A stretch of DNA of 64,000 bases, taken from assembly GCA_963708045.1 (NCBI GenBank), contig OY970181.1, positions 323,740 through 387,739 of the forward strand. The letters are read 5' to 3'. The translations under genes and the position numbers were made by a program. Below are positions 1 to 64,000 of the stretch, piece by piece. Source of the stretch: an uncultured bacterium (GTDB lineage Bacteria; Patescibacteriota; Patescibacteriia; CAIQCM01). How positions within the stretch are numbered: position 1 is the stretch's first letter; each line of letters starts with the position of its first letter. The notes under the pieces were generated by a model that saw only the letters and a list, made by a program, of their open reading frames with translations, was not told where the DNA came from and did not search any database.

Positions 1-398
1 TGCACTAGCAGCTCCGTGAGGTGATAGCAACGACTTTCCGCGCGCGCGATTCGTTCCATGACTACATATTGAAGGTCTATACTACCTGGACGAGGACCGT
101 CGCTTGGCGTTTTTGGACGATCACCGAGCGGGTGGCCGCCGAGTAGTTGATTGTCCAGCGGGTTGCCTGGGCATTTGCCGTCGGGATCTAGACCAATGGG
201 GCCGCCTGATCTGCTTGGCCCCATCCAGCAACCGCACTCGTGTTGGCAGTTCAACGTCCCGTCGTGGCCGGCATATTTGTGCGGACCATATTCCTTACGT
301 TCAAATCCGGTCGGGGTGGTGTTGGCTGTTTTTTCCTCCAGGTAGTTTATTATCCTAAGACGAGCCCGAGCTTCTTTTGATCGTTTTTCTTTGGGCAT
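1..398 (-). CDS. hypothetical Gly/Pro-rich protein, N-terminal part only (ORF runs off the window start)
   Basis: ATG at 396-398 (minus strand) preceded by an AGGAGG RBS; manual translation shows an open frame to position 1 (MPKEKRSKEARARLRIINYLEEK...); GC-rich relative to neighbours; absent from the ORF track because it is truncated by the window edge. Confidence 0.45.
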   Translation of the reverse strand, partial: MPKEKRSKEARARLRIINYLEEKTANTTPTGFERKEYGPHKYAGHDGTLNCQHECGCWMGPSRSGGPIGLDPDGKCPGNPLDNQLLGGHPLGDRPKTPSDGPRPGSIDLQYVVMERIARAESRCYHLTELLV

Positions 399-493
399 GA
401 CTCCTCCTCTAATGAACCGTTGTTGGCCACACCTTAATTTAACGATAAATAATTGTCAAAACAAAAACCACGACTAGTGTCGTAGTTTTTGTT

Positions 494-576
494 TGCCCAG
501 GGAGGGAATTGAACCCTCAAGGAGTTGCCTCCAGAAGATTTTAAGTCTTCAGCGTATGCCGTTCCGCCACCTGGGC
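494..576 (-). tRNA. tRNA-Leu(TAA)
   Basis: Reverse complement GCCCAGGTGGCGGAACGGCATACGCTGAAGACTTAAAATCTTCTGGAGGCAACTCCTTGAGGGTTCAATTCCCTCCCTGGGCA: 7-bp acceptor, anticodon stem GAAGA/TCTTC with loop CTTAAAA (anticodon TAA), long variable arm, T-arm GGGTTCAATTCCC. Confidence 0.85.
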
Positions 577-609
577 GTGTTTTGAGAATATTGTATCTTG
601 GTGTTTTTT

Positions 610-2379
610 TCAAGAGCGCAACCCCTTGGGCGTCTTTAGCCACTTCATAACCTCATCCACTGACCGTGTGTTTAAAATGTTTTTCTTTTCTGCCCAGCCG
701 CGACGCGCGGTTGCAAGGCCGTATTCTAAAAATCCAAAGTGAGCCGGAGCGTGCGCGTCCGAGTCAATCGCGAGCATTACGCCAGCGGCGACAGCTTTCC
801 TAATATACTTATCGCAAATATCCAGCCGGTCGGGGCTCGCGTTTACTTCTAAAATCGTCCCCGTCTTGGCGGCGGCTTTAATTATCGCGTCAATGTCCAA
901 ATCAATCGGCGGCCGTGATTTTATTTTGCGGCCGGTTAGGTGAAAGATTGCGTCCACGTGCGGGTTTTCCATCACGCGAATGATTCGTTTGGTCTGTTCT
1001 TGTTTTGATAGTCCAAAAAATGAATGTACGGACGCGCCGACAAAATCCAACTCCGCCAAAGTCTCGTTTTTAATATCCAACGCACCGTCTTTCATTATGT
1101 TAACTTCCGATCCGGCAAGAACGCGGAAGCCGCTAAGTTTGGAATTTATTTTTTTAATCGCGGCTTTTTGTTGCAATAATTTTTTATCGTTTAGTCCGCC
1201 GGTCATCGCGAGCGAAACCGTGTGATCGGTGATGGTGATATATTTTAGTCCGGCTTTTTTCGCCGCCGCTGCCATTTCTTCTATAGACGAGTCGCCGTCC
1301 GTCCAATCAGTTTGTACCTGAAAGTCGCCACAGAGATCGTTATAGCTAATGAGATGGGGGAGTTTGTGGGCGCGCGCCGCTTCTATTTCGCCCTCGTCGG
1401 TACGAATTTCTGGCGGTGGCGTGTCCATGCCTAGCGCTTTGTAAATTTCTTCCTCGGTTTTGCTTGCGATCAATTTCTTTCCTTTAAAAAGTCCGTATTC
1501 GGAAAGTTTAAAACCTTTTTTAATTGCGAGCGTGCGCAGTTTTACGTTATGGTTTTTGTCGCCGGTAAAATATTGCAATCCAGCACCATACTCGTCTTCT
1601 TTTAAAATTCTGATGTCGGCGCGAATGCCGCCTTCTAAAATCACCGAAGTTATTCCTTCGCCCTCGCCCCCTCGGACGACCTCGGCCACCTCTGGCATTT
1701 TTATAAAAGCCTCGTGAGCTTTTTTTGGATTTTTTGCCGTCACCAAAATATCAATGTCGCCGATTGTTTCTTGCCTTCGGCGCACCGATCCGGCGGTCGT
1801 GGCACGACGGACGCCAGGAATTTGTTTTATTCGTTCTTCAAGTTGCCGTGAAAGGGGGAGCGCGACACCAAGGAGGTGCCGCCCGGTTGAAGTTTTTAAG
1901 TGTTCAATGGATTTTAAAATTTTTTGCTCCGACGTTTCGCCAAAATGAGCGAGCTTGTCAATTTTATGCGCGCGCGCCGTCGCTTCTAGCGTTTTAAGGT
2001 CTTTAACTTTTAATTCTGTCCAAAGTGTTTTTATTGACCGCGGCCCAACGCCGTCAACTTGCAGTAGTTCAAAAATATTAACCGGCGTTTTTCGCCGTTC
2101 GCGTTCTAGTTCAGAAAAAGTTCCGGTTTTAACGATTGACGCAATGTGGCGCGCAATACCGGGGCCGATGCCGGACACGTCTTTTATAATTTGTTTTTCC
2201 CCGCCGTGGCGGAAAATTTCTTCAAGCGGTTCGGAATAGTTTTCAATAACTTCGGCCGCGCGTTCATACGCGCGGGGTTTAAAACGAATCGGGTCACTGG
2301 CCTTGGTTTTTGGCCCGATTTTCATTTCGTAATACGCCGCCATTTCTTTTAATTTTTGCGCGATCACCGAGTTGGTCAT
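610..2379 (-). CDS. polX: DNA polymerase/3'-5' exonuclease PolX (family X polymerase with C-terminal PHP domain)
   Basis: 589 aa; helix-hairpin-helix motifs (GIGPGIARHI, DGVGPRSIKTLW), Pol beta-like nucleotidyltransferase motif GDIDILV, C-terminal PHP histidine-rich region (ITDHT..., HSFF..., DSDAHAPAH). Confidence 0.85.
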   Translation of the reverse strand: MTNSVIAQKLKEMAAYYEMKIGPKTKASDPIRFKPRAYERAAEVIENYSEPLEEIFRHGGEKQIIKDVSGIGPGIARHIASIVKTGTFSELERERRKTPVNIFELLQVDGVGPRSIKTLWTELKVKDLKTLEATARAHKIDKLAHFGETSEQKILKSIEHLKTSTGRHLLGVALPLSRQLEERIKQIPGVRRATTAGSVRRRQETIGDIDILVTAKNPKKAHEAFIKMPEVAEVVRGGEGEGITSVILEGGIRADIRILKEDEYGAGLQYFTGDKNHNVKLRTLAIKKGFKLSEYGLFKGKKLIASKTEEEIYKALGMDTPPPEIRTDEGEIEAARAHKLPHLISYNDLCGDFQVQTDWTDGDSSIEEMAAAAKKAGLKYITITDHTVSLAMTGGLNDKKLLQQKAAIKKINSKLSGFRVLAGSEVNIMKDGALDIKNETLAELDFVGASVHSFFGLSKQEQTKRIIRVMENPHVDAIFHLTGRKIKSRPPIDLDIDAIIKAAAKTGTILEVNASPDRLDICDKYIRKAVAAGVMLAIDSDAHAPAHFGFLEYGLATARRGWAEKKNILNTRSVDEVMKWLKTPKGLRS

Positions 2380-2473
2380 ATTTATATTATTGTATCTCTA
2401 ATTTGTTTTTAAATACAAAACAAGAGGGTCGGTGTGCCGATCCCTCTTGCGCGGGTTGTCTCCTTTTGTTGGT

Positions 2474-3004
2474 CTAAGGTTCTTCTTCGGGGACGCCTTC
2501 GTCGGCGCCATTGTTGTCGTCGGCTACTTCCAGAAAGTCGCTGAGAAGAGCGAGCGAACATATTACGGAAGCGCGGAATGTTCCCGCTTCAATGGATAGC
2601 CGAACCTCTTCGTCGCCAACTTCTTCGTCGGATTGAATTTCAATCGCGACAGATCCGAGTTTGCAGATCGTCCTTGCGAAGACGTGGCGAATGATTTCTT
2701 CACAGGTAAAGCCTGTGCCGTATTCCATAGCCTCGGCCATGTCTGCGGTTGAAATTTGCATCTCTGGCAGATGGGTGAACCGGACGTTTTCGGCGACAAC
2801 GATTGTTTCCTCGCAGTCGCTTCCGTCGGCTCTCTCGCCGATGAACCAAAGGCCAACAGTCTCCGAATCGCCATTTTCTCTAATGACAACACTTACGGTT
2901 ATCTCAGCGCGCAGGCGTAGACCCAGAAGGGTCAGTGACTCTATTTTCTGGGGGTAGTCTTCTACCAGTGGACAGGATCTTGTGGGTTCGGGCGTTTTGG
3001 CCAT
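2474..3004 (-). CDS. hypothetical acidic protein
   Basis: 176-aa ORF, strongly acidic C-terminus, no recognisable motif. Confidence 0.4.
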   Translation of the reverse strand: MAKTPEPTRSCPLVEDYPQKIESLTLLGLRLRAEITVSVVIRENGDSETVGLWFIGERADGSDCEETIVVAENVRFTHLPEMQISTADMAEAMEYGTGFTCEEIIRHVFARTICKLGSVAIEIQSDEEVGDEEVRLSIEAGTFRASVICSLALLSDFLEVADDNNGADEGVPEEEP

Positions 3005-3212
3005 GGTCGCTCCTTTGCGTTTTCGTTACAGATTGTTGGTTTTCAAGGAATAAATACTTTTACGACAAAACGAATGTTTTGTCAATGAACACAAGCAAAC
3101 GACCATTTAAATCTTGCGTAAAATAAAAGTATTTGTTATATTTTGTTTCGTTAGGCGTCCGAGTTGCGATTGTCCGAGCTTGGCTCGGTCATTGCGCGAT
3201 GTGCCTCACTTT

Positions 3213-3287
3213 GCGGGTATCGTATAGCGGCTATTATGTGTCCTTGCCAAGGACAAGATGAGAGTTCGACTCTCTCTACCCGCACCA
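3213..3287 (+). tRNA. tRNA-Gly(GCC), CCA encoded
   Basis: GCGGGTA acceptor pairing with TACCCGC, anticodon stem TGTCC/GGACA with loop TTGCCAA (anticodon GCC), T-arm GAGAG-TTCGACT-CTCTC, 3' ACCA. Confidence 0.75.
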
Positions 3288-3451
3288 AAAACAATTTGTA
3301 TCGAGGGACTGAACAGGTCAACGCATTAGCGCGACCGACCTGCGTCAAACCCTCGAACGGAAAACAGTAACCTCACGGTTGCTGTTTTTGGTATCTATTT
3401 AATCCGTCATTGCGAGGAGGCCGAAGCCGACGCGGCAATCTCTTCTTTCCC

Positions 3452-3530
3452 CTCGCCCCACGCAGCGATAGCGGAGTGGGGAGAGGGTAGGCCTGCCCAG
3501 CGTAGCTTTAGCGGAGTTGGGGTGAGGGGC
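3452..3530. repeat. GC-rich imperfect tandem/hairpin repeat (units ...agcgatagcggagtgggg... / ...agctttagcggagttgggg...) between tRNA-Gly and the recombinase
   Basis: Seen directly; two about 40-nt related units with CCCC/GGGG hairpin ends. Confidence 0.6.
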
Positions 3531-3584
3531 CGTCGTTCGGCGATGACCAAAGAATAATATTATTCGAGCGAAGCGGTAGCGCAG

Positions 3585-4961
3585 TCAGAGAATTACCGAA
3601 ATCGTCAGTACTTTGTTTTTTAGCGTCAACCGGCTTTTCAAGTTCGTAAGCAACTCTCGTTTTTCGGTAATCGTCCCCTCGGTCAGCAAATAAGTTGCAT
3701 AAGCTCTAAGGTCAAAATTTTCTTTGGTCTTTTTATCCTCGCATTTCCCCAACGCAATCTTTCTAAACTTTTCGTACCTCGAAATCTCGGCAGCAAATTT
3801 ATGTTTTACCCCAATCTCATTCAAATCAAGTGTGTCGACGAGCTTCGTTAGCTGGTCAATTATTTCCTCCTCGCGCACATATCCGCATTGGCAATTTTTA
3901 TCTTTTGCTTTGGTACAACCGTAGTAAACATAGCGATGTGTTCCACCAGCTTTTTGCTCTTTGAATTTCTCGCAGGCGGTTACGCCCGACCCGCACAATC
4001 CGCAAGTAATGAGCTTCGTAAACGCGAACTCGCGATTGTTTTTGTTAATCTCGCTTCGGACAAGTTGCGCTTTAACCTTTTCAAAAAGCTCCGGCGTAAT
4101 AAGCGGCGTATGTTTGCCGGCATACCATTTTCCACTTCCGCGCGGATGTTCAAACACGCCGTAGTAAAAGGGATTCTTTAAAATAAGGTAAATATTTCCC
4201 AGCGCCAACGGCTTTCCATACTTGGTTTTAAAGTTAATATCGTATCGCAACCATTGATACAGTTTCCGCCCCGACCATCCATCGTTTCCGACTTTCTCAA
4301 ACATCTGCCGAACAATTGGCGCACGCACTGGATCAATTATCGCCTCGCACGGTTTATCTTTTATCTTCTCGTTCAAATATCCAGTCGGCGAAACCGCCGG
4401 ACGCAACCCCTGCTCGCATCGCGCCCTCATACCCCGCTTAACATTTTCGCTCTTGTTGTCATTTTCAAGCTTCGCTTGTGAGCAAAGGATCATCAGCATG
4501 AATTTCTCGCTCGGCGAGTTGGCGAATTTCTGGTTGAAAGTTCGTATCTCGATCAAGAGTTTTTGATCCATCAAATCGACCAGCGCCCCAAGGTCACCAG
4601 CATTCCGCGAAAGCCTGTCTGGTGCCCAAGTGATTATCCCACCAAACTTGCCCGCTCTGATGTCCTTGAGGAGCTCATTAAAGACCGGACGCTGGCCAAC
4701 CGCCTTGGCTGAATGGTTTTCTTTTCGAATCTCGGTTACTAGTAACCCCTCGCGCTCGGCAATCGCCAACATTTCTTTAATTTGGCTATCAATGGAAAGC
4801 ACCTGCATTTCCTCACTTTCGGTCGACTTCCGAGCGTATAGGCAATATCGGGTTTTAGGCATTATGGCGGCGTTTCCTTGGTTTTTGTCGTTCATACGAC
4901 CAAGTAATGCCGCAACCCTGTTGTGGCGTCTAGGCGGGGCTGTAGGTAAGTCCACTTTCAA
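3585..4961 (-). CDS. large serine recombinase (resolvase/integrase family with recombinase domain and zinc ribbon)
   Basis: N-terminal resolvase catalytic domain (YARKSTESE with catalytic Ser, DRLSRN), central recombinase domain, Cys-rich zinc ribbon (CGLCGSG...YYGCTKAKDKNCQCGY), C-terminal coiled region; probable true start at the internal Met (MPKTRYCLYARKS, about 4862). Confidence 0.85.
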   Translation of the reverse strand: MKVDLPTAPPRRHNRVAALLGRMNDKNQGNAAIMPKTRYCLYARKSTESEEMQVLSIDSQIKEMLAIAEREGLLVTEIRKENHSAKAVGQRPVFNELLKDIRAGKFGGIITWAPDRLSRNAGDLGALVDLMDQKLLIEIRTFNQKFANSPSEKFMLMILCSQAKLENDNKSENVKRGMRARCEQGLRPAVSPTGYLNEKIKDKPCEAIIDPVRAPIVRQMFEKVGNDGWSGRKLYQWLRYDINFKTKYGKPLALGNIYLILKNPFYYGVFEHPRGSGKWYAGKHTPLITPELFEKVKAQLVRSEINKNNREFAFTKLITCGLCGSGVTACEKFKEQKAGGTHRYVYYGCTKAKDKNCQCGYVREEEIIDQLTKLVDTLDLNEIGVKHKFAAEISRYEKFRKIALGKCEDKKTKENFDLRAYATYLLTEGTITEKRELLTNLKSRLTLKNKVLTISVIL

Positions 4962-5039
4962 AAATTAGCCCATTGAGCTATTCTTTAAGCACAACTTAAT
5001 ATTGCCTAAACCGCGCCGATGGCGAGGCATGGCAGAAAT

Positions 5040-5083
5040 CCCATGACAGATACTGAACCCCGCGTTTAGCGTCCTGTCATGGG
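5040..5083. repeat. inverted repeat/hairpin cccatgacag...ctgtcatggg upstream of the recombinase gene
   Basis: Perfect 10-bp arms seen in sequence; candidate recombination site or promoter element. Confidence 0.4.
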
Positions 5084-5133
5084 TAATATTCCGAAAGGAA
5101 TATTTGGCCGCAAGGCCTAGCTAGCGCGGGGCT

Positions 5134-5919
5134 TTGTGTATAATATTGACTCTTAAATTTATAAACACTATGAAAAAATATTTATCGGTTTTGCCCGCTA
5201 TTATTTTTTCTGTCTTTTTAATTCCGTCAACTATTGCAGTTTACGCATATAGTTTATCTGACACGGGTCAAACCGCATCCTTTACAGATACATATGGAGA
5301 GGACTCCGATTATCTTATTAATCCTCCTTCATACACTAAATTAAATTCGGCAGGTGAAACCGTGACTAGCGGCGAATGGGATATGGTGAAAGATAATCTG
5401 ACAGGATTAATTTGGGAAATGAAAACGGACGATGGAACAATTCATGACCAAAACAAACAGTTTAATAAGAGCGACACTCAAGCCGTTACGTCCGAATTAA
5501 ATTCAACAAAATTTGGTGGCTTTTCTGATTGGCGACTCCCGACAATTAAAGAACTTATAACAATAATTGATCATGATAAGTTATATCCATCCGCTGCAGT
5601 TAATACTGATTATTTCCCTAAATTGGTGGCAGCACCATATTGGTCTTCTACGAATCTTGCTGGTGGTGTAAATGTTGGATGGGCCGTTAATTTTAATCAT
5701 GGTAATCCTGAATTTGAGTATAGCAAAAACGTTTATCGCGTCATGGCCGTTAGGGGTACATCAGTTGGGTTGTCAGATCAGTTTGTAAATAATGGCGATG
5801 GGACCGTAGTAGATACTGATACTGGCTTAGTTTGGTCTTACGCTCCGTCAAGTAATGGCATGACATGGGACGATGCAATTTCATATAGTGAAAATTTATC
5901 ATTGTCCGGATTTGAATGA
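5134..5919 (+). CDS. secreted DUF1566 (WRLP-motif) domain protein, N-terminal fragment of a frameshifted gene
   Basis: Signal peptide/TM (MKKYLSVLPAIIFSVFLIPSTIAVYA); DUF1566 signature SDWRLPTIKEL; ORF ends at TGA 5917-5919 inside a second DUF1566 repeat. Confidence 0.6.
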   Translation: MCIILTLKFINTMKKYLSVLPAIIFSVFLIPSTIAVYAYSLSDTGQTASFTDTYGEDSDYLINPPSYTKLNSAGETVTSGEWDMVKDNLTGLIWEMKTDDGTIHDQNKQFNKSDTQAVTSELNSTKFGGFSDWRLPTIKELITIIDHDKLYPSAAVNTDYFPKLVAAPYWSSTNLAGGVNVGWAVNFNHGNPEFEYSKNVYRVMAVRGTSVGLSDQFVNNGDGTVVDTDTGLVWSYAPSSNGMTWDDAISYSENLSLSGFE

Positions 5920-7573
5920 TTGGCGTTTGCCCAGCCAGAAAGAGCTTTTTTCTATAGTTAATTACAATATTTTTGCACCAGTATTTGATAGAAATTATTT
6001 TTCGGTTCCATTAACATCGGCTTCTTACTGGACTTCAACAATATGCGGTGTTGAGGGTGATAAAAAATATGCCTACCGCATTGACGGTTACCAAGGAATT
6101 GGGGGTTGTATAAATACTCTGTTTGATAGTTCATCCATTTATGTGCGTGTTGTTCGTGGGGGGATTAATCAATTGACGCCAATTTGTACGTCTTGGACCT
6201 ATGGTGATTGGGGAACATGTGTAAACAACCAACGCTCGAGATCAATTGTTTCCTCAATGCCGTCGAATTGTATTGGCGGAATGCCCGTTTTAACCCAAAG
6301 TTGTCAACCTTCGCCCGTGGTATGTTCTTCGTGGACATATTCCGATTGGGGTATGTGCACAGAAGGACGACAGGCGAGATCTATAGCCTCAGCAACACCA
6401 ACGAATTGTTCTGGCGGAAATTCTGTATTAAGCCGTGAATGTAGTTCAGTGCCTGCGTGCACGGAAAATAATTGGACATCATCTCTATCGCCATCGTCGT
6501 GTCCTGCCATTGGACAGCAGACAAAACAATGGTCAAAAATAGGTCAATGTGATGGCGGTGTTTTCCACCAAACGCAAGAAACGATTTCATGCAATTATCA
6601 GATATCATCCTGCACGGATTTTATATATAGTGACTGGGGTGATTGCAGTTCAAGCGGCGTTCAATCAAGATTGATTTTGAACAGTTCGCCATCGAATTGC
6701 ACTGGCGGAAGTTCTGTCACAAGCCGGAGCTGTAATTATGTTCCTGCGTGTTCATCAGATATTTGGTCCTGCGGGAATTGGGGAGCTTGCAGTGCTGGGA
6801 ACATTCAATCAAGAATCTGCATAAAGACTTTTGACTGTCCTAGTGTACAGACGCCATCACCTGCAACAGAACAGAGTTGCACAACACAGCAAAATGTAGA
6901 ATCACAACCTCAAGCAACTAACAGCATTGACACGAATGTTAATACCAGCAATGCCGCTAATTTAAAAAGTGTAATCGAAGAAGAAACGGGCTTGGTTTCA
7001 TCGGTCGATAGAAATTTATCAAAGAAATTGGCTGGAAATATTTTGCTTCAAGTCGAAAATCATGGCCAAGCATGGTACGTTAATCCAACCAACCTAAATA
7101 AATATTATCTGCCTGACGGCCAAGCCGCTTATCAGGCGTTAAGAATTTTTGGTCTGGGAATAACCAATGCCGACTTAAGCAAGATACCAGTAGGGGTTGA
7201 AAGCCGTTTTTCCGACGCCGATAGCGATAATGACGGCTTGGCAGATAAGCTCGAGGAGGGATTAGGAACCGATCCCAACAATCCTGATACGGATGGGGAT
7301 GGTGTTTTGGACGGCGATGAGTTATTGAGTCGAGGTAGCAATCCATTGGGTACTGGCAAAATATCGACCGACAGTAACCTTGTTAGTAAATTGAGTGGTA
7401 AAATACTATTGCAAGTCCAATCAAGGGGTGAGGCATGGTATATCAATCCAAAAGATTCAAAGAGATATTATTTAAAAGATGGGAATGCAGCTTATCAGAT
7501 TATGCGCTTTCTCAGCTTGGGTATTACCAACGATAATATTCGAAAAATATCGGTCGGAATGTTGTCTAATTAA
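5873..7573 (+). CDS. continuation of the frameshifted DUF1566 protein: second DUF1566 domain, four thrombospondin type 1-like Cys repeats, thrombospondin type 3-like Ca-binding Asp repeats, two C-terminal about 60-aa repeats
   Basis: NDWRLPSQKEL continues the domain interrupted at 5919; four W-x-x-W-G-x-C...C..GG...R.C repeats (e.g. CSSWTYSDWGMCTEGRQARSIASATPTNCSGG); DADSDNDGLAD...DPNNPDTDGDGVLDGDE; duplicated LAGNILLQVENHGQAWYVNP.../LSGKILLQVQSRGEAWYINP... Confidence 0.6.
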   Translation: MQFHIVKIYHCPDLNDWRLPSQKELFSIVNYNIFAPVFDRNYFSVPLTSASYWTSTICGVEGDKKYAYRIDGYQGIGGCINTLFDSSSIYVRVVRGGINQLTPICTSWTYGDWGTCVNNQRSRSIVSSMPSNCIGGMPVLTQSCQPSPVVCSSWTYSDWGMCTEGRQARSIASATPTNCSGGNSVLSRECSSVPACTENNWTSSLSPSSCPAIGQQTKQWSKIGQCDGGVFHQTQETISCNYQISSCTDFIYSDWGDCSSSGVQSRLILNSSPSNCTGGSSVTSRSCNYVPACSSDIWSCGNWGACSAGNIQSRICIKTFDCPSVQTPSPATEQSCTTQQNVESQPQATNSIDTNVNTSNAANLKSVIEEETGLVSSVDRNLSKKLAGNILLQVENHGQAWYVNPTNLNKYYLPDGQAAYQALRIFGLGITNADLSKIPVGVESRFSDADSDNDGLADKLEEGLGTDPNNPDTDGDGVLDGDELLSRGSNPLGTGKISTDSNLVSKLSGKILLQVQSRGEAWYINPKDSKRYYLKDGNAAYQIMRFLSLGITNDNIRKISVGMLSN

Positions 7574-7582
7574 AAAAGATAT

Positions 7583-7873
7583 ATGAAGATAAATTATAAA
7601 ACAGAGCGTGGAAATTTTGATATAGAAATTACCGAGGGAAAGAGCGAGATTCTAGATGTGTATAATGATATTCGAATAGTTTATTCAATAAAAGTAAAGA
7701 ACACAGATAATCCATCTTGGGTTATAAATTTTTCCGACTTGATTGGGCGAATTGCAAAGGGGCAGAATAAGGAAAAATTGAACGATAAGATCGTCGATGA
7801 AGTTAAACGGCGAATTAATATGGACGAGACAGGAGATTTTTATATTGGTGATCCAACATTGGATTTAACTTGA
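7583..7873 (+). CDS. hypothetical small protein
   Basis: 96-aa ORF directly after the DUF1566 gene; no motif recognised. Confidence 0.4.
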   Translation: MKINYKTERGNFDIEITEGKSEILDVYNDIRIVYSIKVKNTDNPSWVINFSDLIGRIAKGQNKEKLNDKIVDEVKRRINMDETGDFYIGDPTLDLT

Positions 7874-7954
7874 AAGACAGCTGCCTCGTCATTGGCGTGT
7901 TGTATGCTTGTTAACGGTGGGCTGTTGGTGTATGGAGTAACATAGTCGCTTGTT

Positions 7955-8587
7955 TTGTTCAGAATTGTCGTTCTGAGTAGAAACAAGCGACGGAAACGGG
8001 TGCGAGCCCCGTACAGTCCATATATTAAAAATATGCACGAATCCGAAAAAATTGAAGAAGCAAAATATCATCTTTTGCGAATGAAAGATTCTTTAAACGA
8101 AGATGATATTTTTCGCTACGAATTAAATGCTTTTTTAGCATCTACACGTTCCGTTTTTCAATATGCGCTTGAAGAAATTCAACACCCTCCAACAGTCCCT
8201 AAAACATGGTATGACCAAGTTGTTAATCTGAGTAAATATGTTAAATTCTTTAAAGATAAACGCGATACGGTAATTCATCATAAACCAATAGAAACAGATA
8301 AAAATGTCGCTCTAGAAAATTTTGACACCGTACTCATAGAAGACGATGCAATCGCGATAGAAATACATGATTCAAATGAGGGTATTGTAGGGAGTTTTTC
8401 TACGATTAATACACCCCAAAATAGCGAAATAGGAGAAAGCGGTTCAAAAATTTCTTCAAGATGGTTTTTTGTCGATAGTCCGGTGGGTGATCCAAAAGAC
8501 AAGGAGGTCGTTTCGCTTTGTGAAAAATATTTGAAAGAGGCGGAATCTTTTGTTAGCGATGGTAAAACGAATGGATATTTAACCTAG
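7955..8587 (+). CDS. hypothetical protein (true start probably the internal Met near 8033)
   Basis: 210-aa ORF; N-terminal 26 codons are GC-rich and Arg/Lys-rich and likely spurious extension. Confidence 0.4.
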   Translation: MFRIVVLSRNKRRKRVRAPYSPYIKNMHESEKIEEAKYHLLRMKDSLNEDDIFRYELNAFLASTRSVFQYALEEIQHPPTVPKTWYDQVVNLSKYVKFFKDKRDTVIHHKPIETDKNVALENFDTVLIEDDAIAIEIHDSNEGIVGSFSTINTPQNSEIGESGSKISSRWFFVDSPVGDPKDKEVVSLCEKYLKEAESFVSDGKTNGYLT

Positions 8588-9146
8588 AATTATTCATAAA
8601 TATTTTTTTTGATCACCACTGATAGTTCAATAGCAATCACCAGACCAAAATAGTTGTTTATTGATCTGGTTAACCCGCTGTTAGAAGAACTGTGTCTGGT
8701 ATACGGGGTCCACTCAATAATTTGATGAGATAAGGTTTTTTGGGAATTACTGCTTAAGAAAGCCTAAAAGACAGTAAAATGAGACACCCTAAAATATTGA
8801 TTAATAGTGTCTCATTTGTCTCGTTTCTCAAAACAACTGTCGCATTTGTCGCATTTTGCCAAATCAACACCGACCTACTTGGGTCGGAAAGGTGGCCAAT
8901 CGAACCTCCTAAAACGCTTGTGGTGCTGGATAAGCGAAGTTCAAGACTGTGTCGGGGCACCAAAAATGATCTCAGTTCCCTGAGGTCATTTTTGTTTTGG
9001 CTCAGCGGGAAATAGTCATCATACGATAGCTGCGAGCGGGTTCGGCAAGAGCTTAATCTAGTTAGCCCGCCGATTATCTATTTCACGGGGGAATGTTTGT
9101 GTTTACACAAAAACTGCGCCAATCAAGATAGATCAGTAGTAAATAT

Positions 9147-9188
9147 AATTCTTCCCATAATGTCCGATCGGACATTATGGGAAGAATT
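9147..9188. promoter_or_regulatory. 42-bp perfect palindrome aattcttcccataatgtCCGATCGGacattatgggaagaatt at the 3' end of the regulator gene
   Basis: Seen directly; CGATCG core shared with palindromes at 9731 and 34037. Confidence 0.5.
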
Positions 9189-9720
9189 ATGTTGATGTTG
9201 TTATAAATAATAAAACCCACCTTTCAATTTTTAATAATTTAATGTATTGATTCATTTCTTTTGTGACATTAAAAGGCGTTGACCAAATACTTTTTTGAAT
9301 TTGTTTAAACCCCATCCTCTTAAGCGACCGTCTAAACATTGTTCTGGATTCTTTGGCCAACTCCGGTACATCAAAAGCGACGACAAGGTTTTTTCCTTTT
9401 GGCAGATATTTTCTCTTTTTAAAAATACAAATTTGCAGAGCGGCAATTTTGCCATGATCAGTTATTTTGACCAAGATATCATTATTTAATTTTTGTATTT
9501 CAATCCAGCCATTTTTATATATTTTACTAATTGGTTTAGGCAGGCCACCCGACTTATATTCAAGATATTGTCGCGCCGCACGCACGCTCATATTCCGCAT
9601 AAGAGAAGGGTAATTAAGAAAAAAGAATAGATCGTCAGTTTTTTGAAATATTTTAAGCAAAATCTCGGCTGTTACCGTTAGAGATTTTTTTGTTAAAAAT
9701 TTGATTCGTTTTTGCTCCAT
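9187..9720 (-). CDS. putative transcriptional regulator: N-terminal winged helix plus C-terminal Cas2-like/PaaX-middle-domain-like module
   Basis: C-terminal segment LVVAFDVPELAKESRTMFRRSLKRMGFKQIQKSIWSTP follows the Cas2/PaaX pattern (hydrophobic strand-D-hhhhh..R.R..L...GF...Q.SVW); N-terminal segment helix-turn-helix-like; start set at MEQKRIK (9720) since the longer ORF would run through the upstream palindrome. Confidence 0.45.
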   Translation of the reverse strand: MEQKRIKFLTKKSLTVTAEILLKIFQKTDDLFFFLNYPSLMRNMSVRAARQYLEYKSGGLPKPISKIYKNGWIEIQKLNNDILVKITDHGKIAALQICIFKKRKYLPKGKNLVVAFDVPELAKESRTMFRRSLKRMGFKQIQKSIWSTPFNVTKEMNQYIKLLKIERWVLLFITTST

Positions 9721-9730
9721 ATTATTTCTT

Positions 9731-9758
9731 CCTCTAATGCCCGATCGGGCTTTAGAGG
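9731..9758. promoter_or_regulatory. palindrome cctctaatgcCCGATCGGgctttagagg immediately upstream of the regulator start (candidate operator)
   Basis: Seen directly; 1 mismatch in 14-bp arms. Confidence 0.45.
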
Positions 9759-10241
9759 ATTTTGGTGTTGATAGCAAAATGTTTTTGCGATCCTTGATAT
9801 TTTTTAAATTAATTATTTTTTTATTTCGCGATTAACGACAATTTTTTTGATTACCATGATGACTGGTCGGCCGCTATGCAGCGTCAACCTCCATACTGGT
9901 AGATAGCAAAGAAAACGAATGATACAAATTACGCGTTGTTCACTGGTGCCATCCTTACTGATTCGTATATTTTGTGTTGCGTCGTTGTCTTAAGGCAATA
10001 AGAGTCGCATAAACGGCGGGGGCTTTCGCCCCCGCCGTAATGGCACTAATTTGTCGCGCTCCCGTTCTGGCCGTTTTGCGAGTGTTTAAAACCGCTGTCG
10101 TGTCCGTTTCGCCAGGAGCGGATGGATGTTTCAACAACGAATTTTCGGAGAGCTTCGGTGTGTTCGCCGGAAAGGTGAAAACGCGCGGCGAGCTCGCGGC
10201 ATTGGCCAGAAAGGAAGTCTAAATAGGTACTGGTTCTTTCT

Positions 10242-12176
10242 TCAGGCATTAGCATCACCCCCCTTCTTTTTAAATCGTTTGCCAATAATCACCGCGCCGA
10301 GGAGTAATAGCGGCGGCCCCACGGCAATCGCAACGAGCGACGCGCGTCGCGCAAGCGTCGGCGTCTTGCTTTCCTCGGGTGATTTGATAATCGCAAGATC
10401 GCTCGTCGTCGCGGGAATTAAAACGTTGTCACTGCCTTGTTTAACGAGCAATCCTTTAGCGCTCAGGCGCTCGCCTTTTGCGGCTTCAAAAATTGTTTTT
10501 ATGAGAATTGAATTGTCACTGTCGGCAATTCGTAATTTGCTCGCTGTTTTTTCCGCGATCACGCCTGTGACCGCGACAACTAAATTTAAATTATTTTCCG
10601 CGTCTTTAATTTCAATTTTTTTAATCGCCGGCGCTGTTCCTGATTTTATGGTCATTGCCGAGTCGGTCTTTACCAAAAGTTTTGGCATTGGCAAACTTTT
10701 TGCTGTTGACCAAGAACCATAAGCAGTAACCACGTCGCCAACCGCGGGCGATAGTTTTGAATTAAGCGCCAGCCGCACTTCAACCGAACGATTGGTTTCT
10801 TTAACCACGAACACGTCTTTGGCAATGACGTTTGGCGGAAAAATAACAGTGCCGCTCACACTTGTTGCGGACTTTGTGGTTGTTGTTTTGGGCGTTGACG
10901 GCGAAGATGTTGCTACTGTTTTTGCCGTTGCTGTTTGCGAAGTTTTTATTGTCGCGCTTTTTGTGGTAGATGATGTTGTCGCGGTAATTGTTTTTGCTGT
11001 CGCGTCCGCTCCTATATATAAGTTGTTAATAATAATGACATTATCGGCTTTGAGTAATTTAGAAATTTCATCGCTTTGCGTTTTAAAAAGATCAACCAAC
11101 CACTTAGTATCAATTTTTGTTGTCGGTTTAGTTGCGGTTGCTGCTACTTTGCTATTTGCCATTTGCGACTGGCCGTCCATCGGCGCGATGATATTTGCGA
11201 GCGCGGGCGTGGGCGTCTGTGTAACGGCAAAGTCATTAAAGTCAGAATTAGTATCAAGTCCGTCGGCGCGGCGAGCCAGCGAATAATTTTCATCTGGCGC
11301 CGGTGGATTATTTTCGTTGCTTTCCCAATCGCCGTAAGCAACAGAATCGGCTTCACGATTTTTATCGTCGCGAAGAATAACTAAGTCGCCAATATTATTT
11401 AATCGCGCGACACTGAGTTCAACTCTCATAAAGCCGCGCGGGAAAATTAATCCGGAAAGCGTTGCAATATTTTTTCCGGTTCCGTCGGCCAAGTGCCAGC
11501 CCGCAAGGTCAACGGCGTAATCGTCGGCGTCGTAAAGTTCCACCCACTCCGCCGTGTCGGACGGATTTGGCATTACTTCGTTTATCTTTATCGGCAAAAC
11601 AGAAACTGGTACGGTATTTTTTGCGACGGGCGGCGATGTTGTGTTGGTGTTTTCCGTCTCACCCGCGTTAACATTAGTATTTGAATTGGTGTTTGTATTT
11701 TGATTGGTGTTTGCTGGCGGCGCGTCTGTGGCGCTGTAAGTTTTTTGCGCGACAATGTCCGAGTCGGTATCGTTTTCAATTGTTATTTGATTGGCGACGA
11801 CGTAAACCGTGCCGCCGCCTGCGGCGAGCGAAATCGTGGACTGTTTCAGATCATAAGCGCCGGCATAGCCGCTACCTGCAATAATGTAATGTCCGTTTGC
11901 GGGGATTATCGCGCCGCTCGCAAAATTTTTTTTGTAATATTTTGTCCCGCTTGCACTTTTGTATTGAATAGACCATTCGCCGATTGCGATGTCTGTGCCG
12001 CCGGTATTCAAGATCTCAATAAATTCGTCGTCAGCCGTGACGCCACTCGCCTGAATTTGCCCGATGGATATTGGTGGTATCTCGGCCTGAGCGTAAAAGA
12101 GGAATAAGACAACGACAAGAAAAATATAAAAGTGCTTCATATATTTATATTTTCCCGCGTTCATTTTTTTATCCAA
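10242..12176 (-). CDS. secreted cell-surface protein with two lamin-tail domains, Thr/Ser-rich linker and C-terminal membrane anchor
   Basis: Signal peptide (MKHFYIFLVVVLFLFYAQA); lamin-tail-domain-like segments (DEFIEILNTGGTDIAIGEWSI... and INEVMPNPSDTAEWVELYDADDYAVDLAGWHL...); long T/S/K-rich low-complexity region; C-terminal hydrophobic segment plus KRFKKKGG tail. Confidence 0.6.
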   Translation of the reverse strand: MDKKMNAGKYKYMKHFYIFLVVVLFLFYAQAEIPPISIGQIQASGVTADDEFIEILNTGGTDIAIGEWSIQYKSASGTKYYKKNFASGAIIPANGHYIIAGSGYAGAYDLKQSTISLAAGGGTVYVVANQITIENDTDSDIVAQKTYSATDAPPANTNQNTNTNSNTNVNAGETENTNTTSPPVAKNTVPVSVLPIKINEVMPNPSDTAEWVELYDADDYAVDLAGWHLADGTGKNIATLSGLIFPRGFMRVELSVARLNNIGDLVILRDDKNREADSVAYGDWESNENNPPAPDENYSLARRADGLDTNSDFNDFAVTQTPTPALANIIAPMDGQSQMANSKVAATATKPTTKIDTKWLVDLFKTQSDEISKLLKADNVIIINNLYIGADATAKTITATTSSTTKSATIKTSQTATAKTVATSSPSTPKTTTTKSATSVSGTVIFPPNVIAKDVFVVKETNRSVEVRLALNSKLSPAVGDVVTAYGSWSTAKSLPMPKLLVKTDSAMTIKSGTAPAIKKIEIKDAENNLNLVVAVTGVIAEKTASKLRIADSDNSILIKTIFEAAKGERLSAKGLLVKQGSDNVLIPATTSDLAIIKSPEESKTPTLARRASLVAIAVGPPLLLLGAVIIGKRFKKKGGDANA

Positions 12177-12318
12177 GCAAAGCGTTAGCTGTTAATAACA
12201 CCGTGTAAAAAATTTTTTAGATAATACAAAAAATTGTGTTAGAACGGCCTGACACATACCCCTTGAAAATTTGTCACATTTATCATAATCTCCACTTATG
12301 CCCGGGTGGCGTGCGCCC

Positions 12319-12344
12319 AAGGCGCATCCGCCTCAGGCGGAAAA
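12319..12344. repeat. hairpin motif aaGGCGCATCcgcctcaggcggAAAa (copy 1) upstream of tRNA-Leu
   Basis: Paired with the copy at 12494-12519 carrying compensatory substitutions. Confidence 0.5.
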
Positions 12345-12371
12345 TGGCAAACACATCCCGCTCATTCATAT

Positions 12372-12454
12372 GCCCAGGTGGCGGAACGGCATACGCACCA
12401 GCTTTAGGAGCTGGCACTCGCAAGAGTTTGAGGGTTCAAATCCCTCCCTGGGCA
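12372..12454 (+). tRNA. tRNA-Leu(TAG)
   Basis: GCCCAGGTGGCGGAACGGCATACGC ACCAGC-TTTAGGA-GCTGG (anticodon TAG), long variable arm, T-arm GGGTTCAAATCCC, acceptor closing CTGGGCA; 5' half nearly identical to the tRNA-Leu(TAA) at 494-576. Confidence 0.85.
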
Positions 12455-12493
12455 TATGAATGAAGGCGGGACGCCCGAAAGGGCTTGCGGGTT

Positions 12494-12519
12494 CTGCACC
12501 TGAGGCGCATCAGCCTCTG
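12494..12519. repeat. hairpin motif gaGGCGCATCagcctctggctgAAAg (copy 2) downstream of tRNA-Leu
   Basis: ccgcc/ggcgg in copy 1 becomes cagcc/ggctg here: C-to-A compensated by G-to-T, so the stem is preserved. Confidence 0.5.
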
Positions 12520-12528
12520 GCTGAAAGT

Positions 12529-12574
12529 CTCGCCTCGGGCATTTTAAAAACTCTGACCTGTGTCGGAGTTTTTA
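12529..12574 (+). terminator. 17-bp perfect-stem hairpin gggcattttaaaaactc...gagtttttaaaatgccc
   Basis: Seen directly; followed 18 nt later by a T-run; could be the tRNA terminator or a structured element. Confidence 0.45.
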
Positions 12575-12696
12575 AAATGCCCTACCGTCATCTTGTTTTT
12601 TAAATTAATAAATGTTAAAGCTAATTTGCTTAACGCCTACCTCACACCCCTATAAAAACGTAGGAAGGGGACGGGCGCGAAAGCGAGGAGCGAATC

Positions 12697-13035
12697 ATGA
12701 ACAAGTTATTTGATCGCACGCCGATTGTCTGTGTCTGTGAAGTAAACTGTCGGATTGCCGTGGTTTTGGCCGACGACTTTTGGGCAGCCACAGTAAATTT
12801 TTGGAACAAGGTGAGAGCAGGTGATGAGGCATACGACGCCGCCGAGTTTAGGGCGTATTCAGGTCGCCTAATCCCGATCCCTGAAGGGCAAGTGGTTGTC
12901 TTTCAATGTGATGATCCGGAATATGGCGAACTTGCCAAGTGTTGTTTTGTGCAGCGGGCGACATTTGAGGTTCCGCTAATTACGCAAGAGAACAGGCAGG
13001 AGATCATTCGGCACATTTTCGGCCTTGATAAATAG
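12697..13035 (+). CDS. hypothetical protein (GC-rich)
   Basis: 112-aa ORF with upstream GGAAGGGGA RBS-like purine run; no motif recognised. Confidence 0.45.
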   Translation: MNKLFDRTPIVCVCEVNCRIAVVLADDFWAATVNFWNKVRAGDEAYDAAEFRAYSGRLIPIPEGQVVVFQCDDPEYGELAKCCFVQRATFEVPLITQENRQEIIRHIFGLDK

Positions 13036-13117
13036 GCAAGCAACGAACGCACGTTATAGCCCTGGAGAGAAGTTTCTTACGCTTCTCACCAGGGCTTTTC
13101 TGTATTCTGTTCAAAAA

Positions 13118-13168
13118 CCCTCACCCGGCCTTCGGCCGCCCTCCCCCATTTTTGGGGGAGGGTAAAAT
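13118..13168. repeat. GC-rich double-hairpin element ccctcacccggccttcggccgccctcccccatttttgggggagggt
   Basis: Near-identical copy lies inside a coding region at 60948-61000; related hairpins of the form ccctccc-loop-gggaggg recur across the window. Confidence 0.7.
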
Positions 13169-14320
13169 GAATCCCTAATTTCAGCCATATTTTGATTATT
13201 ACCTTGGCTCTTGACGGATATTTTTGAATAGAGTATTATATCCACATTATCCACAGAGCCCGACATACTATGAGCAGTAACTTAACTCCTAATATGAAAG
13301 CCAGCGGCTAGCCGGATATTTTGTGTCCCAATGCCCGCTGGTTTGCCAGCGGTTTTCTTTTTAGAAAAATCAGTTCGGAAACTTTTTAGAGGGTGGCCCC
13401 TTACAAAAGATTCCGAAAACCTACTTCCGCGGAGGGCGGAAAGAGCAAGTCCGAATTTAGGAACGTTGACAACCAAGCAAAGAGTAATAAATGTAAGTAC
13501 GAATTTTGGTTTCCAAAAGAAATCAAAATTTCAGTTTTGTTAACGTACAAAACTGGAGCATCTAAAAATAACGTCAACGAATTTTTGTGGTTCTCGTCGC
13601 AATGGAGCAATCCAAAGCGACTACCGTCCTAGTATCAGACTGGGACGGATCCAGAATTCTCTGGAAGACATTAAGGGCGTACGGTGGATGCCTCGGCATG
13701 GAATGCCTATGAAGGACGTAGCAGCCTGCGATAAGTCACGGCGAGGTGGCAAGCAACCTTTGACCCGTGAATCTCCGAATGAGGAAACTCAATCCGATGG
13801 AAGATCGGATTATCTTGTGCTGAATATATAGGTACAAGAAGGGAACTCGGCGAAGTGAAACATCTCAGTAGCCGAAGGAAAAGAAAGAAAGGTGCAATTT
13901 TTATATCGCCTTTCGCGATTCACATGTCTTCGGATGTGTGTTCCGCGATCTGCGGTAAAAAGTTGTGCTCATTCCCCTAGTAGCGGCGAGCGAACGGGGA
14001 AGAGCTTAAACTCCAAAGTGTTAAGCATGAAAACGGGTGATATGTCGAAAGATGTGTTATCGCGTATCGTGTGGCGGTTGTAGGGCCTCATATACTATGG
14101 AGTGTTCAGACGTAAGCGTTGTTCGCCTGCATCGAACAAGCAAGGGTTACAAACGATATCTTCCCAAGCAGAACGGCCTGGAACGGCCGGCCATAGACGG
14201 TGACAGCCCGGTACGCGAATGGGGTTATCCCTTTGCAGTTTATGTTCTAGAGTAACACGGGACTCGTGAAATCCTGTGTGAAGTCGGGAGGACTTTCTCC
14301 CAAAGCTAAATACATTCCAC

Positions 14321-14360
<40 letters not shown>

Positions 14361-14980
14361 CAGCCCGGAAGGGCGATGAAAAGTATCTGAAACCGTATGC
14401 TTACAAGGAGTGAGAGTGGATAGCAATATCCATGATCGCGTTCCTATTGAAGAATGAGCCAACGAGTTTGCTGTATGTGGCAAAGTTTAAGCCCGAGAGG
14501 GCGTAGACGTAGTGAAAGCGAGCGTGAAAGCGCGTTCTCACTTATCAACTTTTGCGGTTTACCGCAGAAGTTGTTGAGTGAGTGAGTCGCATACACAAGA
14601 CCCGAAACCGGGTGATCTAGCCATGGCCAGGATGAAGTTTTACGAAAGTAAAATGGAAGTCCGAACACATAAGCTGTGCAACACTTTGTGATGAGCTGTG
14701 GCTGGCGGTGAAATTCCAATCGAACTCGGTAATAGCTGGTTCTCCCCGAAATAGCTTGAGGGCTAGCGTCGGTTAATAACTAATTGGTGGTAGAGCACTG
14801 AATGGGGAACGGTGGAGTGATCCTACGTTTCCCAACCAACCTCCGAATGCCAGTTAGTGTTCCCGACAGTCAGCACGTGGGGGCTAAGCTCCACGGTGCG
14901 CAACGGAAACAGCCGTTGATCTCCAACTAAGGACCTTAAATCTATGCTAAGTGGAAAAGGATGTGGAACGACTCAAACAA

Positions 14981-15011
<31 letters not shown>

Positions 15012-15818
15012 TAAAGAAAGCGTAACAGCTCACTGGTCGAGTTATTCTGCGCCGAAAATATACCGGGGCTAAGCATAGTTCCGAAGTTGAGGGTTCTATA
15101 ATTAACTTTATAGAGCGGTAGGGGAGTGTTTGAAACGCATTGAAGGCGAAGACGTGAGTCCCGCTGGAGTGTTTCGAAGTACGAATGTTGGCATGAGTAG
15201 CAAAAATTGATGTGAGAACCATCAACGCCGTAAGAGGAAGGTTTCCTGGGCAACGCAAATCGGCTCAGGGTGAGGCGATCCTAAGACGAGGCCGAAAGGC
15301 GTAGTCGATGGAAAAGCAGGTTAATATTCCTGCCCCTCAATGGGTCACTACCCAGACTGACGCATCAAAAATACACGGGCGCTCTTTGGTTATGCGCGTG
15401 TCTTAATTGGGCAACTGATTAGGACGCAGTCTGAACCGAAAGGGGAAGACAATCCGTGAATGTATGGTGCCCAGAAAACGTCTGGAGACTATCCTATTGA
15501 GTCCGTACCGTAAACCGACACAGGTCCTCGGGCACAAGTGTGCCAAGGCGGACGAGAGAAACATCGTTCAGGAACTAGGCAAAAAAGTGGCCGTAACTTC
15601 GGGATAAGGCCTGCCCTATCGCAAGATAGGGTCGCAGCGAGCGTCTATGAACCGACTGTTTATCAAAAACACAGGTCCCTGCTAAGTCGCAAGACGATGT
15701 ATAGGGGCTGATGCCTGGCCAGTGTCAGAACGTTAAGGGGAGATGTTGACTCCGCAAGGAGAAGGCATTGAACCGAAGCGCTGATGAACGCCGGCGGTAA
15801 CTATAACCGTCCTAAGGT

Positions 15819-16086
15819 GGACAACACTGCCTTAGTGAGGTAACAGACCTCCTTCGAACTTTGACTAGCCATTGTCAAAGAGGTAGAAGAAAATTTGGCT
15901 ATTTCGGTGAACCTCCTTGTTTAAAAACAAGGACAATACCGAGGCAACCTGCAATGTGCAGAGAGTCCGTAGAGACTACACGCCAAAGTTTAACAATTGG
16001 TTAAATAAGATATAGTCCGAACTGCTTAGTAATAAGCAGAGCGTGATTGAACACCACGCCATTACAAAGTGTAATGTAACAACAAG
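15819..16086 (+). ncRNA. group I intron in 23S rRNA (insertion after CCTAAGGT, E. coli position about 1917)
   Basis: Exon sequence CCTAAGGT | intron | AGCGTAATCCCTTGTCGGGTGAGTTCCGACC matches the uninterrupted 23S; 5' exon ends in T and intron ends in G; conserved group I core elements R (cagagagtccgtagagactacacgcc) and S (aagatatagtccgaac) are present; 268 nt, no ORF. Confidence 0.75.
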
Positions 16087-16369
16087 AGCGTAATCCCTTG
16101 TCGGGTGAGTTCCGACCCGCACGAATGGCATAACGAGTTCATAACTGTCTTGACGATGTACTCGGCGAAATTGCAAGTGGCGTGAAGATGCGCTGTACTC
16201 GCAGCTGGACGAAAAGACCCCGTGAAGCTTTACTACTCCTTGCCATTGGATCATGTTTACTTATGTTCAGCGTAGGTGGGAGCCGCAAGGCGCCAATGAG
16301 ACACCACCCTTATGTTGATATGATTCTTACTGCAAACCGTGAATCCGGTTAGCGGAACAGTGGCTGGAA

Positions 16370-16400
<31 letters not shown>

Positions 16401-16621
16401 CAGTAACGGAGGCGTTTACAAAGGTAGGCTTGGCTCGGATGGAAATCGAGCTCAAAGTGCAAACGCAGAAGCCTGCTTGACTGCGAGGGTGATGGCCCGA
16501 GCAGAGACGAAAGTCGAAGTTAGTGATCCGACGGTCCCTCAGAGGAGGGCCGAAGCTCAACAGACAAAAGCTACTCCGGGGATAACAGGCTGATCTTGCC
16601 CAAGAGTCCATATCGACGGCA

Positions 16622-16681
<60 letters not shown>

Positions 16682-16738
16682 TGGCTGTTCGCCAATTAAA
16701 GCGGTACGTGAGCTGGGTTCAGAACGTCGTGAGACAGT

Positions 16739-17114
16739 GAGAATACCCGCGCTGTCTAAAAATCAGATCCAAGTCGCAATTCACAAGATGCGAAAGGATT
16801 CCGGTGTTGTCGCAAGATAACACTGGAGCTAAATGCTGGAAAATCTGGTCCGATCTTCTTTGGAGAGAAGATCAAAGAACTCGCACTAGTCGCGCAAGCG
16901 ACTGACAACGTGACGAGCGCAGACAATCAGCAGGAAAGGTTCTTCCATTACACGTAGAACAATCAACAATGGAAAGAAAATCCTCAGAGACTACACGCCT
17001 GATAGCTAGAAACCCCTAGTGAAAGATATAGTCCGAACTCTATGGCGACATAGAGAGTGCATCAGAAATGATGCGCCGGTTCAAAATTTATTTTTTGAAT
17101 TCGCAACATAATTG
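16739..17114 (+). ncRNA. group I intron in 23S rRNA (insertion after GAGACAGT, E. coli position about 2593, the I-CreI-type site)
   Basis: Exon GTCGTGAGACAGT | intron | TCGGTCTCCTATCC; intron ends in G; R (cagagactacacgcc) and S (aagatatagtccgaac) elements shared with the first intron; 376 nt, no ORF. Confidence 0.75.
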
Positions 17115-17550
17115 TCGGTCTCCTATCCACTGCGAGCGTTGAAACTTGAAGGGATGCTTCCCTAGTACGAGAGGACCGGGAAGCACGAACCTCCCGTGTA
17201 CGTGTTGTCCTACCAAGGGCATGGCACGGTAGCGGAGTTCGGAGGCGATAAGCGCTGAAAGCATCTAAGCACGAAGCGCCCCCTAAGATTAGGTTTCGTT
17301 ATAGACTCCTCGGAGACGACGAGGTTGATAGGCAGTAGGTGTAAGGCCCGCAAGGGTTTGAGCCGAGCTGTACTAATCGGTCGAGTTCTCCAGGGAACTC
17401 TGGTAAAAAATCAGAGAACCACAAAAACGCGCTGAAGTTATTTCAGTTGCCGTACTTTACATTTAGTGAATATCGCGTCTTTTTTGATACGGTATTTGCG
17501 AACCAACGAGCGTAGCAGCGTCTTCGTTCTGTTATAAAATAAGTTCAGAG

Positions 17551-17670
17551 TCTTGGTGACCCAACCGCACTGGTCACACCCGTTCCCATCTCGAACACGG
17601 CAGTTAAGCAGTGCAGGGCTGATGATACTTGGGGCCAACCCGTCCCTGGGAAAGTAGGCCGTTGCCAAGA
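17551..17670 (+). rRNA. rrf: 5S rRNA
   Basis: TTGGTGACC...GGTCACACCCGTTCCCATCTCGAACACGGCAGTTAAGC...GGGAAAGTAGG...GCCAAGA; flanking processing stem aagttcagagtc/gaccctgaactt. Confidence 0.85.
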
Positions 17671-17784
17671 CCCTGAACTTATTAAAAAAATAACAGAAAA
17701 GAGACGCTGAAACGCTCTGCAAAATACCACCTGAAAGGGTGTTTTTTTGTTTCTTAAAACCCCCTTTGGTAAAAAGTCGCGAAA

Positions 17785-17950
17785 AATCTTAGCCCTCCCT
17801 TTGGTAAAAGGGAGGGTGGGGAGAGTTCTGTTTTATTACGTTAAAAATATTTACGGCGAAACGAACTCCCCCTACCCCCTCTTTTGCAAAGAGTGGGCTA
17901 AGACTGGTTACAGATTTCATGTCTACCAATGTGCAAAGAGAGGGCGAGGA
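17785..17950. repeat. composite hairpin repeat element, A-B unit, empty copy (A: cttagccctccctttggtaaaagggagggtggggagagttctgttttattacgtta; B: cgaacgaactccccctaccccctc...gactggtta...tgtgcaaagag)
   Basis: Copies at 17992-18058 (A), 18470-18658 (B then A) and, inverted, 53745-53890 (A-B). Confidence 0.7.
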
Positions 17951-17991
17951 TAAAATTCTCAAATACAATCTTTTTTACAAAGATAGTGACA

Positions 17992-18658
17992 AAGCCGTGA
18001 AAAATCTTAGCCCTCCCTTTGGTAAAAGGGAGGGTAGGGAGAGTTCTGTAATTAACGTTACTTTTTATTAGAATTATTTAAAATCCAATTATGTACTTCG
18101 CTTAAAACTCCGTCTAGATTTTTCATTATATCGTTGTTCCAAAATCTTAAAACCGTAATATTATTCAGTTTTAAATAATTCGTTCTTTCTTGATCATAAT
18201 CAACGCGCTCGGCGTGTCCTCCGCCATCCGCTTCAATAGCAAGAGAGAGCGCCGGACAATAAAAATCAAGAATATATTTTCCGACGCTATATTGCCGAAA
18301 AAATTTATAACCAAAAAATCGTTTTGCTCTTAGCTGTTGCCATAGTTCCTTTTCTGCCACCGTTTGGCTTTCGCGCAATGACTGTCTTAATGACTTTAGG
18401 GCAAGATTATTTTTAAACATAACTACAAATTAATTTTATCAAAAAGTAGGGCTGAAATATACTTAACAGCGAACGAACTCCCCCTACCCCCTCCCCGATG
18501 GCCATCGGGGAGGGGGCAAAGACTGGTTGCATCTTACAAGACTATCATTGTGCAAAGAGTAGCTAATGCGAAACAAAAAATCTTAGCCCTCCCTTTGGTA
18601 AAAGGGAGGGTAGGGAGAGTTCTGTTTTATTACGTTAATTTAAGCCATTATTTAGCGT
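17992..18658. mobile_element. A-B repeat element copy carrying a DUF559 ORF as an internal insert (candidate small selfish element, of which the other copies look like MITE derivatives)
   Basis: A unit ends ...gagagttctgtaattaacgtta at 18058; the DUF559 gene occupies 18058-18420; the B unit resumes at cgaacgaactccccctacc (about 18470). In the empty copy the same two points are only about 20 nt apart. Confidence 0.5.
18058..18420 (-). CDS. DUF559 domain protein (Vsr-like restriction-endonuclease fold)
   Basis: 120 aa; characteristic DUF559 C-terminal region (CPALSLAIEADGGGHAE...ERTNYLKLNNITVLRFWNNDIMKNLDGVLSEV). Confidence 0.7.
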   Translation of the reverse strand: MFKNNLALKSLRQSLRESQTVAEKELWQQLRAKRFFGYKFFRQYSVGKYILDFYCPALSLAIEADGGGHAERVDYDQERTNYLKLNNITVLRFWNNDIMKNLDGVLSEVHNWILNNSNKK

Positions 18659-19005
18659 TAATTTTTAGCTAAAAATAAACAATTTATTTACCGTGCCCTC
18701 TTGACAAATTCGTTAAAGCGTGTTATAGTTGTTTGTTAATGAATGAAATAGGCGCGCCCTTTAAACGACAACTAGGGAGAGAGACTAGCACGAAATCACT
18801 AGACCTTGATTTCAGGATCCGCAAGGATCCCAAAGACGCGATTGTATTTGGTTTCTCAACTCCCAAATTCAGTCGCGTCTTTTTTATAGGGTCAGAAATC
18901 TGTTCGGTGCGGGTGGGGTGTTTATATGCCCCCTTGCCACGAACAGGTTCCTGCCCCCTCCGACTCAGTCGGTTGATTCCGGGCACGGTTACGAAAAGGA
19001 GTCTA

Positions 19006-19373
19006 CGATGAACCCACGTTCTTTTTTCGCTATGATCGCTTTCGCCCTTTCTCTTTCTTTTGCCACGGCCACTTCGGCTGATACGAGTAACTGCTCGACG
19101 GCCACTGCGGCCAAGGCAAAGAAGCCAACCAAGAAAGCGCCGAAGGCACCGATCACTGCTGGCGAAGTGACGTTCTACTTCGCAAGCCCCTCCGACCCTG
19201 TCACCATCACGGCGACGCGGGTGGAGTATCGCCCTGAGATGCTTCCCATTAAGGAAGCGACGGTTCTTCCGGAAACGGGCAATGACGCTCCAGTCGCCAG
19301 CGTCAAAAACAAGAAGCTGATTGACGACCTTCGTCCATCGCGCATCACGGTTGCAACAACGGTCGGCGAGTAG
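19006..19373 (+). CDS. small secreted protein
   Basis: Start at MNPRSFFAMIAFALSLSFATATSA (signal peptide); the longer 18918 start and the Arg-rich minus-strand ORF 18723-19379 are judged spurious. Confidence 0.5.
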
Positions 19374-19533
19374 CGCCACACAAGAGACGACTCAACGGAG
19401 TTGGTCTCGGGCGAGTTCGCAAGAACTCGCCTTATCATCCGAGAATATTTTCTCACATCTGCTAAAATATTTTCAGACGATAATCGGTCTTTTGGCAATT
19501 AGAAAACAGCGCAAAGCGCAGAACGGAGATTCG

Positions 19534-19737
19534 ATGGGAATTACAAGACGGATCGTGGATTTCTTGTTGCGGCCATTTATGGCCGACGAAGCAACGTCCA
19601 ACAAGTTGGACGTTCTGGATTCGATCGCTAGGGCGATCAAGGGTGGTCGCAACGGTGAGGCTGAAACCCTCATCAGAGAAAATATGGAAATCGCGACTGA
19701 TTTCCAAAAACAATGGCTCGCGAAAAGGGGAGGGTAA
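19534..19737 (+). CDS. hypothetical small protein
   Basis: MGITRRIVDF...; GGAG RBS 7 nt upstream; stop overlaps the next start (gggTAAccaATG). Confidence 0.4.
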   Translation: MGITRRIVDFLLRPFMADEATSNKLDVLDSIARAIKGGRNGEAETLIRENMEIATDFQKQWLAKRGG

Positions 19738-19740
19738 CCA

Positions 19741-19956
19741 ATGTTTCATCACGTAGTTTCGTCTGATCTAACGGCTCGGGTTCGCCAGGCGCACGGCGAT
19801 GTCCAAGAACGCATCGCTCGCGATGTAAACCGCGTTCTCCGCGGCGTGTCGTATATGACACGGTTTCTTATCTGGCAGATGATCCCGCGTCCGCTCTCGG
19901 CCAGTTCGGCTAGTCAAGCCTTTGCGCTTACTCGCCAGTTCGGCGGAGAAGCGTAG
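19741..19956 (+). CDS. hypothetical small protein
   Basis: 71 aa; GGGAGGG RBS; followed by a terminator hairpin. Confidence 0.4.
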   Translation: MFHHVVSSDLTARVRQAHGDVQERIARDVNRVLRGVSYMTRFLIWQMIPRPLSASSASQAFALTRQFGGEA

Positions 19957-19966
19957 ACCAGCACAA

Positions 19967-20030
19967 TCGGAGAACGGAACATAGCTCGCTAAAGCTAAGT
20001 TCCGTTCTCCGTCGCAATTTTTAATCTTTC
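19967..20030 (+). terminator. intrinsic terminator hairpin ggagaacggaac...gttccgttctcc followed by a T-run
   Basis: 12-bp perfect stem, then gcaattttt. Confidence 0.6.
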
Positions 20031-20093
20031 TTTAAGCTTGGAAGTTCCAAGCCGCGAAGGAAGGTTGGATTCTTGTGAAAAAAGGAGTGCACC

Positions 20094-20321
20094 ATGTTGC
20101 ACATCGCTCTTTGGACTGCTGTTGGTATCTTTGTTGTTTCGTTGATCGCCGGTCTCATTCTCTCGGAATTTTTCAGACGTTTGTGGAATGCGACGATAGG
20201 CGCGAGCGGAAAATACTACATCTCGTCACCGCGTGAACGTTTGAGCGATTGGTGGTTTGAACTTGATATCAAACGGCGGTTTCGGACTATCTTTCGTCGT
20301 TTAATGCGTGAGCGCGCATAA
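20094..20321 (+). CDS. small membrane protein
   Basis: 75 aa, one TM (LWTAVGIFVVSLIAGLIL), AGGAG RBS. Confidence 0.45.
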   Translation: MLHIALWTAVGIFVVSLIAGLILSEFFRRLWNATIGASGKYYISSPRERLSDWWFELDIKRRFRTIFRRLMRERA

Positions 20322-20466
20322 CGACCACCACGCCCAACCCCACGGCGAATACAAAATAGTGGGGCGCATTCTCAAGCAGTTGATTATCTCTCTCTTCAAC
20401 CGCTTGATCGATGCGAGTTAAATCACATCATTGGAAAAGACGAGTTTTGACGCAAGTCACCATTCG

Positions 20467-20553
20467 TCTTCCCAATAAAGTTCGTGAATACCTTTTTTCC
20501 CTCCCCCAAGAATGGGGGAGGGCGAGGGCTGTCACGCACTTCATTGGGAAGAA
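20467..20553 (+). promoter_or_regulatory. conserved upstream element copy 1 (cttcccaataaagttcgtgaata...ccctcccccaagaatgggggaggg...cacttcattgggaag)
   Basis: Outer inverted repeat ttcccaat/attgggaa enclosing a CCCTCCCCC/GGGGGAGGG hairpin; copy 2 at 22047-22151; a degenerate third copy at about 23695. Confidence 0.55.
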
Positions 20554-20601
20554 ACAGAAAGTTCGTTGACTTGAAAACGTTAGAAAGAAAGGTAAAGGAA
20601 G

Positions 20602-21984
20602 ATGAAGAACGCAATCGTTTCGTTGTTTGCTTTGTTCGTGTTGGTCGGATGCGAAACCAACAACTACTTCAATCTGCAACTGCCCGCAGCGTCAGCACCC
20701 AAAACAGAAGTGTCTGACGCTGGAGTATCTACTGCACCCGACGCGACTAGCGTCAGTGTTCTAGACACAATGGCACCGAACATCACGCCCGATGCCATCG
20801 TTGACACAGCAAGACCTGAGGTTGGCATCGATGTGTTGGTCGTCTCGGCCGATGCTGTTTCTGCTGAAACGGAAATCAGATCGCAAGATGCACTTCCAAC
20901 GGATACGACACCCGTCGTTTCCACTGATACGCAGCTTGCCGATACCGCACCAATGGCAATCTTCAAGATCGAATCGGTTTCCGTAAAGCGAGAAGATTCA
21001 TTTGGTGTTCTTGCAGAGGACGTTCGCAGTTTTGCAATCAAGTTTTCCAGTCCCGCCAAGAACATCTGGTTAACCATAAACGAGAAAACAACGGGAGCCA
21101 TCTTCCGTTGGGATCCAATCATGTGGGACGCCTCGTCAGTGCTTTCGGCCAATGTCGCTCCGGGTAACTGGACAGAGAAGCTGAAGACAAGCACTACCTA
21201 CATTTGGAGTGTAAAGGCTGATGCGGCAACGCCAGTTGCTGGCCCGCAGTCTGCGGTCGTGGTCGGCGAGTTTGTAACCGCCATTTGCTTTGCCGGACAA
21301 ACACGGTCTTGCTACGGAGGTTTGCCGCAGACAAGAAACATTGGTCAATGTCGTGATGGAACCAATGCCTGCGTCGTAACAAGCCAGGGAACGTATTGGA
21401 ACAACAATTGCATTGGCGAAACAACTCCGTATCCATTCGGTGACAGGTGCGGTGATGGTATTGACAATGACTGTGATGGTCTGATTGATAACTCAATTCA
21501 GATGGACGTTCCGTCGGGTCAAGATTCTATCTGGGCCAGAGCGTTGGTTAACGGGGAAGTCCTTCGGTTCAGCGTCAATTCCAAGAATGCATCGGCGACC
21601 CACTTCAGCTGGTTGAACGTTCAGGTTACAAGAAATGGACTCAATGTCGGTTACTACCGCCTTTGGGTAATGAATGCCAGTGGATCGTGGAATGACATCT
21701 CTTCTCAGGTAGACTTCTTTGATGCTTCAAGCGGGGGGTACAAGATAGGGATGTTTGATCTGGGTAGCAATCTTTTCACTGGGCCGAATGATTGGTTCAA
21801 TCTCGGCATTCATTGGAAAGATCTCGTTGGCCCGACTCTGCGCGGAGGAGAAGTAATCAACTATATGTTGGTTGCTAATGTAAATCCCGAGTTTGCAAAC
21901 AAGGGAGGTACAGTACGTCATTACGCCCCACACTCCGATAGTTCGTGTAGCACCGAGGGGGGCAAGACCATCTCGGTTGATTAG
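20602..21984 (+). CDS. secreted lipoprotein with Cys-rich Asp-rich putative metal-binding module
   Basis: Lipobox LFVLVGC; Cys cluster ...CRDGTNACV...CGDGIDNDCDGLIDN resembling the C-x-D-x-D-N-D-C-D-G motif of secreted bacterial proteins; remainder unknown. Confidence 0.5.
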   Translation: MKNAIVSLFALFVLVGCETNNYFNLQLPAASAPKTEVSDAGVSTAPDATSVSVLDTMAPNITPDAIVDTARPEVGIDVLVVSADAVSAETEIRSQDALPTDTTPVVSTDTQLADTAPMAIFKIESVSVKREDSFGVLAEDVRSFAIKFSSPAKNIWLTINEKTTGAIFRWDPIMWDASSVLSANVAPGNWTEKLKTSTTYIWSVKADAATPVAGPQSAVVVGEFVTAICFAGQTRSCYGGLPQTRNIGQCRDGTNACVVTSQGTYWNNNCIGETTPYPFGDRCGDGIDNDCDGLIDNSIQMDVPSGQDSIWARALVNGEVLRFSVNSKNASATHFSWLNVQVTRNGLNVGYYRLWVMNASGSWNDISSQVDFFDASSGGYKIGMFDLGSNLFTGPNDWFNLGIHWKDLVGPTLRGGEVINYMLVANVNPEFANKGGTVRHYAPHSDSSCSTEGGKTISVD

Positions 21985-22008
21985 TACTTTCGCAAAACAA
22001 AATAACAG

Positions 22009-22047
22009 GCGAGCGCTCTGATGGATCAAACCATCTCGCGCTCGCCT
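22009..22047 (+). terminator. terminator hairpin ggcgagcgc...gcgctcgcc after the lipoprotein gene
   Basis: 9-bp GC stem seen directly. Confidence 0.5.
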
Positions 22048-22151
22048 TCCCAATAAAGTTCATGAAACACCTTTTTTCCCTCCCCCAAGAATGGGGGAGG
22101 GTGCCCGAAAGGGTGGGAGAGGGTTGTCATGTACTTCATTGGGAAGAAAAG
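22047..22151 (+). promoter_or_regulatory. conserved upstream element copy 2
   Basis: About 85% identical to copy 1 with an extra internal hairpin (cccgaaagggtggg); ends 8 nt before the RBS of the next gene. Confidence 0.55.
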
Positions 22152-22159
22152 GAGAGTTC

Positions 22160-22403
22160 TATGAAAATTAAAAAACAAAAAACAAAGTGTCCGCGCAAAG
22201 TTTCGGATCCTGACTATTCGTGGAAACGCGATACAACGCTTTCGTTAAAACAGCGAATCAGCGAAGCGCGCCACGATGTTCATGATGCGATGGTCGCGAG
22301 CAATGAAGTTTTGCCCGACTCACTTGTATCCGCGTGGGCAACATTGAATCTTTTGCTCGGTCCGCTTTCACCAAGAAAGCGGCGTCAAGTCACAATTCAA
22401 TAA
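22160..22403 (+). CDS. hypothetical small basic protein
   Basis: MKIKKQKTKCPRK...; AAGGAGAG RBS; the longer 22062 start would translate the repeat element. Confidence 0.4.
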
Positions 22404-22435
22404 ATTCAGAACACCAAAAAAAGAAAGGCATTACG

Positions 22436-22834
22436 ATGAATATCCTCGGATTGATTCTTGTACTGGCTCTGCTTGCTGGGCTTGTTGACGTTTTCTTCAC
22501 CATTCAAAGTAACACGATCAAGGTGATGATTAACGGAACCGCGCCATTTGCAATCGTCTCGTTTTTGCGCGCGAAAAGTTTTAGCACCTATTTTTTCCGC
22601 TTACTCATGTCAGTGGAAAGCGATAGTCACCGACTGGAACTTGTAGGTCACAATCTGGCAAGTATTGTGATGAATAGATTGCCAACAGGGGATGGCCTGG
22701 TTGATACTCGTTGGCCGCTTGCCAAGATCACGATTACTGCGTCAAATCCCACACGTCTGCACGAGGCATGGGAGGCTGTTCAAGGAAATAGACGAATCTG
22801 GTCGCAGAACTGTCCGCTTTTCGTGGGGTTCTAG
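22436..22834 (+). CDS. hypothetical membrane protein
   Basis: MNILGLILVLALLAGLVDVFFT TM helix; ORF-track start at 22334 is probably an upstream extension. Confidence 0.4.
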   Translation: MNILGLILVLALLAGLVDVFFTIQSNTIKVMINGTAPFAIVSFLRAKSFSTYFFRLLMSVESDSHRLELVGHNLASIVMNRLPTGDGLVDTRWPLAKITITASNPTRLHEAWEAVQGNRRIWSQNCPLFVGF

Positions 22835-22864
22835 AAGTGGTCGCAAACTGAAGGAGGAAGACAA

Positions 22865-23554
22865 ATGAGTAACAAAAATCACGGATCAAATGTTTTTGCA
22901 AAGGTACTTGTCGTAATCGCGCTTGCCGTGGTGGGTGGTGCACTGAACATTATTGGTCTCAATTTTGAATTGATACAACATCAAGGATTAGAAGCGCTAA
23001 TTGAATACAAGACCATCATTTCGTCGCTCGGTGTACTTGTTAGTGTTGGCACACTCATCTACGCCGTATTCTGGATGGTCGTCTCGTATCGCAAGTGTGG
23101 TCGCGGGAATCGTCGGCTTGAGGAAGAGGCCAAAGCCGTTACTCACGACGTTGCCAAGGCTTTGGTTGATTCAGCTACCTTCGCGCCACTTCAGCGATTG
23201 GATGGAATAGCGGGTGCGCTTGATAGTTCGGTTAATGCACTGAGCCACATGGCTGAGGTGACCAGCTTGCTCGGGAACACGCTCTCGGCAGTGATGGTTT
23301 GTTGGGCAAAGGTCATCGCGTTTATGGGTGAAGGTTGCTTCTACCAAGCGGCGCTCGCGATCGCTGGCGATGAACGCGTGGCTTCACTGACTTCTCACCA
23401 AAATCTGATCCGAGCGATATACCAAGTCGCCTTGGCAGATAAGCGAGAGATGAGTGGTGGTGAAGTATATCTTATTAAAAACAGATTCCCATTCGTGCTC
23501 GGAGAATTACCACCAATGCCAATGCCGTCCGAATCGTCTGAAAAAAGGGCGTGA
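22865..23554 (+). CDS. hypothetical membrane protein
   Basis: 229 aa, two N-terminal TM helices, strong GGAGGAAG RBS. Confidence 0.45.
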   Translation: MSNKNHGSNVFAKVLVVIALAVVGGALNIIGLNFELIQHQGLEALIEYKTIISSLGVLVSVGTLIYAVFWMVVSYRKCGRGNRRLEEEAKAVTHDVAKALVDSATFAPLQRLDGIAGALDSSVNALSHMAEVTSLLGNTLSAVMVCWAKVIAFMGEGCFYQAALAIAGDERVASLTSHQNLIRAIYQVALADKREMSGGEVYLIKNRFPFVLGELPPMPMPSESSEKRA

Positions 23555-23834
23555 AGACGCAAGGTGGCAAGGTGGTCGCAAACAGGCAGAAGGGTTCGCC
23601 CTTCTGCCTGTTTTTCATATCGCGTCGCCCGTGGGGTTGACAAAATCTTCAATTTAGTGTAAGTTCTAATGTTCTTTAAAATCGCCATAAATGGCATATT
23701 TTTCCAATGAAGTTTATGAAACACCTGCCCCCTTATCGCTACCGCGATAAGCGGGTATAAGCGAGAAACCAGCGTGGTTTCGTAAATTTTTAGGGAAAGT
23801 ATCCCTATAGTCACCACAACCAAGGGGGAAAGTC

Positions 23835-24296
23835 ATGCGAAAGATATATGTCGTCCTAGCGGCGGCAGCAGTTGCGCTTGTGCTCGGTTTTTTTGCTTTC
23901 GTTTGCGTCTTCGTCTACCATCAGAACCAAAGTATGAAGGCGGAAATGTCGCAGATGAAAATAGAATTTCAGAAAAAGAAAGATACTCCGCTTCCAGAAC
24001 CGCAACCTGTTGTCGTTCAGCTTCCAAGCCAGCCAGTTCCCGCCCCAATGGTTGAGGTTTCGCCTCGACAAGAAAAGGTAGAACCAGAAGCAAGACCAGA
24101 ATTGGCAAAATCAACGGCAGCACACGTTAATGGTCGAGGTTTCGCCTCGACAAAAGAGCCGCGCGAGAATGGCGAAAAAGTCATTCTCATAGACACGCTC
24201 TTCTCTGCTTCGCAAGAAGCGACTGAGAAGATTGAAAACCGCCGCCGCGCTCCGAAAATGCGGCGACAAAAACCAAAAGCTTTTCCTTGTCATTAA
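23835..24296 (+). CDS. hypothetical membrane-anchored protein with internal short duplication
   Basis: N-terminal TM; repeated DNA gg(t/c)tgaggtttcgcctcgacaa(g/a)a; AAGGGGGAAAG RBS. Confidence 0.4.
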   Translation: MRKIYVVLAAAAVALVLGFFAFVCVFVYHQNQSMKAEMSQMKIEFQKKKDTPLPEPQPVVVQLPSQPVPAPMVEVSPRQEKVEPEARPELAKSTAAHVNGRGFASTKEPRENGEKVILIDTLFSASQEATEKIENRRRAPKMRRQKPKAFPCH

Positions 24297-24348
24297 GAAA
24301 GCGAAGAGCTCCGAGCTAAGGCCAATCTTGGTCGTTGGCGTTCCGGCA

Positions 24349-24507
24349 ATGAACGAAGACAATGTGTTTAAGTACGCGTCCTGCCTTCAGGCTCGTTTGC
24401 CAAAGCGCGGGAAAAAGCCGAGTCAAGTTGAAGTGCATTCGCTTGCACAGTTTGAACGGGGATACATTACCGTTTCAAGCGCAATGAACTTGGCTTTTCA
24501 GAACTAA
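24349..24507 (+). CDS. possible small ORF (uncertain)
   Basis: ORF 24232-24507 overlaps the previous gene; internal Met (MNEDNVFKY) chosen; weak. Confidence 0.2.
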   Translation: MNEDNVFKYASCLQARLPKRGKKPSQVEVHSLAQFERGYITVSSAMNLAFQN

Positions 24508-24517
24508 GCGGTCGCGC

Positions 24518-25240
24518 TTGGTTCATCGGGGGATGGAGTCGCTCCATCCCCGCAGTATTTGTCCGCTCTCGTGTCGGATGTCCGATATGAGGGCGCGCGA
24601 AAAATTGCGGAAAATTCTAGAAGAGACAGTCAACGACAAGGAGCATGCGATGCAAATAGTAAATCAGAGGCCAATGGATCTTCGTGGAAGGTGTTATCCT
24701 CAACTCGTTCACCCAAGCACGCGACCGGGAACAATAACGGAAAACGTTGTTGCCAATGAGGCAAGAGAACTGTTCACCAGTATTGTTTCGGGACAGGAAA
24801 TTCTGTACCTTGGCACCAAGAGTAGCGCACCAGAAGGTATTGTGATGGACAAGCATCCGCTTGGCGAGGATGCGTCGGTCGTGGTGGTTCGCGGTAAGAT
24901 TACCGGAATTCAAAAGATTTGGTTTTTCGCTGCGAGCGACTATTTTCTATTCTGTGCCCTTGTGGACTACTGCGCCGCAAACGGCTTTGGTGAGCCGGTT
25001 CCTCGTACTGTGCAATCCCGGTTGGAGGCTTTTCACCGATTGGGCAATTGTGCACATCCAATCGCAGGTCTTGAACCGAGTGATGGGTCGGTGGCGATTT
25101 ATCTATCTGATCTGCCAAAGGTAATGGCAATGGTTGCCATCGGCGAAAGAAACATCAATGTTCTACAGATCGTTGAAATGAGCGCTGCTGCGTTGAAGGT
25201 CAAGGTTGACGAAGCTCTTAAACGGGCAAAGTCCAAGTAG
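24518..25240 (+). CDS. hypothetical protein
   Basis: 240-aa ORF (alternative start MSDMRAREKL at 24578); no motif recognised. Confidence 0.4.
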   Translation: MVHRGMESLHPRSICPLSCRMSDMRAREKLRKILEETVNDKEHAMQIVNQRPMDLRGRCYPQLVHPSTRPGTITENVVANEARELFTSIVSGQEILYLGTKSSAPEGIVMDKHPLGEDASVVVVRGKITGIQKIWFFAASDYFLFCALVDYCAANGFGEPVPRTVQSRLEAFHRLGNCAHPIAGLEPSDGSVAIYLSDLPKVMAMVAIGERNINVLQIVEMSAAALKVKVDEALKRAKSK

Positions 25241-25394
25241 AGCATCTCACTCACGTTTTAAAAAGGGGAGTCGTCCGATGGCGGCTCCCTTTTCTCTTTG
25301 ACTAAACTAGTTTTCGGAGTTAAAGTGGCGAACCGATAAAAATCGGAAAATCGCCATCGTGGTACTTTCACATTGAAGAAAGAAGGAGGGCAGG

Positions 25395-25931
25395 ATGTAT
25401 ATGAATTTTTCTTCACAGGTTGTTTTGCGAGTTGCAACAAGGGAACAGCTTCGCCGACAAAAAACAATCAGTATGGACTTTGTTCTTCAGAGTCTCCTGG
25501 TTTCACTTGCGTCCGGATATCGGCTGGTTAGTTTTAATTGGCGCTCGGTCGTCATCAGTAACATCACGGAAACATACGAGTACCTCTTCACTTCCGGAAA
25601 CCAGTATCGCATCGTTGCCGCACTTTTTCTGGCAATGAAAGGCGCTGAGTTTGTTGAAGTTTTTCCTCTTGCTGGTACTGGTATCAACAAAACGATTGGC
25701 GAAACAGGGTGGAGCGAAAGGGTGCCGGTTGAGATTGGTGAACCGTCGCCAATGTATGTTTCTTGGCAGGATTTCGTTTGCTTCACGGCGCTTGTTGCTT
25801 CATGCTCTGTCAAAGCTTCGGCAGTGGCAAGTTTGAAAGAAAGCGTCGTCGGCATAACCGCCGCGCGAATTTCCGAATTACTGTGTCAAGCAATAGCGCA
25901 GAATCGCCGCGCAGTTTTGGTTTGTATGTAG
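25395..25931 (+). CDS. hypothetical protein
   Basis: 178 aa; GAAGGAGGG RBS. Confidence 0.4.
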   Translation: MYMNFSSQVVLRVATREQLRRQKTISMDFVLQSLLVSLASGYRLVSFNWRSVVISNITETYEYLFTSGNQYRIVAALFLAMKGAEFVEVFPLAGTGINKTIGETGWSERVPVEIGEPSPMYVSWQDFVCFTALVASCSVKASAVASLKESVVGITAARISELLCQAIAQNRRAVLVCM

Positions 25932-26016
25932 AAAAACGTCGCGCTTCAAATAAAGGCTGTTGTCCAAAAGACAATAGCCTTTTTCAATATGACAAATAAT
26001 GTTTTTTGATATATAA

Positions 26017-27280
26017 ATGGTGAATATGGAAACAATTATTGACCTGCACATCCACTCAAAATATTCGCGCGCCTGCTCTAAACTTTTGGAGCCGGCCAAT
26101 TTGGCGCTTTGGGCCGACAAAAAAGGCATTAATGTTTTAGGAACCGGCGACTTTACACATCCGTCGTGGCTAAAAGAACTTAAAGAAAATTTGACCGAAG
26201 ACCAGTCTGGACTGTTTAAATTAAAAAACGGAAATGCCAAAGCGCGTTTTATGCTTACGACCGAGATTTCGTGCATTTATAAACGCGGCGGCAAAACGCG
26301 GCGCGTGCATAATTGCATTTTTGCACCGTCGTTTGCGGCTGTTGATTTAATTATTGCCGAACTTACAAAACGTAATTGCAATTTAAAGTCGGACGGACGT
26401 CCGATTGTTGGTTTGGACTCAGAAGAGCTCTTAAAGATTGTTCTTGAAGCCTCGCCAAATTGTATGCTCGTGCCGGCGCACGCCTGGACGCCGTGGTTTG
26501 CGATTTTTGGTTCTATGTCCGGTTTTGATTCGCTTGAAGAATGTTTTGGTGAAAATAAAAAACATATTTATGCCATTGAAACTGGTCTTTCGTCTGACCC
26601 GCTAATGAATTGGCGGCTTTCAAAACTGGACGACGTCCTGCTTGTCTCAAATTCCGACGCTCACTCGCTTGGCAACCTTGGCCGCGAGGCAAATGTTTTT
26701 GATATCGCGCCGGAAAAATTATCTTATGCGGAAATAATTAGAATTCTTCGCGAAAAAGATCGCAAGAAATTTTTGTACACGATAGAATTTTATCCCGAAG
26801 AGGGGATGTATCATTTTGATGGCCATCGCGTGTGCAAAAAAAGAATGCATCCTGAAGAAACGGCAAAAAATAACGGCCTTTGTCCGGTTTGCAAAAAACC
26901 GGTGACGGTCGGCGTGTATTCGCGTGTCGCCAAGCTCGCCGATCGCGTTCGAGGGGACGCGGCCGCCCGGAATGGTGCCGTTTAAAAGCATTGTGCCGCT
27001 AGACGAAATTATCGCCGAAGCGCTAGACCGCGGCGCGGCGACCAAAGGCGTGCAAACAATTTACGAACAAATGGTTGGCAGGATGCCAGAATTTAAAATT
27101 TTACTTCACGCTCCCTATGACGAGATTATGTCGTTTGCACCGCCTGATGTTGTTAGCGGAATAAAACGCGTGCGCGAAGGAAAGTTGCAAATAGAACCCG
27201 GCTATGACGGCGAATACGGAACCGTAAAAATTTTTTCCGATTCCGAAAGAAAGAAAATGGAACAAGCGAAGTTGGTGTAA
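26017..27280 (+). pseudogene. EndoQ-like PHP-domain endonuclease (TIGR00375-like), interrupted by a +1 frameshift near 26940-26985
   Basis: N-terminal ORF (26017-26985): DLHIHSKYS PHP motif, LVPAHAWTPW, CPVCKK...GVYSRVAKLADR zinc finger. C-terminal ORF (26924-27280, other frame): ...FEGTRPPGMVPFKSIVPLDEII...PGYDGEYGTVKIF. The two overlap by 62 nt. Confidence 0.6.
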
Positions 27281-27452
27281 TAACTAATATCTAATGTCTA
27301 ATACCTAATCCGTTGGCGTCATCCCGAGGAGTGAAGCGACGAGGGAGCTCAACGTCTCTAAGCAAGCTCCGTGATTCCTCGTCAAGACAAAGCGACTAGA
27401 CGGACTCAAAATGACGGCGGATTAGACATTAGACATTAGATATTAGGTATTA
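27281..27452. repeat. low-complexity palindromic intergenic element with ctaat-repeat arms (aatatctaatgtctaatacctaatccg ... cggattagacattagacattagatattaggtatt)
   Basis: Family members at 39785-39895, 54541-54678 (3' arm missing), 37836-37912 (tagagat-type), 61543-61600 and 62668-62732 (aactttt-type). Confidence 0.65.
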
Positions 27453-27484
27453 AAAAATCCCCCGCGGGAGCGGAGGATTTTTAG

Positions 27485-27742
27485 CTATTCTTTGATATTC
27501 AACAACTTGGCTATCTTTGGTTTGTCAAAACCGATGACGATTTCTTTTTTTCCGTTAGTAAAAAATATTTCCGTAACTGGCACGCCCATCTGGCGGCTTT
27601 CTTTAATCATTTGCTCGGCGGCTTTTTCGTCTTTATCAACAAAAATATTTTTATATTTCACGTCCTTCTTTTCCAGCCAGTCTTTAAGCAGTTGGCAATA
27701 AGGACAAGTCACGGTGGAATAAATTGTGATGGATTTAATTTC
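27485..27742 (-). CDS. glutaredoxin/NrdH-like redoxin
   Basis: CPYC active site (ITIYSTVTCPYCQLLKDWL), about 85 aa from MEIKS; the longer ORF start overlaps the neighbouring gene. Confidence 0.7.
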   Translation of the reverse strand, partial: EIKSITIYSTVTCPYCQLLKDWLEKKDVKYKNIFVDKDEKAAEQMIKESRQMGVPVTEIFFTNGKKEIVIGFDKPKIAKLLNIKE

Positions 27743-27749
27743 CATAAAA

Positions 27750-28115
27750 TTATTTATCGCAACCGCATTCACAGACGGCAGTACCGTGTGTGTGATTGCA
27801 TTCCGGGCATTTAGCGACAACGCAACCGCAATCGCAAACACCGTCGTGCGCGTGTCCGCACTTTTGACATTCGTTCATAGAAACACCTCCTTTTGTTTCC
27901 TTGCTGTCCTTAGTATATAACAATCCTTGGTTTTTGATAATTGAACTAAATTTAAAAAACAATAGGATTGAAGCGGAAATAATACCAATGAATATTCCTG
28001 AAAGAATGCCAATCGGCGCGGAATGGAATGAACTGTCAATAAATTTTCCAGCCAGCATGCCGCCGATTGTTAGAACAACGATAATGATTCCAACTTGGGT
28101 TGCTTCGTTTTTCAT
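27750..28115 (-). CDS. small 2-TM membrane protein with C-terminal Cys/His-rich metal-binding tail (or two genes: membrane protein plus 42-aa Cys/His-rich peptide)
   Basis: Single frame MKNEATQVGIIIVVLTIGG...KGGVS-MNECQKCGHAHDGVCDCGCVVAKCPECNHTHGTAVCECGCDK; a perfect AGGAGGTG RBS lies 5 nt before the internal ATG (27878); the tail is an internal duplication of a C-x2-C-x-H-x-H-...-C-[DE]-C-G-C unit. Confidence 0.5.
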   Translation of the reverse strand: MKNEATQVGIIIVVLTIGGMLAGKFIDSSFHSAPIGILSGIFIGIISASILLFFKFSSIIKNQGLLYTKDSKETKGGVSMNECQKCGHAHDGVCDCGCVVAKCPECNHTHGTAVCECGCDK

Positions 28116-28116
28116 A

Positions 28117-29013
28117 CTAGGAGGAATAAACCGTGACTGGTGTGCCAAGGTATGACCAGTCATAGATAAATTTGGCGTCGCCGATGCGCATATTAACGCA
28201 ACCGTGGCTCATTTCTTTTCCAAAATTGTTGTGCCAATAAGCCTCGTGCATATATTCGCCGCGTAGAGAAAAAAGAGTATTCCAATGCGTATTTTTATAA
28301 TCGTAGTTTGCGCCGATGTATTCCTTAATCGCCACCTTACGAAGGACGGAATAGTTTCCGGGTCTGGTTGGCATGGCTTTGGTGCCGGTTGAAACAAGAT
28401 AAGTGGCAACCAGCAAGCCGTTTTCAAAAGCATAAAGTCGCTGTTTTTTAAGATCAATTTCTATCGCCTTAAAAACCTCGGGTTTGTTGTTGGTGAATTT
28501 CGGCGCGGGGACGGAGAATTTGGTTTCGGTTGTGTCTATGGTTGCCGCTGTAAGCATTGACTTGACGCTCACTGGTCGTGGATACCAATCATTAAGAAGT
28601 TTTCCTTCGCCGTTAAAAACGCGGATGTAGTTGCCAAACTTGGGTCCGGTTGCCGCGGTAATTTCGTTAATACCGTCGCCGTTAACGTCGCCGATATTTA
28701 CGATTACGCCTTTGGCGATTGTTTTGTCAAAAGCGTTAAATTTATTAATAAGCGATCCGTTTTGCCGAAGAACGCGGATTTCTGGAAGTGAGCCTGGGCC
28801 CGCGCCAACAATAATCTCGGGAACGCCATCGGTGCCAAGGTCGCCGATGGCCAAAGTTGCGCCGTCGGTCCATTTATCAAAAATCGGCACAGTGATCGTC
28901 TTTGCGCCGGTTTTGGTGATGGTTAGGTTTGGTGCCGCGGTTGTGCCAGCGTTTGCTGGTTGGACAAAAGTCAAAAAACCAAGGCAAAAAACAATCGGGA
29001 GTACGTATTTCAT
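28117..29013 (-). CDS. L,D-transpeptidase (YkuD domain) with N-terminal FG-GAP/VCBS-like repeats
   Basis: Signal peptide; GDLGTDGVPEI and GDVNGDGINEI repeats; catalytic SHGCVNM motif near the C-terminus. Confidence 0.75.
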   Translation of the reverse strand: MKYVLPIVFCLGFLTFVQPANAGTTAAPNLTITKTGAKTITVPIFDKWTDGATLAIGDLGTDGVPEIIVGAGPGSLPEIRVLRQNGSLINKFNAFDKTIAKGVIVNIGDVNGDGINEITAATGPKFGNYIRVFNGEGKLLNDWYPRPVSVKSMLTAATIDTTETKFSVPAPKFTNNKPEVFKAIEIDLKKQRLYAFENGLLVATYLVSTGTKAMPTRPGNYSVLRKVAIKEYIGANYDYKNTHWNTLFSLRGEYMHEAYWHNNFGKEMSHGCVNMRIGDAKFIYDWSYLGTPVTVYSS

Positions 29014-29084
29014 ACAATATATTATACCGCCTTTTGCTCTTGAAATAAACTAATAAATATAGTAAATTTCTATTTACGTGGGCC

Positions 29085-29105
29085 TGTAGCTCAGTTGGTA
29101 TCCGC
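29085..29105 (+). other. 21-nt 5' fragment of tRNA-Ala (GGGCCTGTAGCTCAGTTGGTA) 23 nt upstream of the intact gene
   Basis: Exact copy of the first 21 nt of the tRNA at 29129. Confidence 0.7.
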
Positions 29106-29128
29106 CCAAAACATTTTGTACAATTTTC

Positions 29129-29201
29129 GGGCCTGTAGCTCAGTTGGTAGAGCACTGCCTTTGCAAGGCAGGGGTCAGCGGTTCGAGCCCGCTCAGGTCC
29201 A
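29129..29201 (+). tRNA. tRNA-Ala(TGC), no encoded CCA
   Basis: GGGCCTGTAGCTCAGTTGGTAGAGCA CTGCC-TTTGCAA-GGCAG (anticodon TGC) GGGTC AGCGG-TTCGAGC-CCGCT CAGGTCC A. Confidence 0.85.
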
Positions 29202-29247
29202 AAAATTGTACATAATTACTTAGACGAGCAGTCCGATGTCCATCGGA

Positions 29248-29280
29248 CGGGTCAGCGGTTCGAGCCCGCTCAGGTCCACC
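29248..29280 (+). other. 33-nt 3' fragment of tRNA-Ala (GGGTCAGCGGTTCGAGCCCGCTCAGGTCCACCA, with CCA) 46 nt downstream of the intact gene
   Basis: Exact copy of the variable-arm-to-3'-end of the tRNA plus CCA; preceded by hairpin agtccgatgtccatcggac. Confidence 0.7.
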
Positions 29281-29462
29281 AAAAAACAATCTCTTTTGAG
29301 GTTGTTTTTTTGTATATATTTCCTCCCCTTAAGTCCGATGTTTAATCGGACTCCGACCCCCTACATTATTGAAGAGATCAAAATGTCGGAGGTAAGGGGG
29401 GGCGAGGAGGGGTTATGTTATGCGCTATCCGAAATTATATATTTTTGCTAAGGTTTAACAAT

Positions 29463-29786
29463 ATGATTCGCAAATTGTTGCATTATCTCCCGCGAGTGTT
29501 AACCGTGCTTGCTGTCGCCTTTCTCTATATATTTGTGCTGGAAGCATTTTCGCCGGAATTTGGGTGGCAGTCGGGGTTAATGCATTTTGTTTTGGCCACA
29601 GTCGTTCTTCTCTTTGGAATTCTAGCCTGGAAAAAACCGCTTATCGGCGGTTGGTTTTTCTTGTTGCCGCTTATCGCCTCACTCTTTTTGGGAAGAGGCG
29701 GAATCAATTTTGTTTTCGTCGGATTTTTTGCTATTGGTTCTCTATATCTCTTTGAGGGGTATATGAAAAAAATTGGCAAAATTTAA
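29463..29786 (+). CDS. hypothetical membrane protein
   Basis: Three to four TM helices; start at MIRKLL. Confidence 0.4.
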   Translation: MIRKLLHYLPRVLTVLAVAFLYIFVLEAFSPEFGWQSGLMHFVLATVVLLFGILAWKKPLIGGWFFLLPLIASLFLGRGGINFVFVGFFAIGSLYLFEGYMKKIGKI

Positions 29787-29800
29787 TATTTACAATTTTT

Positions 29801-30460
29801 ATGATCACCCAAATTTACGAAATAGGAAATCCCGAAGAAGCTCGCGAGGCGGTTGCCGCTCACGTTGATAATATCGGCGTTTTGGTTGGCGACGGGGAAT
29901 TTCCAAATGAATTAAGTATTGAAAAAGCAAAAGCTGTTTTTAATGTTATACCGGCACATGTTAAAAAAGTCGCGCTGTCGCTTTCTGGTGATTTAGAAAA
30001 AATCGCGCAGATTTTAGACGGTCTTCGTCCGGACATTATTCATCTTGGAACTTTGCCAGAAAAATTCACACCCGATGATCTAAAAAAATTAAAACAGCGT
30101 TTTCCGGAAATAGAATTTATGAGGACGATCCCGGTTGTTGGTGAAGAAAGTGTTGCTTTGGCAAAACAATACGACGGCGTGGCTGATTATCTTTTACTTG
30201 ATAGTCATAGAAAAGATGATAACCAAGTTGGGGCAACTGGTTTAACTCACGACTGGGGTATAAGTAAGAAAATAGTTGAGTCCGTAAAGATACCTGTGAT
30301 TCTCGCCGGCGGTTTGGGACCAGAAAATATCGCCGAAGCAATTAGGCAGGTTCGTCCGTATGGTGTTGACTCCAAAACCAAAACCGACAAAATTGGCAGC
30401 AACGAAAAAGACATGGATAAAGTCAGCGAGTTTGTAAGAATCGCGAAAACAACAAAATAA
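29801..30460 (+). CDS. phosphoribosylanthranilate isomerase-like (TrpF family) TIM-barrel protein
   Basis: DYLLLDSH...GATGLTHDW and ILAGGLGPENIAEAIRQVRPYGVDS follow the TrpF C-terminal pattern (LLD...GG.G..FDW...ILAGGL.P.N...A....P.GVD.SSG); call is tentative. Confidence 0.5.
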   Translation: MITQIYEIGNPEEAREAVAAHVDNIGVLVGDGEFPNELSIEKAKAVFNVIPAHVKKVALSLSGDLEKIAQILDGLRPDIIHLGTLPEKFTPDDLKKLKQRFPEIEFMRTIPVVGEESVALAKQYDGVADYLLLDSHRKDDNQVGATGLTHDWGISKKIVESVKIPVILAGGLGPENIAEAIRQVRPYGVDSKTKTDKIGSNEKDMDKVSEFVRIAKTTK

Positions 30461-30577
30461 TATATTATTAGCTAATATGCCCCAATTTCAGATCAGGTTA
30501 CAAATAGCTAAAAATATATAGCGGCGGGGGAGTGTCGCCAGAGCTCATAAAATAATTCTCGCCGTTCGTCTACATCT

Positions 30578-31033
30578 ATGCGAAAAATAAAAAGAGAAAT
30601 TGTATCCGCGATAATTTTTTCAAAAGATGGAAAAATATTTCAAGGGATGAAGGATGTAAACAAAGGTGGCGTGTATACTGATTGCTGGCATATTCCAGGC
30701 GGCGGCATTGAAGAAGGGGAAGACAAAAATAGCGCATTAATGCGGGAGGTTAAAGAGGAGACCGGCATTGATATTTCTCGATACAAGATTGAACATATTG
30801 ACAGCTCTGGCAGGGGTGAATCCAAAAAAATTCTGAAAACTGGAGAAACGGTTTGGTGCGAAATGAAATTCTATGTCTATAAAATAATAATAGATGATAA
30901 GAATGCCAATGAGATTGAAGTAAAACTTAACGATGATTTAGTTAATTTCCAATGGACAGAAATTAATAACTTGAAAAAGATAAGATTGACGCCACCACTG
31001 GAAGATTTATTTAAAAAACTCAACTATATATAA
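30578..31033 (+). CDS. NUDIX hydrolase
   Basis: Nudix box GGGIEEGEDKNSALMREVKEETGI. Confidence 0.8.
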   Translation: MRKIKREIVSAIIFSKDGKIFQGMKDVNKGGVYTDCWHIPGGGIEEGEDKNSALMREVKEETGIDISRYKIEHIDSSGRGESKKILKTGETVWCEMKFYVYKIIIDDKNANEIEVKLNDDLVNFQWTEINNLKKIRLTPPLEDLFKKLNYI

Positions 31034-31052
31034 AATATTTAATAATCTCACT

Positions 31053-31541
31053 ATGCCTCAAGAACAACAAATAAAACCAACGGGCTGCTGCGAAATTTTT
31101 AACCCGACGTTATGGGAAGACAAAACAATTGTTTGGCAGGATAAATTGTTTGCGACCGATCACATCACGAGCTTCCTGCATATGCCGCTTAATTTTGGCG
31201 GCAAAATGATAAAGAATATGAAGCTTATTACCAATGCCGGCGCCGCCGCTTCTGGACAGATTGCACTTTGCGACGAAGGCTCGCTTTGGGGAAGCGAATT
31301 ATTTATTGAAACGACAAAAGATGTCCCTGGTGCAAAGATGGTAAAATTGTCCGGTACGTTTATAACCAAAGTTTTTGAGGGGCCATACCAAAATGTTGGC
31401 AAATGGGTGGGTGAAATGATGACGTTTGTGAAAGGGAAGGGTAAAGAAGTTAAGAAATTATATTTTTTCTACACCACTTGCCCAAAATGCGCCAAAGCCT
31501 ACGGCAAAAACTATGTCGTCTTGTTTGCCAAAGTAGACTAA
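31053..31541 (+). CDS. hypothetical protein
   Basis: 162-aa ORF, no motif recognised. Confidence 0.4.
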   Translation: MPQEQQIKPTGCCEIFNPTLWEDKTIVWQDKLFATDHITSFLHMPLNFGGKMIKNMKLITNAGAAASGQIALCDEGSLWGSELFIETTKDVPGAKMVKLSGTFITKVFEGPYQNVGKWVGEMMTFVKGKGKEVKKLYFFYTTCPKCAKAYGKNYVVLFAKVD

Positions 31542-31557
31542 TAAATATTTCATAAAT

Positions 31558-31791
31558 ATGAAAAATATTATCGTCGCCCAATTTGTTATTTTACTCGCCG
31601 GCACGTTGTTTGCTTGGACAAATTTTACCATTGAACTTATTGACTGGCTTAACAAACGCGCCTGTAGTACTGGTTGTGCCGTTGGTTTGGTTAATCCGTT
31701 TATAACACCGTGCTTTTATGGCGCGCTTGTCTTTGCACTCGCCTTTGTTTTAAGTGTGATCTTGTTAAAAAAGTCTAAAGACCTTAAATAG
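31558..31791 (+). CDS. small membrane protein
   Basis: 77 aa, two TM helices. Confidence 0.4.
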   Translation: MKNIIVAQFVILLAGTLFAWTNFTIELIDWLNKRACSTGCAVGLVNPFITPCFYGALVFALAFVLSVILLKKSKDLK

Positions 31792-31792
31792 T

Positions 31793-32020
31793 ATGTACAT
31801 TGGTTTCGGCATTGTTGGGTTGCTTATTATCTCGTATTCTATTTGGATAAAAAACGACCGCCAAAAAAATTTTATACTAATCATCGGCGGCTTGTCGCTT
31901 CTCGCCTACAGTATTAGCATTCACGACCTTGTCTTCATAATTTTACAGATCATTTTTATCATCTCCGCCCTTGTCGCCGAAATTATTCTCTTGTCAAAAA
32001 AGAATAAGCGTCGTCACTAG
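31793..32020 (+). CDS. small membrane protein
   Basis: 75 aa, two TM helices; start overlaps the previous stop. Confidence 0.4.
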   Translation: MYIGFGIVGLLIISYSIWIKNDRQKNFILIIGGLSLLAYSISIHDLVFIILQIIFIISALVAEIILLSKKNKRRH

Positions 32021-32140
32021 CCGCAGTTTAGACAATTAAGCACCCCCTCCCATCTTTACGCGACCGCGGAAAGATGGGAGGGGGTGAAAAAAGATTGAAT
32101 GTAGAGAGTGTCGCTAAATAAAAAGAAAAAGTGTTGTCTT

Positions 32141-32842
32141 ATGAGGAAAAATATATTAATTACTGGAGCTCCCAAAAGTGGCAAATCAACTTTGTTAGGA
32201 AAGGTAATATCTGATATTCCAAACAAAACCGGTTTTGTGACCAATGAAATTAGACAGGGCGAAGGCAGGGTTGGGTTTGAAATTGAAACGAGCAGTGGCG
32301 ATAAAACAGTTTTGTCGCACATTGATTTTAAAACGCCGTTCAAGGTTTCAAAATATTTTGTTGACGTTTTAAATTTAGATAAGATAATTCCAAAAGTTTC
32401 AAAATTTAAAGAAAACGATATTTTGTATTTGGACGAGATCGGTGAAATGCAGCTTTTCTCAAAAAATTTTGAAGGGCTAGTACTGAATTATTTGGATTCA
32501 AAAAATATTGTTTTGGCGTCGTTATCGCAAATCTATCAAAATTTTTTCACTGATGTTATAAGAAAAAGAAAAGATATCATCATTATTGAGTTAACAGAAA
32601 ACAATAGGTTGGAAAAAGAAAAATTCGTGCGTTTATTAATTAAAAAAATTGAAAAAGCGCAACGATACGCAAATGAACCAGAACGATTTTTTAAAAACGA
32701 TGATATTATTGAAGTAAAATCCGAACACGGATTGCGAAAATTGATATTGAAAGACGGGGTGATTTTCTGCAATTGCGATTTTTATAATGAGCACAAAATT
32801 TGTAGCCACACGCTCGCCGCGGAAGAAATATATAAAATGTAA
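32141..32842 (+). CDS. P-loop NTPase (THEP1/NTPase-like) fused to a C-terminal SWIM-type zinc finger
   Basis: Walker A ILITGAPKSGKSTL, Walker B ILYLDEIG; C-terminal CNCDFYNEHKICSHT fits the SWIM C-x-C-x(n)-C-x-H signature; start at MRKNIL. Confidence 0.6.
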   Translation: MRKNILITGAPKSGKSTLLGKVISDIPNKTGFVTNEIRQGEGRVGFEIETSSGDKTVLSHIDFKTPFKVSKYFVDVLNLDKIIPKVSKFKENDILYLDEIGEMQLFSKNFEGLVLNYLDSKNIVLASLSQIYQNFFTDVIRKRKDIIIIELTENNRLEKEKFVRLLIKKIEKAQRYANEPERFFKNDDIIEVKSEHGLRKLILKDGVIFCNCDFYNEHKICSHTLAAEEIYKM

Positions 32843-32843
32843 T

Positions 32844-33284
32844 ATGAGTGATGCCCTTAAACATAAATTATTAACCGCCGGCGCAAAAACCACCTGCCCG
32901 GCGATTGCGATTATTAGGGATGGTAAAATGCTCATTGGTTTGCGGCACTATACGCCGGAGAAGTTTAAGAAAATATCGCTTTGGACAACGCCGGGCGGAC
33001 GGTGCGACGACGGCGAAACGATTGAACAGACGCTAAGACGGGAAACAGCGGAAGAGACGGGAATTACAAATTTAAACATTCTTGAATATTTAAACGACGT
33101 GCCAGGCGCGAAAGAGGGGGATATTGTGCCTGTGTTTATTGGTTCAACCGACGAAGAGCCAAAGCTTATGGAGCCAGAAAAGTTTTCCGAATGGAAATGG
33201 TGCAATCTTGATGATATACCCGAAAATTTTATCAATCCCGCCGCGCTGGCTATAATTAAAACACATATAAAAAACGATTTTTAA
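32844..33284 (+). CDS. NUDIX hydrolase
   Basis: Nudix box GGRCDDGETIEQTLRRETAEETGI; start at MSDALKHK. Confidence 0.75.
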   Translation: MSDALKHKLLTAGAKTTCPAIAIIRDGKMLIGLRHYTPEKFKKISLWTTPGGRCDDGETIEQTLRRETAEETGITNLNILEYLNDVPGAKEGDIVPVFIGSTDEEPKLMEPEKFSEWKWCNLDDIPENFINPAALAIIKTHIKNDF

Positions 33285-33334
33285 TATATCCACCTTTTGA
33301 CCCGGCCGGGTCAAAAGGTGGATAGTAGTTTTAT

Positions 33335-33649
33335 ATGAAAACAAAGAAGCAAGTAATTTATTTAGTGGCGATCTGCTGTGTAATTATAAGCGGGTTTTTT
33401 CTACTGAGGCTTTATAAACCGTCGGTAGATAATGTTCAGCCAAAAAATGTTATTGCTGAAGATAGGAATGCGAATTTACCAATTGGTTACACAATGAAAA
33501 ATTATACGGTTGAAAAAGATTTAGGCGTAGCGTGTAAAAAAGACGAAGAATGCGAAACCCCGCCAGAATATATGATGATCTCGCGCTGTCCAATGCAGAC
33601 GATTTGTTTATATAATACTTGTACAGTTATTTGTCCTAGTCATAAATAA
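33335..33649 (+). CDS. hypothetical membrane-anchored small protein
   Basis: N-terminal TM, Cys-containing C-terminus. Confidence 0.4.
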   Translation: MKTKKQVIYLVAICCVIISGFFLLRLYKPSVDNVQPKNVIAEDRNANLPIGYTMKNYTVEKDLGVACKKDEECETPPEYMMISRCPMQTICLYNTCTVICPSHK

Positions 33650-33667
33650 GTAGCTTAAATAAAACTT

Positions 33668-34033
33668 ATGCCATCTTTTAACAAACTCACACCCGAAGAA
33701 GAAAGAGTTATTGTTGGAAAGGGGACGGAGAAGCCGTTTAGCGGGGAGTATGATAATTTTTTTCAGAATGGGACTTATGTTTGCCGTCGGTGTAACGCGC
33801 TGCTATATAAATCTAAAGACAAATTTGACGCGCATTGTGGTTGGCCGAGTTTTGATGATGAAATAGAGGGCGCGGTTAAACGATTGACGGACGCGGACGG
33901 ACGGCGCACGGAAATTGAATGCGCTAACTGCGGCGCGCATCTAGGTCATATTTTTTTTGGCGAGCAAATGACGCCCAAGGACACGCGCCATTGCGTTAAT
34001 TCGCTTTCCATAAAATTTATTCCAGAAAAATAA
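33668..34033 (+). CDS. msrB: peptide-methionine (R)-S-oxide reductase MsrB
   Basis: CRRCNALLY...HCGWPSF...CANCGAHLGHIF; both zinc CxxC pairs and the catalytic RxCxN context are present. Confidence 0.85.
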   Translation: MPSFNKLTPEEERVIVGKGTEKPFSGEYDNFFQNGTYVCRRCNALLYKSKDKFDAHCGWPSFDDEIEGAVKRLTDADGRRTEIECANCGAHLGHIFFGEQMTPKDTRHCVNSLSIKFIPEK

Positions 34034-34036
34034 TTT

Positions 34037-34070
34037 CTTCCGACCTTTACCGATCGGTAAAGGTCGGAAG
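34037..34070 (+). terminator. palindromic hairpin cttccgacctttaCCGATCGGtaaaggtcggaag
   Basis: Perfect 15-bp arms; CGATCG core as in the 9147 and 9731 palindromes. Confidence 0.5.
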
Positions 34071-34197
34071 AATGTGGTGATTTTAGATTTTTTAGTTTGG
34101 TTTGGGCGGGGGTATAGACCCTTGATTTTTTGGGTAAGATCGGCTAAGGTGTTTTCGGCACCAGAACAAAAACGTATCAAAAGAAAGCGAGACGAAC

Positions 34198-35088
34198 ATG
34201 GTAAAACGGAACTTTATGGAATTGCTTACGGCACAATGGGCTTGCGGACGTTTTGTTTGCGTTGGGCTGGACAGCGAATGGGCGAAGATCCCCGATCAAT
34301 ATAAGACCAATGTGGTGCCAGGAGAAGGCAGGTATGGGGCGCTTGTTCGATTCAATCAGGCTATCATTCAGGCTACCTACGGCAAAGTCTGTGCCTACAA
34401 GCCGAACATGGCCTTCTATGAGGAATTGGGCGAAGAAGGAATAGCGGCGTTGATAAGAACAGTTAAGTTGATCAACGAGATCGCGCCGTGTGTCCCTGTG
34501 ATTCTTGACGCGAAGCGCGCCGACATCGGCAACACCAACCGCGGTTATGTCGCCGCGGCTTTTAGTGAGATTGGAGCCGACGCGATCACCGTTCATCCAT
34601 ATCTCGGCGCTGAAGCACTCGCTCCATTCCTGGAGTGTGAAGATAAGGGTGTCATTGTTCTTTGTCGCACTTCAAACAAAGGCGCGGGCGAATTTCAGGA
34701 TTTGATGGTGACAACCGAAGTCGGGTATGCGCCAGCCGAACCACTCTACCTGCGTGTTGCGCGAAATGTTTCTCAGCGTTGGAACAAGAAAAGAAATTGC
34801 GGGCTTGTGGTTGGGGCGACTTACCCAGAAGAACTTGGTTTGGTGCGAGAACTTGTTGGCGATATTCCGATTCTCATTCCCGGCGTCGGCACACAAGGAG
34901 GGGATGTAGAGAAGGTGGTCACAAAAGGACAAGACAGTACTGGTCAGGGAATGATCATCAATGCTTCGGGTAGTATCATCTTTGCGAAGCGGCAGAGTGA
35001 AAGCGAGCGCTTTGACCAAGCGTCCAGGCGAGCCCTGCTTGACCTCCACGACCAAGTGGAGAAATTCAGAAGGCCTGGTCTCGTCTAG
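34198..35088 (+). CDS. pyrF: orotidine 5'-phosphate decarboxylase (type 2, long form)
   Basis: ILDAKRADIGNT motif; GC-rich relative to neighbours. Confidence 0.7.
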   Translation: MVKRNFMELLTAQWACGRFVCVGLDSEWAKIPDQYKTNVVPGEGRYGALVRFNQAIIQATYGKVCAYKPNMAFYEELGEEGIAALIRTVKLINEIAPCVPVILDAKRADIGNTNRGYVAAAFSEIGADAITVHPYLGAEALAPFLECEDKGVIVLCRTSNKGAGEFQDLMVTTEVGYAPAEPLYLRVARNVSQRWNKKRNCGLVVGATYPEELGLVRELVGDIPILIPGVGTQGGDVEKVVTKGQDSTGQGMIINASGSIIFAKRQSESERFDQASRRALLDLHDQVEKFRRPGLV

Positions 35089-35296
35089 GAGAAAACACGC
35101 GAATAAAAAGGGGTCTATGCCAAACGGCATGGACCCCTTATACTATATAAAATTTTTTTCGCATTACAATCTTATACGCGACCGCGTATAAGATTGTAAT
35201 GCGAATGTTGAGTAAAAAATCGCTTTTTGTCAATAATAAAACCAACCTCCAATTATTTTGGAGGTTGGTTTTTAAATTCAGGAAAGAGGTTGTAAT

Positions 35297-35854
35297 TTAT
35301 GGCAACTTTAGGTGAAAGCCAAAGCGTCCGTCTTTGCAGCCCGTGTCGGCAAAGCAGGCGACATAGTAAACGTAAAAGTCGCCGCCCGTGACAGTTTGGT
35401 TTAAATTAACGGAAATCGTTTTGCGGTCGCTACCGATATAACTTTGTCCGCGTGTAACCATAGTAGTGTCGTCTTTTTTAACAGTCATTAACACTTGGGT
35501 AGAAGCGCTGATGGAGGTGTCAAAAGAAACTGTAATTGTTTCGGGCATTTGCGTCAGGGTGGCGTTATTCGCGACGCTTGAAGAAACAAAGTGCGCGGTT
35601 TTCTTTTCGGTAAAGCTAATTACTTTTGGCGTGGGTTTTTTAACAACGGCTTTTGGTTTGTTGGTGTTTGTCGTAACGGGAACGTTAGCGTTCGCGTTAA
35701 TTGCTGTGTTCGCATTTGAATTAACGTTCGCCGCAGGCGCGGCTGGTTTCATCGTCGGCTTGGGCGCGGTTAATAACATAAAAATAACACCAAAAACGAC
35801 AACGGCGGCGGAGATAACCAGTTTTGCGTACTTATGTTTTAATAAATTTTGCAT
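35297..35854 (-). CDS. secreted/membrane-anchored hypothetical protein (possible CopC-like Ig fold)
   Basis: N-terminal TM, Asn/Ala/Thr-rich linker, C-terminal beta-rich domain ending YYVACFADTGCKDGRFGFHLKL. Confidence 0.35.
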   Translation of the reverse strand: MQNLLKHKYAKLVISAAVVVFGVIFMLLTAPKPTMKPAAPAANVNSNANTAINANANVPVTTNTNKPKAVVKKPTPKVISFTEKKTAHFVSSSVANNATLTQMPETITVSFDTSISASTQVLMTVKKDDTTMVTRGQSYIGSDRKTISVNLNQTVTGGDFYVYYVACFADTGCKDGRFGFHLKLP

Positions 35855-35857
35855 AAT

Positions 35858-36838
35858 TTATTTGATCAAATTGGGTGGCGTTTTCCCGTCCAGAGCAGCG
35901 ATAATATTTAGGGCGGCCATACAGCTCATATCAGCGCGCGCTTCTTCGGTGGCGGAAGCGATATGCGGCGTCATAATCACGTTGGGCATGGTTTTAAGTT
36001 CTAGGTGATCGCTCGGGTCGCAGTCAATAGATGGTTCGCACTCAAAGACGTCGGTGGCAAAGCCGCCAAGTTTTTTGTCGTTAAGGGCGGTCAGAATGGC
36101 TTTTTCGTCCACGACCGGTCCGCGCGCGGTATTGATAACGAGCGCCGTTGGTTTCATCATTGCAAATTCCTTTGTTGAAAGCAGGTGGCGCGTTGCGGGC
36201 ATTAGCGGAACGTGGAGCGAAATAACGTCAGCGGTTTTAAGGAGCTCGTCTTGTGATAAAAATTTAGCGTTAGCTTCTTTTTCAAAATCAAGGTTTTGTT
36301 TTATATCGTGATAACAAACCTTCATTCCGATTCCTTGCGAATGTTTGGCGACGTCGGCGCCGATGCGACCAAGACCGATGATGCCGAGAGTTTTACCTTT
36401 AAGCAAAGTGCCAAGGAAAAGGAAGGGGTCCCAGCCAATGTAGCGCCCGGCGCGAGTGAAAGAATCGGCTTCAACCACGCGATGAGCAAGCGCGAGCATT
36501 AGAGCAAAGGTGTGTTCGGCGACGGAATCGGAAAGCAGTTCGGACGGCGTATTGGAAATCGGCAAATTGCGGCGCTTGGCGGCGTCGCGGTCAATATTGT
36601 CAAAACCAACGGCGTAATTGGCGACGATTTTTAATTGCGGCGCGGCATCCAAAACCTCGTTGTCAATTTTATCAGTAAGAAGCGAAAGCAGTGCGTCCGG
36701 TCGTTCGGCAAGCAGGGTGGCAATGAGTTCGGATTTAGTGTGAACGCGGTTGTCGGGATTGACTACAACCTCGTGCCCTTTGTCGCGGAGTAGTTGAAGA
36801 CCTTTTTCGTGGATACGTCGCGTAACGTAAACTTTCAT
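35858..36838 (-). CDS. D-isomer-specific 2-hydroxyacid dehydrogenase (glyoxylate/hydroxypyruvate reductase-like)
   Basis: NAD-binding GKTLGIIGLGRIGADVAKH; catalytic R/E/H positions (ARG..E.....H) present. Confidence 0.8.
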   Translation of the reverse strand: MKVYVTRRIHEKGLQLLRDKGHEVVVNPDNRVHTKSELIATLLAERPDALLSLLTDKIDNEVLDAAPQLKIVANYAVGFDNIDRDAAKRRNLPISNTPSELLSDSVAEHTFALMLALAHRVVEADSFTRAGRYIGWDPFLFLGTLLKGKTLGIIGLGRIGADVAKHSQGIGMKVCYHDIKQNLDFEKEANAKFLSQDELLKTADVISLHVPLMPATRHLLSTKEFAMMKPTALVINTARGPVVDEKAILTALNDKKLGGFATDVFECEPSIDCDPSDHLELKTMPNVIMTPHIASATEEARADMSCMAALNIIAALDGKTPPNLIK

Positions 36839-36858
36839 ATAATTGAAAATTATAATTA

Positions 36859-37833
36859 TTAAAAATTTATTTTTTTAATTTTGACGCTATTGATTTCGCG
36901 AACCGAAGGCCAACTTTTGAGAATTCCGACTTTGGCGCCCATTTGTTGAACAACGGCCGTGGCGTTTATTGTACCCAAGGCAAGGGCGGTGCGAAGATCG
37001 CCGTTTTTAATAAAACTGGCGGCAAAGGCCGAGCCAAAGGCGTCGCCCGCGCCAGTAAGATTGCTTCGTTTTACGGGAATGATCGCCGCGTGGGTAACTT
37101 CGTTTGGCGTAATCGCGTAGGCGCCAGCACGGCCATCGGTTAAAACGGAAAGCGGGCAGATTTTTCTCAGGCCGTTTACTAGTCCTTTTAAATTTTTTAC
37201 GGGAAGGCCGGTCAGTGCGGCAGTTTCTTCACGATTCAGGATAATCATATCCAGTTCAGAAAAAAGTTTTGCCGTTTTTTTAAGGCCAAGGCGCAGTTCG
37301 CCGCCGCCTGGATTCATAAAAACTTTGGCCTTGGTGTTTTTGGCGCGAGAAATAATTTGGCGAAGCAAATTAAGATTGCCGGACAGGCCGGAAACGTAAA
37401 AAAGTTGCGCATTTATTTTGCTCCAGGGGATTTTATTTTCCGAAAGCATTGAAGAAGCACCGCGGTGGGTAAGGATCGTCCGTTCGGCGACACCCGAAAG
37501 GATAATGACCGAGAATCCGGTTTTGTCGCGATCGGTTCTTTGAATAAACTCGGTGCTAATTCCGTCGCGTTTCATTGCGCGAATAATATCGTCGGCCGGC
37601 GCGTCCGTCCCGACCGAAGTCACGACCGCTGTTTTCATCCGCGCCATTCGCGAAAAAGTCGCCGCGTTGTTTGTTCCGCCGCCGCCCGTTTCAATCAGCA
37701 TCTCCTCAACGTCAATTTTTGCGCCAAAAGGAAAACAGGCCTCCATAATGCCATGCTCGCGATGGAGTTCCATTTGTTTAGAACGAAGAAAAACGTCCTG
37801 CGTCGCCGCGCCAAAAGTGATGATGTCAAACAT
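36859..37833 (-). CDS. PfkB-family carbohydrate kinase
   Basis: C-terminal TGAGDAFGSAFAASF anion-hole motif; N-terminal GGGGTNNA. Confidence 0.75.
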   Translation of the reverse strand: MFDIITFGAATQDVFLRSKQMELHREHGIMEACFPFGAKIDVEEMLIETGGGGTNNAATFSRMARMKTAVVTSVGTDAPADDIIRAMKRDGISTEFIQRTDRDKTGFSVIILSGVAERTILTHRGASSMLSENKIPWSKINAQLFYVSGLSGNLNLLRQIISRAKNTKAKVFMNPGGGELRLGLKKTAKLFSELDMIILNREETAALTGLPVKNLKGLVNGLRKICPLSVLTDGRAGAYAITPNEVTHAAIIPVKRSNLTGAGDAFGSAFAASFIKNGDLRTALALGTINATAVVQQMGAKVGILKSWPSVREINSVKIKKINF

Positions 37834-37917
37834 ATTAGAGATTGGAGATTAGAGATTGGAGATTAGAAGACGGTGGATGGCTTCAACATTCTAATTTCAA
37901 ATCTCTAATTTCTTTTT

Positions 37918-38787
37918 TTAGGCTTTCCCTTTGGCGCCGAAAAGTTTTATGAGTTCAATGGCTTTTATTTTGACGGCGTCGGCCGAGGGGGTCATTAATT
38001 TTAGCGGCGCGACTTCGTCGGGATTTGCTTTTAATGTTTCGCGGAGAGTTTTTGAAAAAGCCAAACGCAATTCGGTAGAAACGTGAATATTGGCGATGCC
38101 GGCGCGAATGGCTTTTTTAAACGCCTCGTCGCCGCTTCCCGAGCCGCCATGGAGAACCAAAGCGACGTTGTTTCTAAGTTTGGCGCGAAGTTCGGCAATC
38201 AGTTTAAAATCCAAAGCTTTTTTAGTCGCTGACATTCCGTGATAATTGCCAACCGCTGGCGCCAAGCGATTAATGCCGGTTTTGTGGGCGAATTCCAGCG
38301 CTTCTTCGGGTTTGGTAAACGACGCGCGGTCAACTTTAATTTTTGTTTTGTAAATTGTTGACGAGTCGGTCGCAAGCGCGCCGAGTTCGGCTTCAATGTT
38401 TATTTCGCGGTTCATTTTTCGCGCGTAACGAACGACGTCGGCCGAGCCGCTAATGTTTTCCGCGAACGGCAACTTGGAAAGATCAATATGCACCGAAGAA
38501 TAACCGGCATCAATCGCCGCTTTGGCGCCAGAAACGGAATGCGTGTGATCGGCGTTTAAAAAAATTGGTACGCCAAATTTTTTTGCGTAAGCGCGCGCGA
38601 TCGCCACAGCTGCTTCGGGGACGAGCGCGGCGCGCTCGGACTCCGAAGTACCGACCATAACCGGCGCGTTCATTGCCGCCGCCGCTTCAGCGACAGCGCG
38701 GAACATTTCAAGATTGGCAACGTTAAAATGGGGGATCGCCCACTTTCCCGCGGTGGCTTTGCTTAAGTATTTGGAAAGTTCGGGCAT
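37918..38787 (-). CDS. fba: class II fructose/tagatose-bisphosphate aldolase
   Basis: LHGGSGSGDE and HFNVANLEM...ADHTHS motifs. Confidence 0.8.
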   Translation of the reverse strand: MPELSKYLSKATAGKWAIPHFNVANLEMFRAVAEAAAAMNAPVMVGTSESERAALVPEAAVAIARAYAKKFGVPIFLNADHTHSVSGAKAAIDAGYSSVHIDLSKLPFAENISGSADVVRYARKMNREINIEAELGALATDSSTIYKTKIKVDRASFTKPEEALEFAHKTGINRLAPAVGNYHGMSATKKALDFKLIAELRAKLRNNVALVLHGGSGSGDEAFKKAIRAGIANIHVSTELRLAFSKTLRETLKANPDEVAPLKLMTPSADAVKIKAIELIKLFGAKGKA

Positions 38788-38789
38788 AA

Positions 38790-39776
38790 TTATTTTTTAA
38801 CGTTGTTAATGACGATCTTGGGTTTAATATGCTTGTATTTTTTGATCATCATTTTGATTTGTGTAAGCGTGAGCAAACCGTCCTGCGGCCCGATTTTCGT
38901 TACAACCGAAGCAGAGTTGGCCGCGCCCCAGCGCATTGCTTCGGGAACGGTGTAATCGTAAAAAAGCGCGGCTAAAAATCCAGTGGCAAAGGCATCGCCA
39001 GCGCCAGTGGTTTCTATGGCCTTGATTGGGAAAATTGGTAGATAGTATGTATTAATTGAATCTGATGCGTAAGCGCCGTTTTTGCCGTCGGTAATTACAG
39101 CAAGGTGCGGTCCGAGTTCGTGTAAGCGATAAAGCAGTCCAGGAATGTCGGTACTGTCGCCGACAAGTATTTCCGCCTCCTCGCGGTTTACAAAAACCAC
39201 TTCGGTGCGGCGCAATATTTCGCGCATTTTTTTAACACCTTCGCGCAAATGGCCGGTGCCGGGGTTGAAGGCAATTTTAGCGCGACACTTTTTGGAGTAA
39301 TTGATGATTTCTTTTTCAAGTTCGGCGTGCTGTTTTCCAATCGCCGTATAGTAAATCCAACGCGTCGGTTCAATTTCTTTGGGAAGCGAGTATTCGCGCG
39401 GATGAGAAAAAGTTAAAATTGTCCGATCGTCTTTAAAATTAATAACAACGGAATGGTTGGTTGCCGAGCGTTTTTGAACCTGCAAATATTTTAAGCTGAT
39501 TTTTTCGCGGCGCATTTTTTTTACGATTTGTGCGCCGGTATCGTCGTCGCCGATGACCGAATAAAATCCCGCCTTAAGCCCAAGCCGTGCCGAACCAACG
39601 GCGTTGTTTAGAGCATTTCCCGCGACTTTTTCGTGCAACGCCTGAATCGGAAGCTTGTCGCCAAAATTTAGGCAAAGCTGTTTGGATTTAATGCCGGCAA
39701 TGTCGTTTAACGAAGCATCGCGCAAGCGAACAAAAGTGTCCAAAGCCGCGTCGCCGATTGAAAGAATGTCTAGCAT
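38790..39776 (-). CDS. PfkB-family carbohydrate kinase (second copy)
   Basis: TTGAGDAFATGFLAAL motif. Confidence 0.75.
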   Translation of the reverse strand: MLDILSIGDAALDTFVRLRDASLNDIAGIKSKQLCLNFGDKLPIQALHEKVAGNALNNAVGSARLGLKAGFYSVIGDDDTGAQIVKKMRREKISLKYLQVQKRSATNHSVVINFKDDRTILTFSHPREYSLPKEIEPTRWIYYTAIGKQHAELEKEIINYSKKCRAKIAFNPGTGHLREGVKKMREILRRTEVVFVNREEAEILVGDSTDIPGLLYRLHELGPHLAVITDGKNGAYASDSINTYYLPIFPIKAIETTGAGDAFATGFLAALFYDYTVPEAMRWGAANSASVVTKIGPQDGLLTLTQIKMMIKKYKHIKPKIVINNVKK

Positions 39777-39931
39777 ATATTTGAATATCTAATGTCTAAT
39801 ATCTAATTTCTAATCCGACCAGCCGGAAACCCCGCGTCTCGGGGTGACGGCAACGGATTAGATATTAGGTATTAGTTATTAGATATTAAGTAATTATTAT
39901 ATCACAAAACCCCGACGCTGCGGGGTTTTGG

Positions 39932-40897
39932 CTATTTTCGTTTGATTACTTTTTTAACTGCTTTGACGACGTCTTTAGTTCCCATTTCGTAAAATTCTAA
40001 GAGTTCGTTTGGTTCGCCAGATTGACCGAACTTATCGTGAACGCCGACAAACTCCATTGGCACAGGGTTGTTTTGGACCAAAATTTCTGCGACCGCCGAA
40101 CCCATGCCGCCTTTTATTTGGTGCTCTTCAACGGTCACAACGGCGCCGCAATCGCGTGCCGCGGCAAGAATAGTTTTTTCGTCCATTGGCTTGATTGTGT
40201 GATTGTTAACAACGCGGCATTCAATGCCTTCTTTTGCCATTTCTTCGGCCGCTTGAAGCGCTTGATAAAGCAGTGGGCCGCAAGCAATAATCGCGACATC
40301 TTTTCCTTCGCGCACAACCATTGCCTCGCCGATTGTAAACGGCGTGGCGTCGTTTGTCATGACCGGTGTTTTTTCGCGGGCAAGCCGAAGATAAGCAGGG
40401 CCGATAATTTTGGCGATTTCAATCGTTGCTTTGCGCGCTTCAATCGCATCGCAGGGATAAATTATGGTTAACTCGGGAATACAACGAGTAATGGCCATGT
40501 CTTCAATCGCTTGGTGTGTGCCGCCGTCCGGACCTACCGAAACGCCAGCGTGTGAACCGATTATTTTGATGTTTGCCTCGCTAAGGCAGGCAGTGCGGAC
40601 TTGTTCCCAACTGCGGCCAGGGGAGAACATGGCGTACGAAGTGCAAAAGGGGACTTTCCCTGCAAGCGCGAGTCCGGCCGAGATGGTAACCAAGGCTTGT
40701 TCGTAAATGCCCATCTGAATAAAGCGGTCGGGAAATTCTTTTTTAAAGCCGTCCATCTTTGTTGACGCCGTGAGGTCGGCGCAGAGGGCGACAATGTTCG
40801 GGTCGGTTCGTCCAGCGATTACTAATCCTTCGCCAAACCCAACGCGAGTTGGATTTTGCACTTTGCCGCTAATGTCTAATTTAATTCTATCATTCAT
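39932..40897 (-). CDS. transketolase, C-terminal subunit (pyrimidine-binding and C-terminal domains)
   Basis: Split-transketolase architecture; 321 aa. Confidence 0.8.
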   Translation of the reverse strand: MNDRIKLDISGKVQNPTRVGFGEGLVIAGRTDPNIVALCADLTASTKMDGFKKEFPDRFIQMGIYEQALVTISAGLALAGKVPFCTSYAMFSPGRSWEQVRTACLSEANIKIIGSHAGVSVGPDGGTHQAIEDMAITRCIPELTIIYPCDAIEARKATIEIAKIIGPAYLRLAREKTPVMTNDATPFTIGEAMVVREGKDVAIIACGPLLYQALQAAEEMAKEGIECRVVNNHTIKPMDEKTILAAARDCGAVVTVEEHQIKGGMGSAVAEILVQNNPVPMEFVGVHDKFGQSGEPNELLEFYEMGTKDVVKAVKKVIKRK

Positions 40898-40955
40898 AAT
40901 TTTATTTTTTAAACTAAACCCTAAACCATAAATCCTAGACCCTAACCTCTAACCC

Positions 40956-41816
40956 CTATTGATTTTCTGAAATAATTTTTCCGCCAAGCGTTCGGAGTTC
41001 GTTAAGCGCTTTTTCGGCTTGTTCGGCGTTAGGAATAATGCCGTGCCATTCAAATTTGTATTCCATAAAGTCCACGCCCTTGCCCGCGATGGTATGCGCG
41101 ATAATGCAGGTGGGACGATCTTCGGTTGCTTTGGCTTCTTCAATCGCTTCAACAAATTGTCGAATGTTGTGACCGCCAACTTCTATAACGCGCCAATTAA
41201 ACGCTTCGTATTTGGCTTTTAACGATTCAAGCGGCATTACTTTTTCGGTCGGCCCGTCAATTTGAATATTATTGCGGTCAATAATAACGGTTAAATTGGA
41301 AAGTTTGTAAGCGCCGGCAAAAAGCAAGGTTTCCCAAACAATGCCGCAGTCTTGTTCGCCGTCGCCCATCACGCAATAAGTGCGCCAGCTTTTGCCGTCC
41401 ATCCGCGCCGCATAAGCCATACCGGCGGCTTGGGCAATACCTTCGCCAAGGGGTCCTGAGGTTGTTTCAAGGCCGGGGAGGTGTAGGCGTTCCGGATGTC
41501 CCTGAAGCCGAGAACCAAATTTTCGGAGCGTGAGCAGTTCTTTAACGGGAAAATATCCAGCTTCGGCCATTGCTGCGTAACGAACCGGACAAATATGGCC
41601 AGCCGAAAGAATAAGGCGGTCACGTTCCGACCACTCTGGATTTTTTGGGTCGTGATTTAAAACGTGAAAATAAAAAGCCGCAAAAACGTCGGCCATGTCC
41701 AAAGGTCCCGCCGAGTGTCCGCTTCCGGCCGCAACCAGCATTTTAATAATGTCCTCGCGAATCGTGTTGGCCTTGGCTTCTATCGCAAGGACTTTTTTAT
41801 CGGTCAGATCAAACAT
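40956..41816 (-). CDS. transketolase, N-terminal subunit (TPP-binding)
   Basis: GDGEQDCGIVWE and HTIAGKG motifs; 286 aa. Confidence 0.8.
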   Translation of the reverse strand: MFDLTDKKVLAIEAKANTIREDIIKMLVAAGSGHSAGPLDMADVFAAFYFHVLNHDPKNPEWSERDRLILSAGHICPVRYAAMAEAGYFPVKELLTLRKFGSRLQGHPERLHLPGLETTSGPLGEGIAQAAGMAYAARMDGKSWRTYCVMGDGEQDCGIVWETLLFAGAYKLSNLTVIIDRNNIQIDGPTEKVMPLESLKAKYEAFNWRVIEVGGHNIRQFVEAIEEAKATEDRPTCIIAHTIAGKGVDFMEYKFEWHGIIPNAEQAEKALNELRTLGGKIISENQ

Positions 41817-41930
41817 AAATTTATTTTTGGTTATGTTTTTTCAAAATGTTGTAATTTTATTATTATATCACGATTGTAAACAACAAAAAACTTCGCCATA
41901 AGGCGAAGTTTTTATGTCTTGTTTGAGAAA

Positions 41931-42344
41931 TTATTTTGTAACTTCCACGACGCCGCCAAAAGCCGGATTTAGGTGGTCGTGATAAAGCCAGCGGCCGGCT
42001 TTGTCAAAAGTATAACTGTAACTCGCGCCCGGAGAAATGTTGGTTTTGGCATCAAAGCCGGGGAGGGCGGTATGTGTTGGGTGTGGATCGGATGCTATCC
42101 AATGGATATGTGTTGAGTTGTTTTTAAAAGTCACAACCGTGCCGACTTTTACGTAAGCGGTTGTTGGTTCAAACGAGCCGTCTTCCATCATGAGCACAGT
42201 CATCGTGCCGCTCGCCGGATTATTTGGCGTGGTGCCGATTGCGGGGCCGTTCGTGTTTGTATTTGCGACCGGCGGATTTGTTTTTGCACAACCGGCGCCC
42301 ATAAGGGCGATCACGACAACGGCGAATAAGAGTTTTTTTCTCAT
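41931..42344 (-). CDS. cupredoxin-like (plastocyanin/azurin-type) copper-binding lipoprotein
   Basis: Lipobox LMGAGCAK; His/Met ligand context (HIHWIASDPHPTH...YHDHLNPAFGGVVEV). Confidence 0.55.
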   Translation of the reverse strand: MRKKLLFAVVVIALMGAGCAKTNPPVANTNTNGPAIGTTPNNPASGTMTVLMMEDGSFEPTTAYVKVGTVVTFKNNSTHIHWIASDPHPTHTALPGFDAKTNISPGASYSYTFDKAGRWLYHDHLNPAFGGVVEVTK

Positions 42345-42369
42345 ATTTTTTAAAAATTAATTTTAAAAT

Positions 42370-43014
42370 TTAAATTTTTGCGTCAGCGACGATTGAATTA
42401 TACGCGGCGGCAGGGTCTTTGGCTTTCCATAGTGCTGAGCCGACGATGAGTTCGTCGGCGCCCGCGGCAATGAGCTCGTGCGCCAAATGCGCCGTGTCAG
42501 TAATGCCACCGTCAACGCCGATTTTTATGTCGGGGTGGGCAGTGCGCAGTCCGTGAATGCGTCCGATGGTGTCGGGGTGAAAGGCTCGGCCTTGCGCCCC
42601 CGGGTCAACGCCAAGTAAAAGCACATAATCAACAAAGGCGATAAATTCTTCAAGCTCGGCCAAGTCGGTTTCGGGATTAAAAGCCAGGCCAAATTCGCGA
42701 TTAAATTTGCGGGCTCGTTCCAGCGCTTTTCCAATGTTGCCGCTGGCTTCGCGGTGAACGATAATTCTTTTGGCGCCGGCAACAATCCAATCGTCAACAA
42801 TGGCGTCGGGGCGCGCGACCATTAAATGTGCGTCAAAACGAAACGGATAGTGACTCGCGGCGATGATTTTGGGGTCAGCCCAACATGATTTTCCAAAAAG
42901 CGTGCCGTCTAAAACGTCAATTTGCACCGCTTTGGCAAAAGCGGCGGCTTGATTAGCTTTTCCGCTAAAATCTTTTTCGTTTTCCGCAAGAATTGCGGGG
43001 ATGACCGTGCTCAT
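42370..43014 (-). CDS. rpe: ribulose-phosphate 3-epimerase
   Basis: IDVLDGTLFG..., HLMVARPD, GVDGGI motifs; start taken at MSTVIPAIL (the ORF-track start at 43095 overlaps rpiB). Confidence 0.8.
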   Translation of the reverse strand: MSTVIPAILAENEKDFSGKANQAAAFAKAVQIDVLDGTLFGKSCWADPKIIAASHYPFRFDAHLMVARPDAIVDDWIVAGAKRIIVHREASGNIGKALERARKFNREFGLAFNPETDLAELEEFIAFVDYVLLLGVDPGAQGRAFHPDTIGRIHGLRTAHPDIKIGVDGGITDTAHLAHELIAAGADELIVGSALWKAKDPAAAYNSIVADAKI

Positions 43015-43466
43015 AGCAAACCTTGTTCGGTTTTTGAGATTTTTTGAAGACGTCGTTTGTGTCTTTCGGCGCCGGAAAATTTTGTCGTTAACCAAAGGCG
43101 AAAGATTTTTTTAGCGAGAATGGAATTTTTTGTGACGGTTCGTCCGCCGAGACAGAGAACGTTCGCGTTATTGTCCAAGCGCGACATTTTTGCGGTATAT
43201 GCGTCATAGCACGCCGCGGCGCGCGCGCCTTTTATTTTGTTTGCGGCAATACATTCACCAAGCCCCGAGCCGCCAAAGACTACCGCCCGCTCGCCCGTTT
43301 TCACAGCCGCCTTGACCGCCGGAAAAATAAAATCCGGATAATCATCTTCGGTGTCAAACGAAAACGCGCCAGCGTCAATTACCTTACAGCCGAGTTTTTC
43401 GGCGTATGTTTTTAGCGTTTCTTTAAGGCGGAAGCCGGCGTGGTCGGCGGCAAAATATAGGGTCAT
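43011..43466 (-). CDS. rpiB: ribose-5-phosphate isomerase B
   Basis: RpiB/LacAB family: DHAGF, GGSGLGECIAANK, LCLGGR. Confidence 0.85.
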   Translation of the reverse strand: MTLYFAADHAGFRLKETLKTYAEKLGCKVIDAGAFSFDTEDDYPDFIFPAVKAAVKTGERAVVFGGSGLGECIAANKIKGARAAACYDAYTAKMSRLDNNANVLCLGGRTVTKNSILAKKIFRLWLTTKFSGAERHKRRLQKISKTEQGLL

Positions 43467-43469
43467 AAA

Positions 43470-44108
43470 TTATCCTTTGGATTTGATGCGTTTGGCTTGT
43501 CGCAATTTAAAATATCCGGCCTTGGTATATTCGTCGTGAATGCAGGCAATAACTTTTTCCACCAAAATTTTCGGCTCGGAACTAAAAAATAGTTTGTTTC
43601 GTAATTCTTTTTTTGCCGTGTGCAAAAGGTGGGGGATTTCGTCGGCAATGCCGCCCGAACCAGCGAGCACACCAAGAATTTTTTCGTCTTCAAAAGCAAT
43701 TGTAAATTCGTTAAGCGAACCCATCCGTCCGCCGATCGTGATGACCGCATCGGCGGCGCGTGTCAGCAGAAGGTTGCGGCCGGAATAATTAAAGCCGGTA
43801 TAAACGATCACGTCGTGGTATTCAACCGGTAGGCGATAAGCGTTGACGTGCTCTTTTACCGTTGCAGCCGGAGAAAAACCAATCGCAATCCCGCCGCATT
43901 CGTAATTGCCCTTGGCGGCAAAAAGCGGCAGGCCAGTCGTGGCGCCAGTCAAAAGGATAGCGCCCTGAAGCGCGATTTGGCGGCCAACTTCGTAGGCAAG
44001 GTCGGCCGCGCCAGTGACGGTTTCGCCAGCGGCCGCGCCGGAAACGCAGATTTTGTATTGGTGCTGAAGATGTGCCGGGAGTAAGGATTGCTTTGGTTTC
44101 TTTGTCAT
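43470..44108 (-). CDS. TIGR00725/LOG-like Rossmann-fold protein
   Basis: ICVSGAAAG...GGRMGSLNE pattern typical of the LOG/TIGR00725 nucleotide-binding family. Confidence 0.5.
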   Translation of the reverse strand: MTKKPKQSLLPAHLQHQYKICVSGAAAGETVTGAADLAYEVGRQIALQGAILLTGATTGLPLFAAKGNYECGGIAIGFSPAATVKEHVNAYRLPVEYHDVIVYTGFNYSGRNLLLTRAADAVITIGGRMGSLNEFTIAFEDEKILGVLAGSGGIADEIPHLLHTAKKELRNKLFFSSEPKILVEKVIACIHDEYTKAGYFKLRQAKRIKSKG

Positions 44109-44160
44109 AAGCGATGGTTAGTTTTATGTTAGTAGCCATTTTACTTCATTCTGGACATTT

Positions 44161-47100
44161 TTGCCAAAAAACGGTAATTTAACCTCTTCCCATCGGTATA
44201 AAAAATTATATATGGCCATCCCAAAATTTCCCGAACTTGAAGAGCAGATTCTTAAAGATTGGGATAAAAACGATATTTTTAACAAAACTTTGGCAAAACC
44301 CTCGCCAAAGGGGAATTTTATTTTTTTTGAAGGTCCGCCGACCGCGAACGGCAAGCCTGGCATTCACCACCTAATTGCCCGCCACTTTAAAGATGTCATC
44401 TTGCGTTATAAGACGATGAGTGGTTTTCACGTTGAACGAAAAGCCGGTTGGGACACGCATGGTCTTCCGGTTGAAATTGAAGTTGAAAAAAAACTTGGCT
44501 TTAAAAGCAAGCGCGACATTGAGGAATACGGCATCGCCGCTTTTAACAAACAGTGTCGCGAATCCGTTTGGCAGTTTAAACAGGCTTTTACCGAATTTAC
44601 CCACCGCTCCGGCTATTGGTTGGATTTAGAGCATCCGTATATCACCTACGATCCTAATTATATGGAAACGCTTTGGTGGATCGTTAAAAAAATAAATGAT
44701 CGCGGTTTTCTTTATGAAGCCAATCGCGTCGTGCCGCATTGTCCGCGTTGTGGAACAACGCTTTCGTCGCACGAACTGGCACAAGGGTATGCCGAAACCG
44801 AAGACACTTCTGTTTTTGTGCGCTTTAAAATTTTGGATGAGCGGTTTCCAAACACGAGTTTTCTTGTTTGGACGACGACGCCGTGGACGCTGCCCTCAAA
44901 CGTCGCTTTGGCTTTGGGTGAGAAAATTTCGTATTCGCTCATTGAACTTGCAGCGGGCGAGCGGCTTTTGCTCGCGACTGATCGGCTCGGCGTAATAGAC
45001 GGCGAATTTAAAAAAATATCAGAACATACCGGCAGTGAACTTGCGAATATTTCTTACGAACCGCTTTATAATTTTATTTCCTACGACGAAAAGAGTCATT
45101 ATACGGCTTTGGCTGATTTTGTTTCCACAACCGACGGCTCAGGCATTGTTCATATCGCGCCAATGTATGGCGCCGATGACTTTGCTTTGGGCGCGAAATT
45201 AAAATTGCCGGAAAAACATTTAATTAGCGAGCGCGGCGAATTTATGGAGGCGGTTAAGCCGTGGGCTGGAATGTTTGTTAAAAAAGCCGACCCGCTGATT
45301 ATTGAAGACCTTGCGAGCAGCGGCAAACTTTATAAAACAGAAAAAATAAAACACGAATATCCATTCTGCTGGCGCTGTAAAACGCCGCTCATTTATTATG
45401 CCAAGCCGTGTTGGTACTTTAAGACAACAGCGGTTGCGAGCGAAATGATCAAGGCCAACGAAACAATAAATTGGGTGCCGGAGCATATTAAGGAAGGGCG
45501 CTTTGGCGAGTGGCTTAAAGGTGTAAAAGATTGGGCGCTCACCCGCGAGCGTTATTGGGCAACGCCGCTTCCGGTTTGGAAATGTGCGGACGGTCACGTG
45601 ACCGTAGTTGGGTCGTATGATGATTTGGAAGAAAAACGTTTTACCGCCCCAGCACGACTTTTGCTAATGCGCCACGGCGAAGCGGAAAGCAATGTTTTGG
45701 ATATGATTGCAAGCGGCGAAGCTGGGCGCAAGGCGGATTTAACGGAACAAGGCGTTAAGATGGCCAAGTCAGCGGCAAAAAAATTAAGCAAAGAAAAAGT
45801 TGTGGCGATTTATGCTTCACCTTTTATGCGCACCAAAGAAACGGCTGAGCTGGTGGCAGAGACGCTTGGTCTGCCGGTTATATTTGACGACCGGCTTCGT
45901 GAAATAAATTCTGGGGCAATGGATGGAAAAACGGTTAAAGAATTTTACATCGCTTTTCCCGAGCCGTCCGACCGTTGGACGCACGCCCCTGAAGGCGGGG
46001 AAAATTTTTCCGAAACTAGAAAACGGATGATGGCTTTTGTTCGTGAAATAAACCTGAAACACGCAGGCGAAACCGTGCTTGTTGTCAGTCACGGTGACCC
46101 GCTCTACATTTTAGACTGTGTTTTTAACCGCGTGCCAGACGATAAGCTTAAAGAATGGCGCTATCCGGAATTTGCCCACCCAACCGAAGTAATCTTGCCA
46201 AACTGGCCAATAAACGACGATGGCGAGCTTGATCCGCATCGCCCTTATATTGATGAAATAAAAATTAAATGCGACAAATGCGGCAAAGAAGCGGCGCGCG
46301 TAAAAGACGTGATGGACGTGTGGTTTGATTCGGGAGCAATGCCGCTTGCTTCGTGGCATTATCCGTTTCAAAACAAAGAGCGCATAGACAAAGGCGTGTC
46401 GTTTCCCGCTGATTATATTTCTGAAGGCATTGACCAAACACGCGGTTGGTTTTATACGATGCTCGCGGTGTCAACATTGCTCGGCTACGACGCGCCGTAT
46501 AAAAATGTCATCACCCTAAATATGGTTTTGGACAAAAAGGGTTTTAAAATGTCCAAGTCCAAAGGCAACATCGTTGAACCGCAAAAGATTTTTTCCACTT
46601 TCGGTTCCGACGCCTTGCGTTTTTATTTCTTTTCCATAAATCAGCCGGGCGACTATAAAAAATACGACGACAAAGACGTGGACGCGGTCGTAAAAAAAGT
46701 TTTTCTTATCCTTTGGAATACGATGGAGTTTTGGAAAATGTCTAAAGACATGGACCATGAATCACGCACCATGGACCATGAACATATTATGGACGCTTGG
46801 CTTAGGTCGCGCACTGGAATACTCGTGAAGACGGTGACAGAAGAATTGGAAAAATATCATCCAACCGAGGCGAGCCGTGCCATTGCCGAATTTGTTAACG
46901 AACTTTCCACGTGGTATGTACGCCGTTCGCGCGATCGTCTGCGCACTGGCGCTTCCACCGAACCGCTCAAGGACGCGCTTATGACCGTCGCCAAACTGCT
47001 TGCGCCGTTTACGCCGTTTGTTGCCGAAGGACTTTACCGTGAACTTGGTGGAGAGCTGGAATCGGTCCACCTTTGCGATTGGCCGGAATATAAGGAAAAA

Positions 47101-47646
47101 GAAATTGACGCGGAACTTTTGCATGATATGGAAAGTATCCGCAAGATTGTTGAACTTGGTCATTCACTTAGGGACGACGCGCAAGTTAAATTGCGCCAGC
47201 CGCTTGCTGAATTTGAAATAGAAAAATTATCGCTCAAAAATAACGATGAATTGCTTCCGATTATTGCCGAAGAACTTAATGTCAAAGCTGTTCGCATTGC
47301 CGACAAAATTGAAGAGCGACAAAATTGGTTAAGCAAAACAATGTCTGGCTTTACTGCCGCCTTGCGCACCGAAATAACCACCGAGCTTAAACGCGAAGGA
47401 ATGCTTCGCGAGATTATGCGTCAGATAAATGATTTGCGCAAAGAAGCCGGGCTCACTGTTTCTGATCGCATTAAATTATATTTTGACGTTGATGATGTCA
47501 CGCTTAAGTCAGTGCTTACGACGGAAAAAGAACATTTGGCAACCGGTGCCCGCGCCGACGAAGTCGTCTTTGAGCCAACGGATGCCGCGCTTGCTCGCGA
47601 ATTGGAATTTGAAGGAGTGAAGGTTAAGATCGCGATTAAAAAGTAG
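44161..47646 (+). CDS. ileS: isoleucyl-tRNA synthetase (type 2) with an embedded histidine-phosphatase (phosphoglycerate-mutase-like) domain
   Basis: HIGH-type motif PGIHHLIARHF, KMSKSKGN, editing-domain and anticodon-binding regions. Between WKCADGHVTVVGSYDDLEE and LDPHRPYIDEIKIKCDKCG lies about 190 aa with LLLMRHGEAESN...LTEQG...IYASPFMRTKETAE...VLVVSHG (RHG phosphohistidine motif). Probable start at MAIPKF (about 44212). The ORF is continuous in one frame. Confidence 0.8.
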   Translation: MPKNGNLTSSHRYKKLYMAIPKFPELEEQILKDWDKNDIFNKTLAKPSPKGNFIFFEGPPTANGKPGIHHLIARHFKDVILRYKTMSGFHVERKAGWDTHGLPVEIEVEKKLGFKSKRDIEEYGIAAFNKQCRESVWQFKQAFTEFTHRSGYWLDLEHPYITYDPNYMETLWWIVKKINDRGFLYEANRVVPHCPRCGTTLSSHELAQGYAETEDTSVFVRFKILDERFPNTSFLVWTTTPWTLPSNVALALGEKISYSLIELAAGERLLLATDRLGVIDGEFKKISEHTGSELANISYEPLYNFISYDEKSHYTALADFVSTTDGSGIVHIAPMYGADDFALGAKLKLPEKHLISERGEFMEAVKPWAGMFVKKADPLIIEDLASSGKLYKTEKIKHEYPFCWRCKTPLIYYAKPCWYFKTTAVASEMIKANETINWVPEHIKEGRFGEWLKGVKDWALTRERYWATPLPVWKCADGHVTVVGSYDDLEEKRFTAPARLLLMRHGEAESNVLDMIASGEAGRKADLTEQGVKMAKSAAKKLSKEKVVAIYASPFMRTKETAELVAETLGLPVIFDDRLREINSGAMDGKTVKEFYIAFPEPSDRWTHAPEGGENFSETRKRMMAFVREINLKHAGETVLVVSHGDPLYILDCVFNRVPDDKLKEWRYPEFAHPTEVILPNWPINDDGELDPHRPYIDEIKIKCDKCGKEAARVKDVMDVWFDSGAMPLASWHYPFQNKERIDKGVSFPADYISEGIDQTRGWFYTMLAVSTLLGYDAPYKNVITLNMVLDKKGFKMSKSKGNIVEPQKIFSTFGSDALRFYFFSINQPGDYKKYDDKDVDAVVKKVFLILWNTMEFWKMSKDMDHESRTMDHEHIMDAWLRSRTGILVKTVTEELEKYHPTEASRAIAEFVNELSTWYVRRSRDRLRTGASTEPLKDALMTVAKLLAPFTPFVAEGLYRELGGELESVHLCDWPEYKEKEIDAELLHDMESIRKIVELGHSLRDDAQVKLRQPLAEFEIEKLSLKNNDELLPIIAEELNVKAVRIADKIEERQNWLSKTMSGFTAALRTEITTELKREGMLREIMRQINDLRKEAGLTVSDRIKLYFDVDDVTLKSVLTTEKEHLATGARADEVVFEPTDAALARELEFEGVKVKIAIKK

Positions 47647-47656
47647 TATAATCTAG

Positions 47657-47690
47657 CAAAAATAAAATGGCTCAAATGAGCCATTTTATA
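47657..47690 (+). terminator. terminator hairpin aaatggctcaaatgagccatttt after ileS
   Basis: Seen directly. Confidence 0.55.
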
Positions 47691-48161
47691 ATCGCTAAGC
47701 CCTTGACAAAACTGTGGATAAGTGTTATACTACTTCTTGTAAGGATGAACGACCGCCAATAAATTGAAAATTTAGGGAGAGAGACCCAAGGCCAATGGGA
47801 AAAAATGGCCACCTGATTCAGGCATAAGCCTAATCAAAGGACGCATTTGTTGTTGTCTCTAAAGACGAATACAAATGCGTCCTTTTTATTTTCCACGGGC
47901 GACGTGCAACGTGCCACGTGCCAACTCGCGACGACAGATGAGGAGAGGGAACGCTTGAGCAAACTCGCCTTCGGCGATCAGGCTCGGTGCGGCGTAAGGT
48001 ATGATTTGAATCGGTCTAACTGATTCGCTTCAACCCCAAGCCATTAACGGTGCTCGCTCCGGCGAAACACCTTCATTCCCTTTCTAATCCGTCTTCGTGA
48101 AACATTGAAGTGATTTTCTACCGGCGACTTAGTCGTCGGGAACAGTTTTCGGGAGGGTCAA

Positions 48162-48542
48162 ATGAATCTGAAGCAGATGCTTGATTACTGTGGTTACCAC
48201 GTGAATCCGCTTGAATGGATTGGCAAAAAATTCACCTTTGATCTGCTCGGGGTTGATGCGAGAGATAACTACGTCTTCACCGGTGAACCAATCGGGATGA
48301 ATGTACTTCCTCAGACTGTGGTTGGACTCATCACCGGGATCGCTCAAAGTGGCGGCGTTCGTTTGTTTGTCACCGTTCCCATTGTTCAGGCTTTCGGTGG
48401 CGCGGGTTCGCTCTCGCCCTACGAACTTCGGCTCAGGTATATTTTTCTTGAGCATACCGAAACTGGGCAATCAGTGGTTGTTTTCGACGAACAGCGCGGC
48501 CGGGAGTTTCTTTTGGGAGGCAGGTTGACAATTTCACCATAG
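48162..48542 (+). CDS. hypothetical protein
   Basis: 126-aa ORF in a GC-rich segment; overlapped by an antisense ORF (48129-48470) of similar length; orientation uncertain. Confidence 0.3.
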   Translation: MNLKQMLDYCGYHVNPLEWIGKKFTFDLLGVDARDNYVFTGEPIGMNVLPQTVVGLITGIAQSGGVRLFVTVPIVQAFGGAGSLSPYELRLRYIFLEHTETGQSVVVFDEQRGREFLLGGRLTISP

Positions 48543-49380
48543 ATCGCACCAGACGTCGTTGTCTAGATGCGAAAATATGAAGGAGGCAGGAGTGAGATAA
48601 AACAGCGCGGAGTGCGCACCCCAAGAAGTTAAGAGCTAGGCGTAAAAGCTGTATGCTTCAGACGGACTGGGGAAAAAATTCGGCCTGATGAGGGCTAGGG
48701 CTGCCAATCCCGACAAAAACTTGACGCCAGACCCAAGGTAAGGCACGAATCCGGGGGTGCTTACACAAAGTTTGCCATTGAAATGGCGAGCTATGTGTAA
48801 GCATATGTTTTTAGAACGTAATCTTGATTGCGTTCTGAAAACTTACTAGAATAAATAAATCCTCGCAGATATAGGATAAGAAATGAAAATATTTTTTGTC
48901 CCGTCTCCGCGAAGAAAATAGCGACGTTTGAAAATGCGAGATTTCGCATACGTTCGCTAATGCGGAACGAGTGAGAGGTGGGAAGATGATAAGCCCAGTG
49001 ACAGATCCGTTTGATGCTTTGAATTTTTTCAACGCCGAGCTTGGTCCGGATGGAGAAGGGGGGCACGACCTTGGCTTGGCCGCCGACTCCGATGGTATCC
49101 ATCGGGATACTGATTACGAGCAAGAAGTGCTGACCGCTATGCGTCGGGACGAATCGGAAATTCTTCTGAATCAGCCACGTGCTACGTTTGTCGGGCGAAA
49201 AAAAGGCTCGCCGCGGTTTACTCGCGCCGACCGAAAACTGCTTGAGTGCAGGTAAGACTCAACCCTTTACGCCCCACACCAACCAGCCGATTCGCGGCCG
49301 TTGGTGTGGGGAAAAGTTTTTAGAACGGAATTATTATTTTTTCCGGTCTGAAAACTTTTTGGACATTGTTTCCTCTGTAT

Positions 49381-49465
49381 GGCACCGCCTGCGAAAGTCA
49401 GGCAAGACACCCTGGACCACCAGGAGCAGGGTAATCGTGTGGGTTCAAATCCCAACGGTGTCACC
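49381..49465 (+). other. tRNA-like cloverleaf without a canonical anticodon loop (possible tRNA pseudogene or tRNA-like element)
   Basis: Acceptor GGCACCG/CGGTGTC, hairpin gcctgcgaaagtcaggc, arm ACCCTG...CAGGGT, T-arm-like TGGGTTCAAATCCCA, then A-CC; no 7-nt anticodon loop could be drawn. Confidence 0.3.
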
Positions 49466-49762
49466 TCGAGCTAACTTCTTAGGAAGTTAGTTTTTTGTTT
49501 GACGTTTTGTTTTGCGATTGCTAGTCTAAATCAGATTCATGCCGCACTAGATTTGCATCTAAAAGGAGAAAGCCGATGGTTGACTCAAAGGAAGATAACG
49601 AAGTTCGTGGACTTTTGGCGCAACGGCAAGCTGGTCGCGAGCGCGCGGAAACGGAAGAGCGCGAACGTGTCCAATGCCCGGTTCTTTCAAGAATACCGAA
49701 CGAACTTATTACTGAGGATGAAAATGATTAGTCCTCAGGTATCATTAATCTCCAAGCTACGC

Positions 49763-51988
49763 TTACGCCCGCGTTGCTTGGAGATTTTTAATTTTGAGGA
49801 GCAAGGAATTACTTAGCACGGTGACACTGCTTAGTGCCATGGCCGCGCCGGCAAAAGCCGGATTTAAGGTTATTCCCCAAATCGGAAACAGTGCGCCCGT
49901 TGCGACAAAAATACCAACGGTGTTAAAGGCAAAGGCCCAAAAAAGATTTTGCTTAATCGTGCGCATTGTAGCGCGGGCAAGGTTAAGAGAAACGGCGACC
50001 TTACCGATATTTCCGCCCAAAAGAACGATACCAGCTGATTCTATGGCAATGTCCGTGCCGGTTGCCATTGCAATCCCCACGTCGGCGGCAAGGAGGGCGG
50101 GGGCGTCATTAACACCATCGCCAATCATCGCGACGCGGCCTCCTGATTTTTTAAGGGCAAAGATTTTTTCGGCTTTAAGGGCGGGGAGGACGTCGGCGAT
50201 GACGTCGTCAATTCCTGCGGCGGCCGCGATATATTCCGCTGAAGCGCGATGATCGCCAGTAATCATCACGGTCTTAATTTTATTTTTGTGGAGAACGCGA
50301 ACGGTCGGCGCCGCCTCGTCTTTAATCGTGTCGGAAAAACCCAAAACGCCGATAATTTTTTCGTTTTTACTAACGGTCGCGGTTGTTTTTCCTTCGGTTT
50401 TAAGTTTATTGGCTTCGGCGGAAATTTTGTCGTCGGATAATTTGGAAACAGTTATTGTCGCGCCGCCGACCTCTGCTTGTACACCGAGCCCGCTCAAGTT
50501 CGTAAAATTTTTCGCTTCGGGAATATTCACAGATTCATTTTTGGCCGCGTTTCTTAAGGCGAGCGCGAGCGGGTGGGCAGAAAATTGCTCGGCCGCCGCC
50601 GCGAGAGCGATTATTTCATTCCGTCTTTCTTGTCCAAGAATAATAACGTCGGAGAGGATCGGGATTCCTTTGGTGATCGTGCCGGTTTTATCAAAAACAA
50701 CCGTCTTAATTTTGCTTAAATTTTGTAGTGCCTCGGCGTTTTTTATCAGAATGCCGTTTTGGGCACCGCGACCAACCGCGACAATGATCGCGGTTGGCGT
50801 GGCAAGACCAAGCGCGCACGGGCAGGCAATGACGAGTACGGCAACAAACGACGAAATAGCGTGAGCGAGGGCGGCGCTAAAACCGATAAACGATGTGCCG
50901 ACACTAAGCCAAAGGACAAAACTTAAAATAGCGATGGCGACCACCGAAGGGACGAAAATTTCCGAAACGCGATCGGCAAAATGTTGAACCGGCGCCCGCG
51001 ACATTTGCGCTTCATTAGCGATTTTAATAATGCCGGCCAAAATCGTTTCACTGCCCACTTTGGACACCTTAACCGTCAGTCCGCCCGAGCCATTAATGGT
51101 CGCGCCGATTACGTTGTCACCACTGTTTTTTTCCATCGGGATCGGTTCGCCGGTCATGGTGGATTCGTCAACAAATGAATTTCCAGAAACAACGACGCCG
51201 TCTGTTGGAATTTTTTCGCCAGCGCGAATAACCATAATGTCATTGACTTCAAGTTTATCTATCGGGATTTCTGTTTCTTTGCCGTTAGCGACAATGATGG
51301 CTGTTTTTGCTTGTAACCCAGCGAGTTTTCGCAAAGCAGCGCCGGTTTTGGCTTTGGAATTTTTTTCCATAAATTTTCCAAAAGACACAAAGCCGATAAT
51401 GACGATCGCGGCGTCAAAATATTTTTGTTCGGTAAGTCCGGCACCTGTGACGACTCCAGGGAAGAACAAAACAAACGCGCTCCAGAGAAAGGCGGCGAGC
51501 GTGCCGATACCGATAAGCGAATCCATGTTCGCGCGTCCGGTTTTTGCAAAGCGGAAAGCGCCGGCAATAAATGGGCGCCCAAGCAAAGCAAAAATAGTTG
51601 CGCTAATGACAAAAAATACAGCATCTTCTATTGGTGTCGGCATTGTTAATTTTGGCAGAAATTTTAAAAAGTCGGCGAGCAGTGAATAGACAATGTAAAT
51701 AAAGACAGTCAAAGAAACAGCCGAGGCCGAATACAAAATAAAATTATTTTCTTTTTTTTCGGCGTTATCGGGGTTTTCTTTTTCGGAAAGCGAATAGCCG
51801 AGCGATGAGAGTTGTTTGTTCATCGCCACGACGTCAGTTTTTTTGTCGTCAAAATCAATGATTGCTTTTTCGGCGGCAAAATTTACGTCCGCCGCAAGAA
51901 CGCCGGGTGTTTTTTGTAATTCTTTTTTTATAATCACGGCACAGCTCGCGCAGTGAATGCCTTTTACGGAATATTGTTTTTTGGCCAT
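49763..51988 (-). CDS. copA: copper-translocating P1B-type ATPase
   Basis: N-terminal HMA ([11 protein letters not shown]), CPC motif ([12 protein letters not shown]), [17 protein letters not shown]; 741 aa. Confidence 0.9.
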
Positions 51989-51999
51989 AAATTTTTATT

Positions 52000-53421
52000 C
52001 TATTTCTTATCGGTGTTCCACGCGGGAACGAGATTTTTTACGGCATTTTCGTTATTGGTTTGGGTGTCATCGCTAACAACGACAAATTGTCCGCGGTACA
52101 TTCCCATTGAACAAGAAAAGGGGATTGTTCCAATTTTAGTCGGGGTAAACGAGATAATATTATCGCCCGCCGCAAGCGTTTTATTAATGCCATAAGCCGG
52201 CATTAAAATAGAAGACGAGCAGGTGTAGGGTGAAGTTGAATTAACAATCCATTTAACCGGTTTCCCAAGCGTTATGGTAAAGCTATTTGGCGAATAGCCG
52301 TTGCTGCCTTGTGTCATTCTAATGGTTTGCTCGGTCGCGGTTTCGTTGTTGCTATAATAATTTCCGTCTTTGCTGTCGTGACTTATGGCAATGGGAACTT
52401 TTATTGAACCAAAGATGGTTCGCGCGCCATTTGTAAGGTTTGTCCATCCGACGATAATCACCGCGATCCCAGCCACAGCAAAAAATATTCGTCCGGCGCG
52501 GCCTTTAAAAATTGAACTTAACCCACCAATGCTGATAAGTCCGGGCGCCGTACCTAAGGCGAAAAGTCCCATTATTGCGGCGCCACGATACAGACTGCCG
52601 GTACTTACCGCATAAAGCTGCATTGCTTGCGTAAAGCCGCAGGGAAGAAAAAAAGTCAACGCGCCGGAAATAATCGCCGCTCGCGAATTATATTTGCGGG
52701 TGTCATTTGTTTGTCCGAAAATTTTGACGATTTTTGCGGGCAGAGAAATAGTTTTATTTTTTAGTGCTGGGAAAATTTCAATTAGTTTAAGACCGAGGAA
52801 AATCATTACCCCGCCCACAAGCGCGGTCATGAGCCCGAGCCACCCCGAAGATAATTGGACGACGTGGCCGATTGCGCCGATTGCGCCGCCAAAAATCGCG
52901 TAGCCGACAATGCGCCCCGCGTTAAAGTAAAGATGCGGACGAAATTTTTGGAACGGCGTTGCTTCGGGGTGGAGTTCGCTGTGTCGCGCGGCGAGCGAGA
53001 GAACGAGACCGCCCACGAGCGCCATACAAGTAGAAACGCCGGCGATTAGCCCGACCATAAGCGCCACGAGAAGGCCACTTGGTTTTAGATCAGTGTTAAA
53101 ATTGATTAAGCCGGTGGTTTTGGCAATAAGCCAGAGGGCGAAAAGAATAACGGCAGCAATGAGTAGATTTTTATAGTCGGATAAGTTGTGTGAAATCCAC
53201 GGCGTTGCGCTGTTCTCACCAACATCGTAGCCGAGATCGCGAATAGCGTTGTTTATTGCCTGTTGGTCAGGTGTAGTTTTTTCAAAATATATTTTTGCCA
53301 TTCCGGTTTTTCGGTCAACAGTGACATTGTTAACCCCGGGAATGTTTTTTATTTTGTCGCTAATCATTATTTCGCACGAGGCGCAGTGCATTCCGCGAAT
53401 TGGTATGGTTATGTGCTGCAT
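52000..53421 (-). CDS. HMA-domain membrane protein with C-terminal cupredoxin-like domain (putative copper-handling permease/chaperone)
   Basis: HMA (GMHCASCEIMI); about eight TM helices of the TauE/UreH-like kind; C-terminal beta domain with FSCSMGMYRGQF (Cys/Met copper-site-like). Confidence 0.55.
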   Translation of the reverse strand: MQHITIPIRGMHCASCEIMISDKIKNIPGVNNVTVDRKTGMAKIYFEKTTPDQQAINNAIRDLGYDVGENSATPWISHNLSDYKNLLIAAVILFALWLIAKTTGLINFNTDLKPSGLLVALMVGLIAGVSTCMALVGGLVLSLAARHSELHPEATPFQKFRPHLYFNAGRIVGYAIFGGAIGAIGHVVQLSSGWLGLMTALVGGVMIFLGLKLIEIFPALKNKTISLPAKIVKIFGQTNDTRKYNSRAAIISGALTFFLPCGFTQAMQLYAVSTGSLYRGAAIMGLFALGTAPGLISIGGLSSIFKGRAGRIFFAVAGIAVIIVGWTNLTNGARTIFGSIKVPIAISHDSKDGNYYSNNETATEQTIRMTQGSNGYSPNSFTITLGKPVKWIVNSTSPYTCSSSILMPAYGINKTLAAGDNIISFTPTKIGTIPFSCSMGMYRGQFVVVSDDTQTNNENAVKNLVPAWNTDKK

Positions 53422-53425
53422 AAAA

Positions 53426-53692
53426 TTATTTTTTGGAAAGTTTATAAACCTTCATTATTTCTGCCACGGCTTGTTTTTGTTTTCCGGAAGTCATTTGTTC
53501 GGTAACGTGGGTTGCTAAATGATTTTCCATTATTTCGTCCACTACACCGGAAACGGCTTTTTTGACGGCCTCGGCTTGGGTGATCACGTCAATGCAGTAC
53601 GATCCGTGCTCAACCATTTTCTGCAGGCCTCTAACCTGTCCCTCAATAATTTTTAAACGGCGAATAAGTCGCATTGGTGGTCGGTGTTGCAT
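53426..53692 (-). CDS. csoR: CsoR-family copper-sensing transcriptional repressor
   Basis: DUF156/CsoR pattern: RLKIIEGQVRGLQKMVE, YCIDVITQ (Cys), HLATHV (His); first gene of a csoR-HMA-copA operon. Confidence 0.8.
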   Translation of the reverse strand: MQHRPPMRLIRRLKIIEGQVRGLQKMVEHGSYCIDVITQAEAVKKAVSGVVDEIMENHLATHVTEQMTSGKQKQAVAEIMKVYKLSKK

Positions 53693-53703
53693 AGTTACGA
53701 ACT

Positions 53704-53720
53704 ATACCCCCGGGGGGTAT
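53704..53720. promoter_or_regulatory. candidate CsoR operator ATACCCCCGGGGGGTAT
   Basis: GC-rich TACCC...GGGTA pseudo-palindrome of the type bound by CsoR, 12 nt upstream of csoR. Confidence 0.55.
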
Positions 53721-53744
53721 TAGGTGTCAAACTGAATAGTGTTA

Positions 53745-53890
53745 ATAATTCTGTGTCTGGAAAAATCTTTGCCCCCTCCCCGATGGCCATCGGGGAGGGG
53801 GTAGGGGGAGTTCGTTCCGTCCTAACGTAATAAAACAGAACCCTCCCGGCCTTCGGCCACCCTCCCTTTTACCAAAGGGAGGGGCTAGAT
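53745..53890. repeat. inverted copy of the A-B composite hairpin repeat element
   Basis: ccccctccccgatggccatcggggaggggg...gttcgttcc...aataaaacagaaccctcc...ccctcccttttaccaaagggaggg is the reverse complement of the 17785-17950 unit. Confidence 0.7.
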
Positions 53891-53995
53891 TTAGATTTTT
53901 AAAAAATTTGTGATCGTCTCCCATGCACAGGATGTTGTAAAATACCTAAAATGGGTCGTTGATGAACGGCAACAAACGCGTTAAGATGCCATAAT

Positions 53996-54538
53996 ATGAT
54001 TTCATACCTCAAGGGCAAAATAATTAGAAAAGGCGGGAATTGGGTGATTTTGGAAAATCAGAATATCGGTTACAAAATATACCTTGGCGAAAGCGGGGCC
54101 TTTGCCGCAAAAGCCGGCGAGGTGGCCGAGTATTGGACGCACGAACAAGTGCGTGATGATGGACGCGAAATTTTCGGCTTTAACGCGCCAGAAGATTTGG
54201 AATTGTTTTGGAAAATCATCACCGTTTCTGGCGTTGGTCCAAAAACAGGGCTCACGATTGTTGGCGCGGCTAAGTCGGGTTTAGTTAAAAAATGGATTGA
54301 CGCGGGCGACGTTGCTGCACTTTCGTCGGTTCACGGTGTTGGCAAAAAAACTGCGCAAAAAATTATTTTGGAACTTAAAGGGAAATTAATTGACGCGGAT
54401 GGCGGCGGCGATGAAGCGGCTGATGCTTTGGTCGGACTTGGCTATTCGCGCGACGAAGCGCGTTCCGCGGTCGCGGGGATAGAAGGAAGTGTGGAAGACA
54501 GGGTTAAGGCTGCGCTTAAGAGGTTGGGACGAAGGTAG
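53996..54538 (+). CDS. ruvA: Holliday junction branch-migration protein RuvA
   Basis: N-terminal OB fold (ISYLKGKII...), two HhH motifs (VSGVGPKTG, VHGVGKKTAQKII), C-terminal domain. Confidence 0.8.
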   Translation: MISYLKGKIIRKGGNWVILENQNIGYKIYLGESGAFAAKAGEVAEYWTHEQVRDDGREIFGFNAPEDLELFWKIITVSGVGPKTGLTIVGAAKSGLVKKWIDAGDVAALSSVHGVGKKTAQKIILELKGKLIDADGGGDEAADALVGLGYSRDEARSAVAGIEGSVEDRVKAALKRLGRR

Positions 54539-54681
54539 TATCCGAATACCTAATATCTAATTTCTAATACCTAATCCGTTGGCGTCATCCCGAAGAGCCG
54601 AAGCGATGAGGGAACTCAAAGTCTCTTAATATGCTCCGCGGTTCCTCGCCGAGCTGAGCTCGTCGGAATGACGGCTTAAAT

Positions 54682-55659
54682 ATGTTTCGTGAAATAATTG
54701 ATCAAAAAGAATGGAACGAATTGTATTCCCAGGCCATTTCGGCTTCGGGAAAATTTTTACAATCTTGGGAATGGGGCGAATTTCAAAAATCCTGCGACCG
54801 AAAAGTTTACCGACTCTCAAACGACGGCGCAATCGCTCAGATTATTGAATTGCCGTTGCCGTTTAATAAAAAATATTGGTTTTGTCCGAAAGGCCCTCTC
54901 ATGAACCATGAACCACGTACCATGAACAATACGTTTATTGATGAATTAAAAATATGCGCAAAAAAGGCGGGAGCGGTTTTTTTGTGTATTGAGCCAGCAG
55001 ACGTTATTGCTAGTGGAGGAAGTCAATCCCATGACAGAAGTCCAAGGGCGACAAGTATCGTTGATCTTACAAAATCCGAAGACGAGCTGCTTTCCGCAAT
55101 GCACCAAAAGACACGTTATAATATTAAAGTCGCCGCCAAGCACGGCGTCGTAGTTGGTTCATGGTCTCAGCCAAAGGCTGATCCGCCTCGGGCGGACATG
55201 GTTCATGGTTCATTTGATCACGTGTGGAATTTATTTTCAGAAACGGCGGCGCGCGATGGTTTTCACTTGCACCCGCGCGAATATTATGAAAGGCAGATTA
55301 AAATGCCGAACATTGAAGTGTTTATTGCCGAGTGTGAGGGAAAAATTCTAGCTGCGGCTGTTGTTATATTTTCTAACGGCGTTGCGACATATTTGCACGG
55401 TGCGTCGGCAGGCGAAATGCGTAATGTAATGGCGCCATACGCGCTGCATTGGGAAATTATAAAAAATGCCAAAGCGCGAGGTTCTATAAAATATGATCTT
55501 TGGGGAATTTCCGACGACCCCAAGTCTGGCTGGGCGGGGATCACTCGCTTTAAGCGCGGTTGGGGCGGGGTAGATTTTAGTGCACCCGGCACCTATGACT
55601 TGCCCGTAAGTCGTTTCTGGTATAGCGTTTACACGTTAGCACGCCGGTTGCGTTTTTAA
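54682..55659 (+). CDS. FemAB-family peptidoglycan-bridge peptidyltransferase carrying in-frame repeat insertions
   Basis: FemAB fold pattern (W..GWGGVDF..., KYDLWGI); ccatgaacc-type repeat at 54901-54930 and its inverse with an inner hairpin at 55156-55214. Confidence 0.65.
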   Translation: MFREIIDQKEWNELYSQAISASGKFLQSWEWGEFQKSCDRKVYRLSNDGAIAQIIELPLPFNKKYWFCPKGPLMNHEPRTMNNTFIDELKICAKKAGAVFLCIEPADVIASGGSQSHDRSPRATSIVDLTKSEDELLSAMHQKTRYNIKVAAKHGVVVGSWSQPKADPPRADMVHGSFDHVWNLFSETAARDGFHLHPREYYERQIKMPNIEVFIAECEGKILAAAVVIFSNGVATYLHGASAGEMRNVMAPYALHWEIIKNAKARGSIKYDLWGISDDPKSGWAGITRFKRGWGGVDFSAPGTYDLPVSRFWYSVYTLARRLRF

Positions 55660-55671
55660 ATATCGTTTTTT

Positions 55672-55744
55672 GCACCCATAGTCCAATGGATAGGGCGCGG
55701 GCCTCCGAAGCCTGAAATCCAAGTTCAATTCTTGGTGGGTGCAT
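55672..55744 (+). tRNA. tRNA-Arg(CCG)
   Basis: GCACCCA...TGGGTGC acceptor, anticodon stem CGGGC/GCCTG with loop CTCCGAA (anticodon CCG), T-arm CCAAG-TTCAATT-CTTGG; followed by terminator hairpin aaaatcctcc...ggaggatttt (55748-55780). Confidence 0.8.
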
Positions 55745-55799
55745 ACAAAAAATCCTCCATTGACCGGAGGATTTTTTATAACTATTTGCCACGTGCAAA

Positions 55800-57665
55800 C
55801 TACGGCATCACAACGCCGGCATTGTCAGTGTCGGACTGTATGTCGGTGTCAATTGCGGCGGTGGTGCGCGTTATAGCTGTGCCGGTGTTTTTATCGGTGG
55901 CCCCGAACGTGGTCGTTGAGAGGAGTGGTAAAATTTTGCCAATATCCAAAACACCGGGCGTGATGCTCACGTAAAATTCTAAAGAAACTGATTTTATTGA
56001 CGTTGGCAAACGGTTAAGCGTCCAAATAACCTTGCGGCTTCCCGTGTCATAGCGCAAATCGCCAGCTGAAACATTGCTTCTGTTTTCCCAGTTTACGCCT
56101 GGGGCGAGGATGGCATTAACGTTGATTCCAGAAATTTCGTGAAGTGAATTCGTGAGCGTCCAAACAATTTTATAAGTTGTTTGATTGGTAGATTTTGGCG
56201 GAAGAGCACCTTCGGCCCAGGCGGCGGCCGCAAAAAATTTGGCGTCACTATTTAAGATAGTTTTTACGGTCGGAGTTAAAACAGTTTTGCCGCTAATTTT
56301 TCCGCCGAGGGCGCCGATGGTACCAGTCGCCGAAAGATCTATTTCCGAGTCAGATTTTACTTCGGCTGGCGGCGTGGCAACAGTTTTTATGGAAAGATCG
56401 ATCGTCCCTTTTTCGCCGGCGGCGATCGTGGCCAGTTCGGGAATCTGTCCTTTTCCCCAAGAAATTACGCCGTTCCGATTATTGCCGCCGCGCGCGTCGC
56501 TTAGGCTTGTCCAATCAAGAACCGAGGTCTTTTCGCTGGTCGCGTTTTCGGTGATAGAAAGATTAATTTTGGCGTCGCTTATCGGTTTTGTACTTTTATT
56601 TTCGTAGTCAACGGAAATATGCAGCACATCGCCAAAGTCAATGGTGCCGTCCGCCGCCGATCCGTTTCTGATAATAGAAAGAACTAAGTTGCCCGGCGTA
56701 ACTTTTACCGTTGCGGAAAGGGGAATGAGAATAATAAAATTTCCATTGGCATCGGTCGTGCCGATATCGGCCTTAACGATAACATCGCCGACAAGTCCGG
56801 AAGTAAAATTTCCTGAGCAATTTAATTTCGTTTCTGCACTGGCGACGGGAATTTTTACGCTCCAAGTTTTATTTTCCGGAGTGGCCATTGCGGGATCGGA
56901 TTTTTTTACAATAACGGCATTGCCCGTGTCAAAGCGTATCGCAAGATCGGGAAGCGTTGCTTCGGCACTCGCGTCTTCGCGAAGTTTTAAAGAAATTGAA
57001 AAATCAGCCAGATCGGTCGGCACGGCTTCGTCGGGAGCATTTAAGCTCGCGTCAATAATTGAGTCGGCAACGTTACCTTGCCAGCTTGTGACTTTTTGAA
57101 AATCAGCGTTAAAATTTGCCGGACGATAAGAAAGAACGGCCTGAGTAGAAATATCCGTGCCAATAGATTCAACCACCCTTCCGCGAAGAATAATTTTGCC
57201 TTCGTTTCCGGGGGCGATGGTTCCGATTTTCCATTCCAAATTTTTGTCCACGGTTGCGGGATCGGTCGTGAGTACTGAGATTGACGGCGGTAATCGTAAC
57301 AAAATATCGGCGCTGGCAATCGGCAGGCGGTCGTTGTTTTTATAGCTAATCGTCCACTCGGATACTTCGCCGCTTCTTACAGTTGCGGGCCCGTTAACGG
57401 TTAGGGTAATGTTGTTTCCGTATTTTGAATTTCCGCCAAAACGCATTATGCCCGCGGCCGCGACACCGGCCAAGACAAAAAAGAAAACGGCCGTTAAGAT
57501 AAATTTTGGCCAACGGCGTCGTCGGACGCGCTCAATTTTAGAAAAATCGCCGGGGCGCTCGTCCTCGTAGATCGTTTTAAGCTGCTGTTCTATTTGGCTT
57601 TTTGTTGTAGGACGTTTGCGTTTTGGCAAAGCCGCGTCTTTTGGCGCGTTTTCATTCATATCCAT
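55800..57665 (-). CDS. large membrane-anchored surface protein (hypothetical)
   Basis: 621 aa, N-terminal TM (FILTAVFFFVLAGVAAAG), Thr/Ser/Ala-rich beta-repeat body. Confidence 0.45.
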   Translation of the reverse strand: MDMNENAPKDAALPKRKRPTTKSQIEQQLKTIYEDERPGDFSKIERVRRRRWPKFILTAVFFFVLAGVAAAGIMRFGGNSKYGNNITLTVNGPATVRSGEVSEWTISYKNNDRLPIASADILLRLPPSISVLTTDPATVDKNLEWKIGTIAPGNEGKIILRGRVVESIGTDISTQAVLSYRPANFNADFQKVTSWQGNVADSIIDASLNAPDEAVPTDLADFSISLKLREDASAEATLPDLAIRFDTGNAVIVKKSDPAMATPENKTWSVKIPVASAETKLNCSGNFTSGLVGDVIVKADIGTTDANGNFIILIPLSATVKVTPGNLVLSIIRNGSAADGTIDFGDVLHISVDYENKSTKPISDAKINLSITENATSEKTSVLDWTSLSDARGGNNRNGVISWGKGQIPELATIAAGEKGTIDLSIKTVATPPAEVKSDSEIDLSATGTIGALGGKISGKTVLTPTVKTILNSDAKFFAAAAWAEGALPPKSTNQTTYKIVWTLTNSLHEISGINVNAILAPGVNWENRSNVSAGDLRYDTGSRKVIWTLNRLPTSIKSVSLEFYVSITPGVLDIGKILPLLSTTTFGATDKNTGTAITRTTAAIDTDIQSDTDNAGVVMP

Positions 57666-57683
57666 TTTTTTACGGTCTTTGGT

Positions 57684-60371
57684 TTATTGTTTATCGGCTG
57701 GCGCGACCGCGGAAAGAGAAAGTTTTTTATCGCCGTTTAATTCAAACGTGGTTTGGTATCCGTTGGACGTTGCCATACCTTCGGGGCTAGCAAAAAGTGG
57801 ATACCATGAAAGCGGTAGCGAAAGCGAGGCCGTGACCTTGGTTTCGTTAGCGCCGGATTGGCGAGCAAAAATTATATTATGGGTAAACGATCCAACCGGT
57901 TCGGAAGCAAAGATAAGTTTTTTGGAAAGTGAGGCAACGGCGCGCGCGGGGACGGCTTTCCATGGCAGATTATAAACAAAAGTGATGGTGGATGATTCGC
58001 CAGGATCAGTTTGTGTCCAAGCGCCGAAAACCGTGCGCCTAAATTCGTTGTTAATGGCAACGCCGGTCGTTTGGTCATGGAAAACAGCGCCAGTAACGTC
58101 GGCCAATGTTTGGTCGGGAATACAGCCGGCGGGCGGCGTATCAAATAGTTTATAGCTTGGAGCGTTAATATCGCCCGAGTCAGAGACAAGCTCGCTCCCT
58201 TCGGGAACGTAAACACGCAGATATTCTACGTTACGCACGCCAGTCATTGGTTCGTTCTTTTTTCCATTATGGTTAAGAGTAATCGTGACCGTGTCGGTAA
58301 TTGTTCCGTCGTCGGCAATATTTGAACGGTGTGAAATAGTGGTCGCGATTACGGCATCGGTTTTTTGTCCGGCAATATTTGAACGAACCAGTTCAAAAAA
58401 ATCGGTCTTCGCTGGCAGGGGAGCGAGTTCACCAGACCAGTTCATTTCCGAAATTTTTTTCTGAATATCGCCGTCGCGCATATAAATTTGAATGTCTTTT
58501 AGGGCAAGCGAATCGCCAAAAATAGAAACAGCGCTGAGTAAGGTGTCGCGATCGCTTGTCATAACTTTATCAAGAACTTTTGGTAAAAGGTCGGCGATAA
58601 ATTGTTTTGGTTTTCCGCTGGCGCGCGCAGTATTGCTTTCAACGATTTCCTGCGTGATTTTTAGAACCGTGTCGCTCGTGACGGTTTGTCCGTAGGCCGG
58701 CATATCAATCGGACCAACTGCGTCAACAAGTTTGGCAAGAACCGGCGCGTTCAACGCGATGACGCCGTCAACCGAGGGTCCGCCGGCTTTGTTGTAAAAC
58801 CAGATTATTTTTTGGGCGCTGGTTGGAAAATCAGGGAACCAATTGGCGTCTTGAAATTGCCAGCGGGCATTAACTAACCGCAAAGGGTCGGGCGCGAGCA
58901 CCGATGCTTTTAGCGAGCCTTGGAGATCGTATGGTCCGCCGGCTGGAACTTCTATTTTGGTTATGCGTCCGCGGTCAACATCCAGAAGCGCGAACGATCC
59001 CATAAACCCGCCGGTCGGACGAAGCTCAGCGTTATTTTGGAAAATTACCAAATAGCGTTTGGTGGAATCTTTTCCAAGGATTTGGTAAAGCGAGGGGGCG
59101 AGATTGAGAAATGATTTTAGCGAATTATCGGCCGCGATAAGCAAAGAAAGATTATGATTGAAATTTTCTTTGGAAATTTGCGACGGTATTGCTTTAATTT
59201 TTAGAAGATCATTAACTGCGCCGCCAAGATTGGGTTCGGCCGCCGCGGCGATTTTTTCTAATTCAGAAATTTTTTGGGTTACGTCTTCTGATTTTAACGA
59301 CAAGGCGGCCGCAAGATCGTTTAATGACGCGGCGGCCTTAAGCAACTTTTCACCCGCTGAAATTAGTTCTTTGCCAGAGCGGAATTTTTCGCCGATCACG
59401 GGAATGGCGTCAATTATTGTATTTTCCCAAAAACCGACTTTGGCAACGGCAAGACCGGCGTCAGCAAAAGCAATTCGCGCCGCTTCAATCGTTGTCGGGT
59501 CGGGAAGGATGCCGTTTTTTGCGACGTCGGCAATAACCAGTCCGCTTATGCCGGCGCTTTCGGCTTTATTTTTTACGTCGCTAAGCGAACGGTAAAGGTT
59601 CATTCCTTCCATCGGCAAAACTACGGCCATAGAAACGGTGGCGAACGAGAGAATCGCGCGGCGTAGATTAAACGGTCGCGCGGAAACGATTATGGGTTCG
59701 GTTTCTTTGGAAATTTTTTCTGGTGCCGCGGTTTCCTTTTTTGCAACAAGCGATGTAACAAGAATGTCTTTTTTGCGGTCAAGATCAATGTTTTCAACCA
59801 AACGCAGGCCAATTGTGACTGGCGCGACCAAAGCTTTGCCTAATCCGACAACGGTTTTTTTAGAAAGCGCCGCAATAAATTTTGCAAAAGCGACGGGTAA
59901 AGAATTTTGCCAAGAAAAACGAACCCGGCGATGCGAAATTATTCGCGGTTCGGCATAAGCAAACGGTTGGCGTTTGGTTGGCTTGGCTTTTTTTGAAATC
60001 GTTGTAATGGCGCGCAGGTCAACAATATGTTCGGAAAGTGGTTTTGGCGAAAGAGCGATGGCCGCCGTTTTGAGCGGGGCATTTTTTTTAATTGGCAGGA
60101 GATATTTGGGAATAAAGGGCGTGGTCGGAGCAACAAAATTACTGCTAAAGGTTTTTAGGGGAGAGGGTTCAATTAAAACAGCCGGCGTTTTTTCGGCTTT
60201 TTCGGTCAAGGTTTTTATATAAGAAAAAATTTCGGCCAGCGACTTTTTTGCAACGCTAATTTTAGCCGGTTTTAAATTTTTTCCGGGGCGCGCCCGGCTT
60301 TTTAAAACCGATTTTTCCGGGGCGATTTCGTTTGTTTTGTTTTTAAACTTCGCGCTCGGCATATTACGCAT
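57684..60371 (-). CDS. large membrane-anchored hypothetical protein
   Basis: 895 aa, one TM (ILSFATVSMAVVLPMEG), no motif recognised; co-oriented with the downstream glycosyltransferases. Confidence 0.45.
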   Translation of the reverse strand: MRNMPSAKFKNKTNEIAPEKSVLKSRARPGKNLKPAKISVAKKSLAEIFSYIKTLTEKAEKTPAVLIEPSPLKTFSSNFVAPTTPFIPKYLLPIKKNAPLKTAAIALSPKPLSEHIVDLRAITTISKKAKPTKRQPFAYAEPRIISHRRVRFSWQNSLPVAFAKFIAALSKKTVVGLGKALVAPVTIGLRLVENIDLDRKKDILVTSLVAKKETAAPEKISKETEPIIVSARPFNLRRAILSFATVSMAVVLPMEGMNLYRSLSDVKNKAESAGISGLVIADVAKNGILPDPTTIEAARIAFADAGLAVAKVGFWENTIIDAIPVIGEKFRSGKELISAGEKLLKAAASLNDLAAALSLKSEDVTQKISELEKIAAAAEPNLGGAVNDLLKIKAIPSQISKENFNHNLSLLIAADNSLKSFLNLAPSLYQILGKDSTKRYLVIFQNNAELRPTGGFMGSFALLDVDRGRITKIEVPAGGPYDLQGSLKASVLAPDPLRLVNARWQFQDANWFPDFPTSAQKIIWFYNKAGGPSVDGVIALNAPVLAKLVDAVGPIDMPAYGQTVTSDTVLKITQEIVESNTARASGKPKQFIADLLPKVLDKVMTSDRDTLLSAVSIFGDSLALKDIQIYMRDGDIQKKISEMNWSGELAPLPAKTDFFELVRSNIAGQKTDAVIATTISHRSNIADDGTITDTVTITLNHNGKKNEPMTGVRNVEYLRVYVPEGSELVSDSGDINAPSYKLFDTPPAGCIPDQTLADVTGAVFHDQTTGVAINNEFRRTVFGAWTQTDPGESSTITFVYNLPWKAVPARAVASLSKKLIFASEPVGSFTHNIIFARQSGANETKVTASLSLPLSWYPLFASPEGMATSNGYQTTFELNGDKKLSLSAVAPADKQ

Positions 60372-60393
60372 ATTCTAGCACGAATTTTAAACG

Positions 60394-61533
60394 CTAACGA
60401 GTGGAAAAAGCCCGTTTATACCCAGTTTGGGTAAGCTGGGCGGTTTTTGACCAAGAAAAGGTTTGCGCGCGGGCTTTTGCTGCCGATAAAATTGTCGTTT
60501 TATAGTCCGTTTCGGTCATTATTTTATGGTAGGCGTTTACAAAACCGCTAACGTCAGACGGATTTATGAGCGGAATGGTATTTCCCAACATTTCTCGCGA
60601 AGTATCAATTGCCGAAGCAATAACTGGAGTCTCGGCAAGGGCGGCCTCAAGCGGCGGCAAGCCAAAACCTTCAACTTGCGAAGTAAAAATAAGCGCGTTC
60701 GCGTTTTTGTATAAATTTCCAAGCTCGGCGTCGGAAACTAAGCCGACAAAATTAACGCGATTAAGATTATCGCCAATTATTTCTGCGGCTTGTTTTTTTA
60801 GTTGTTCGGCAAAAGCGGGGTCAGTGCCGGCGATGACAGTTGTTAGCTTTTGGTCGCTAGTCATTAGTTCTTTGGCAACCCTAAAGAATGTTTCCATATT
60901 CTTGTGCGGATAACCGGAACCAACGGACAAAATGTAGGGAGTGAGCGGATACCCCTCACCCGGCCTTCGGCCACCCTCCCCCATTTTTGGGGGAGGGTTA
61001 TAAGGAAATTGATCAACACCGTTTGGGGTGACGAATATTTTCTCTGGGGAGACTTTAATGTTCCGCAAGATGGAGTTTTTGGCGCTCTCGGAAACAGTGA
61101 ACACAATTTTTGCCCGCTTGGCATTTTCCGAAACAACAAAACGGTAGAAAAAATATTTAAACCAATATGCAATCGGGTTAAGGGTTGTAGAAGCAAGCGC
61201 TGGATGCTCCCAAAGAATCATATCGTGAATGGTAATGGCGAGTGGGGTTTTTAACCAAAGCGGCGCGTTCCAATGCGGTACGTGGATGAGGTCAAGTTTT
61301 TCTGCGTCAAAAATTTTTCCAAGTTTTGTTTGTTCGGCAAGCGTATACCAACGAATGTCGGTAATAATGGTTTTCATTTTTGGGGGCACCAAAACCGCGG
61401 CTTCTTTTCGCGTAAAGACCGTATATTCATTTTCGTTGTCTGATTCGGCAAGATGGGCGAGCAGTCGTTCCGCGTAGCGTCCGATACCGCGACTATTTGG
61501 CCCCATCAGGCGGGCGTCAATCCCTATTTTCAT
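60394..61533 (-). CDS. GT4-family glycosyltransferase containing an in-frame GC-rich hairpin repeat
   Basis: EGFGLPPLEAALAETPVIAS motif; residues FPYNPPPKMGEGGRRPGEGYPLTPYI are encoded by the 60948-61000 repeat. Confidence 0.75.
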   Translation of the reverse strand: MKIGIDARLMGPNSRGIGRYAERLLAHLAESDNENEYTVFTRKEAAVLVPPKMKTIITDIRWYTLAEQTKLGKIFDAEKLDLIHVPHWNAPLWLKTPLAITIHDMILWEHPALASTTLNPIAYWFKYFFYRFVVSENAKRAKIVFTVSESAKNSILRNIKVSPEKIFVTPNGVDQFPYNPPPKMGEGGRRPGEGYPLTPYILSVGSGYPHKNMETFFRVAKELMTSDQKLTTVIAGTDPAFAEQLKKQAAEIIGDNLNRVNFVGLVSDAELGNLYKNANALIFTSQVEGFGLPPLEAALAETPVIASAIDTSREMLGNTIPLINPSDVSGFVNAYHKIMTETDYKTTILSAAKARAQTFSWSKTAQLTQTGYKRAFSTR

Positions 61534-61591
61534 AACTTTTAACTTTTAACTTTTAACTTTTGATTGCTTCCTAAAAGTTAACAGTTAACAG

Positions 61592-62665
61592 TTAAAAGTT
61601 TTTTATTGTCTTCACCGTCTCTGCGGCGCATTTTTCCCATGAAAAATTTTTGACGCGCTCGTAACCACGGCTTATTAAAGTTTGTCGTAGATTGTTATCG
61701 CTCAAAACTTGATCAAGTGCTTCGGCAAAAGCGCCAGTGTCTCTTGGGTTTAAAAGAATTCCAGCGTCGTGAATAGTTTCTGGGAGAGCGCCGACCGACG
61801 AAGCAACGACGGGTACGCCAGCAGTCATTGCTTCTAGCGCGGGAAAGCCAAATCCTTCGTAAAATGAGGGAAAAAATAAGGCTCGCGCGTTTCGTAATAG
61901 TGCGCCTTTTTCTTCTTGAGTGACTTGACCGAGAAAGTGGATTCTGTCCGGGTGGTTCATGGTATATGGTACATGGTTCATTTGTCGTGGGCCGGCAAGG
62001 ACAAAATGGATGTCTTTGTTTTTTTGCGCGAGCAGGTTAAAGGCGGCTAAGGCCGTTTGAATATTTTTTCGCGGTTCAATAACGCCGAGGAAGAGGATGT
62101 AGGGGAAAGAGGGCGACATTCCGTGGGGATTGTGCAACGAAGATACAACCGGCGGCACGCCTGGCGGGATTACGGCGATTTTTTCCGTAGGGACTTTTAG
62201 TAGCTCGGTTAATTCGCGCGCCGTGTGACTAGAAAGGGTGATGATTTTGTCGGCGCGGGCAATTAATTTTTTTGTGTTAATTGCGCGGTGCCAAAGTCGC
62301 TCCTTTGCCGAATACCACGATGGATTAACTAAAAAAGAAAGATCGTGAACCGTTAAAATAACTCGTGCCGTTTTTTTAAACGACCAAAAATTAAGGTTGG
62401 GCAGCCAGACAGTTGGTGTTTCTAAATATTCATCAATTTTTGGATAATTTAAAAATGCGAGCGCGGCGTTTGCTAATTTACTGGGGAGAAATAATTTTTT
62501 GGTCGCGATTTTAAAATTTGGCGCGTGAGCGCGGAGCGAAACAAGGCCGCAAAATTGATTGGCGTCGTTTTGTTTTGTTAACTCAGAAATAAGCGGCGCG
62601 GCATACGCCGAAACGCCGCGGCTGGTTTTGTCTTGGAGCGAACGGAGGTCTATCCCTATACGCAT
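61592..62665 (-). CDS. GT4-family glycosyltransferase containing an in-frame ggttcatgg-type repeat
   Basis: EGFGFPALEAMTAGVPVVAS motif; QMNHVPYTMNHPDR encoded by 61953-61980. Confidence 0.75.
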   Translation of the reverse strand: MRIGIDLRSLQDKTSRGVSAYAAPLISELTKQNDANQFCGLVSLRAHAPNFKIATKKLFLPSKLANAALAFLNYPKIDEYLETPTVWLPNLNFWSFKKTARVILTVHDLSFLVNPSWYSAKERLWHRAINTKKLIARADKIITLSSHTARELTELLKVPTEKIAVIPPGVPPVVSSLHNPHGMSPSFPYILFLGVIEPRKNIQTALAAFNLLAQKNKDIHFVLAGPRQMNHVPYTMNHPDRIHFLGQVTQEEKGALLRNARALFFPSFYEGFGFPALEAMTAGVPVVASSVGALPETIHDAGILLNPRDTGAFAEALDQVLSDNNLRQTLISRGYERVKNFSWEKCAAETVKTIKNF

Positions 62666-62722
62666 AACTTTTAACTTTTAACTTTTAACTTTTGTTGCTT
62701 CCTAAAAGTTAACAGCTAACAG

Positions 62723-63826
62723 TTAAAAGTTGCCGTTAAATTTGGTATATTCCCTCTCCACAAACTCGGAAATATTTTTGTGAAAATTTTGCGTTGAAAA
62801 TTGTTCGGCGTGGTTTCTGATTGTCATCGCGTCGTACTTGCTCGCGTCAAAATTGAGCAAGCGGTCGGCCAGCGTTTCCCAATCTTGTTCATCAATTAAT
62901 TCGCCAGAAAGGCCGGGGATGACGGTTTCCAGAGCGCCGCCCGCGGCATACGCCAAAACCGGTCGTCCGGCCGCCATTGCTTCAACAACCGTGATGCCAA
63001 AGTCTTCTTCTTGCGGATTTATAAAGGCGAGGCAATTATTATAGAGTTCAATTTTTTCTTTGTCGGAAACCGCACCCAAAAATTCTACCGTGCCCTTGGC
63101 GCGATTTTTTAAATCATTAAGCGCTGGGCCATCGCCGAAAACTTTTAGCGGCAAGCCGAGCCGCGAGCAGGCGTCAACGGCAATGTCAAAACGTTTGTAA
63201 TTGACAACCCGTCCGCCGATTAAAAAATATTCGCCCGGTTTGCCCGTAATGGAAAATTTTTTAACATCAACCGGCGGATAAATTAGCGTGGAATCGCGAC
63301 GATAGTATTTGGAAATACGCCTGGCGACGGTTTTGGAATTGGCGATAAAACTGTCCACGCGATCGGCGGCAGCTTTGTCCCAAAGGCGCAGGTTGGGGAG
63401 GAGTGAGCGGACAACGGCTTTAACCAATGGGCCGTGGCGCAAGTCGGCGAGGTACGAGTGTGTGTCTGACCAAAGGTAGCGCGTCGGCGTATGGCAATAA
63501 CAAACGTGCAAAGTGTGGTCGCCTGTGATAACGCCTTTGGAAAAAGCCGAGGTTGAAGAAATAACCACGTCAAAAGCGGAGAGGTCAAAACTCTCCGTGG
63601 CTTTGGGCATGAGCGGCAAGAGCCATTGATAGTGAGCTACGCCGCCGGGAATTTTCTGGAGCCAGCTTGTGCGAATGTCTTTTCCTTTGAACATCGCGTT
63701 TGCTTTGTCCTTGTCGTTGAAAAGGACAAAGGTTGGCGCTTTGGGATAAAGATTTTGCAACTCAAAAAGAGTTCGTTCCGCCCCGCCGTCTTGTGCCAGA
63801 TAGTCGTGAATCAACGCTATTTTCAT
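62723..63826 (-). CDS. GT4-family glycosyltransferase
   Basis: EDFGITVVEAMAAGRPVLA motif. Confidence 0.75.
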   Translation of the reverse strand: MKIALIHDYLAQDGGAERTLFELQNLYPKAPTFVLFNDKDKANAMFKGKDIRTSWLQKIPGGVAHYQWLLPLMPKATESFDLSAFDVVISSTSAFSKGVITGDHTLHVCYCHTPTRYLWSDTHSYLADLRHGPLVKAVVRSLLPNLRLWDKAAADRVDSFIANSKTVARRISKYYRRDSTLIYPPVDVKKFSITGKPGEYFLIGGRVVNYKRFDIAVDACSRLGLPLKVFGDGPALNDLKNRAKGTVEFLGAVSDKEKIELYNNCLAFINPQEEDFGITVVEAMAAGRPVLAYAAGGALETVIPGLSGELIDEQDWETLADRLLNFDASKYDAMTIRNHAEQFSTQNFHKNISEFVEREYTKFNGNF

Positions 63827-63947
63827 GGCACTACCTTACTATTTTTCAGAAGAACGGGCAACCCCGCCGACTATTGACTTTTTTACAAAAAATCGTTACA
63901 TTACTGTTTTCGCAGAACCCTGACAAAAAACGAAAAGGAGAGTCGCA

Positions 63948-64000
63948 ATGTCAAAACTCGAAGCCTTGAAGCCTGTTGTAAAAATTCTGATCACTGGTAT
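63948..64000 (+). CDS. start of an ORF (MSKLEALKPVVKILITG...), possibly an NAD-dependent epimerase/dehydratase; truncated by the window end
   Basis: AAAGGAGAG RBS 6 nt upstream; KILITG resembles a Rossmann N-terminus; only 17 codons visible. Confidence 0.3.
   Translation, partial: MSKLEALKPVVKILITG

Follow-up and report, generated by a model that had tools for sequence, protein, structure and literature searches.

In this genome of an uncultured bacterium, what separates the rRNA genes from the gene for endonuclease Q (EndoQ): imported cargo or a resident locus? The window (the whole 64,000-nucleotide stretch analysed) carries between 18.7 and 25.9 kb a set of 12 co-directional plus-strand ORFs which correspond to 11 genes, not 12, because g9 and g10 form a single frameshifted gene. 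The initial annotation took this block for a horizontally acquired accessory system, possibly a degraded prophage or a defence module. Our analysis upholds the view of a distinct, uncharacterised and self-regulated block but not that of a recent acquisition or prophage; the block is probably a cell-envelope (variable lipoprotein) island, fixed in position but flexible in content, that carries locus-specific hairpins in its RNA leaders and occurs in a small patescibacterial (CPR) clade. Its features and flanks are, from left to right:

18058-18420, minus strand: DUF559 gene (E 1e-34), with repeat units around it
18701-18888, plus strand: g1 leader region (promoter, ~150 nt of structured RNA, strong intrinsic terminator)
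19008-19373, plus strand: g1, 121-aa secreted protein with a hydrophobic N-terminal signal
19534-19737, plus strand: g2, 67-aa soluble ORF; ATG with GGAG upstream
19741-19956, plus strand: g3, 71-aa soluble protein
19969-20010, plus strand: terminator-like hairpin 3' of g3, read from the sequence
20094-20321, plus strand: g4, 75-aa single-pass membrane protein (hydropathy) with a conserved RRLWNAT motif
20338-20466, plus strand: conserved non-coding spacer between g4 and e1
20467-20552, plus strand: hairpin element e1 (dG -57 kcal/mol; covariance model 78.6 bits)
20602-21984, plus strand: g5, 460-aa lipoprotein; lipobox LVGC, Cys17; 9 Cys
22008-22045, plus strand: hairpin 3' of g5, directly preceding e2
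22045-22147, plus strand: hairpin element e2 (dG -58 kcal/mol; 88.5 bits), 14 nt before the g6 ATG
22161-22403, plus strand: g6, 80-aa basic helical protein
22436-22834, plus strand: g7, 132-aa membrane protein with an N-terminal anchor (hydropathy)
22865-23554, plus strand: g8, 229 aa; two N-terminal transmembrane segments, then a helical domain
23579-23613, plus strand: intrinsic terminator 3' of g8, recognised in the sequence
23637-23665, plus strand: site resembling a promoter (TTGACA, 17-nt spacing, TAAGTT), conserved 5' of e3
23699-23800, plus strand: hairpin element e3 (78.8 bits), in the 5' UTR of g9/10
23835-24507, plus strand: g9/10, a single gene of ~225 aa (ORFs g9, 23835-24296, and g10, 24232-24507)
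24650-25240, plus strand: g11, 196-aa soluble alpha/beta protein
25395-25931, plus strand: g12, 178-aa protein
26017-27280, plus strand: EndoQ, the right-hand conserved anchor of the locus

Seven of the block ORFs are annotated with identical ends in the source record (1,188,223 bp), and the starts used for g7 and g11 agree with gene calls. Codon-frame scores favoured the annotated frame for every ORF scored in its own frame (g2 excluded), at values (0.01-0.11) weaker than those of most housekeeping genes (mostly 0.10-0.29); the reference ORFs at 5873 and 9187 score below this housekeeping range. g2 is the least certain real gene of the set because no homologue of it was found. Searches of Pfam, NCBIfam, PHROGs, PADLOC and PDB with the block proteins returned no significant match, in keeping with the earlier statement that no family could be recognised, and the signal peptide, lipobox and transmembrane segments detected among the products, all uncharacterised, bear out the secreted, lipoprotein and membrane character then ascribed to them. 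The TAAccaATG junction of g2 and g3 is present (19735-19743), the two genes being closely spaced there without the stop/start overlap that had been read into it.

The same locus occupies the rRNA-EndoQ interval in the relatives L082, L083, L112/L098 and L002, which amount to about three independent genomes, all metagenomic (L112 and L098 count as one because they overlap at 100%). Their EndoQ is 86-88% identical to that of the window (88% for L082 and L083, where it stands intact at the end), and their 23S rRNA differs from the window's by ~8%. The assignment of EndoQ was verified with the intact L082 orthologue against PDB 5ZB8 (E 6e-51); comparison with three intact orthologues shows that the window gene is frameshifted, as had been noticed, through one inserted nucleotide near 26946. 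Synteny runs from the 23S-5S rRNA genes through a conserved leader, a gene like g1 and genes for small proteins and lipoproteins to EndoQ, and eight of the 11 block genes have orthologues in the relatives at 26-59% identity: g1, g3, g4, g5 (one domain), g6, g8, g9/10 and g11. Homologue searches detected none for g2, g7 and g12; independent Logan contigs also carry g7, called as a 132-aa gene.

L112 has a g1 orthologue (32% identity over 135 aa, E 2.5e-6) immediately after its rRNA operon, and L082 and L083 hold g3-, g4-, g6-, g8-, g9/10- and g11-like genes in an overall similar order. g3 matches L082 44-250 (56% identity, E 4e-22), g4 matches L082 575-760 and L083 469-771 (44-46%), g6 matches L082 1077-1328 and L083 1082-1333 (57-59%), and g8 matches L083 5729-6361 (46-52%, E 2e-54); the sole match of a word-indexed search with g8 was g8 itself. 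A transmembrane anchor, a Pro-rich linker and a conserved C-terminal domain of ~90 aa make up g9/10, in which an extra A in GAAAAC (~24235-24238) causes a +1 frameshift; L082 and L083 each have one 226-227-aa orthologue spanning both g9 and g10. This frameshift and that of EndoQ could reflect partial decay or an assembly error. The g11 family is very small (1-2 copies per locus, plus one distant paralogue): only 4 matches came up when 1.84 billion representatives were searched exhaustively with phmmer, orthologues lie at L082 7850 and 8418 and at L083 8624, and a fold search of PDB and BFVD with the g11 AF2 model (pLDDT 62.5, pTM 0.68) found no match. At the position equivalent to g12, L082 and L083 encode 187-188-aa distant paralogues of g11 (hhalign between the two families, E 8.6e-6); g12 itself aligns with either family at E 0.02-0.2 only.

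Gene content is otherwise flexible. Homologues of g8-g11 were not detected in L002 and L098, where other lipoproteins are found instead, and in L112/L098 the 23S-5S genes and the leader are followed by a g1-like gene, by small ORFs and by four or more lipoproteins, after which come EndoQ, glutaredoxin and YkuD. The order of g6 and the lipoprotein gene is reversed between the window and L082/L083. Across the relatives, lipoproteins have conserved signal peptides and divergent mature parts. In g5, the lipobox is followed by a linker rich in Ser, Thr, Ala and Asp, then by a repeat domain of ~110 aa (aa 110-230) that is all-beta, a Cys-rich MopE-like motif (CxDxDCD, a sub-threshold match) and a C-terminal beta domain; its AF2 model is unusable (pLDDT 38). 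The protein P0002 is 56% identical to g5 across its full length, and the g5 domain also occurs in L001 (three tandem copies), L082, L002, L098 and L093. Since the flanking glutaredoxin and YkuD genes are only 59-63% identical to those of the L098 relative, the excess divergence of the locus is real but less extreme than the 88% identity of EndoQ suggests.

The shared genes could be read as an undescribed envelope-spanning apparatus (for attachment, export or signalling, for instance) composed of g3, g4, g6, g8, g9/10 and the g11 family, with the lipoproteins as variable outer parts or cargo. The mix of cytoplasmic, membrane and exported proteins common to the window, L082 and L083 in similar order is suggestive of such a machine, as are the TonB-like architecture of g9/10 and the 2-3 copies of the g11 family per locus when the distant paralogue is counted. 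However, L002 and L098/L112 keep elements and lipoproteins without detectable homologues of g8, g9/10 and g11, the lipoproteins being therefore independent of these partners. No ATPase, secretin or other known machine component is present among the block proteins, g9/10 is frameshifted in the window, and Pfam, PDB and fold searches gave no matches. We regard a dedicated apparatus as rather unlikely.

Besides its position, the locus retains its regulatory scaffold across these genomes. A conserved structured element had been reported upstream of two genes; it is indeed there, and a third copy lies at 23699-23800 (e3). The element is a hairpin of 85-155 nt with conserved 20-nt arms and a variable core, and folding energies range from -25 to -71 kcal/mol. 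In e1, the 5' arm TTCCCAATAAAGTTCGTGAA and the 3' arm TCACGCACTTCATTGGGAA enclose a GC-rich hairpin, and a conserved leader and ribosome-binding site follow as far as the g5 ATG; the 3' arm of e3 is of type B, TTTCGTAAATTTTTAGGGAAA. The arms covary: over 19 copies, 86.7% of cells are paired versus 34-53% in slid controls, two-sided changes occur in 9 of 19 pairs and the observed score was reached by none of 500 shuffles; such covariation is also what a DNA element with terminal inverted repeats would show. The covariance model found the block's three copies and nothing else in the 64-kb window, and no element in 79 EndoQ loci of other Patescibacteria (~1 Mb); in the DNA searched, the element is restricted to the rRNA-EndoQ locus of the small patescibacterial clade. 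Orthologous copies of e3 precede the g9/10-like genes (L082 6890-6992, L083 7118-7219), on its left flank e1 corresponds to the L082 element at 907, and the right half of e1 with its leader matches L082 4835 and lipoprotein leaders of L002/L098.

Intergenic scaffolding is conserved above most of the coding DNA. The spacer between g4 and e1 is 86% identical over 145 nt to L082 776-922 and L083 787-931, exceeding the coding DNA of EndoQ (78-80%), and 23576-23808 is 69-78% identical to intergenic DNA of L082 and L083; the promoter at 23637-23665 is only putative because its -10 box is weak. Ahead of g1, a near-consensus promoter (TTGACA-17-TATAGT, 18701-18729; 11/12 in a promoter scan) opens the leader, whose terminator consists of a stem (18832-18882) and a T-run. 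The L112 counterpart, after 5S and before the g1-like gene, is 72% identical over 190 nt, with both sides of a GCAA-capped hairpin changed (GGATCC/GGATCC versus GGAATTC/GAATTCC). An Rfam search with 18701-18888 gave no match; the region may be an attenuator-type leader serving g1-g3, or else a small RNA. The regulatory logic of its own with which the block had been credited is thus borne out by a locus-specific, covarying structured element and conserved promoter and terminator scaffolding.

Correia/NEMIS elements of Neisseria and enterobacterial REP/BIME sequences are inverted repeats of ~100-150 nt, co-transcribed as long RNA hairpins, which can influence mRNA processing or stability; they are spread genome-wide in both orientations and are mobile now or were formerly. 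The block element, likewise an intergenic inverted repeat folding into a long hairpin, might similarly be a MITE or REP-like (Correia-like) selfish repeat without dedicated regulation, its arms kept for transposase recognition. Its multiple copies of about 60-155 nt, in which terminal inverted repeats of 20 nt enclose a variable core, fit this description, and the core of two of the three window copies (e1, e2, e3) is itself a genome-wide GC-rich palindrome. Unlike those repeats, the element is confined to one locus in the window and the orthologous locus of relatives, where it keeps orthologous sites across divergent genomes though the neighbouring proteins are only 27-59% identical. All ~35 copies are co-directional with the genes, the sense strand scoring ~20-50 bits higher with many G-U pairs that favour it, and neither an evident target-site duplication nor a transposase was found. 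A selfish repeat is, in our judgement, an unlikely explanation.

The GC content of the block, initially described as raised against its flanks, is the highest of all 7-kb windows (0.493 versus a window mean of 0.461, only ~3 points up; best non-overlapping 7-kb window, 0.485), and its oligonucleotide signature, more telling than GC, is the most deviant in the window (tetranucleotide correlation to the remaining window 0.645, elsewhere 0.82-0.97; dinucleotide distance, Karlin delta*, 160-183, most of the window 24-99). A second composition outlier of the window, at 4.5-7.5 kb, codes for adhesin-like proteins, an analogy in favour of a surface role for the block. Recently acquired DNA, whether from a prophage now degraded, from an integrative element or as a defence island, would account for this signature, for the orphan or near-orphan genes, for the adjoining DUF559 gene with its repeats, confirmed here, and for the two frameshifts nearby. 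The orthologous loci of relatives, however, are close to the block in dinucleotide signature (delta* 39-100), their EndoQ genes resembling the rest of the window instead, and the GC of the locus equals that of the adjacent EndoQ in L002 and is 2-6 points higher in the other relatives; the odd composition is therefore a property of the locus, behind which ancient or recurrent import from some other gene pool could lie. Of the conserved order and content with core-genome GC that the initial annotation held to speak against acquisition, the relatives show conserved position and regulatory scaffold, together with flexible content and atypical GC in each. Because the position between rRNA genes and EndoQ is kept in related uncultured bacteria, despite the ~8% difference in 23S, the block is very probably not a recent import or a dead phage. 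The DUF559 unit, absent from L112, is a separate insertion specific to the window. Neither the block ORFs nor the scanned immediate flanking ORFs yielded an integrase, a transposase or any phage protein, PHROGs included; PADLOC returned nothing past threshold, IMG/VR held no relatives or element copies and INPHARED gave no blastn match, and flanking direct repeats or a tRNA attachment site were not seen. The foreign-DNA or prophage reading is largely refuted and, like that of a defence system, very improbable.

That the elements are invertons (invertible promoter switches) or attC sites for phase or cassette variation of surface proteins, as their consensus-sharing inverted repeats upstream of surface-protein genes and the cassette-like units in different order between genomes might suggest, is hardly credible given the single orientation of ~35 copies, a near-palindromic structure because of which inversion changes little, arms without the R''/R' consensus (RYYYAAC, GTTRRRY) and the lack of a detected invertase or integron integrase among the scanned ORFs.

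The cell-envelope island that we favour has parallels elsewhere. Mycoplasma Vlp/Vsp families are tandem variable lipoprotein clusters, and JUMPstart/ops brings surface-polysaccharide operons under common control through a short cis-element conserved in their 5' leaders, where ops recruits RfaH as a short signal in single-stranded DNA. The block element similarly recurs in the 5' leaders of several envelope-structure units, but its structure is that of a long hairpin, no partner resembling RfaH was found and its mechanism of control is putative. In the S. aureus (Staphylococcus aureus) lpl cluster of nuSa-alpha, a central conserved coding region is the recombination site (PMC2568036). As in lpl and Vlp/Vsp, the lipoprotein paralogues of the block run in one direction and combine divergent mature parts with 5' and non-coding segments that are conserved and are plausible sites of module shuffling by homologous recombination; the block differs in having no sequence homology to them, interleaved non-lipoprotein genes and no visible tandem-repeat or homopolymer device for phase variation, and, relative to lpl, in a conserved unit made of spacer, hairpin, leader and signal peptide. 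SAR11 HVR2 is a hypervariable region likewise flanked by rRNA genes (23S and 5S), and the conserved genes flanking replacement-type flexible islands have been proposed as recombination anchors (PMC2217521). With HVR2 and O-antigen islands the block shares a fixed position between conserved anchors, exposed envelope components (predicted ones in the block), anomalous composition, rapid divergence and rearrangement and no clear integron or phage signature. Unlike them, it is small (~7-13 kb), encodes lipoproteins and small membrane proteins where they encode enzymes of polysaccharide synthesis, exceeds the genome in GC, not in AT, and has a repeated locus-specific structured element; recombinational replacement would here be presumed by analogy.

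The island has the 23S-5S rRNA operon as its left border and EndoQ as its right, and its products are predicted to be mostly exported or membrane-anchored (secreted g1, variable lipoprotein g5, membrane proteins g4, g7, g8 and g9/10), with g3, g6, g11 and g12 as a few small cytoplasmic partners. Its genes form several short putative transcription units, most of them opening with the locus-specific hairpin, which in lipoprotein genes is followed by the conserved leader, ribosome-binding site and signal peptide. The hairpins may work as RNA: they might process or stabilise transcripts, or be bound by a factor specific to the locus, and such action would coordinate expression. The repeated conserved scaffolds may double as homologous-recombination junctions, allowing coding modules to be swapped, duplicated and reordered. 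Predicted localisation and analogy suggest a surface or host-interaction role: the products of the block would make up exposed cell surface in these Patescibacteria, and interaction with host cells or phages would drive their diversification.

On the evidence weighed below, the interval between the rRNA genes (rrn) and the EndoQ gene, with genes g1-g12 on the + strand and a hairpin element before g5 (e1), g6 (e2) and g9/10 (e3), is best supported as a flexible cell-envelope island in the genome of this member of the Patescibacteria (CPR). The layout of the block and its left flank is as follows.

Layout of the block and its left flank (window coordinates; the transcription units are read from the sequence and partly inferred)
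13661-17395, 23S rRNA gene with two group I introns (15809-16039 and 16729-17055)
17552-17670, 5S rRNA gene
18058-18420, - strand, gene for a DUF559 protein (Vsr-like endonuclease) with composite repeat units on both sides (17700-18700)
18701-18729, strong, near-consensus promoter (11/12 in the scan)
18832-18888, strong intrinsic terminator of a structured RNA of about 150 nt (with a GCAA-capped hairpin), about 120 nt before g1
First unit, g1, g2 and g3, then a hairpin at 19969-20010
Second unit, g4, a spacer, e1 and g5, then a hairpin at 22008-22045
Third unit, e2, g6, g7 and g8, then a terminator at 23579-23613
Fourth unit, a promoter-like site at 23637-23665, e3, g9/10 and g11, then g12

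The set of short ORFs described in the initial annotation is sound: seven have identical ends in the source record, a contig of 1,188,223 bp deposited in NCBI/ENA, and g7 (132 aa) and g11 (196 aa, start at 24650) have been called elsewhere with the starts used here. Codon-frame scoring preferred the annotated frame for each ORF scored in its own frame, with margins smaller than those of most housekeeping genes (g2 was scored in the wrong frame). The proposed mixture of secreted, membrane and lipoprotein products holds as far as hydropathy and lipobox reach, with g1 secreted, g5 a lipoprotein and four membrane proteins (g4, g7, g8 and g9). The signal peptide of g5 (460 aa) ends in the lipobox LVGC (Cys17), in agreement with the pattern [LVI][ASTVI][GAS]C, and proteins of 150-730 aa encoded by the related loci carry LLGC, VVGC, AAAC or LAAC; all of these are predicted bacterial lipoproteins.

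Homology and fold give the block proteins no assignable function. As had been noticed from the sequence, none belongs to a recognised family: four profile libraries (Pfam, NCBIfam, PHROGs and PADLOC) yielded no significant match, and profile searches of five locus families against PDB sequences were equally null. Pfam found only a MopE motif and sub-threshold Ig-like hints in ten locus proteins of relatives. Structure prediction, which had been suggested for each ORF, was run for g11, whose model of moderate quality had no fold match by Foldseek (BFVD included), and for g5, whose model was unusable. Neither BLAST nor hhalign detected paralogy between g11 and g12. At 90% identity every tested protein was a singleton, the flanking YkuD and DUF559 proteins included; the databases thus hold no close relative, and statements that a block gene has no homologue are to be read accordingly. 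A word-indexed search with g8 returned only g8 itself, yet the related contig L083 encodes an orthologue 46-52% identical to it, so that "orphan" verdicts from this type of search are weak. g5 has a full-length homologue (P0002, 56% identity) and its beta domain of about 110 aa recurs in further proteins; a metagenome scan with the g5 alignment gave no match.

A scan of GTDB species genomes for EndoQ returned 80 loci, the best of which, L002 (88% identity, EndoQ intact), has 5.8 kb upstream of EndoQ with different lipoprotein genes; the block proteins had no tblastn match in the 80 loci, and one L002 lipoprotein has the g5 domain in common in a pairwise comparison (E 2e-12). An exhaustive phmmer search with g11 found just four representatives among 1.84 billion, two of them on the JGI contigs L082 and L083. 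Both contigs end in an intact EndoQ gene, 88% identical, preceded by a co-directional cluster with orthologues of g3 (56% identity), g4 (44-46%), g6 (57-59%), g8 (46-52%), g9 (27%), g10 (44-46%) and g11 (26-31%, in one or two copies). A distant g11 paralogue of 187-188 aa occupies the position of g12 in these contigs, and they encode one or two lipoproteins of 460-500 aa, one of which bears the g5 domain. A metagenome scan by the arm pattern of the element (48 matches, mostly chance) added L093, L098, L103, L112, L124 and L125. L098 and L112 overlap at 100% identity and together make up a complete second version of the locus, in the order 23S (with intron), 5S, g1-like gene, small ORFs, at least four lipoprotein genes, EndoQ, glutaredoxin and YkuD. 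Their identities to the window are 32% for the g1-like protein (E 2.5e-6), 63% for glutaredoxin and 59% for YkuD; the 3' exon of the 23S gene of L112 is only 91.6% identical to that of the window, indicating that the two genomes are not close. The 23S gene of L112 (11379-13310) contains an intron with a LAGLIDADG-type ORF.

The higher GC content initially attributed to the block is real, at 0.493 against 0.461 and the top of all 7-kb windows, though the difference is small. The real outlier is the oligonucleotide signature rather than GC: the tetranucleotide correlation of the block with the rest of the window is 0.645 (0.82-0.97 elsewhere) and its Karlin dinucleotide distance (delta*) is 160-183, against 24-99 across most of the window, with CpG, GpC and TpA depleted and GpA, ApG and CpA enriched. 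The orthologous loci (L082, L083, L112, L098 and L002) lie at a delta* of 39-100 from the block and 120-172 from the remaining window, which their EndoQ genes resemble in signature; in GC the locus and the adjacent EndoQ gene are equal in L002, and the locus is 2-6 points higher in the other relatives. Since the signature is common to the orthologous loci, the deviant composition has long belonged to the locus and is no evidence for recent import. We note a second patch of deviant dinucleotide composition at 4500-7500 (delta* 161-166, low GC3), directly after a LOOT RNA (5003-5118), where ORFs 5134-5919 and 5873-7573 weakly match the adhesin Lsa25 and the gliding lipoprotein CglD; this other signature outlier of the window likewise encodes adhesin-like proteins.

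Features expected of a flexible replacement island for surface structures are found here: the same position between conserved flanks (rrn on the left in L112; EndoQ, glutaredoxin and YkuD on the right in L082, L083, L002 and L098), content that diverges between the window, L082/L083 and L002/L098, and an atypical composition common to all versions. The synteny comparison upholds constancy of position and not of content, and the rrn-EndoQ interval is an old, position-conserved locus.

The structured element that the initial annotation placed upstream of two genes is present at 20467-20552 and 22045-22147, and a third copy was found at 23699-23800. In all three, a 5' arm TTYCCAATRAAGTTYRTGAA and a 3' arm complementary to it enclose an inner hairpin that varies, and within the window the arms are confined to the block. 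At least six copies in L082, at least seven in L083 and at least three in L098/L112 precede lipoprotein genes, the g6-like gene, a 47-aa/g8-like unit and the g9/10-like gene, so that the positions of the element are orthologous. In an alignment of 19 copies, 86.7% of cells of the arm-arm helix are paired, compared with 34-53% when the partner is slid, and 9 of 19 pairs change on both sides, compared with 1-3 in the slid controls; none of 500 shuffles attained the observed covariation score. Compensatory changes above controls in the helix make the element a candidate for a new structured RNA motif. An identical pattern of paired changes in the arms would arise from DNA inverted repeats; the co-directionality of every copy with the genes, sense-strand scores that are higher by about 20-50 bits and the many G-U pairs of the helix favour a role at the RNA level. 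With the covariance model of the element (R1), the window yielded the three copies of the block (79-88 bits) and no other (next match 25 bits), 79 EndoQ loci of other Patescibacteria yielded none, and an Rfam search of 17300-27500 (cmscan, permissive E-values) returned no family at the positions of the element or of the g1 leader.

The inner hairpin of e1 and e2, CCCTCCCCC...GGGGGAGGG, is a member of a family of GC-rich palindromes dispersed in the window. These palindromes (CCCTCCC...GGGAGGG) number 10 copies where 0 are expected by chance, often follow CCCGGCCTTCGGCC and lie at 13139, 17793, 18011, 18489, 18587, 20499, 22078, 53774, 53860 and 60974; the copy at 60949-60997 is inside a GT4 glycosyltransferase ORF (60394-61533, - strand), apparently in frame.

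The leader of g1 (18701-18888) has a counterpart at the corresponding position of L112, 72% conserved and with changes on both sides of the stem; a new leader of attenuator or riboswitch-like type is one possibility, a small RNA another. In the block, the pieces alignable at the DNA level with L082, L083, L002 and L098 are mostly intergenic, and the coding DNA is mostly unalignable, with the exception of g8 (68%) and EndoQ (77-80%).

Pieces of the block alignable with related loci (window coordinates, identity)
19976-20110, 81-84%
20338-20482, 86%
20469-20588, 80-81%
21983-22067, 76-84%
23576-23808, 69-78%
24528-24570, 86%

The spacer of about 130 nt after g4 (20338-20466) is 86% identical to L082/L083, more than any coding DNA of the locus, and may hold a promoter or another RNA element. 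The conserved unit of the lipoprotein genes starts in the spacer, takes in the hairpin, the leader and the ribosome-binding site, and reaches into the signal peptide (20365-20667 aligns with 138-456 of L098). At the elements the gene order is a mosaic: e1 has a left flank that matches the L082/L083 element before g6 and a right half and leader that match the leaders of L082 4835, L002 and L098, and g6 and the lipoprotein gene stand in opposite order in different genomes. Such mosaicism would be the expected product of recombination at conserved scaffolds.

Other readings of the block fit less well. An obligatory multi-protein machine is argued against by the L002 and L098/L112 versions, which retain elements and lipoproteins without g8-g11. 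Horizontally acquired cargo, as first suggested, finds no support in its recent form, and neither does an integrative element with insertion polymorphism, the locus being present between rrn and EndoQ in L112/L098 and adjoining EndoQ in L082, L083 and L002, and no direct repeats were found flanking the block. A degraded prophage is likewise unsupported, with no phage hallmark protein and no viral-genome relative: PHROGs gave nothing below E 0.02 for 10 ORFs (g1-g9 and the extended g11 ORF), the weak matches being transmembrane-segment noise, IMG/VR held no relatives of g5, g6, g8, g11 or g12, and blastn against INPHARED gave no match. The suggested defence function fares no better, with a single sub-threshold PADLOC match (g8, E 0.015, 12 bits).

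As to the element, a MITE, an inverton or an attC site fits worse than a transcribed cis-element. A MITE or REP-type repeat would be dispersed in both orientations; the element has three copies in 64 kb, in the block only, and all copies of the relatives are inside the orthologous locus in sense orientation. The arms TTCCCAATAAAGTTCGTGAA / TCATGTACTTCATTGGGAA do not carry the R'' (RYYYAAC) / R' (GTTRRRY) consensus of attC, and an integron cassette array, which would have an adjacent IntI tyrosine recombinase, is made improbable by the absence of a recombinase domain from every scanned ORF of the block and its immediate flanks.

g9 and g10 correspond to one protein of 226-227 aa in L082 and L083, and g9/10 is thus one gene, split in the window (24193-24300) by a surplus A in the run GAAAAC (about 24235-24238). 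The frameshift initially noted in EndoQ comes from one inserted nucleotide near 26946, as judged by comparison with three intact orthologues, one of which matches Pyrococcus EndoQ (PDB 5ZB8, E 6e-51). These two frameshifts within 2.7 kb could reflect real decay or assembly error. Directly after EndoQ lies an AT-rich inverted repeat of 35 nt with TAATA/CTAAT-like units (arms at 27278-27312 and 27418-27452, 91% complementary). On the left, the DUF559 gene and its flanking repeat units, recognised from the start, are missing from the 5S-to-leader spacer of L112, and 5S and the promoter are about 1030 nt apart in the window against about 340 nt in L112; the unit looks like a small insertion of its own, specific to this genome. 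Farther to the left, a 196-aa ORF (9187-9777, - strand) with sub-threshold similarity to Cas2 (22.9 bits, cutoff 24.5) and to the PaaX regulator has a 38-nt hairpin just downstream (9149-9186).

The closest comparisons to the flexible cell-envelope island described here are HVR2 of SAR11, which is flanked by 23S and 5S, encodes cell-surface functions and is of anomalous composition (PMC2217521), and the lpl cluster of S. aureus, in which tandem lipoprotein genes retain conserved non-coding and 5' units (PMC2568036). What distinguishes the present locus from both is its repeated, locus-restricted hairpin leader. A bolder scheme, which we regard as improbable, would make hairpin, leader and signal peptide the core of a system dedicated to diversifying and expressing the surface lipoproteins of these episymbiotic CPR bacteria; the hairpin would be bound by a factor encoded in the locus (e.g. 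the small basic g6), controlling expression and setting the junctions of cassette exchange. If true, such a system would be the protein-surface counterpart of integron or vsp-type cassettes, with no known recombinase behind it.

Attachment to host cells is the presumed way of life of CPR bacteria, and their genomes are dominated by unannotated small proteins; to our knowledge, almost none of the surface molecules that mediate this attachment has been identified. The locus singles out a compact and comparably organised group of exported proteins, which are diversifying fast at a fixed chromosomal site, and the arm sequence TTCCCAATAAAGTTCRTGAA...TTCATTGGGAA provides a simple nucleotide marker for finding it in metagenomes. 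The hairpin element, with its covariation, is a candidate for a new structured RNA motif, and a further conserved leader or small RNA lies before g1. Finally, the locus illustrates that recent horizontal transfer does not necessarily follow from atypical composition combined with orphan genes in a CPR genome.

What the first reader, a model, noticed from the sequence alone, without database searches (positions are those of the whole stretch)
29085..29280. tRNA-Ala(TGC) flanked by a 21-nt 5' fragment and a 33-nt CCA-bearing 3' fragment of itself
Arrangement: 5' fragment, 23 nt, intact tRNA (no CCA), 46 nt, 3' fragment (variable arm to CCA). Both spacers contain ttgtaca, and the 3' spacer has a hairpin agtccgatgtccatcggac whose twin occurs at 29326-29348. 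Duplicated tRNA 3' ends are the footprint of site-specific integration into tRNA genes. Having both a 5' and a 3' partial copy within 200 nt suggests repeated integration and excision, or remnants of an att site with most of the element lost. The 3' copy carries CCA while the functional gene does not.
Basis: partly seen in the sequence, partly recalled or inferred. Interest (0 to 1): 0.55.

Follow-up and report, generated by a model that had tools for sequence, protein, structure and literature searches.

The report
tRNA gene nested inside tRNA gene
The two "fragments" are the two halves of an older tRNA-Ala gene that was split in its D-loop by a 125-base insert carrying a complete working tRNA-Ala. 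The same arrangement occurs again at a tRNA-Leu in this window and in many other Patescibacteria, and I found no description of it in the literature searched.

Summary
The interpretation needs changing.

- **What is there.** Bases 29080-29281 are one nested unit. An outer tRNA-Ala "shell" (5' half 29080-29100, 3' half 29226-29281) is split after nucleotide 21. The insert is leader + complete tRNA-Ala(UGC) + trailer.
- **The closing helix.** Leader and trailer pair with each other. Against the homologous locus L122 this helix shows 4 compensatory changes and no one-sided change.
- **The shell.** Its anticodon arm is replaced by an 18-nt palindrome, so it cannot decode.
- **Transcription.** A promoter-like site precedes the shell and a terminator follows its CCA.
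- **Relatives.** Six related genomes carry a plain tRNA-Ala at the syntenic site. Two carry nested or fragmented versions, and those two share a 73-nt stretch that is 98.6% identical while their flanks are about 72% identical.
- **Second case.** tRNA-Leu(UAG) at 12300-12541 is nested too. There the shell matches a relative's plain gene and the inner copy is divergent.
- **Wider picture.** Dozens of Patescibacteria loci show the same design, some three levels deep.

Best reading: a cognate tRNA cassette invaded the resident gene, which is now a relic. It is not an integrase att scar. The insertion mechanism is unknown.

The parts
29040..29068 (+). Sigma-70-like promoter (TTGAAA, 17 nt, TAAATT) that would start transcription 4-5 nt before the shell's G1
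   Evidence: The block CTTGAAATAAAC..TAAATATAGTAAAT.TC..TTACG is conserved in L130 and L141, where it drives a plain tRNA-Ala.
29080..29100 (+). Outer shell, 5' half: acceptor 5' strand GGGCCTG, TA, D-stem 5' strand GCTC, D-loop AGTTGGTA (tRNA positions 1-21)
   Evidence: Exact 21-mer repeat of the inner tRNA. It pairs with 29271-29277 in the minimum-energy fold.
29101..29128 (+). Leader of the inserted cassette (tccgcccaaaacATTTTGTACAATTTTc)
   Evidence: Homologous to the L122/L006 leader cccgcccaaaacgttgtgaaaaatttaa, 21 of 28 identical. Pairs with the trailer.
29129..29201 (+). Inner, intact tRNA-Ala(UGC) with G3:U70 and A73, no encoded CCA. This is the working gene.
   Evidence: ARAGORN. 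Rfam RF00005 70.3 bits against a gathering score of 29.
29202..29225 (+). Trailer of the cassette (AAAATTGTACATAATtacttagac). Its first 15 nt are the inverted repeat of the leader.
   Evidence: Duplex of 14 bp, -10.7 kcal/mol; 17 of 300 shuffles did as well. Against L122: 4 compensatory and 0 one-sided changes.
29226..29230 (+). Outer shell resumes: D-stem 3' strand GAGC plus A26
   Evidence: Read from the sequence. Closes the D stem with 29089-29092 in the fold of the joined shell.
29231..29248 (+). 18-nt palindrome GTCCGAT-GTCC-ATCGGAC that occupies exactly the anticodon-arm position (27-43) of the shell
   Evidence: The same replacement is seen in L122 (GTCCGAT-GGCC-ATCGGAC) and in the L125 fragment (GTCCGAC-GGGC-GTCGGAC).
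29249..29281 (+). Outer shell, 3' end: variable loop GGGTC, T arm, acceptor 3' strand CAGGTCC, A73, CCA
   Evidence: Exact 30-mer repeat of the inner tRNA.
29281..29310 (+). Intrinsic terminator that closes the transcription unit
   Evidence: 13-pair stem, then a T run.
29333..29351 (+). Twin palindrome GTCCGAT-GTTTA-ATCGGAC. It is an insertion into the loop of a C-rich/G-rich hairpin that L130 has without it.
   Evidence: A further copy, GTCCGATCTCGATCGGAC, lies between genes in L131/L132.
12300..12541 (+). Second nested unit: a tRNA-Leu shell. Pieces are 5' strand 12300-12311; D-loop remainder 12342-12355; variable arm 12472-12486; T arm 12487-12533; acceptor 3' strand plus A73 12534-12541. 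Its anticodon arm is replaced by a cassette.
   Evidence: fold z = -8.2. The shell's D-loop and variable arm match the plain tRNA-Leu(UAG) of relative L143.
12356..12471 (+). tRNA-Leu cassette: leader tcccgctcattcatat, inner tRNA-Leu(UAG) at 12372-12454, trailer tatgaatgaaggcggga
   Evidence: ARAGORN, Rfam 57.4 bits. Leader-trailer duplex -21.2 kcal/mol, z = -5.6.
12312..12341 (+). 30-nt double-hairpin module in the D-loop of the Leu shell (TGCGCCCAAGGCGCA TCCGCCTCAGGCGGA)
12495..12524 (+). 30-nt double-hairpin module in the T-loop of the Leu shell, after TTC (position 56|57). Same site and near-identical sequence as the T-loop insert of the L122 Ala shell.

Best explanation
A resident tRNA-Ala gene was invaded between nucleotides 21 and 22 of its D-loop. 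The invader was a self-contained cassette: a second, cognate tRNA-Ala(UGC) gene bracketed by a leader and trailer that pair with each other. The invaded gene survives as a split, non-decoding shell, and its anticodon arm has since been replaced by a small palindrome of a type found elsewhere in this clade.

The whole 230-nt unit is inferred to be one transcript, running from the conserved promoter at 29040-29068 to the terminator at 29281-29310. RNase P and a 3' processing nuclease are inferred to cut out the inner tRNA, and a CCA-adding enzyme to complete it. The inner tRNA is the working tRNA-Ala(UGC).

My inference for the closing helix is that it extends the inner acceptor stem and insulates the inner fold from the near-identical shell halves. 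Without it, those halves would compete for the same acceptor strands. That would explain why the helix is kept by compensatory change.

The unit belongs to a recurrent class of tRNA-in-tRNA nests in Patescibacteria, which can be several levels deep. How the cassette gets in is not shown, whether by an enzyme or by recombination. Horizontal spread using the conserved shell halves as homology arms is my best guess.
For: **Anatomy.**
- The fragments are exact complements of one gene, 1-21 and 22-76.
- Joined, they fold as a cloverleaf with a 7-bp hairpin in place of the anticodon arm.
- ARAGORN calls no tRNA in the joined shell.
- The minimum-energy fold of 29080-29280 pairs outer with outer and inner with inner (z = -5.7).

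**Closing helix.** 14 positions are paired in both the window and L122. Four show double changes and none shows a one-sided change.

**Transcription signals.** Promoter and terminator bracket the unit.

**Derived state.** Plain tRNA-Ala sits at the syntenic site in six related genomes. The structure is nested in L122 and fragmented in L006.

**Invasion rather than local decay.**
- The L122 shell acceptor GGGCCGT/ACGGTCC is the plain type of L126, L130 and L141.
- The L122 inner acceptor GGGCCCA/TGGGTCC is the plain type of L133 and L138.
- L006 and L122 share a 73-nt stretch (shell 5' half + leader + inner 1-21) at 98.6% identity, while their flanks are about 72% identical.

**Second case in the window.** The tRNA-Leu shell matches the plain orthologue in L143, and the inner copy is divergent.

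**Generality.**
- 119 or more genome loci were found by a pattern scan.
- Many are Patescibacteria nests with GC-clamped closing helices.
- Multi-level nests occur in L052, L012, L006 and L003.
- The inner anticodon equals the shell anticodon in all 10 readable nests.
- Strong leader-trailer helices mark nested cassettes and are not general to the tRNAs of the Patescibacteria loci sampled here.
- Shells range from intact to truncated (L035, L062, L109), as expected of relics.
Against: - No enzyme, target-site duplication or copy-number signal identifies a mobility mechanism.
- In the window the shell halves are 100% identical to the inner tRNA. An in-situ duplication with gene conversion therefore cannot be excluded for this particular locus.
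- The palindrome is better conserved between the window and L122 (17 of 18) than the leader (21 of 28). The shell keeps CCA, an intact acceptor stem and an intact T stem. All of this could point to a function for the shell.
- The closing helix would also be expected if the host RNA had to stay folded.
- The anticodon-match count is biased, because shell halves were detected by their similarity to the inner tRNA.
- Processing steps are inferred. No RNA data were available.
Confidence: 0.62

Rival explanations
1. The shell is a functional RNA. After the inner tRNA is cut out, the two shell pieces stay paired through the acceptor stem, the D stem and the leader-trailer helix. Together they form a two-piece, anticodon-less tRNA-Ala-like molecule with G3:U70, A73 and an encoded CCA. 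AlaRS could charge it, but the ribosome could not use it. It might serve as a dedicated alanine donor for the FemAB-type peptidoglycan transferase of this genome.
For: - The joined shell folds as a cloverleaf with intact acceptor, D and T stems.
- G3:U70, A73 and CCA are all present.
- The palindrome is conserved 17 of 18 between the window and L122, against 21 of 28 for the leader, and L125 shows a compensatory stem change.
- Positions 26 and 44, which flank the palindrome, track the local tRNA in each genome.
- The promoter sits 4-5 nt before the shell's G1 and the terminator comes right after CCA.
- The genome encodes a FemAB-family protein.
- The neighbouring genes are cell-wall genes: YkuD in the window, and Mur ligase and BacA in relatives.
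- Fem transferases were studied with acylated RNA helices as donors (PMC2655667, abstract only).
Against: - Six relatives, including the nearest by YkuD (L130) and by EndoQ (L126), have only a plain tRNA-Ala and no shell.
- The T-loop of the L122 shell is broken by a 30-nt insert.
- The same palindrome arms occur at non-tRNA sites, so their self-complementarity need not reflect an RNA function here.
- The Leu shell has the same design but no CCA.
- Shells elsewhere are visibly decaying.
Confidence: 0.12
2. Local origin without any mobile cassette. A tandem or partial duplication of the resident tRNA-Ala unit, followed by deletions and gene conversion, happened to leave a 5' piece, a full copy and a 3' piece.
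For: - In the window the shell halves are identical to the inner tRNA.
- Many other loci show plain tandem arrays of [5' fragment + spacer] units, which look like slippage products: L009, L026, L099, L104, L116.
Against: - It needs two independent deletions ending at the same nucleotide (21|22) in two different copies.
- It does not explain the leader-trailer helix with its compensatory changes.
- It does not explain the different inner and shell lineages in L122 or in the window's tRNA-Leu.
- It does not explain the 98.6% identical module in genomes whose flanks are 72% identical.
Confidence: 0.12
3. These are att-site scars of a site-specific integrase: duplicated tRNA ends left by repeated integration and excision of an element that has since been lost.
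For: - tRNA gene fragments left by integrating elements are common in prokaryotes (PMC9897764, abstract).
- One relative (L135) has a serine recombinase gene about 1.6 kb from its tRNA-Ala.
- Arrays of repeated 3' fragments do exist in other loci, for example L027.
Against: - Integration duplicates one end of the tRNA. It does not produce two complementary halves that meet at one point in the D-loop.
- There is no element DNA, no integrase in the neighbourhood and no further repeat within 64 kb.
- L135, the locus with the recombinase, has a plain tRNA.
Confidence: 0.05
4. RNA-level intervening sequence. The insert is removed from the shell transcript, and the shell then works as a normal tRNA, either spliced or as two pieces. 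This would resemble archaeal non-canonical introns or split tRNAs, or 23S rRNA intervening sequences.
For: - There is a closing helix at the insertion point, and the insertions lie in loops: D-loop, anticodon loop, T-loop.
- In about half of the nests elsewhere, the shell becomes a valid tRNA if the insert is removed.
- The GC-rich complementary leader and trailer recall the split tRNA halves of Nanoarchaeum (my own knowledge; PMC4033280 reviews split tRNAs).
Against: - In this window neither shell has an anticodon loop, so they cannot decode even if spliced.
- Inner and shell carry the same anticodon wherever it can be read, which is what compensation for a dead host gene predicts.
- No tRNA splicing endonuclease is known in bacteria (my own knowledge).
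- No group I intron signal is present at the locus.
Confidence: 0.05

Closest known systems
tRNA gene fragments left by integrating genetic elements (att duplications), as catalogued by van der Gulik et al. 2023 (PMC9897764)
   Same: Partial tRNA copies lie next to an intact tRNA gene and are a footprint of DNA insertion. Annotation tools ignore them or miscall them.
   Different: Here the fragments are the two complementary halves of one gene, split at a single point in the D-loop. The inserted DNA is only a cognate tRNA gene with a closing helix. There is no integrase and no element body.
Archaeal disrupted tRNA genes: non-canonical BHB introns (including D-loop positions), split and tri-split tRNAs with complementary GC-rich leaders (reviewed in PMC4033280 and PMC4390854)
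   Same: A tRNA gene is interrupted in a loop. GC-rich complementary sequences adjoin the two halves. The intervening sequences appear able to move between tRNA genes.
   Different: The host is bacterial. The intervening sequence is itself a full tRNA of the same anticodon. The shells in this window lack an anticodon, so splicing could not restore a decoder. No BHB motif or splicing endonuclease has been shown.
Intervening sequences in bacterial 23S rRNA, cut out by RNase III without religation (my own knowledge)
   Same: The insert sits in a loop of a structured RNA gene. It is closed by a helix that is maintained by compensatory change. It has a patchy distribution among close relatives.
   Different: In rRNA the host stays functional in pieces. 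Here the host tRNA appears dead and the insert carries its replacement.
tRNA-like domain of tmRNA, including two-piece tmRNA (PMC3985003, abstract)
   Same: The joined shell is an alanine-identity, anticodon-less, CCA-ending tRNA-like fold that could exist as two paired pieces.
   Different: There is no mRNA-like domain and no tag reading frame. ARAGORN finds no tmRNA here. The Rfam tmRNA match is 12 bits against a gathering score of 84.

Membership tests
tRNA (Rfam RF00005), inner gene | Cloverleaf covariance-model score above the gathering threshold, with an anticodon loop | tested here: met
   70.3 bits against 29. ARAGORN calls tRNA-Ala(UGC).
tRNA (functional), outer shell after removal of the insert | The joined halves give a tRNA with a 7-nt anticodon loop | tested here: not met
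   ARAGORN calls no tRNA in any of 195 junction variants. The fold shows a 7-bp stem with a tetraloop in place of the anticodon arm.
Integrase att-site duplication at a tRNA gene | A direct repeat of one tRNA end marks the far side of an element that encodes an integrase | tested here: not met
   There are only two copies of each repeat, 49 and 77 nt apart. Neighbouring genes are YkuD, DUF7670, PRAI, NUDIX and a hydrolase, with no integrase.
Integrase att-site duplication at a tRNA gene | The duplicated segment is the same part of the tRNA on both sides, usually the 3' part | tested here: not met
   The two fragments are different, complementary parts (1-21 and 22-76).
Group I intron in a bacterial tRNA | Catalytic core matching Rfam Intron_gpI, inserted in the anticodon loop | tested here: not met
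   No Intron_gpI match in 28000-30500, even at E = 10. The window's group I introns lie in the 23S rRNA.
Archaeal-type BHB intron or split tRNA | The exons restore a functional tRNA after excision | tested here: not met
   Not met for this window. It is met in roughly half of the nests in other lineages.
Archaeal-type BHB intron or split tRNA | A bulge-helix-bulge motif at the junctions and a splicing endonuclease in the genome | not tested
   No BHB search was run. Only 64 kb of the genome is available, so the enzyme's presence cannot be judged.
tmRNA or two-piece tmRNA | tRNA-like domain plus a tag reading frame; covariance-model match | tested here: not met
   ARAGORN finds no tmRNA. beta_tmRNA scores 12.2 bits against 84.
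rRNA-type intervening sequence | A closing helix maintained by compensatory substitutions | tested here: met
   4 double and 0 single changes in the 14 shared pairs, window against L122.
rRNA-type intervening sequence | The host RNA remains functional after excision by RNase III | not testable with these tools
   This needs RNA end-mapping. The lack of an anticodon argues against a decoding function.
TIR-bounded non-autonomous transposon (MITE-like) | Terminal inverted repeats, a target-site duplication and multiple dispersed copies | tested here: inconclusive
   Inverted repeats are present. No target-site duplication is seen at 29100/29226. No other copy of the leader motif stands out in the window: the GC-clamp motif occurs at the chance level. 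Related cassettes with CCTGCCCGCC...GGCAGGCGGG ends recur across lineages.

The most novel reading that the evidence does not exclude
Patescibacteria harbour a previously undescribed kind of selfish or horizontally spreading element. It is a tRNA gene with a closing helix that inserts into loops of the cognate resident tRNA gene, kills that gene and replaces its function. It does this repeatedly, building multi-level nests. In some lineages the leftover shell may be co-opted as an anticodon-less, alanine-accepting, two-piece tRNA-like RNA for non-ribosomal use such as Fem-type cell-wall synthesis.
Probability: 0.4. Interest if true: 0.85.

Novelty: new variant of a known kind. Interest (0 to 1): 0.68.

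Why it matters
[quoted passage not shown] The nests found here would add a new form of tRNA gene disruption in bacteria. A complete cognate tRNA, closed by a helix, sits inside the D-loop, the anticodon position or other loops of the resident gene, sometimes several levels deep.

- **Annotation.** tRNA finders report only the inner gene, so the shells go unseen or could be miscalled.
- **tRNA gene turnover.** The nests show how single-copy tRNA genes can be replaced horizontally in very small genomes.
- **Archaeal parallels.** They bear on the long-running discussion of how split and intron-containing tRNA genes arise.
- **Experiments.** The nested transcript gives concrete substrates for testing processing in organisms that cannot be grown alone.

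If the shells are functional, they would be a new class of non-decoding tRNA-like RNA.

Tried and rejected
- **Rfam at E = 10 over 28000-30500.** Only the inner tRNA matched. The weak RNAI and tmRNA hits are noise.
- **Far-end repeat of an element.** A search for further copies of the 3' fragment in the window found none.
- **GC-clamp motif CCTGCCCGCC in the window.** It occurs at the chance level, so the window's cassette is at best a diverged member of that group.
- **Viral contigs, scanned for the palindrome-bearing shell.** Nothing found.
- **Leader-trailer helices as a general trait of Patescibacteria pre-tRNAs.** Rejected. The median z is about -0.1 over 81 tRNAs in the Patescibacteria loci held here, and strong helices are essentially confined to nested cassettes.
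- **The GGGTTCGAGCC stretch downstream of the L006 tRNA as a shell T-arm remnant.** Rejected. The same stretch follows the plain tRNAs of L133 and L135.
- **The palindrome as a real anticodon arm with an 8-nt loop (AUGUCCAU).** Rejected. The same 7-nt arms, GTCCGAT/ATCGGAC, recur at non-tRNA sites.
- **L127 and L129 (EndoQ homologues).** These had lost synteny and gave no tRNA-Ala.
- **Six literature searches.** No description of a tRNA nested in a tRNA in bacteria was found. The library is partial, so this does not prove that none exists.
Full report
**1. Observation**

- The 21-mer GGGCCTGTAGCTCAGTTGGTA occurs at 29080-29100 and 29129-29149.
- The 30-mer GGGTCAGCGGTTCGAGCCCGCTCAGGTCCA occurs at 29172-29201 and 29249-29278.
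- Neither repeat appeared in any of 100 shuffles.
- ARAGORN and Rfam call one tRNA-Ala(UGC), at 29129-29201, with no encoded CCA.
- The second 30-mer is followed by CCA and then by an intrinsic terminator at 29281-29310.
- The spacers are 28 nt and 47 nt, not 23 and 46.

**2. Anatomy**

Read against the tRNA numbering, the pieces fit together as follows.
- The 5' fragment is positions 1-21: acceptor strand, U8-A9, D-stem 5' strand and D-loop.
- Just before the hairpin comes GAGCA (29226-29230). This is the D-stem 3' strand plus nucleotide 26.
- The 3' piece therefore begins at position 22, exactly where the 5' piece stops.
- The hairpin GTCCGAT-GTCC-ATCGGAC (29231-29248) fills exactly positions 27-43, the anticodon arm.
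- It is followed by the variable loop, the T arm, the acceptor 3' strand, A73 and CCA.

The two "fragments" are thus the two halves of one tRNA-Ala-like gene, which I call the shell. It is interrupted once, between positions 21 and 22, by 125 nt: a leader (29101-29128), the intact tRNA, and a trailer (29202-29225).

Leader and trailer are inverted repeats: ATTTTGTACAATTTT and AAAATTGTACATAAT. They form 14 bp.

Folding supports the nested reading.
- The minimum-energy fold of the whole stretch pairs shell with shell and inner with inner (z = -5.7).
- The joined shell folds as a cloverleaf whose anticodon arm is a 7-bp stem with a tetraloop.
- ARAGORN does not accept the joined shell as a tRNA at any junction tried.

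A promoter-like site at 29040-29068 would start transcription 4-5 nt before the shell.

**3. Relatives at the same locus**

Neighbouring proteins place the window in Patescibacteria, on a source contig of 1.19 Mb. I fetched orthologous loci through homologues of EndoQ and YkuD.

| State at the syntenic site | Loci |
|---|---|
| Plain, uninterrupted tRNA-Ala(UGC) | L126, L130, L133, L135, L138/L139, L141/L142 (six genomes) |
| Nested, same design as the window | L122 |
| Fragmented: two [5' half + leader] units before a full tRNA | L006 |

L130 and L141 share the window's promoter block.

L122 is syntenic with the window and has these features.
- Shell 5' half GGGCCGT...GGTA.
- Leader cccgcccaaaacgttgtgaaaaatttaa.
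- Inner tRNA-Ala(UGC), GGGCCCA...TGGGTCCA, without CCA.
- A 28-nt trailer that pairs with the whole leader (25 bp, -30.6 kcal/mol).
- An extra empty helix.
- Then GAGC-G, GTCCGAT-GGCC-ATCGGAC, AGGTC, a T arm with a 30-nt insert in its loop, ACGGTCC, A, CCA and a terminator.

In L006 the flanks on both sides are orthologous to those of plain relatives.

**4. Is the structure maintained, or only inherited?**

Between the window and L122 the leader is 21 of 28 identical. At the 14 leader positions that are paired in both, 4 pairs changed on both sides and none changed on one side. The closing helix is therefore under constraint.

Such helices are not a general feature of the tRNAs in the Patescibacteria loci I held. 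Over 81 of them the median z is about -0.1. The strong cases are the nested cassettes.

**5. Invasion rather than local decay**

- In L122 the shell's acceptor stem, GGGCCGT/ACGGTCC, is the type found in the plain genes of L126, L130 and L141.
- The inner gene's stem, GGGCCCA/TGGGTCC, is the type found in L133 and L138.
- L006 and L122 have flanking genes about 72% identical, yet a 73-nt stretch (shell 5' half, leader, inner 1-21) is 98.6% identical.
- L006 is otherwise closest to L126, which is plain (about 85%).

The nested state is thus patchy, and the module has moved or been copied between genomes.

**6. A second nest in the same window**

While checking leader-trailer pairing I found that tRNA-Leu(UAG), at 12372-12454, sits in a cassette. 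Its leader is tcccgctcattcatat and its trailer is tatgaatgaaggcggga (-21.2 kcal/mol). The cassette lies inside a tRNA-Leu shell at 12300-12541 (fold z = -8.2).

Here the cassette replaces exactly the 17-nt anticodon arm of the shell. The shell's D-loop and T-loop each carry a 30-nt double-hairpin module.

A relative, L143, has a plain tRNA-Leu(UAG). Its D-loop (AAATGGCAAACACA) and variable arm (CGCCCGTAAGGGCTT) match the window's shell, not the inner gene. So the shell is the old resident gene and the inner gene is a divergent newcomer with the same anticodon.

The T-loop module lies at the same position (after TTC) as the insert in the L122 Ala shell, and has nearly the same sequence.

**7. 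The wider class**

They fall into two groups.

- **Simple tandem partial duplications,** found in many phyla.
- **Nests in Patescibacteria.** A 5' half is followed by a C-rich leader (often CCTGCCCGCC), a full tRNA, a G-rich trailer (GGCAGGCGGG) and the 3' remainder. The insert lies after GGTA in the D-loop or in the anticodon loop.

Further properties of the nests:
- Multi-level nests occur, for example three levels of tRNA-Ala(CGC) in L052.
- In all 10 nests where the shell's anticodon could be read, it equals the inner one. The caveat is that shell halves were found by their similarity to the inner tRNA.
- About half of the shells would be valid tRNAs if the insert were removed.
- Other shells are truncated or decayed.

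**8. Interpretation**

The most economical account is compensated invasion. A cassette made of a tRNA gene and a closing helix enters a loop-coding site of the cognate resident gene. The resident gene becomes a relic, and the cassette supplies the function.

I infer that the unit is transcribed from the resident promoter to a terminator beyond the shell. I also infer that RNase P, a 3' nuclease and a CCA-adding enzyme mature the inner tRNA. The window holds both CCA-encoding and CCA-lacking tRNA genes, so such an enzyme must exist.

I propose that the closing helix is kept because it insulates the inner fold from the near-identical shell halves. The mechanism of entry is unknown. I saw no target-site duplication and no nearby enzyme gene. 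Homologous recombination through the conserved shell halves would explain both the anticodon match and the L006/L122 identity, but that is inference.

**9. What speaks for a function of the shell**

- The palindrome is 17 of 18 identical between the window and L122, and L125 has a compensatory stem change.
- The shell keeps G3:U70, A73, CCA and intact stems.
- The genome encodes a FemAB-family transferase.
- The neighbouring genes are cell-wall genes.

Against a function:
- The nearest relatives lack the shell.
- The T-loop of the L122 shell is disrupted.
- The same palindrome arms occur at non-tRNA sites.

I give this reading about 0.12.

**10. Comparison with what is known**

- The integrase att-scar model fails its defining tests: complementary halves rather than the same end duplicated, no element body, and no integrase.
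- Group I intron and tmRNA models fail.
- The nearest analogues are archaeal disrupted tRNA genes and 23S rRNA intervening sequences. The structure works somewhat like these, with a loop insertion and a closing helix, but it is not a member of either.
- Six full-text searches found no description of a bacterial tRNA nested in a tRNA.
- A 2014 review states that bacterial tRNA genes are uniform apart from group I and II introns (PMC4033280).

I rate the finding a new variant of a known kind (disrupted tRNA genes), with interest 0.68.

Noticed in passing
window 12300-12541: A second nested tRNA. tRNA-Leu(UAG) with a GC-clamped closing helix replaces the anticodon arm of an older tRNA-Leu shell. 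The shell matches the plain orthologue in L143.
   Followed up: yes
window 12312-12341, 12495-12524, 55167-55196; L122 10657-10686: A 30-nt double-hairpin module (TGCGCC-N3-GGCGCA + TCNGCC-N3-GGCNGA, or the two hairpins in swapped order). It sits in the D-loop and T-loop of the Leu shell and in the T-loop of the L122 Ala shell. It also sits in frame inside a FemAB-family gene, where it is flanked by repeated GGTTCATGG. It looks like a tiny mobile palindromic element with a taste for GGTTC-like sites.
   Followed up: partly
window 54682-55659: A FemAB-family gene (Pfam 2.3e-40), that is, an aminoacyl-tRNA-dependent peptidoglycan transferase, immediately upstream of tRNA-Arg(CCG).
   Followed up: partly
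window 29312-29420; L130 4830-4950 (minus strand): C-rich/G-rich palindromic hairpins (cctcccctta...taaggggagg, followed by ggaggggttaYgtt). They lie upstream of the plain tRNA-Ala in L130 but downstream of the nested unit in the window, and they are absent from L141. They behave like REP-like repeats. The GTCCGAT palindrome is inserted in the loop of one of them.
   Followed up: partly
window 13661-17395, 17552-17670, 5003-5118: A 23S rRNA gene with two group I introns (15809-16039 and 16729-17055), a 5S rRNA gene and a LOOT RNA. The tRNA-Leu nest lies about 1.1 kb upstream of the 23S gene.
   Followed up: no
L126, L122, L006, L133, L135, L138 compared with window 29013-29080: Most relatives have a Mur-ligase-family gene (M and C domains) between the YkuD gene and the tRNA-Ala. 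The window, L130 and L141 lack it.
   Followed up: no
L017, L092, L104: Three unrelated loci share the junction GGTA|AGCAWAGCTTGGCCAAC right after a tRNA 5' fragment. This suggests another family of inserts that uses the same D-loop site.
   Followed up: no
L010, L015, L038, L096, L119 (gut Clostridia and Bacteroidales): A conserved 26-nt 5' fragment of tRNA-Ala(CGC), plus a 40-nt spacer, lies upstream of the intact gene, with no 3' shell half. A similar pattern is seen for tRNA-Phe(GAA) in many Clostridia loci.
   Followed up: no
L125 7939-8073: The first 49 nt of a palindrome-bearing tRNA-Ala-like gene (GAGC-G, GTCCGAC-GGGC-GTCGGAC, AGGTC-A) are followed, after 16 nt, by a full tRNA-Ala(GGC) with CCA. 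This may be a nest whose 3' shell half was lost.
   Followed up: partly

What the first reader, a model, noticed from the sequence alone, without database searches (positions are those of the whole stretch)
45640..46230. Isoleucyl-tRNA synthetase with a histidine-phosphatase (PGAM-like) domain inserted in its core
ileS (44161-47646) is one continuous 1161-aa frame. Between two segments that are normally contiguous in type 2 IleRS (...VVGSYDDLEE and LDPHRPYIDEIKIKC...CG) there are about 190 residues with the catalytic signature of the histidine phosphatase superfamily: LLLMRHGEAESN, a second His in VLVVSHG, and IYASPFMRTKETAE. I do not know of an aaRS with an embedded phosphatase domain. It could be a regulatory or moonlighting module, or a recently inserted foreign domain tolerated in a surface loop.
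Basis: partly seen in the sequence, partly recalled or inferred. Interest (0 to 1): 0.75.

Follow-up and report, generated by a model that had tools for sequence, protein, structure and literature searches.

The report
Phosphatase domain built into isoleucyl-tRNA synthetase
The enzyme that loads isoleucine onto its tRNA in this candidate-phyla-radiation bacterium carries a complete, apparently active phosphatase folded into the middle of its catalytic body; this old, selected and undescribed arrangement recurs in hundreds of related bacteria and in their valine enzyme, so the phosphatase probably works with these synthetases.

Summary

It is not a recent passenger:
- All 120 closest homologues (45-100% identity; named ones are Patescibacteria/CPR) have it.
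- R504, H505, R557 and H644 are invariant in 231 embedded copies; E581 is E or D in 230.
- dN/dS is 0.13.
- Insert divergence tracks host divergence (r = 0.75).

The same phosphatase type was captured repeatedly:
- at three sites in two IleRS lineages;
- at two sites in ValRS;
- as tandem copies;
- once a HAD phosphatase takes its place.

When free-standing, its gene lies next to ileS. Among the 80 nearest metagenomic relatives of one free-standing form, 46 sit directly upstream of ileS, 25 are embedded, 1 is ambiguous, 8 are uninformative and 0 are unlinked.

So this is an active phosphatase that partners class Ia synthetases. Its substrate is unknown. My favoured guess, at about 30%, is a small phosphorylated ligand or product of the aminoacylation site. 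Nine literature searches found no description. I rate it a new variant of a known kind (domain-bearing synthetases).

The parts
44212..47646 (+). ileS coding sequence: type 2 isoleucyl-tRNA synthetase, 1144 aa from the ATG. The mechanical ORF starts at TTG 44161, but that extension is not conserved.
   Evidence: TIGR00392 scores 850 bits against a cutoff of 621. The best solved matches are the IleRS2 structures 8c8u/8c8v, TM 0.78-0.80. The start was fixed by alignment to L081.
44356..44370 (+). Class I signature motif in the non-canonical form P-G-I-H-H (GxHH instead of HxGH).
   Evidence: Read from the sequence. 103 of 106 readable motifs among the 120 closest homologues are GxHH. PMC10485003 links GXHH to mupirocin hyper-resistance.
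44872..45183 (+). CP1 editing-domain motifs (TTTPWTLP, GSGIVHIAP, YGADDF) are intact.
   Evidence: The corresponding columns are invariant in the 66-sequence family alignment.
45574..45648 (+). First half of the zinc-knuckle hairpin and the last host residues before the insert (VWKCADGH...VVGSYDDLEE). This is insertion site A.
   Evidence: C475 (C458 in the trimmed numbering) is invariant. The alignment to 8c8w breaks here. The insert-less relative L085 reads straight through.
45649..46221 (+). Inserted histidine phosphatase module, about 190 aa. The Pfam His_Phos_1 core is 45658-46164, followed by a linker of about 20 aa back to the host.
45670..45675 (+). R504-H505 of the RHG motif. H505 is the predicted phospho-accepting nucleophile.
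   Evidence: Both are invariant in 226 of 226 embedded IleRS copies where the residue is present, and in 10 of 10 ValRS copies.
45829..45831 (+). R557, the second phosphate-pocket arginine (S-x-x-x-R-T-x-E-T-A).
   Evidence: Invariant in 231 of 231 copies.
45901..45903 (+). E581, the predicted proton donor (RLREI). It aligns with the RL/I-x-EI segment of PhoE and PspA.
   Evidence: E in 215, D in 15 and A in 1 of 231 copies.
46090..46092 (+). H644, the second catalytic histidine (VSHGDP).
   Evidence: Invariant in 231 of 231 copies.
46228..46335 (+). Re-entry into IleRS: LDPHRPYIDE, the second half of the zinc knuckle (KCDKCG) and the nucleotide-site strand DVWFDSG.
   Evidence: The two knuckle cysteines (C687 and C690 in trimmed numbering) are invariant. 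The alignment to 8c8w resumes at query residue 687.
46546..46560 (+). KMSKS loop motif, intact.
   Evidence: Read from the sequence. K779, S781 and K782 are invariant in the family.

Best explanation
**What it is (shown).** The gene encodes a functional-looking type 2 IleRS. A complete branch-1 histidine phosphatase of the PspA/PhoE/GpgP/CobC kind has been inserted into the zinc-knuckle hairpin of its last connective peptide, just before the DVWFDSG strand and the KMSKS loop. The inserted segment gives a confident alpha/beta model that matches solved histidine phosphatases.

**Its history (shown).** The insertion is old. It is inherited vertically throughout a large Patescibacteria/CPR clade and kept under purifying selection, with every catalytic residue intact.

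**Its partnership (shown at the genomic level).** This phosphatase subfamily is a dedicated partner of class Ia synthetases:
- It was captured independently at three sites in two IleRS lineages and at two sites in ValRS.
- It sometimes occurs in tandem copies.
- Once it is replaced at the same site by a non-homologous HAD phosphatase.
- When it is a separate gene, it sits in an argS-phosphatase-ileS cluster, usually a few bases upstream of ileS.

**How it most likely works (inferred).** H505 attacks a phosphomonoester held by R504, R557 and H644, with E581 as proton donor, forming a phospho-histidine that is then hydrolysed. Being tethered to the synthetase, or co-expressed with it, serves the aminoacylation reaction. 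My preferred substrate class, at about 30%, is a small phosphorylated ligand or product of the synthetic site: a nucleotide-type monophosphate or pyrophosphate-like compound. On this view the module clears or controls something that would otherwise inhibit charging. The substrate has not been identified.

For: **The host is a working IleRS.** TIGR00392 scores 850 bits. KMSKS, the editing motifs and the zinc cysteines are invariant. dN/dS of the core is 0.04-0.10.

**Ancient and selected.**
- All 120 closest homologues carry PF00300.
- In 231 embedded copies R504, H505, R557 and H644 are invariant wherever present, and E581 is E or D in 230.
- dN/dS of the insert is 0.129.
- Insert identity against body identity gives r = 0.75.
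- Site-A IleRS form one clade in an NJ tree.

**Recurrent capture.**
- ValRS equivalog scores are 948-1018 bits against a cutoff of 704, with His_Phos at the same zinc hairpin (P0227, P0238) or after DTWFSSG (P0189, P0187).
- About 25 of the 120 closest ValRS relatives carry it.
- IleRS sites B and C, and tandem copies, are documented.
- A second IleRS lineage (Gracilibacteria, Peregrinibacteria) almost always carries it.
- A HAD_2 phosphatase stands at site B in P0466, with no His_Phos in that protein.

**Genetic linkage of the free-standing form.** 4 of 4 informative clusters are adjacent to an insert-less ileS. Of the 80 nearest metagenomic loci, 46 lie directly upstream of ileS (median gap 7 nt), 25 are embedded, 1 is ambiguous, 8 are uninformative and 0 are unlinked.

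**Pointers to a small-molecule substrate.** All close characterised relatives are small-molecule phosphatases. The domain is near-neutral, median pI 6.3. It evidently also works as a separate polypeptide. The HAD analogue is of the COG0546/phosphoglycolate-phosphatase type.
Against: - No activity or substrate was tested, and sequence cannot name the substrate. The domain is below the curated cutoff of every named His_Phos family.
- The reverse prediction failed. 0 of 3 insert-less IleRS from the second CPR lineage, and 0 of 62 non-CPR IleRS2, have a His_Phos gene nearby. The partnership is therefore lineage-specific, not universal.
- The 72 linked metagenomic loci belong to one subfamily and to related samples. 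They are not 72 independent events.
- Why Ile and Val specifically is not explained by a general product-clearing role.
- Repeated internal insertion close to the KMSKS region, together with co-occurring P-loop kinase-like modules, fits a macromolecular substrate (tRNA end, or the synthetase itself) at least as well.
Confidence: 0.55

Rival explanations
1. tRNA-end phosphatase. The module removes a 3'- or 2'-phosphate, a cyclic-phosphate-derived phosphate or a pyrophosphate from the acceptor end, or another broken end, of tRNA(Ile) or tRNA(Val). A damaged or toxin-modified tRNA can then be charged. This would be an RNA end-healing step built into the synthetase.
For: All insertion sites (A before DVWFDSG, B before KMSKS, C about 75 aa after KMSKS) flank the part of the catalytic domain that handles ATP and the acceptor end. 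From my own knowledge, site B corresponds to where LeuRS carries its leucine-specific domain, which contacts the tRNA acceptor end. Some second-lineage IleRS combine His_Phos with an AAA_33/AAA_18 P-loop kinase-like module (P0467, P0482). The best solved match of that module is the polynucleotide kinase-phosphatase Pnkp1, 4xrp (E = 7e-4). Kinase plus phosphatase is the make-up of end-healing enzymes.
Against: The Pnkp1 match is weak and mostly covers the P-loop. To my knowledge, no member of this superfamily is a known RNA-end phosphatase. The domain is near-neutral rather than basic. A general repair need would not be restricted to the Ile and Val synthetases. The closest relatives and the HAD analogue are small-molecule enzymes.
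Confidence: 0.17
2. Self-directed protein phosphatase. The module removes phosphate from the synthetase itself, for example from the serine of the KMSKS loop, and so reverses inactivation by kinases. From my own knowledge, HipA-type and HipT-type toxin kinases phosphorylate that serine in GltX and TrpS.
Against: The closest relatives are metabolite phosphatases, not SixA or PGAM5. Tandem arrays of 2-4 copies (P0129, P0156) and a free-standing form are not needed for a reset acting in cis. No evidence of such kinases was sought or found in these genomes.
Confidence: 0.1
3. Hitch-hiking housekeeping phosphatase. This would be an ordinary metabolic phosphatase, for example a phosphoserine or sugar-phosphate phosphatase. 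It has become lodged in, or next to, constitutively expressed synthetase genes in tiny genomes, because IleRS and ValRS have permissive loops. There would be no mechanistic link to aminoacylation.
For: The best sequence and structure matches are PspA (phosphoserine phosphatase), GpgP and PhoE. The module works as a separate gene in many relatives. In the window and its close relatives, ileS neighbours pentose-phosphate genes (rpiB, rpe, split tkt, pfkB), and rpiB overlaps the ileS start in L094. CAAD in cyanobacterial synthetases shows that recurrent capture of a stand-alone protein can happen without a catalytic role in charging (PMC4893482).
Against: There are at least five independent internal insertions, confined to two paralogous synthetases. 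A non-homologous phosphatase sits at the same site. Linkage to ileS is 72 of 72 in one subfamily, across 47-63% identity. These patterns are hard to get without selection for the pairing itself. In the loci examined, the free-standing form was next to synthetase genes and not next to metabolic genes.
Confidence: 0.15
4. Artefact, recent foreign insertion, intein-like mobile element or dead pseudo-enzyme.
For: Internal insertions in essential genes are often mobile elements. CPR genomes are rich in them, and this window's 23S rRNA has two group I introns. DUF559 nuclease-like inserts occur in some related IleRS.
Against: Hundreds of independent assemblies carry the same in-frame architecture. 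There is no compositional anomaly and there are no flanking repeats. Pfam finds no intein/Hint match, and the junction residues are not intein-like. Catalytic residues are invariant and dN/dS is 0.13. The insert co-diverges with its host.
Confidence: 0.02

Closest known systems
CAAD-containing class I aminoacyl-tRNA synthetases of cyanobacteria (PMC4893482)
   Same: A stand-alone protein (Curt1 there, a ~190-aa phosphatase here) was captured repeatedly and independently as an internal domain by class I synthetases of a single phylum. ValRS and IleRS are among the hosts, alternative insertion points exist, and the two genes lie side by side in related species.
   Different: [quoted passage not shown] Here the captured module is an enzyme with an intact active site. 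It sits within or beside the catalytic domain, close to the KMSKS region, and there are no transmembrane segments.
NCBIfam NF040702 'isoleucine--tRNA ligase, N-acetyltransferase domain-containing' (ileS_w_GNAT)
   Same: It is a curated annotation model for IleRS carrying an extra enzymatic domain. The GNAT-bearing IleRS of Gracilibacteria and Peregrinibacteria found here mostly also carry His_Phos, for example P0417 with GNAT at site B and His_Phos at site C.
   Different: The window protein scores 313 bits against a cutoff of 1999 and has no GNAT domain. It belongs to a different IleRS2 lineage. I found no paper that describes either architecture.
Stand-alone PspA / PhoE / GpgP / CobC-type histidine phosphatases (PDB 4ij5, 1h2e, 6s2q, 6e4b)
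   Different: Those are free, usually dimeric, metabolite phosphatases. This one is a domain inside a monomeric synthetase, and it is below the curated cutoff of each of those families.
Type 2 IleRS with the GXHH signature motif (Priestia megaterium IleRS2 structures 8c8u/8c8v/8c8w; PMC10485003)
   Same: The host enzyme has the IleRS2 fold (TM 0.78-0.80), the type 2 C-terminal domain (DUF5915) and the non-canonical GxHH motif that the paper links to mupirocin hyper-resistance.
   Different: The solved enzymes have a ~21-residue loop where this protein has the ~190-residue phosphatase module.
Editing and accessory hydrolase domains of synthetases (CP1 of IleRS/ValRS/LeuRS; the leucine-specific domain of LeuRS)
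   Same: A hydrolytic or accessory domain is nested in the Rossmann fold of a class Ia synthetase. From my own knowledge, site B corresponds to the position of the leucine-specific domain just before KMSKS.
   Different: CP1 hydrolyses aminoacyl esters, is universal in these enzymes, and is also present and intact here. The phosphatase would add a different chemistry (phosphomonoester hydrolysis) that has no known role in the aminoacylation cycle.

Membership tests
Histidine phosphatase superfamily, branch 1 (Pfam PF00300) | Significant match to the family profile, above the curated cutoff | tested here: met
   E = 4.4e-39, 134.6 bits against a cutoff of 21.7, residues 500-668 matching profile positions 1-171 of 194
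Histidine phosphatase superfamily, branch 1 (Pfam PF00300) | Catalytic set: the RHG motif with its nucleophilic His, a second Arg, an acidic proton donor and a second His | tested here: met
   R504-H505-G506, R557, E581 and H644 are present. R504 and H505 are invariant in 226 of 226 embedded copies where present, and R557 and H644 in 231 of 231. E581 is E or D in 230 of 231.
Histidine phosphatase superfamily, branch 1 (Pfam PF00300) | The alpha/beta fold of solved members | tested here: met
Histidine phosphatase superfamily, branch 1 (Pfam PF00300) | Phosphatase or mutase activity through a phospho-histidine intermediate | not testable with these tools
   This needs enzymology.
   Insert alone: NF038349 dPGM_arch scores 94.5 against 225; TIGR01258 pgm_1 scores 36.5 against 81.7; the other gpm models score 24-60 against 261-421.
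PspA-type phosphoserine phosphatase / CobC alpha-ribazole phosphatase / RNase H-acid phosphatase C-terminal domain | Score above the curated equivalog cutoffs | tested here: not met
   NF045917 scores 97 against 350; TIGR03162 scores 89 against 162.9; NF005567 scores 112 against 326. These are the closest relatives, but the insert is not a member by NCBI's criteria.
Isoleucyl-tRNA synthetase (TIGR00392) | Score above the equivalog cutoff, plus the class I motifs and the CP1 editing motifs | tested here: met
   850 bits against 621. KMSKS, TTTPWTLP, GxGxVH and the editing Asp are present and invariant in the family. The HIGH motif is in the GxHH variant form.
Type 2 IleRS (IleRS2) | Closest to IleRS2 structures; type 2 C-terminal domain without the IleRS1 zinc-binding domain | tested here: met
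   8c8w E = 2e-241 against IleRS1 8c9f E = 4e-96. Foldseek TM is 0.78-0.80 to 8c8u/8c8v. DUF5915 occupies the C-terminus.
Acquired mupirocin-resistance IleRS MupA / MupB | Score above the NCBIfam exception cutoffs | tested here: not met
   744 and 763 bits against a cutoff of 1900.
ileS_w_GNAT (NF040702) | Score above the cutoff and presence of a GNAT domain | tested here: not met
   313 bits against 1999, and no GNAT Pfam match in the window protein.
Intein or other self-splicing insert | Hint-domain match; Cys/Ser at the N-junction and His-Asn followed by Cys/Ser/Thr at the C-junction | tested here: not met
   No Hint or intein family appears among the Pfam hits. The junctions read ...DDLEEKRFTAPARLLL... 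and ...NWPINDDGELDPHRPY....
Polynucleotide kinase-phosphatase-type RNA end-healing module (considered as a working analogy) | A phosphatase paired with a polynucleotide 5'-kinase, and activity on RNA ends | tested here: inconclusive
   The window protein has no kinase module. Some related IleRS have AAA_33/AAA_18 modules, whose best solved match is Pnkp1, but only at E = 7e-4. Activity cannot be tested here.

The most novel reading that the evidence does not exclude
The phosphatase is a new catalytic accessory of class Ia synthetases, and its chemistry is mechanistically coupled to tRNA charging. For example, it could dephosphorylate the tRNA acceptor end or the synthetase's own KMSKS loop, or destroy a phosphorylated inhibitor or by-product at the active site. 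IleRS and ValRS of candidate-phyla-radiation bacteria would then carry a third enzymatic function beside synthesis and editing. More broadly, three loops around the KMSKS region would serve as docking sites for a toolkit of modules (phosphatase, kinase-like, GNAT, esterase-like) that protect or repair the charging reaction.
Probability: 0.4. Interest if true: 0.9.

Novelty: new variant of a known kind. Interest (0 to 1): 0.76.

Why it matters
- **Unexpected chemistry.** Aminoacyl-tRNA synthetases are among the best-studied enzymes. Their known nested catalytic domains are editing hydrolases, and phosphomonoester hydrolysis has no place in the textbook aminoacylation cycle. A conserved, catalytically intact phosphatase inside the catalytic body is therefore unexpected. 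Its presence across a major bacterial radiation, its repeated capture by IleRS and ValRS, and its mirroring by a HAD phosphatase add to that.
- **A missing piece of biology.** The pattern suggests an unrecognised need in these ultra-small symbiotic bacteria. This could be product or inhibitor clearance, tRNA or enzyme repair, or defence against toxins that target charging.
- **Directly testable.** A defined protein, point mutants (H505A) and natural split versions (phosphatase gene plus insert-less ileS) are all available.
- **Practical consequences.** NCBI names many of these proteins only 'class I tRNA ligase family protein'. The His_Phos hit could also be miscounted as a phosphoglycerate mutase or phosphoserine phosphatase in metabolic reconstructions of CPR genomes.

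Tried and rejected
1. **Inter-domain geometry.** The structure tool returns no coordinates, so I could not measure the distance or orientation between H505 and the synthetic site, the editing site or the tRNA path.
2. **AFDB search.** The afdb50 library was unavailable.
3. **Literature.** Nine full-text searches found no description of a phosphatase-bearing synthetase. A search within a 2026 preprint on IleRS domain evolution found none either. Subscription-only papers are not covered.
4. **Mobile element or recent transfer.** Rejected. There is no composition shift, no flanking repeat and no intein feature, and the insert co-diverges with its host.
5. **Link to the GxHH signature variant.** Rejected. 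Site-B/C IleRS have HYGH, and ValRS have HLGH whether or not they carry the insert.
6. **Basic, RNA-binding character.** Not seen. The median pI is 6.3.
7. **Reverse neighbourhood test.** It failed. 0 of 3 insert-less second-lineage IleRS and 0 of 62 non-CPR IleRS2 have a His_Phos gene nearby.
8. **Neighbourhood of the window gene.** The genes (SLOG, rpiB, rpe, tkt, pfkB) are conserved only among close relatives, so they give no functional clue.
9. **Scan with a broad alignment.** The narrower P0157 group was used instead.
10. **Companion modules.** The kinase-like, GNAT and HAD inserts gave only generic or weak matches to solved structures and do not settle the substrate.
Full report
**1.

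The + strand carries one uninterrupted ORF from 44161 to 47646. Alignment with an 84%-identical relative (L081) shows that the first 17 codons after the TTG are not conserved. The real start is therefore the ATG at 44212, giving 1144 aa.

The protein is an isoleucyl-tRNA synthetase. It scores 850 bits against TIGR00392 (cutoff 621). Its best solved relatives are the type 2 IleRS of Priestia megaterium (8c8w, E = 2e-241; Foldseek TM 0.78-0.80) rather than type 1 enzymes. Its C-terminus is the type 2 DUF5915 domain.

Pfam His_Phos_1 matches ORF residues 500-668 with E = 4.4e-39, and that match splits the tRNA-synt_1 match in two. Against 8c8w, query residue 477 pairs with chain residue 461 and query 687 with chain 483. 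About 190 extra residues (nt ~45649-46221) therefore stand in place of a short loop. In 62 ordinary IleRS2 genes from other phyla the same flanking motifs are about 255 nt apart, against about 840 nt here.

**2. What the insert is**

On its own, the insert is closest to these solved enzymes:
- the phosphoserine phosphatase PspA (4ij5, E = 4e-24);
- the broad-specificity phosphatase PhoE (1h2e/1ebb, about 2e-21).

More distant matches are glucosyl-3-phosphoglycerate phosphatase, TIGAR and CobC.

It is below the curated cutoff of every named family, including the phosphoglycerate mutases. 'PGAM-like' is therefore true only at superfamily level.

The catalytic set is complete: R504-H505-G506, N511, R557, E581 and H644.

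**3. Where it sits**

The insert lies between the two halves of a zinc knuckle: VWKC-ADGH...VVGSYDDLEE | insert | LDPHRPYIDE..KCDKCG. The strand DVWFDSG follows, and KMSKS lies about 75 residues further on. The knuckle cysteines are invariant in the family.

In PmIleRS2 the Rossmann/HUP core is residues 40-168 and 513-632 (PMC10485003). Residues 461-483 therefore belong to the last connective peptide; PMC11685878 lists CP core, ED, CP2 and CP3. Calling the site 'CP3' is my inference. I call it site A.

**4. It is old and under selection**

- **Distribution.** All 120 closest homologues (45-100% identity, 1109-1257 aa) carry PF00300 together with the IleRS domains. Most of the named ones are Patescibacteria, Uhrbacteria or Parcubacteria. 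NCBI often calls them only 'class I tRNA ligase family protein'. In species-representative genomes, 18 loci with the insert are labelled Yanofskybacteria, Paceibacteria, Spechtbacterales and the like.
- **The window is from such a genome.** Its 23S rRNA is interrupted by two group I introns.
- **Catalytic residues.** Across 231 IleRS-embedded copies, R504 and H505 are invariant in all 226 where the residue is present. R557 and H644 are invariant in all 231, and E581 is E or D in 230.
- **Overall conservation.** The insert is more variable than the core (39% against about 60% mean identity).
- **Selection.** Against the 84%-identical relative, dN/dS is 0.129 for the insert. It is 0.04-0.10 for the core and 0.128 for the C-terminal domain. 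dS is about 1-1.5, close to saturation.
- **Co-divergence.** Pairwise identity of the insert tracks that of the host (Pearson r = 0.75 over 2145 pairs).
- **Phylogeny.** All site-A enzymes form one clade in a neighbour-joining tree of the IleRS body (no support values).
- **No sign of mobility.** There is no composition shift, flanking repeat or intein feature.

A recent foreign insertion, an artefact and a dead pseudo-enzyme are therefore all excluded.

**5. The same phosphatase has been captured again and again**

I searched 1.84 billion representative proteins with the insert alone. There were 25,810 hits at E <= 1e-3 and 24 at E <= 1e-30. Besides IleRS, the 150 best hits include the following:

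- (a) Valyl-tRNA synthetases, at 948-1018 bits against a cutoff of 704. In P0227 and P0238 the domain sits in the homologous zinc hairpin (..VPAWYCRDC..[His_Phos]..KCKCG..DTLDTWFSSG). In P0189 and P0187 it sits at a different place, about 20 residues after DTWFSSG.
- (b) IleRS with two tandem copies at site A (P0129).
- (c) IleRS with copies between DxWFxSG and KMSKS (site B) and about 75 residues after KMSKS, just before the anticodon-binding domain (site C). Examples are the P0140 cluster, P0198, P0215 and P0128.
- (d) A ValRS fragment with four tandem copies (P0156).
- (e) Free-standing proteins of about 190 aa, and tandem two-domain proteins of about 400 aa.

Every ValRS copy keeps the catalytic set.

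About 25 of the 120 closest relatives of P0227 are ValRS with PF00300 (Falkowbacteria, Kuenenbacteria, Uhrbacteria). They are scattered among insert-less CPR ValRS of about 880 aa. One of them was confirmed on a 78-kb contig.

The site-B/C enzymes belong to a second, deeply separate IleRS lineage with a canonical HYGH motif. Its named members are Gracilibacteria, Peregrinibacteria and Peribacteria, and almost every member carries PF00300.

In that lineage the same three sites also host other enzymatic modules:
- GNAT: P0417, with His_Phos at site C. This is the kind of protein that NCBIfam models as ileS_w_GNAT.
- P-loop AAA_33/AAA_18/Zeta_toxin-like modules: P0467, P0482.
- A Ser_hydrolase: P0456.
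- DUF559: P0418.
- In P0466, a HAD_2 phosphatase at site B, with no His_Phos at all.

A non-homologous phosphatase fold at the same site suggests that phosphatase chemistry is the selected property.

**6. The free-standing form is genetically tied to ileS**

I looked up the genomic context of five free-standing relatives (35-45% identical to the insert).

| Locus (protein) | Arrangement |
|---|---|
| L085-087 (P0157) | The phosphatase gene overlaps the start of ileS by 10 nt, on the same strand |
| L083, L089, L090 (P0154, P0179, P0180) | The phosphatase gene abuts ileS in convergent orientation |
| L088 (P0127) | The contig ends right after the phosphatase gene |

In the four informative cases the neighbouring ileS lacks the insert. 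argS lies upstream in each.

To quantify this, I scanned the metagenome collection with the P0157 group and classified the 80 best loci, which are 47-100% identical to P0157:
- 46 have a ~200-aa phosphatase ORF bounded by stop codons. A complete ileS follows on the same strand, at a median gap of 7 nt.
- 25 have the domain inside IleRS.
- 1 is ambiguous.
- 8 have too little flank to tell.
- 0 are unlinked.

These loci are related lineages from related samples, not independent events. Even so, the linkage has survived considerable divergence.

In the tree, the L085-type insert-less IleRS nests inside the site-A clade. Its phosphatase is up to 59% identical to embedded copies. Split and fused forms have therefore interconverted, and the phosphatase evidently still does its job as a separate polypeptide.

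**7. Limits and negative results**

- **The reverse prediction failed.** None of three insert-less IleRS from the second lineage has a His_Phos gene next door. Neither do 62 non-CPR IleRS2 loci.
- **What lies next to those three genes instead**:
  - L093 has a ValRS with an embedded His_Phos 4 kb from a plain ileS. This hints that the phosphatase may reside in either enzyme.
  - L094 has a small Ser_hydrolase/PGAP1-like gene abutting ileS, and rpiB overlaps the ileS start.
  - L092 has a YbaK-type tRNA_edit gene directly after ileS.
- **No correlation with the HIGH variant**.
- **No RNA-binding character.** The domain is near-neutral (median pI 6.3), so it is not an obviously basic RNA-binding module.
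- **Weak companion-module matches.** The kinase-like module's best solved match is the polynucleotide kinase-phosphatase Pnkp1, but only at E = 7e-4 and mainly over the P-loop. The HAD module resembles COG0546/phosphoglycolate-phosphatase-type enzymes.

**8. How it most likely works**

*Shown:*
- an intact histidine-phosphatase active site;
- a host that looks like a fully functional, editing-competent IleRS;
- ancient vertical inheritance;
- repeated independent capture by two paralogous class Ia synthetases;
- tight gene linkage of the free form.

*Inferred:* the module is an active phosphomonoesterase (H505 nucleophile, E581 proton donor) whose function is tied to the synthetase.

*Substrate, by my estimate:*

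| Candidate | Probability | Main arguments |
|---|---|---|
| Small phosphorylated ligand or product of the synthetic site | ~30% | All close relatives and the HAD analogue are small-molecule phosphatases; the module works in trans; it occurs in multi-copy arrays |
| tRNA-end healing | ~17% | Position of the insertion sites; companion kinase-like modules |
| Hitch-hiking housekeeping phosphatase | ~15% | Metabolic relatives; the CAAD precedent |
| Removing phosphate from the synthetase itself | ~10% | Sites bracket KMSKS; the superfamily includes protein phosphatases |

None of these explains why Ile and Val in particular. Shared permissive loops in these paralogues may be part of the answer.

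**9. Comparison with what is known, and novelty**

The closest evolutionary precedent is the CAAD domain of cyanobacterial class I synthetases (PMC4893482). There too a stand-alone protein was captured repeatedly within one phylum, at alternative insertion points, with neighbouring genes in relatives. CAAD, however, is a non-catalytic membrane anchor placed away from the catalytic domain.

NCBIfam's ileS_w_GNAT model shows that curators have noticed multi-domain IleRS, and JGI's automatic annotation even labels one protein 'isoleucyl-tRNA synthetase/phosphohistidine phosphatase SixA/...GNAT'. The sequences and their Pfam hits are therefore public.

Nine literature searches, and a 2026 preprint on IleRS domain evolution, turned up no description or analysis. 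I rate it a new variant of a known kind: a synthetase with an acquired domain, where the domain is a second, unrelated catalytic activity.

**10. Verdict**

The function remains open but can be tested directly. Interest: 0.76.

Noticed in passing
window 44356-44370: The class I HIGH signature of this IleRS reads G-I-H-H (GxHH). 103 of 106 readable motifs among the 120 closest homologues have the same variant. PMC10485003 links it to mupirocin hyper-resistance in IleRS2. It does not correlate with the presence of the phosphatase.
   Followed up: partly
window 13661-17395 (introns 15809-16039 and 16729-17055); 5S rRNA at 17552-17670: The 23S rRNA gene spans 3735 nt and matches the 2925-position Rfam model from end to end. 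It is interrupted by two group I introns and followed by 5S rRNA. No 16S rRNA was detected anywhere in the window. This is typical of CPR genomes.
   Followed up: no
window 5003-5118: A match to the Rfam LOOT RNA family (77 bits against a gathering score of 46.4).
   Followed up: no
window 45574-45597: The first zinc-knuckle half reads C-A-D-G-H where the family consensus is C-x-x-C-G. In this subclade a histidine may replace the second cysteine as a zinc ligand.
   Followed up: no
window 38790-44108 (- strand): A pentose-phosphate cluster runs divergently from ileS: two PfkB kinases, a transketolase split into separate N- and C-terminal genes (40956-41816 and 39932-40897), ribulose-phosphate 3-epimerase, RpiB and a SLOG (LDcluster4) protein. 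This synteny is shared only with close relatives (L081, L001, L003). However, rpiB also overlaps the ileS start in the distant locus L094.
   Followed up: partly
window 47647-49762: About 2.1 kb downstream of ileS holds no ORF longer than 126 aa and no Rfam match. The relative L081 also has an ORF-poor stretch after ileS.
   Followed up: no
L083 8540-11434 (- strand): An insert-less IleRS lying next to a free-standing phosphatase gene has H-Y-A-T in place of the HxGH signature, so the final histidine is missing.
   Followed up: no
P0406-P0488 (relatives of P0140); architectures of P0417, P0418, P0456, P0466, P0467 and P0482: IleRS of Gracilibacteria and Peregrinibacteria reach 1200-1860 aa. 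They carry GNAT, P-loop kinase-like (AAA_33/Zeta_toxin), DUF559 nuclease-like, Ser_hydrolase or HAD modules at the same three loops that host His_Phos. P0488 even has a precomputed hit to PF01797, which I believe is the Y1 (IS200-like) transposase family.
   Followed up: partly
L092 8109-8585; L094 8332-8841: In two insert-less second-lineage loci, other small genes directly flank ileS. One is a YbaK-type tRNA_edit gene starting 1 nt after ileS. The other is a Ser_hydrolase/PGAP1-like gene abutting ileS in convergent orientation.
   Followed up: no
window 54682-55659: A FemAB-family gene. As far as I know, this family uses aminoacyl-tRNA as the donor for peptidoglycan cross-bridges. It also lies downstream of ileS in the P0003 contig.
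   Followed up: no
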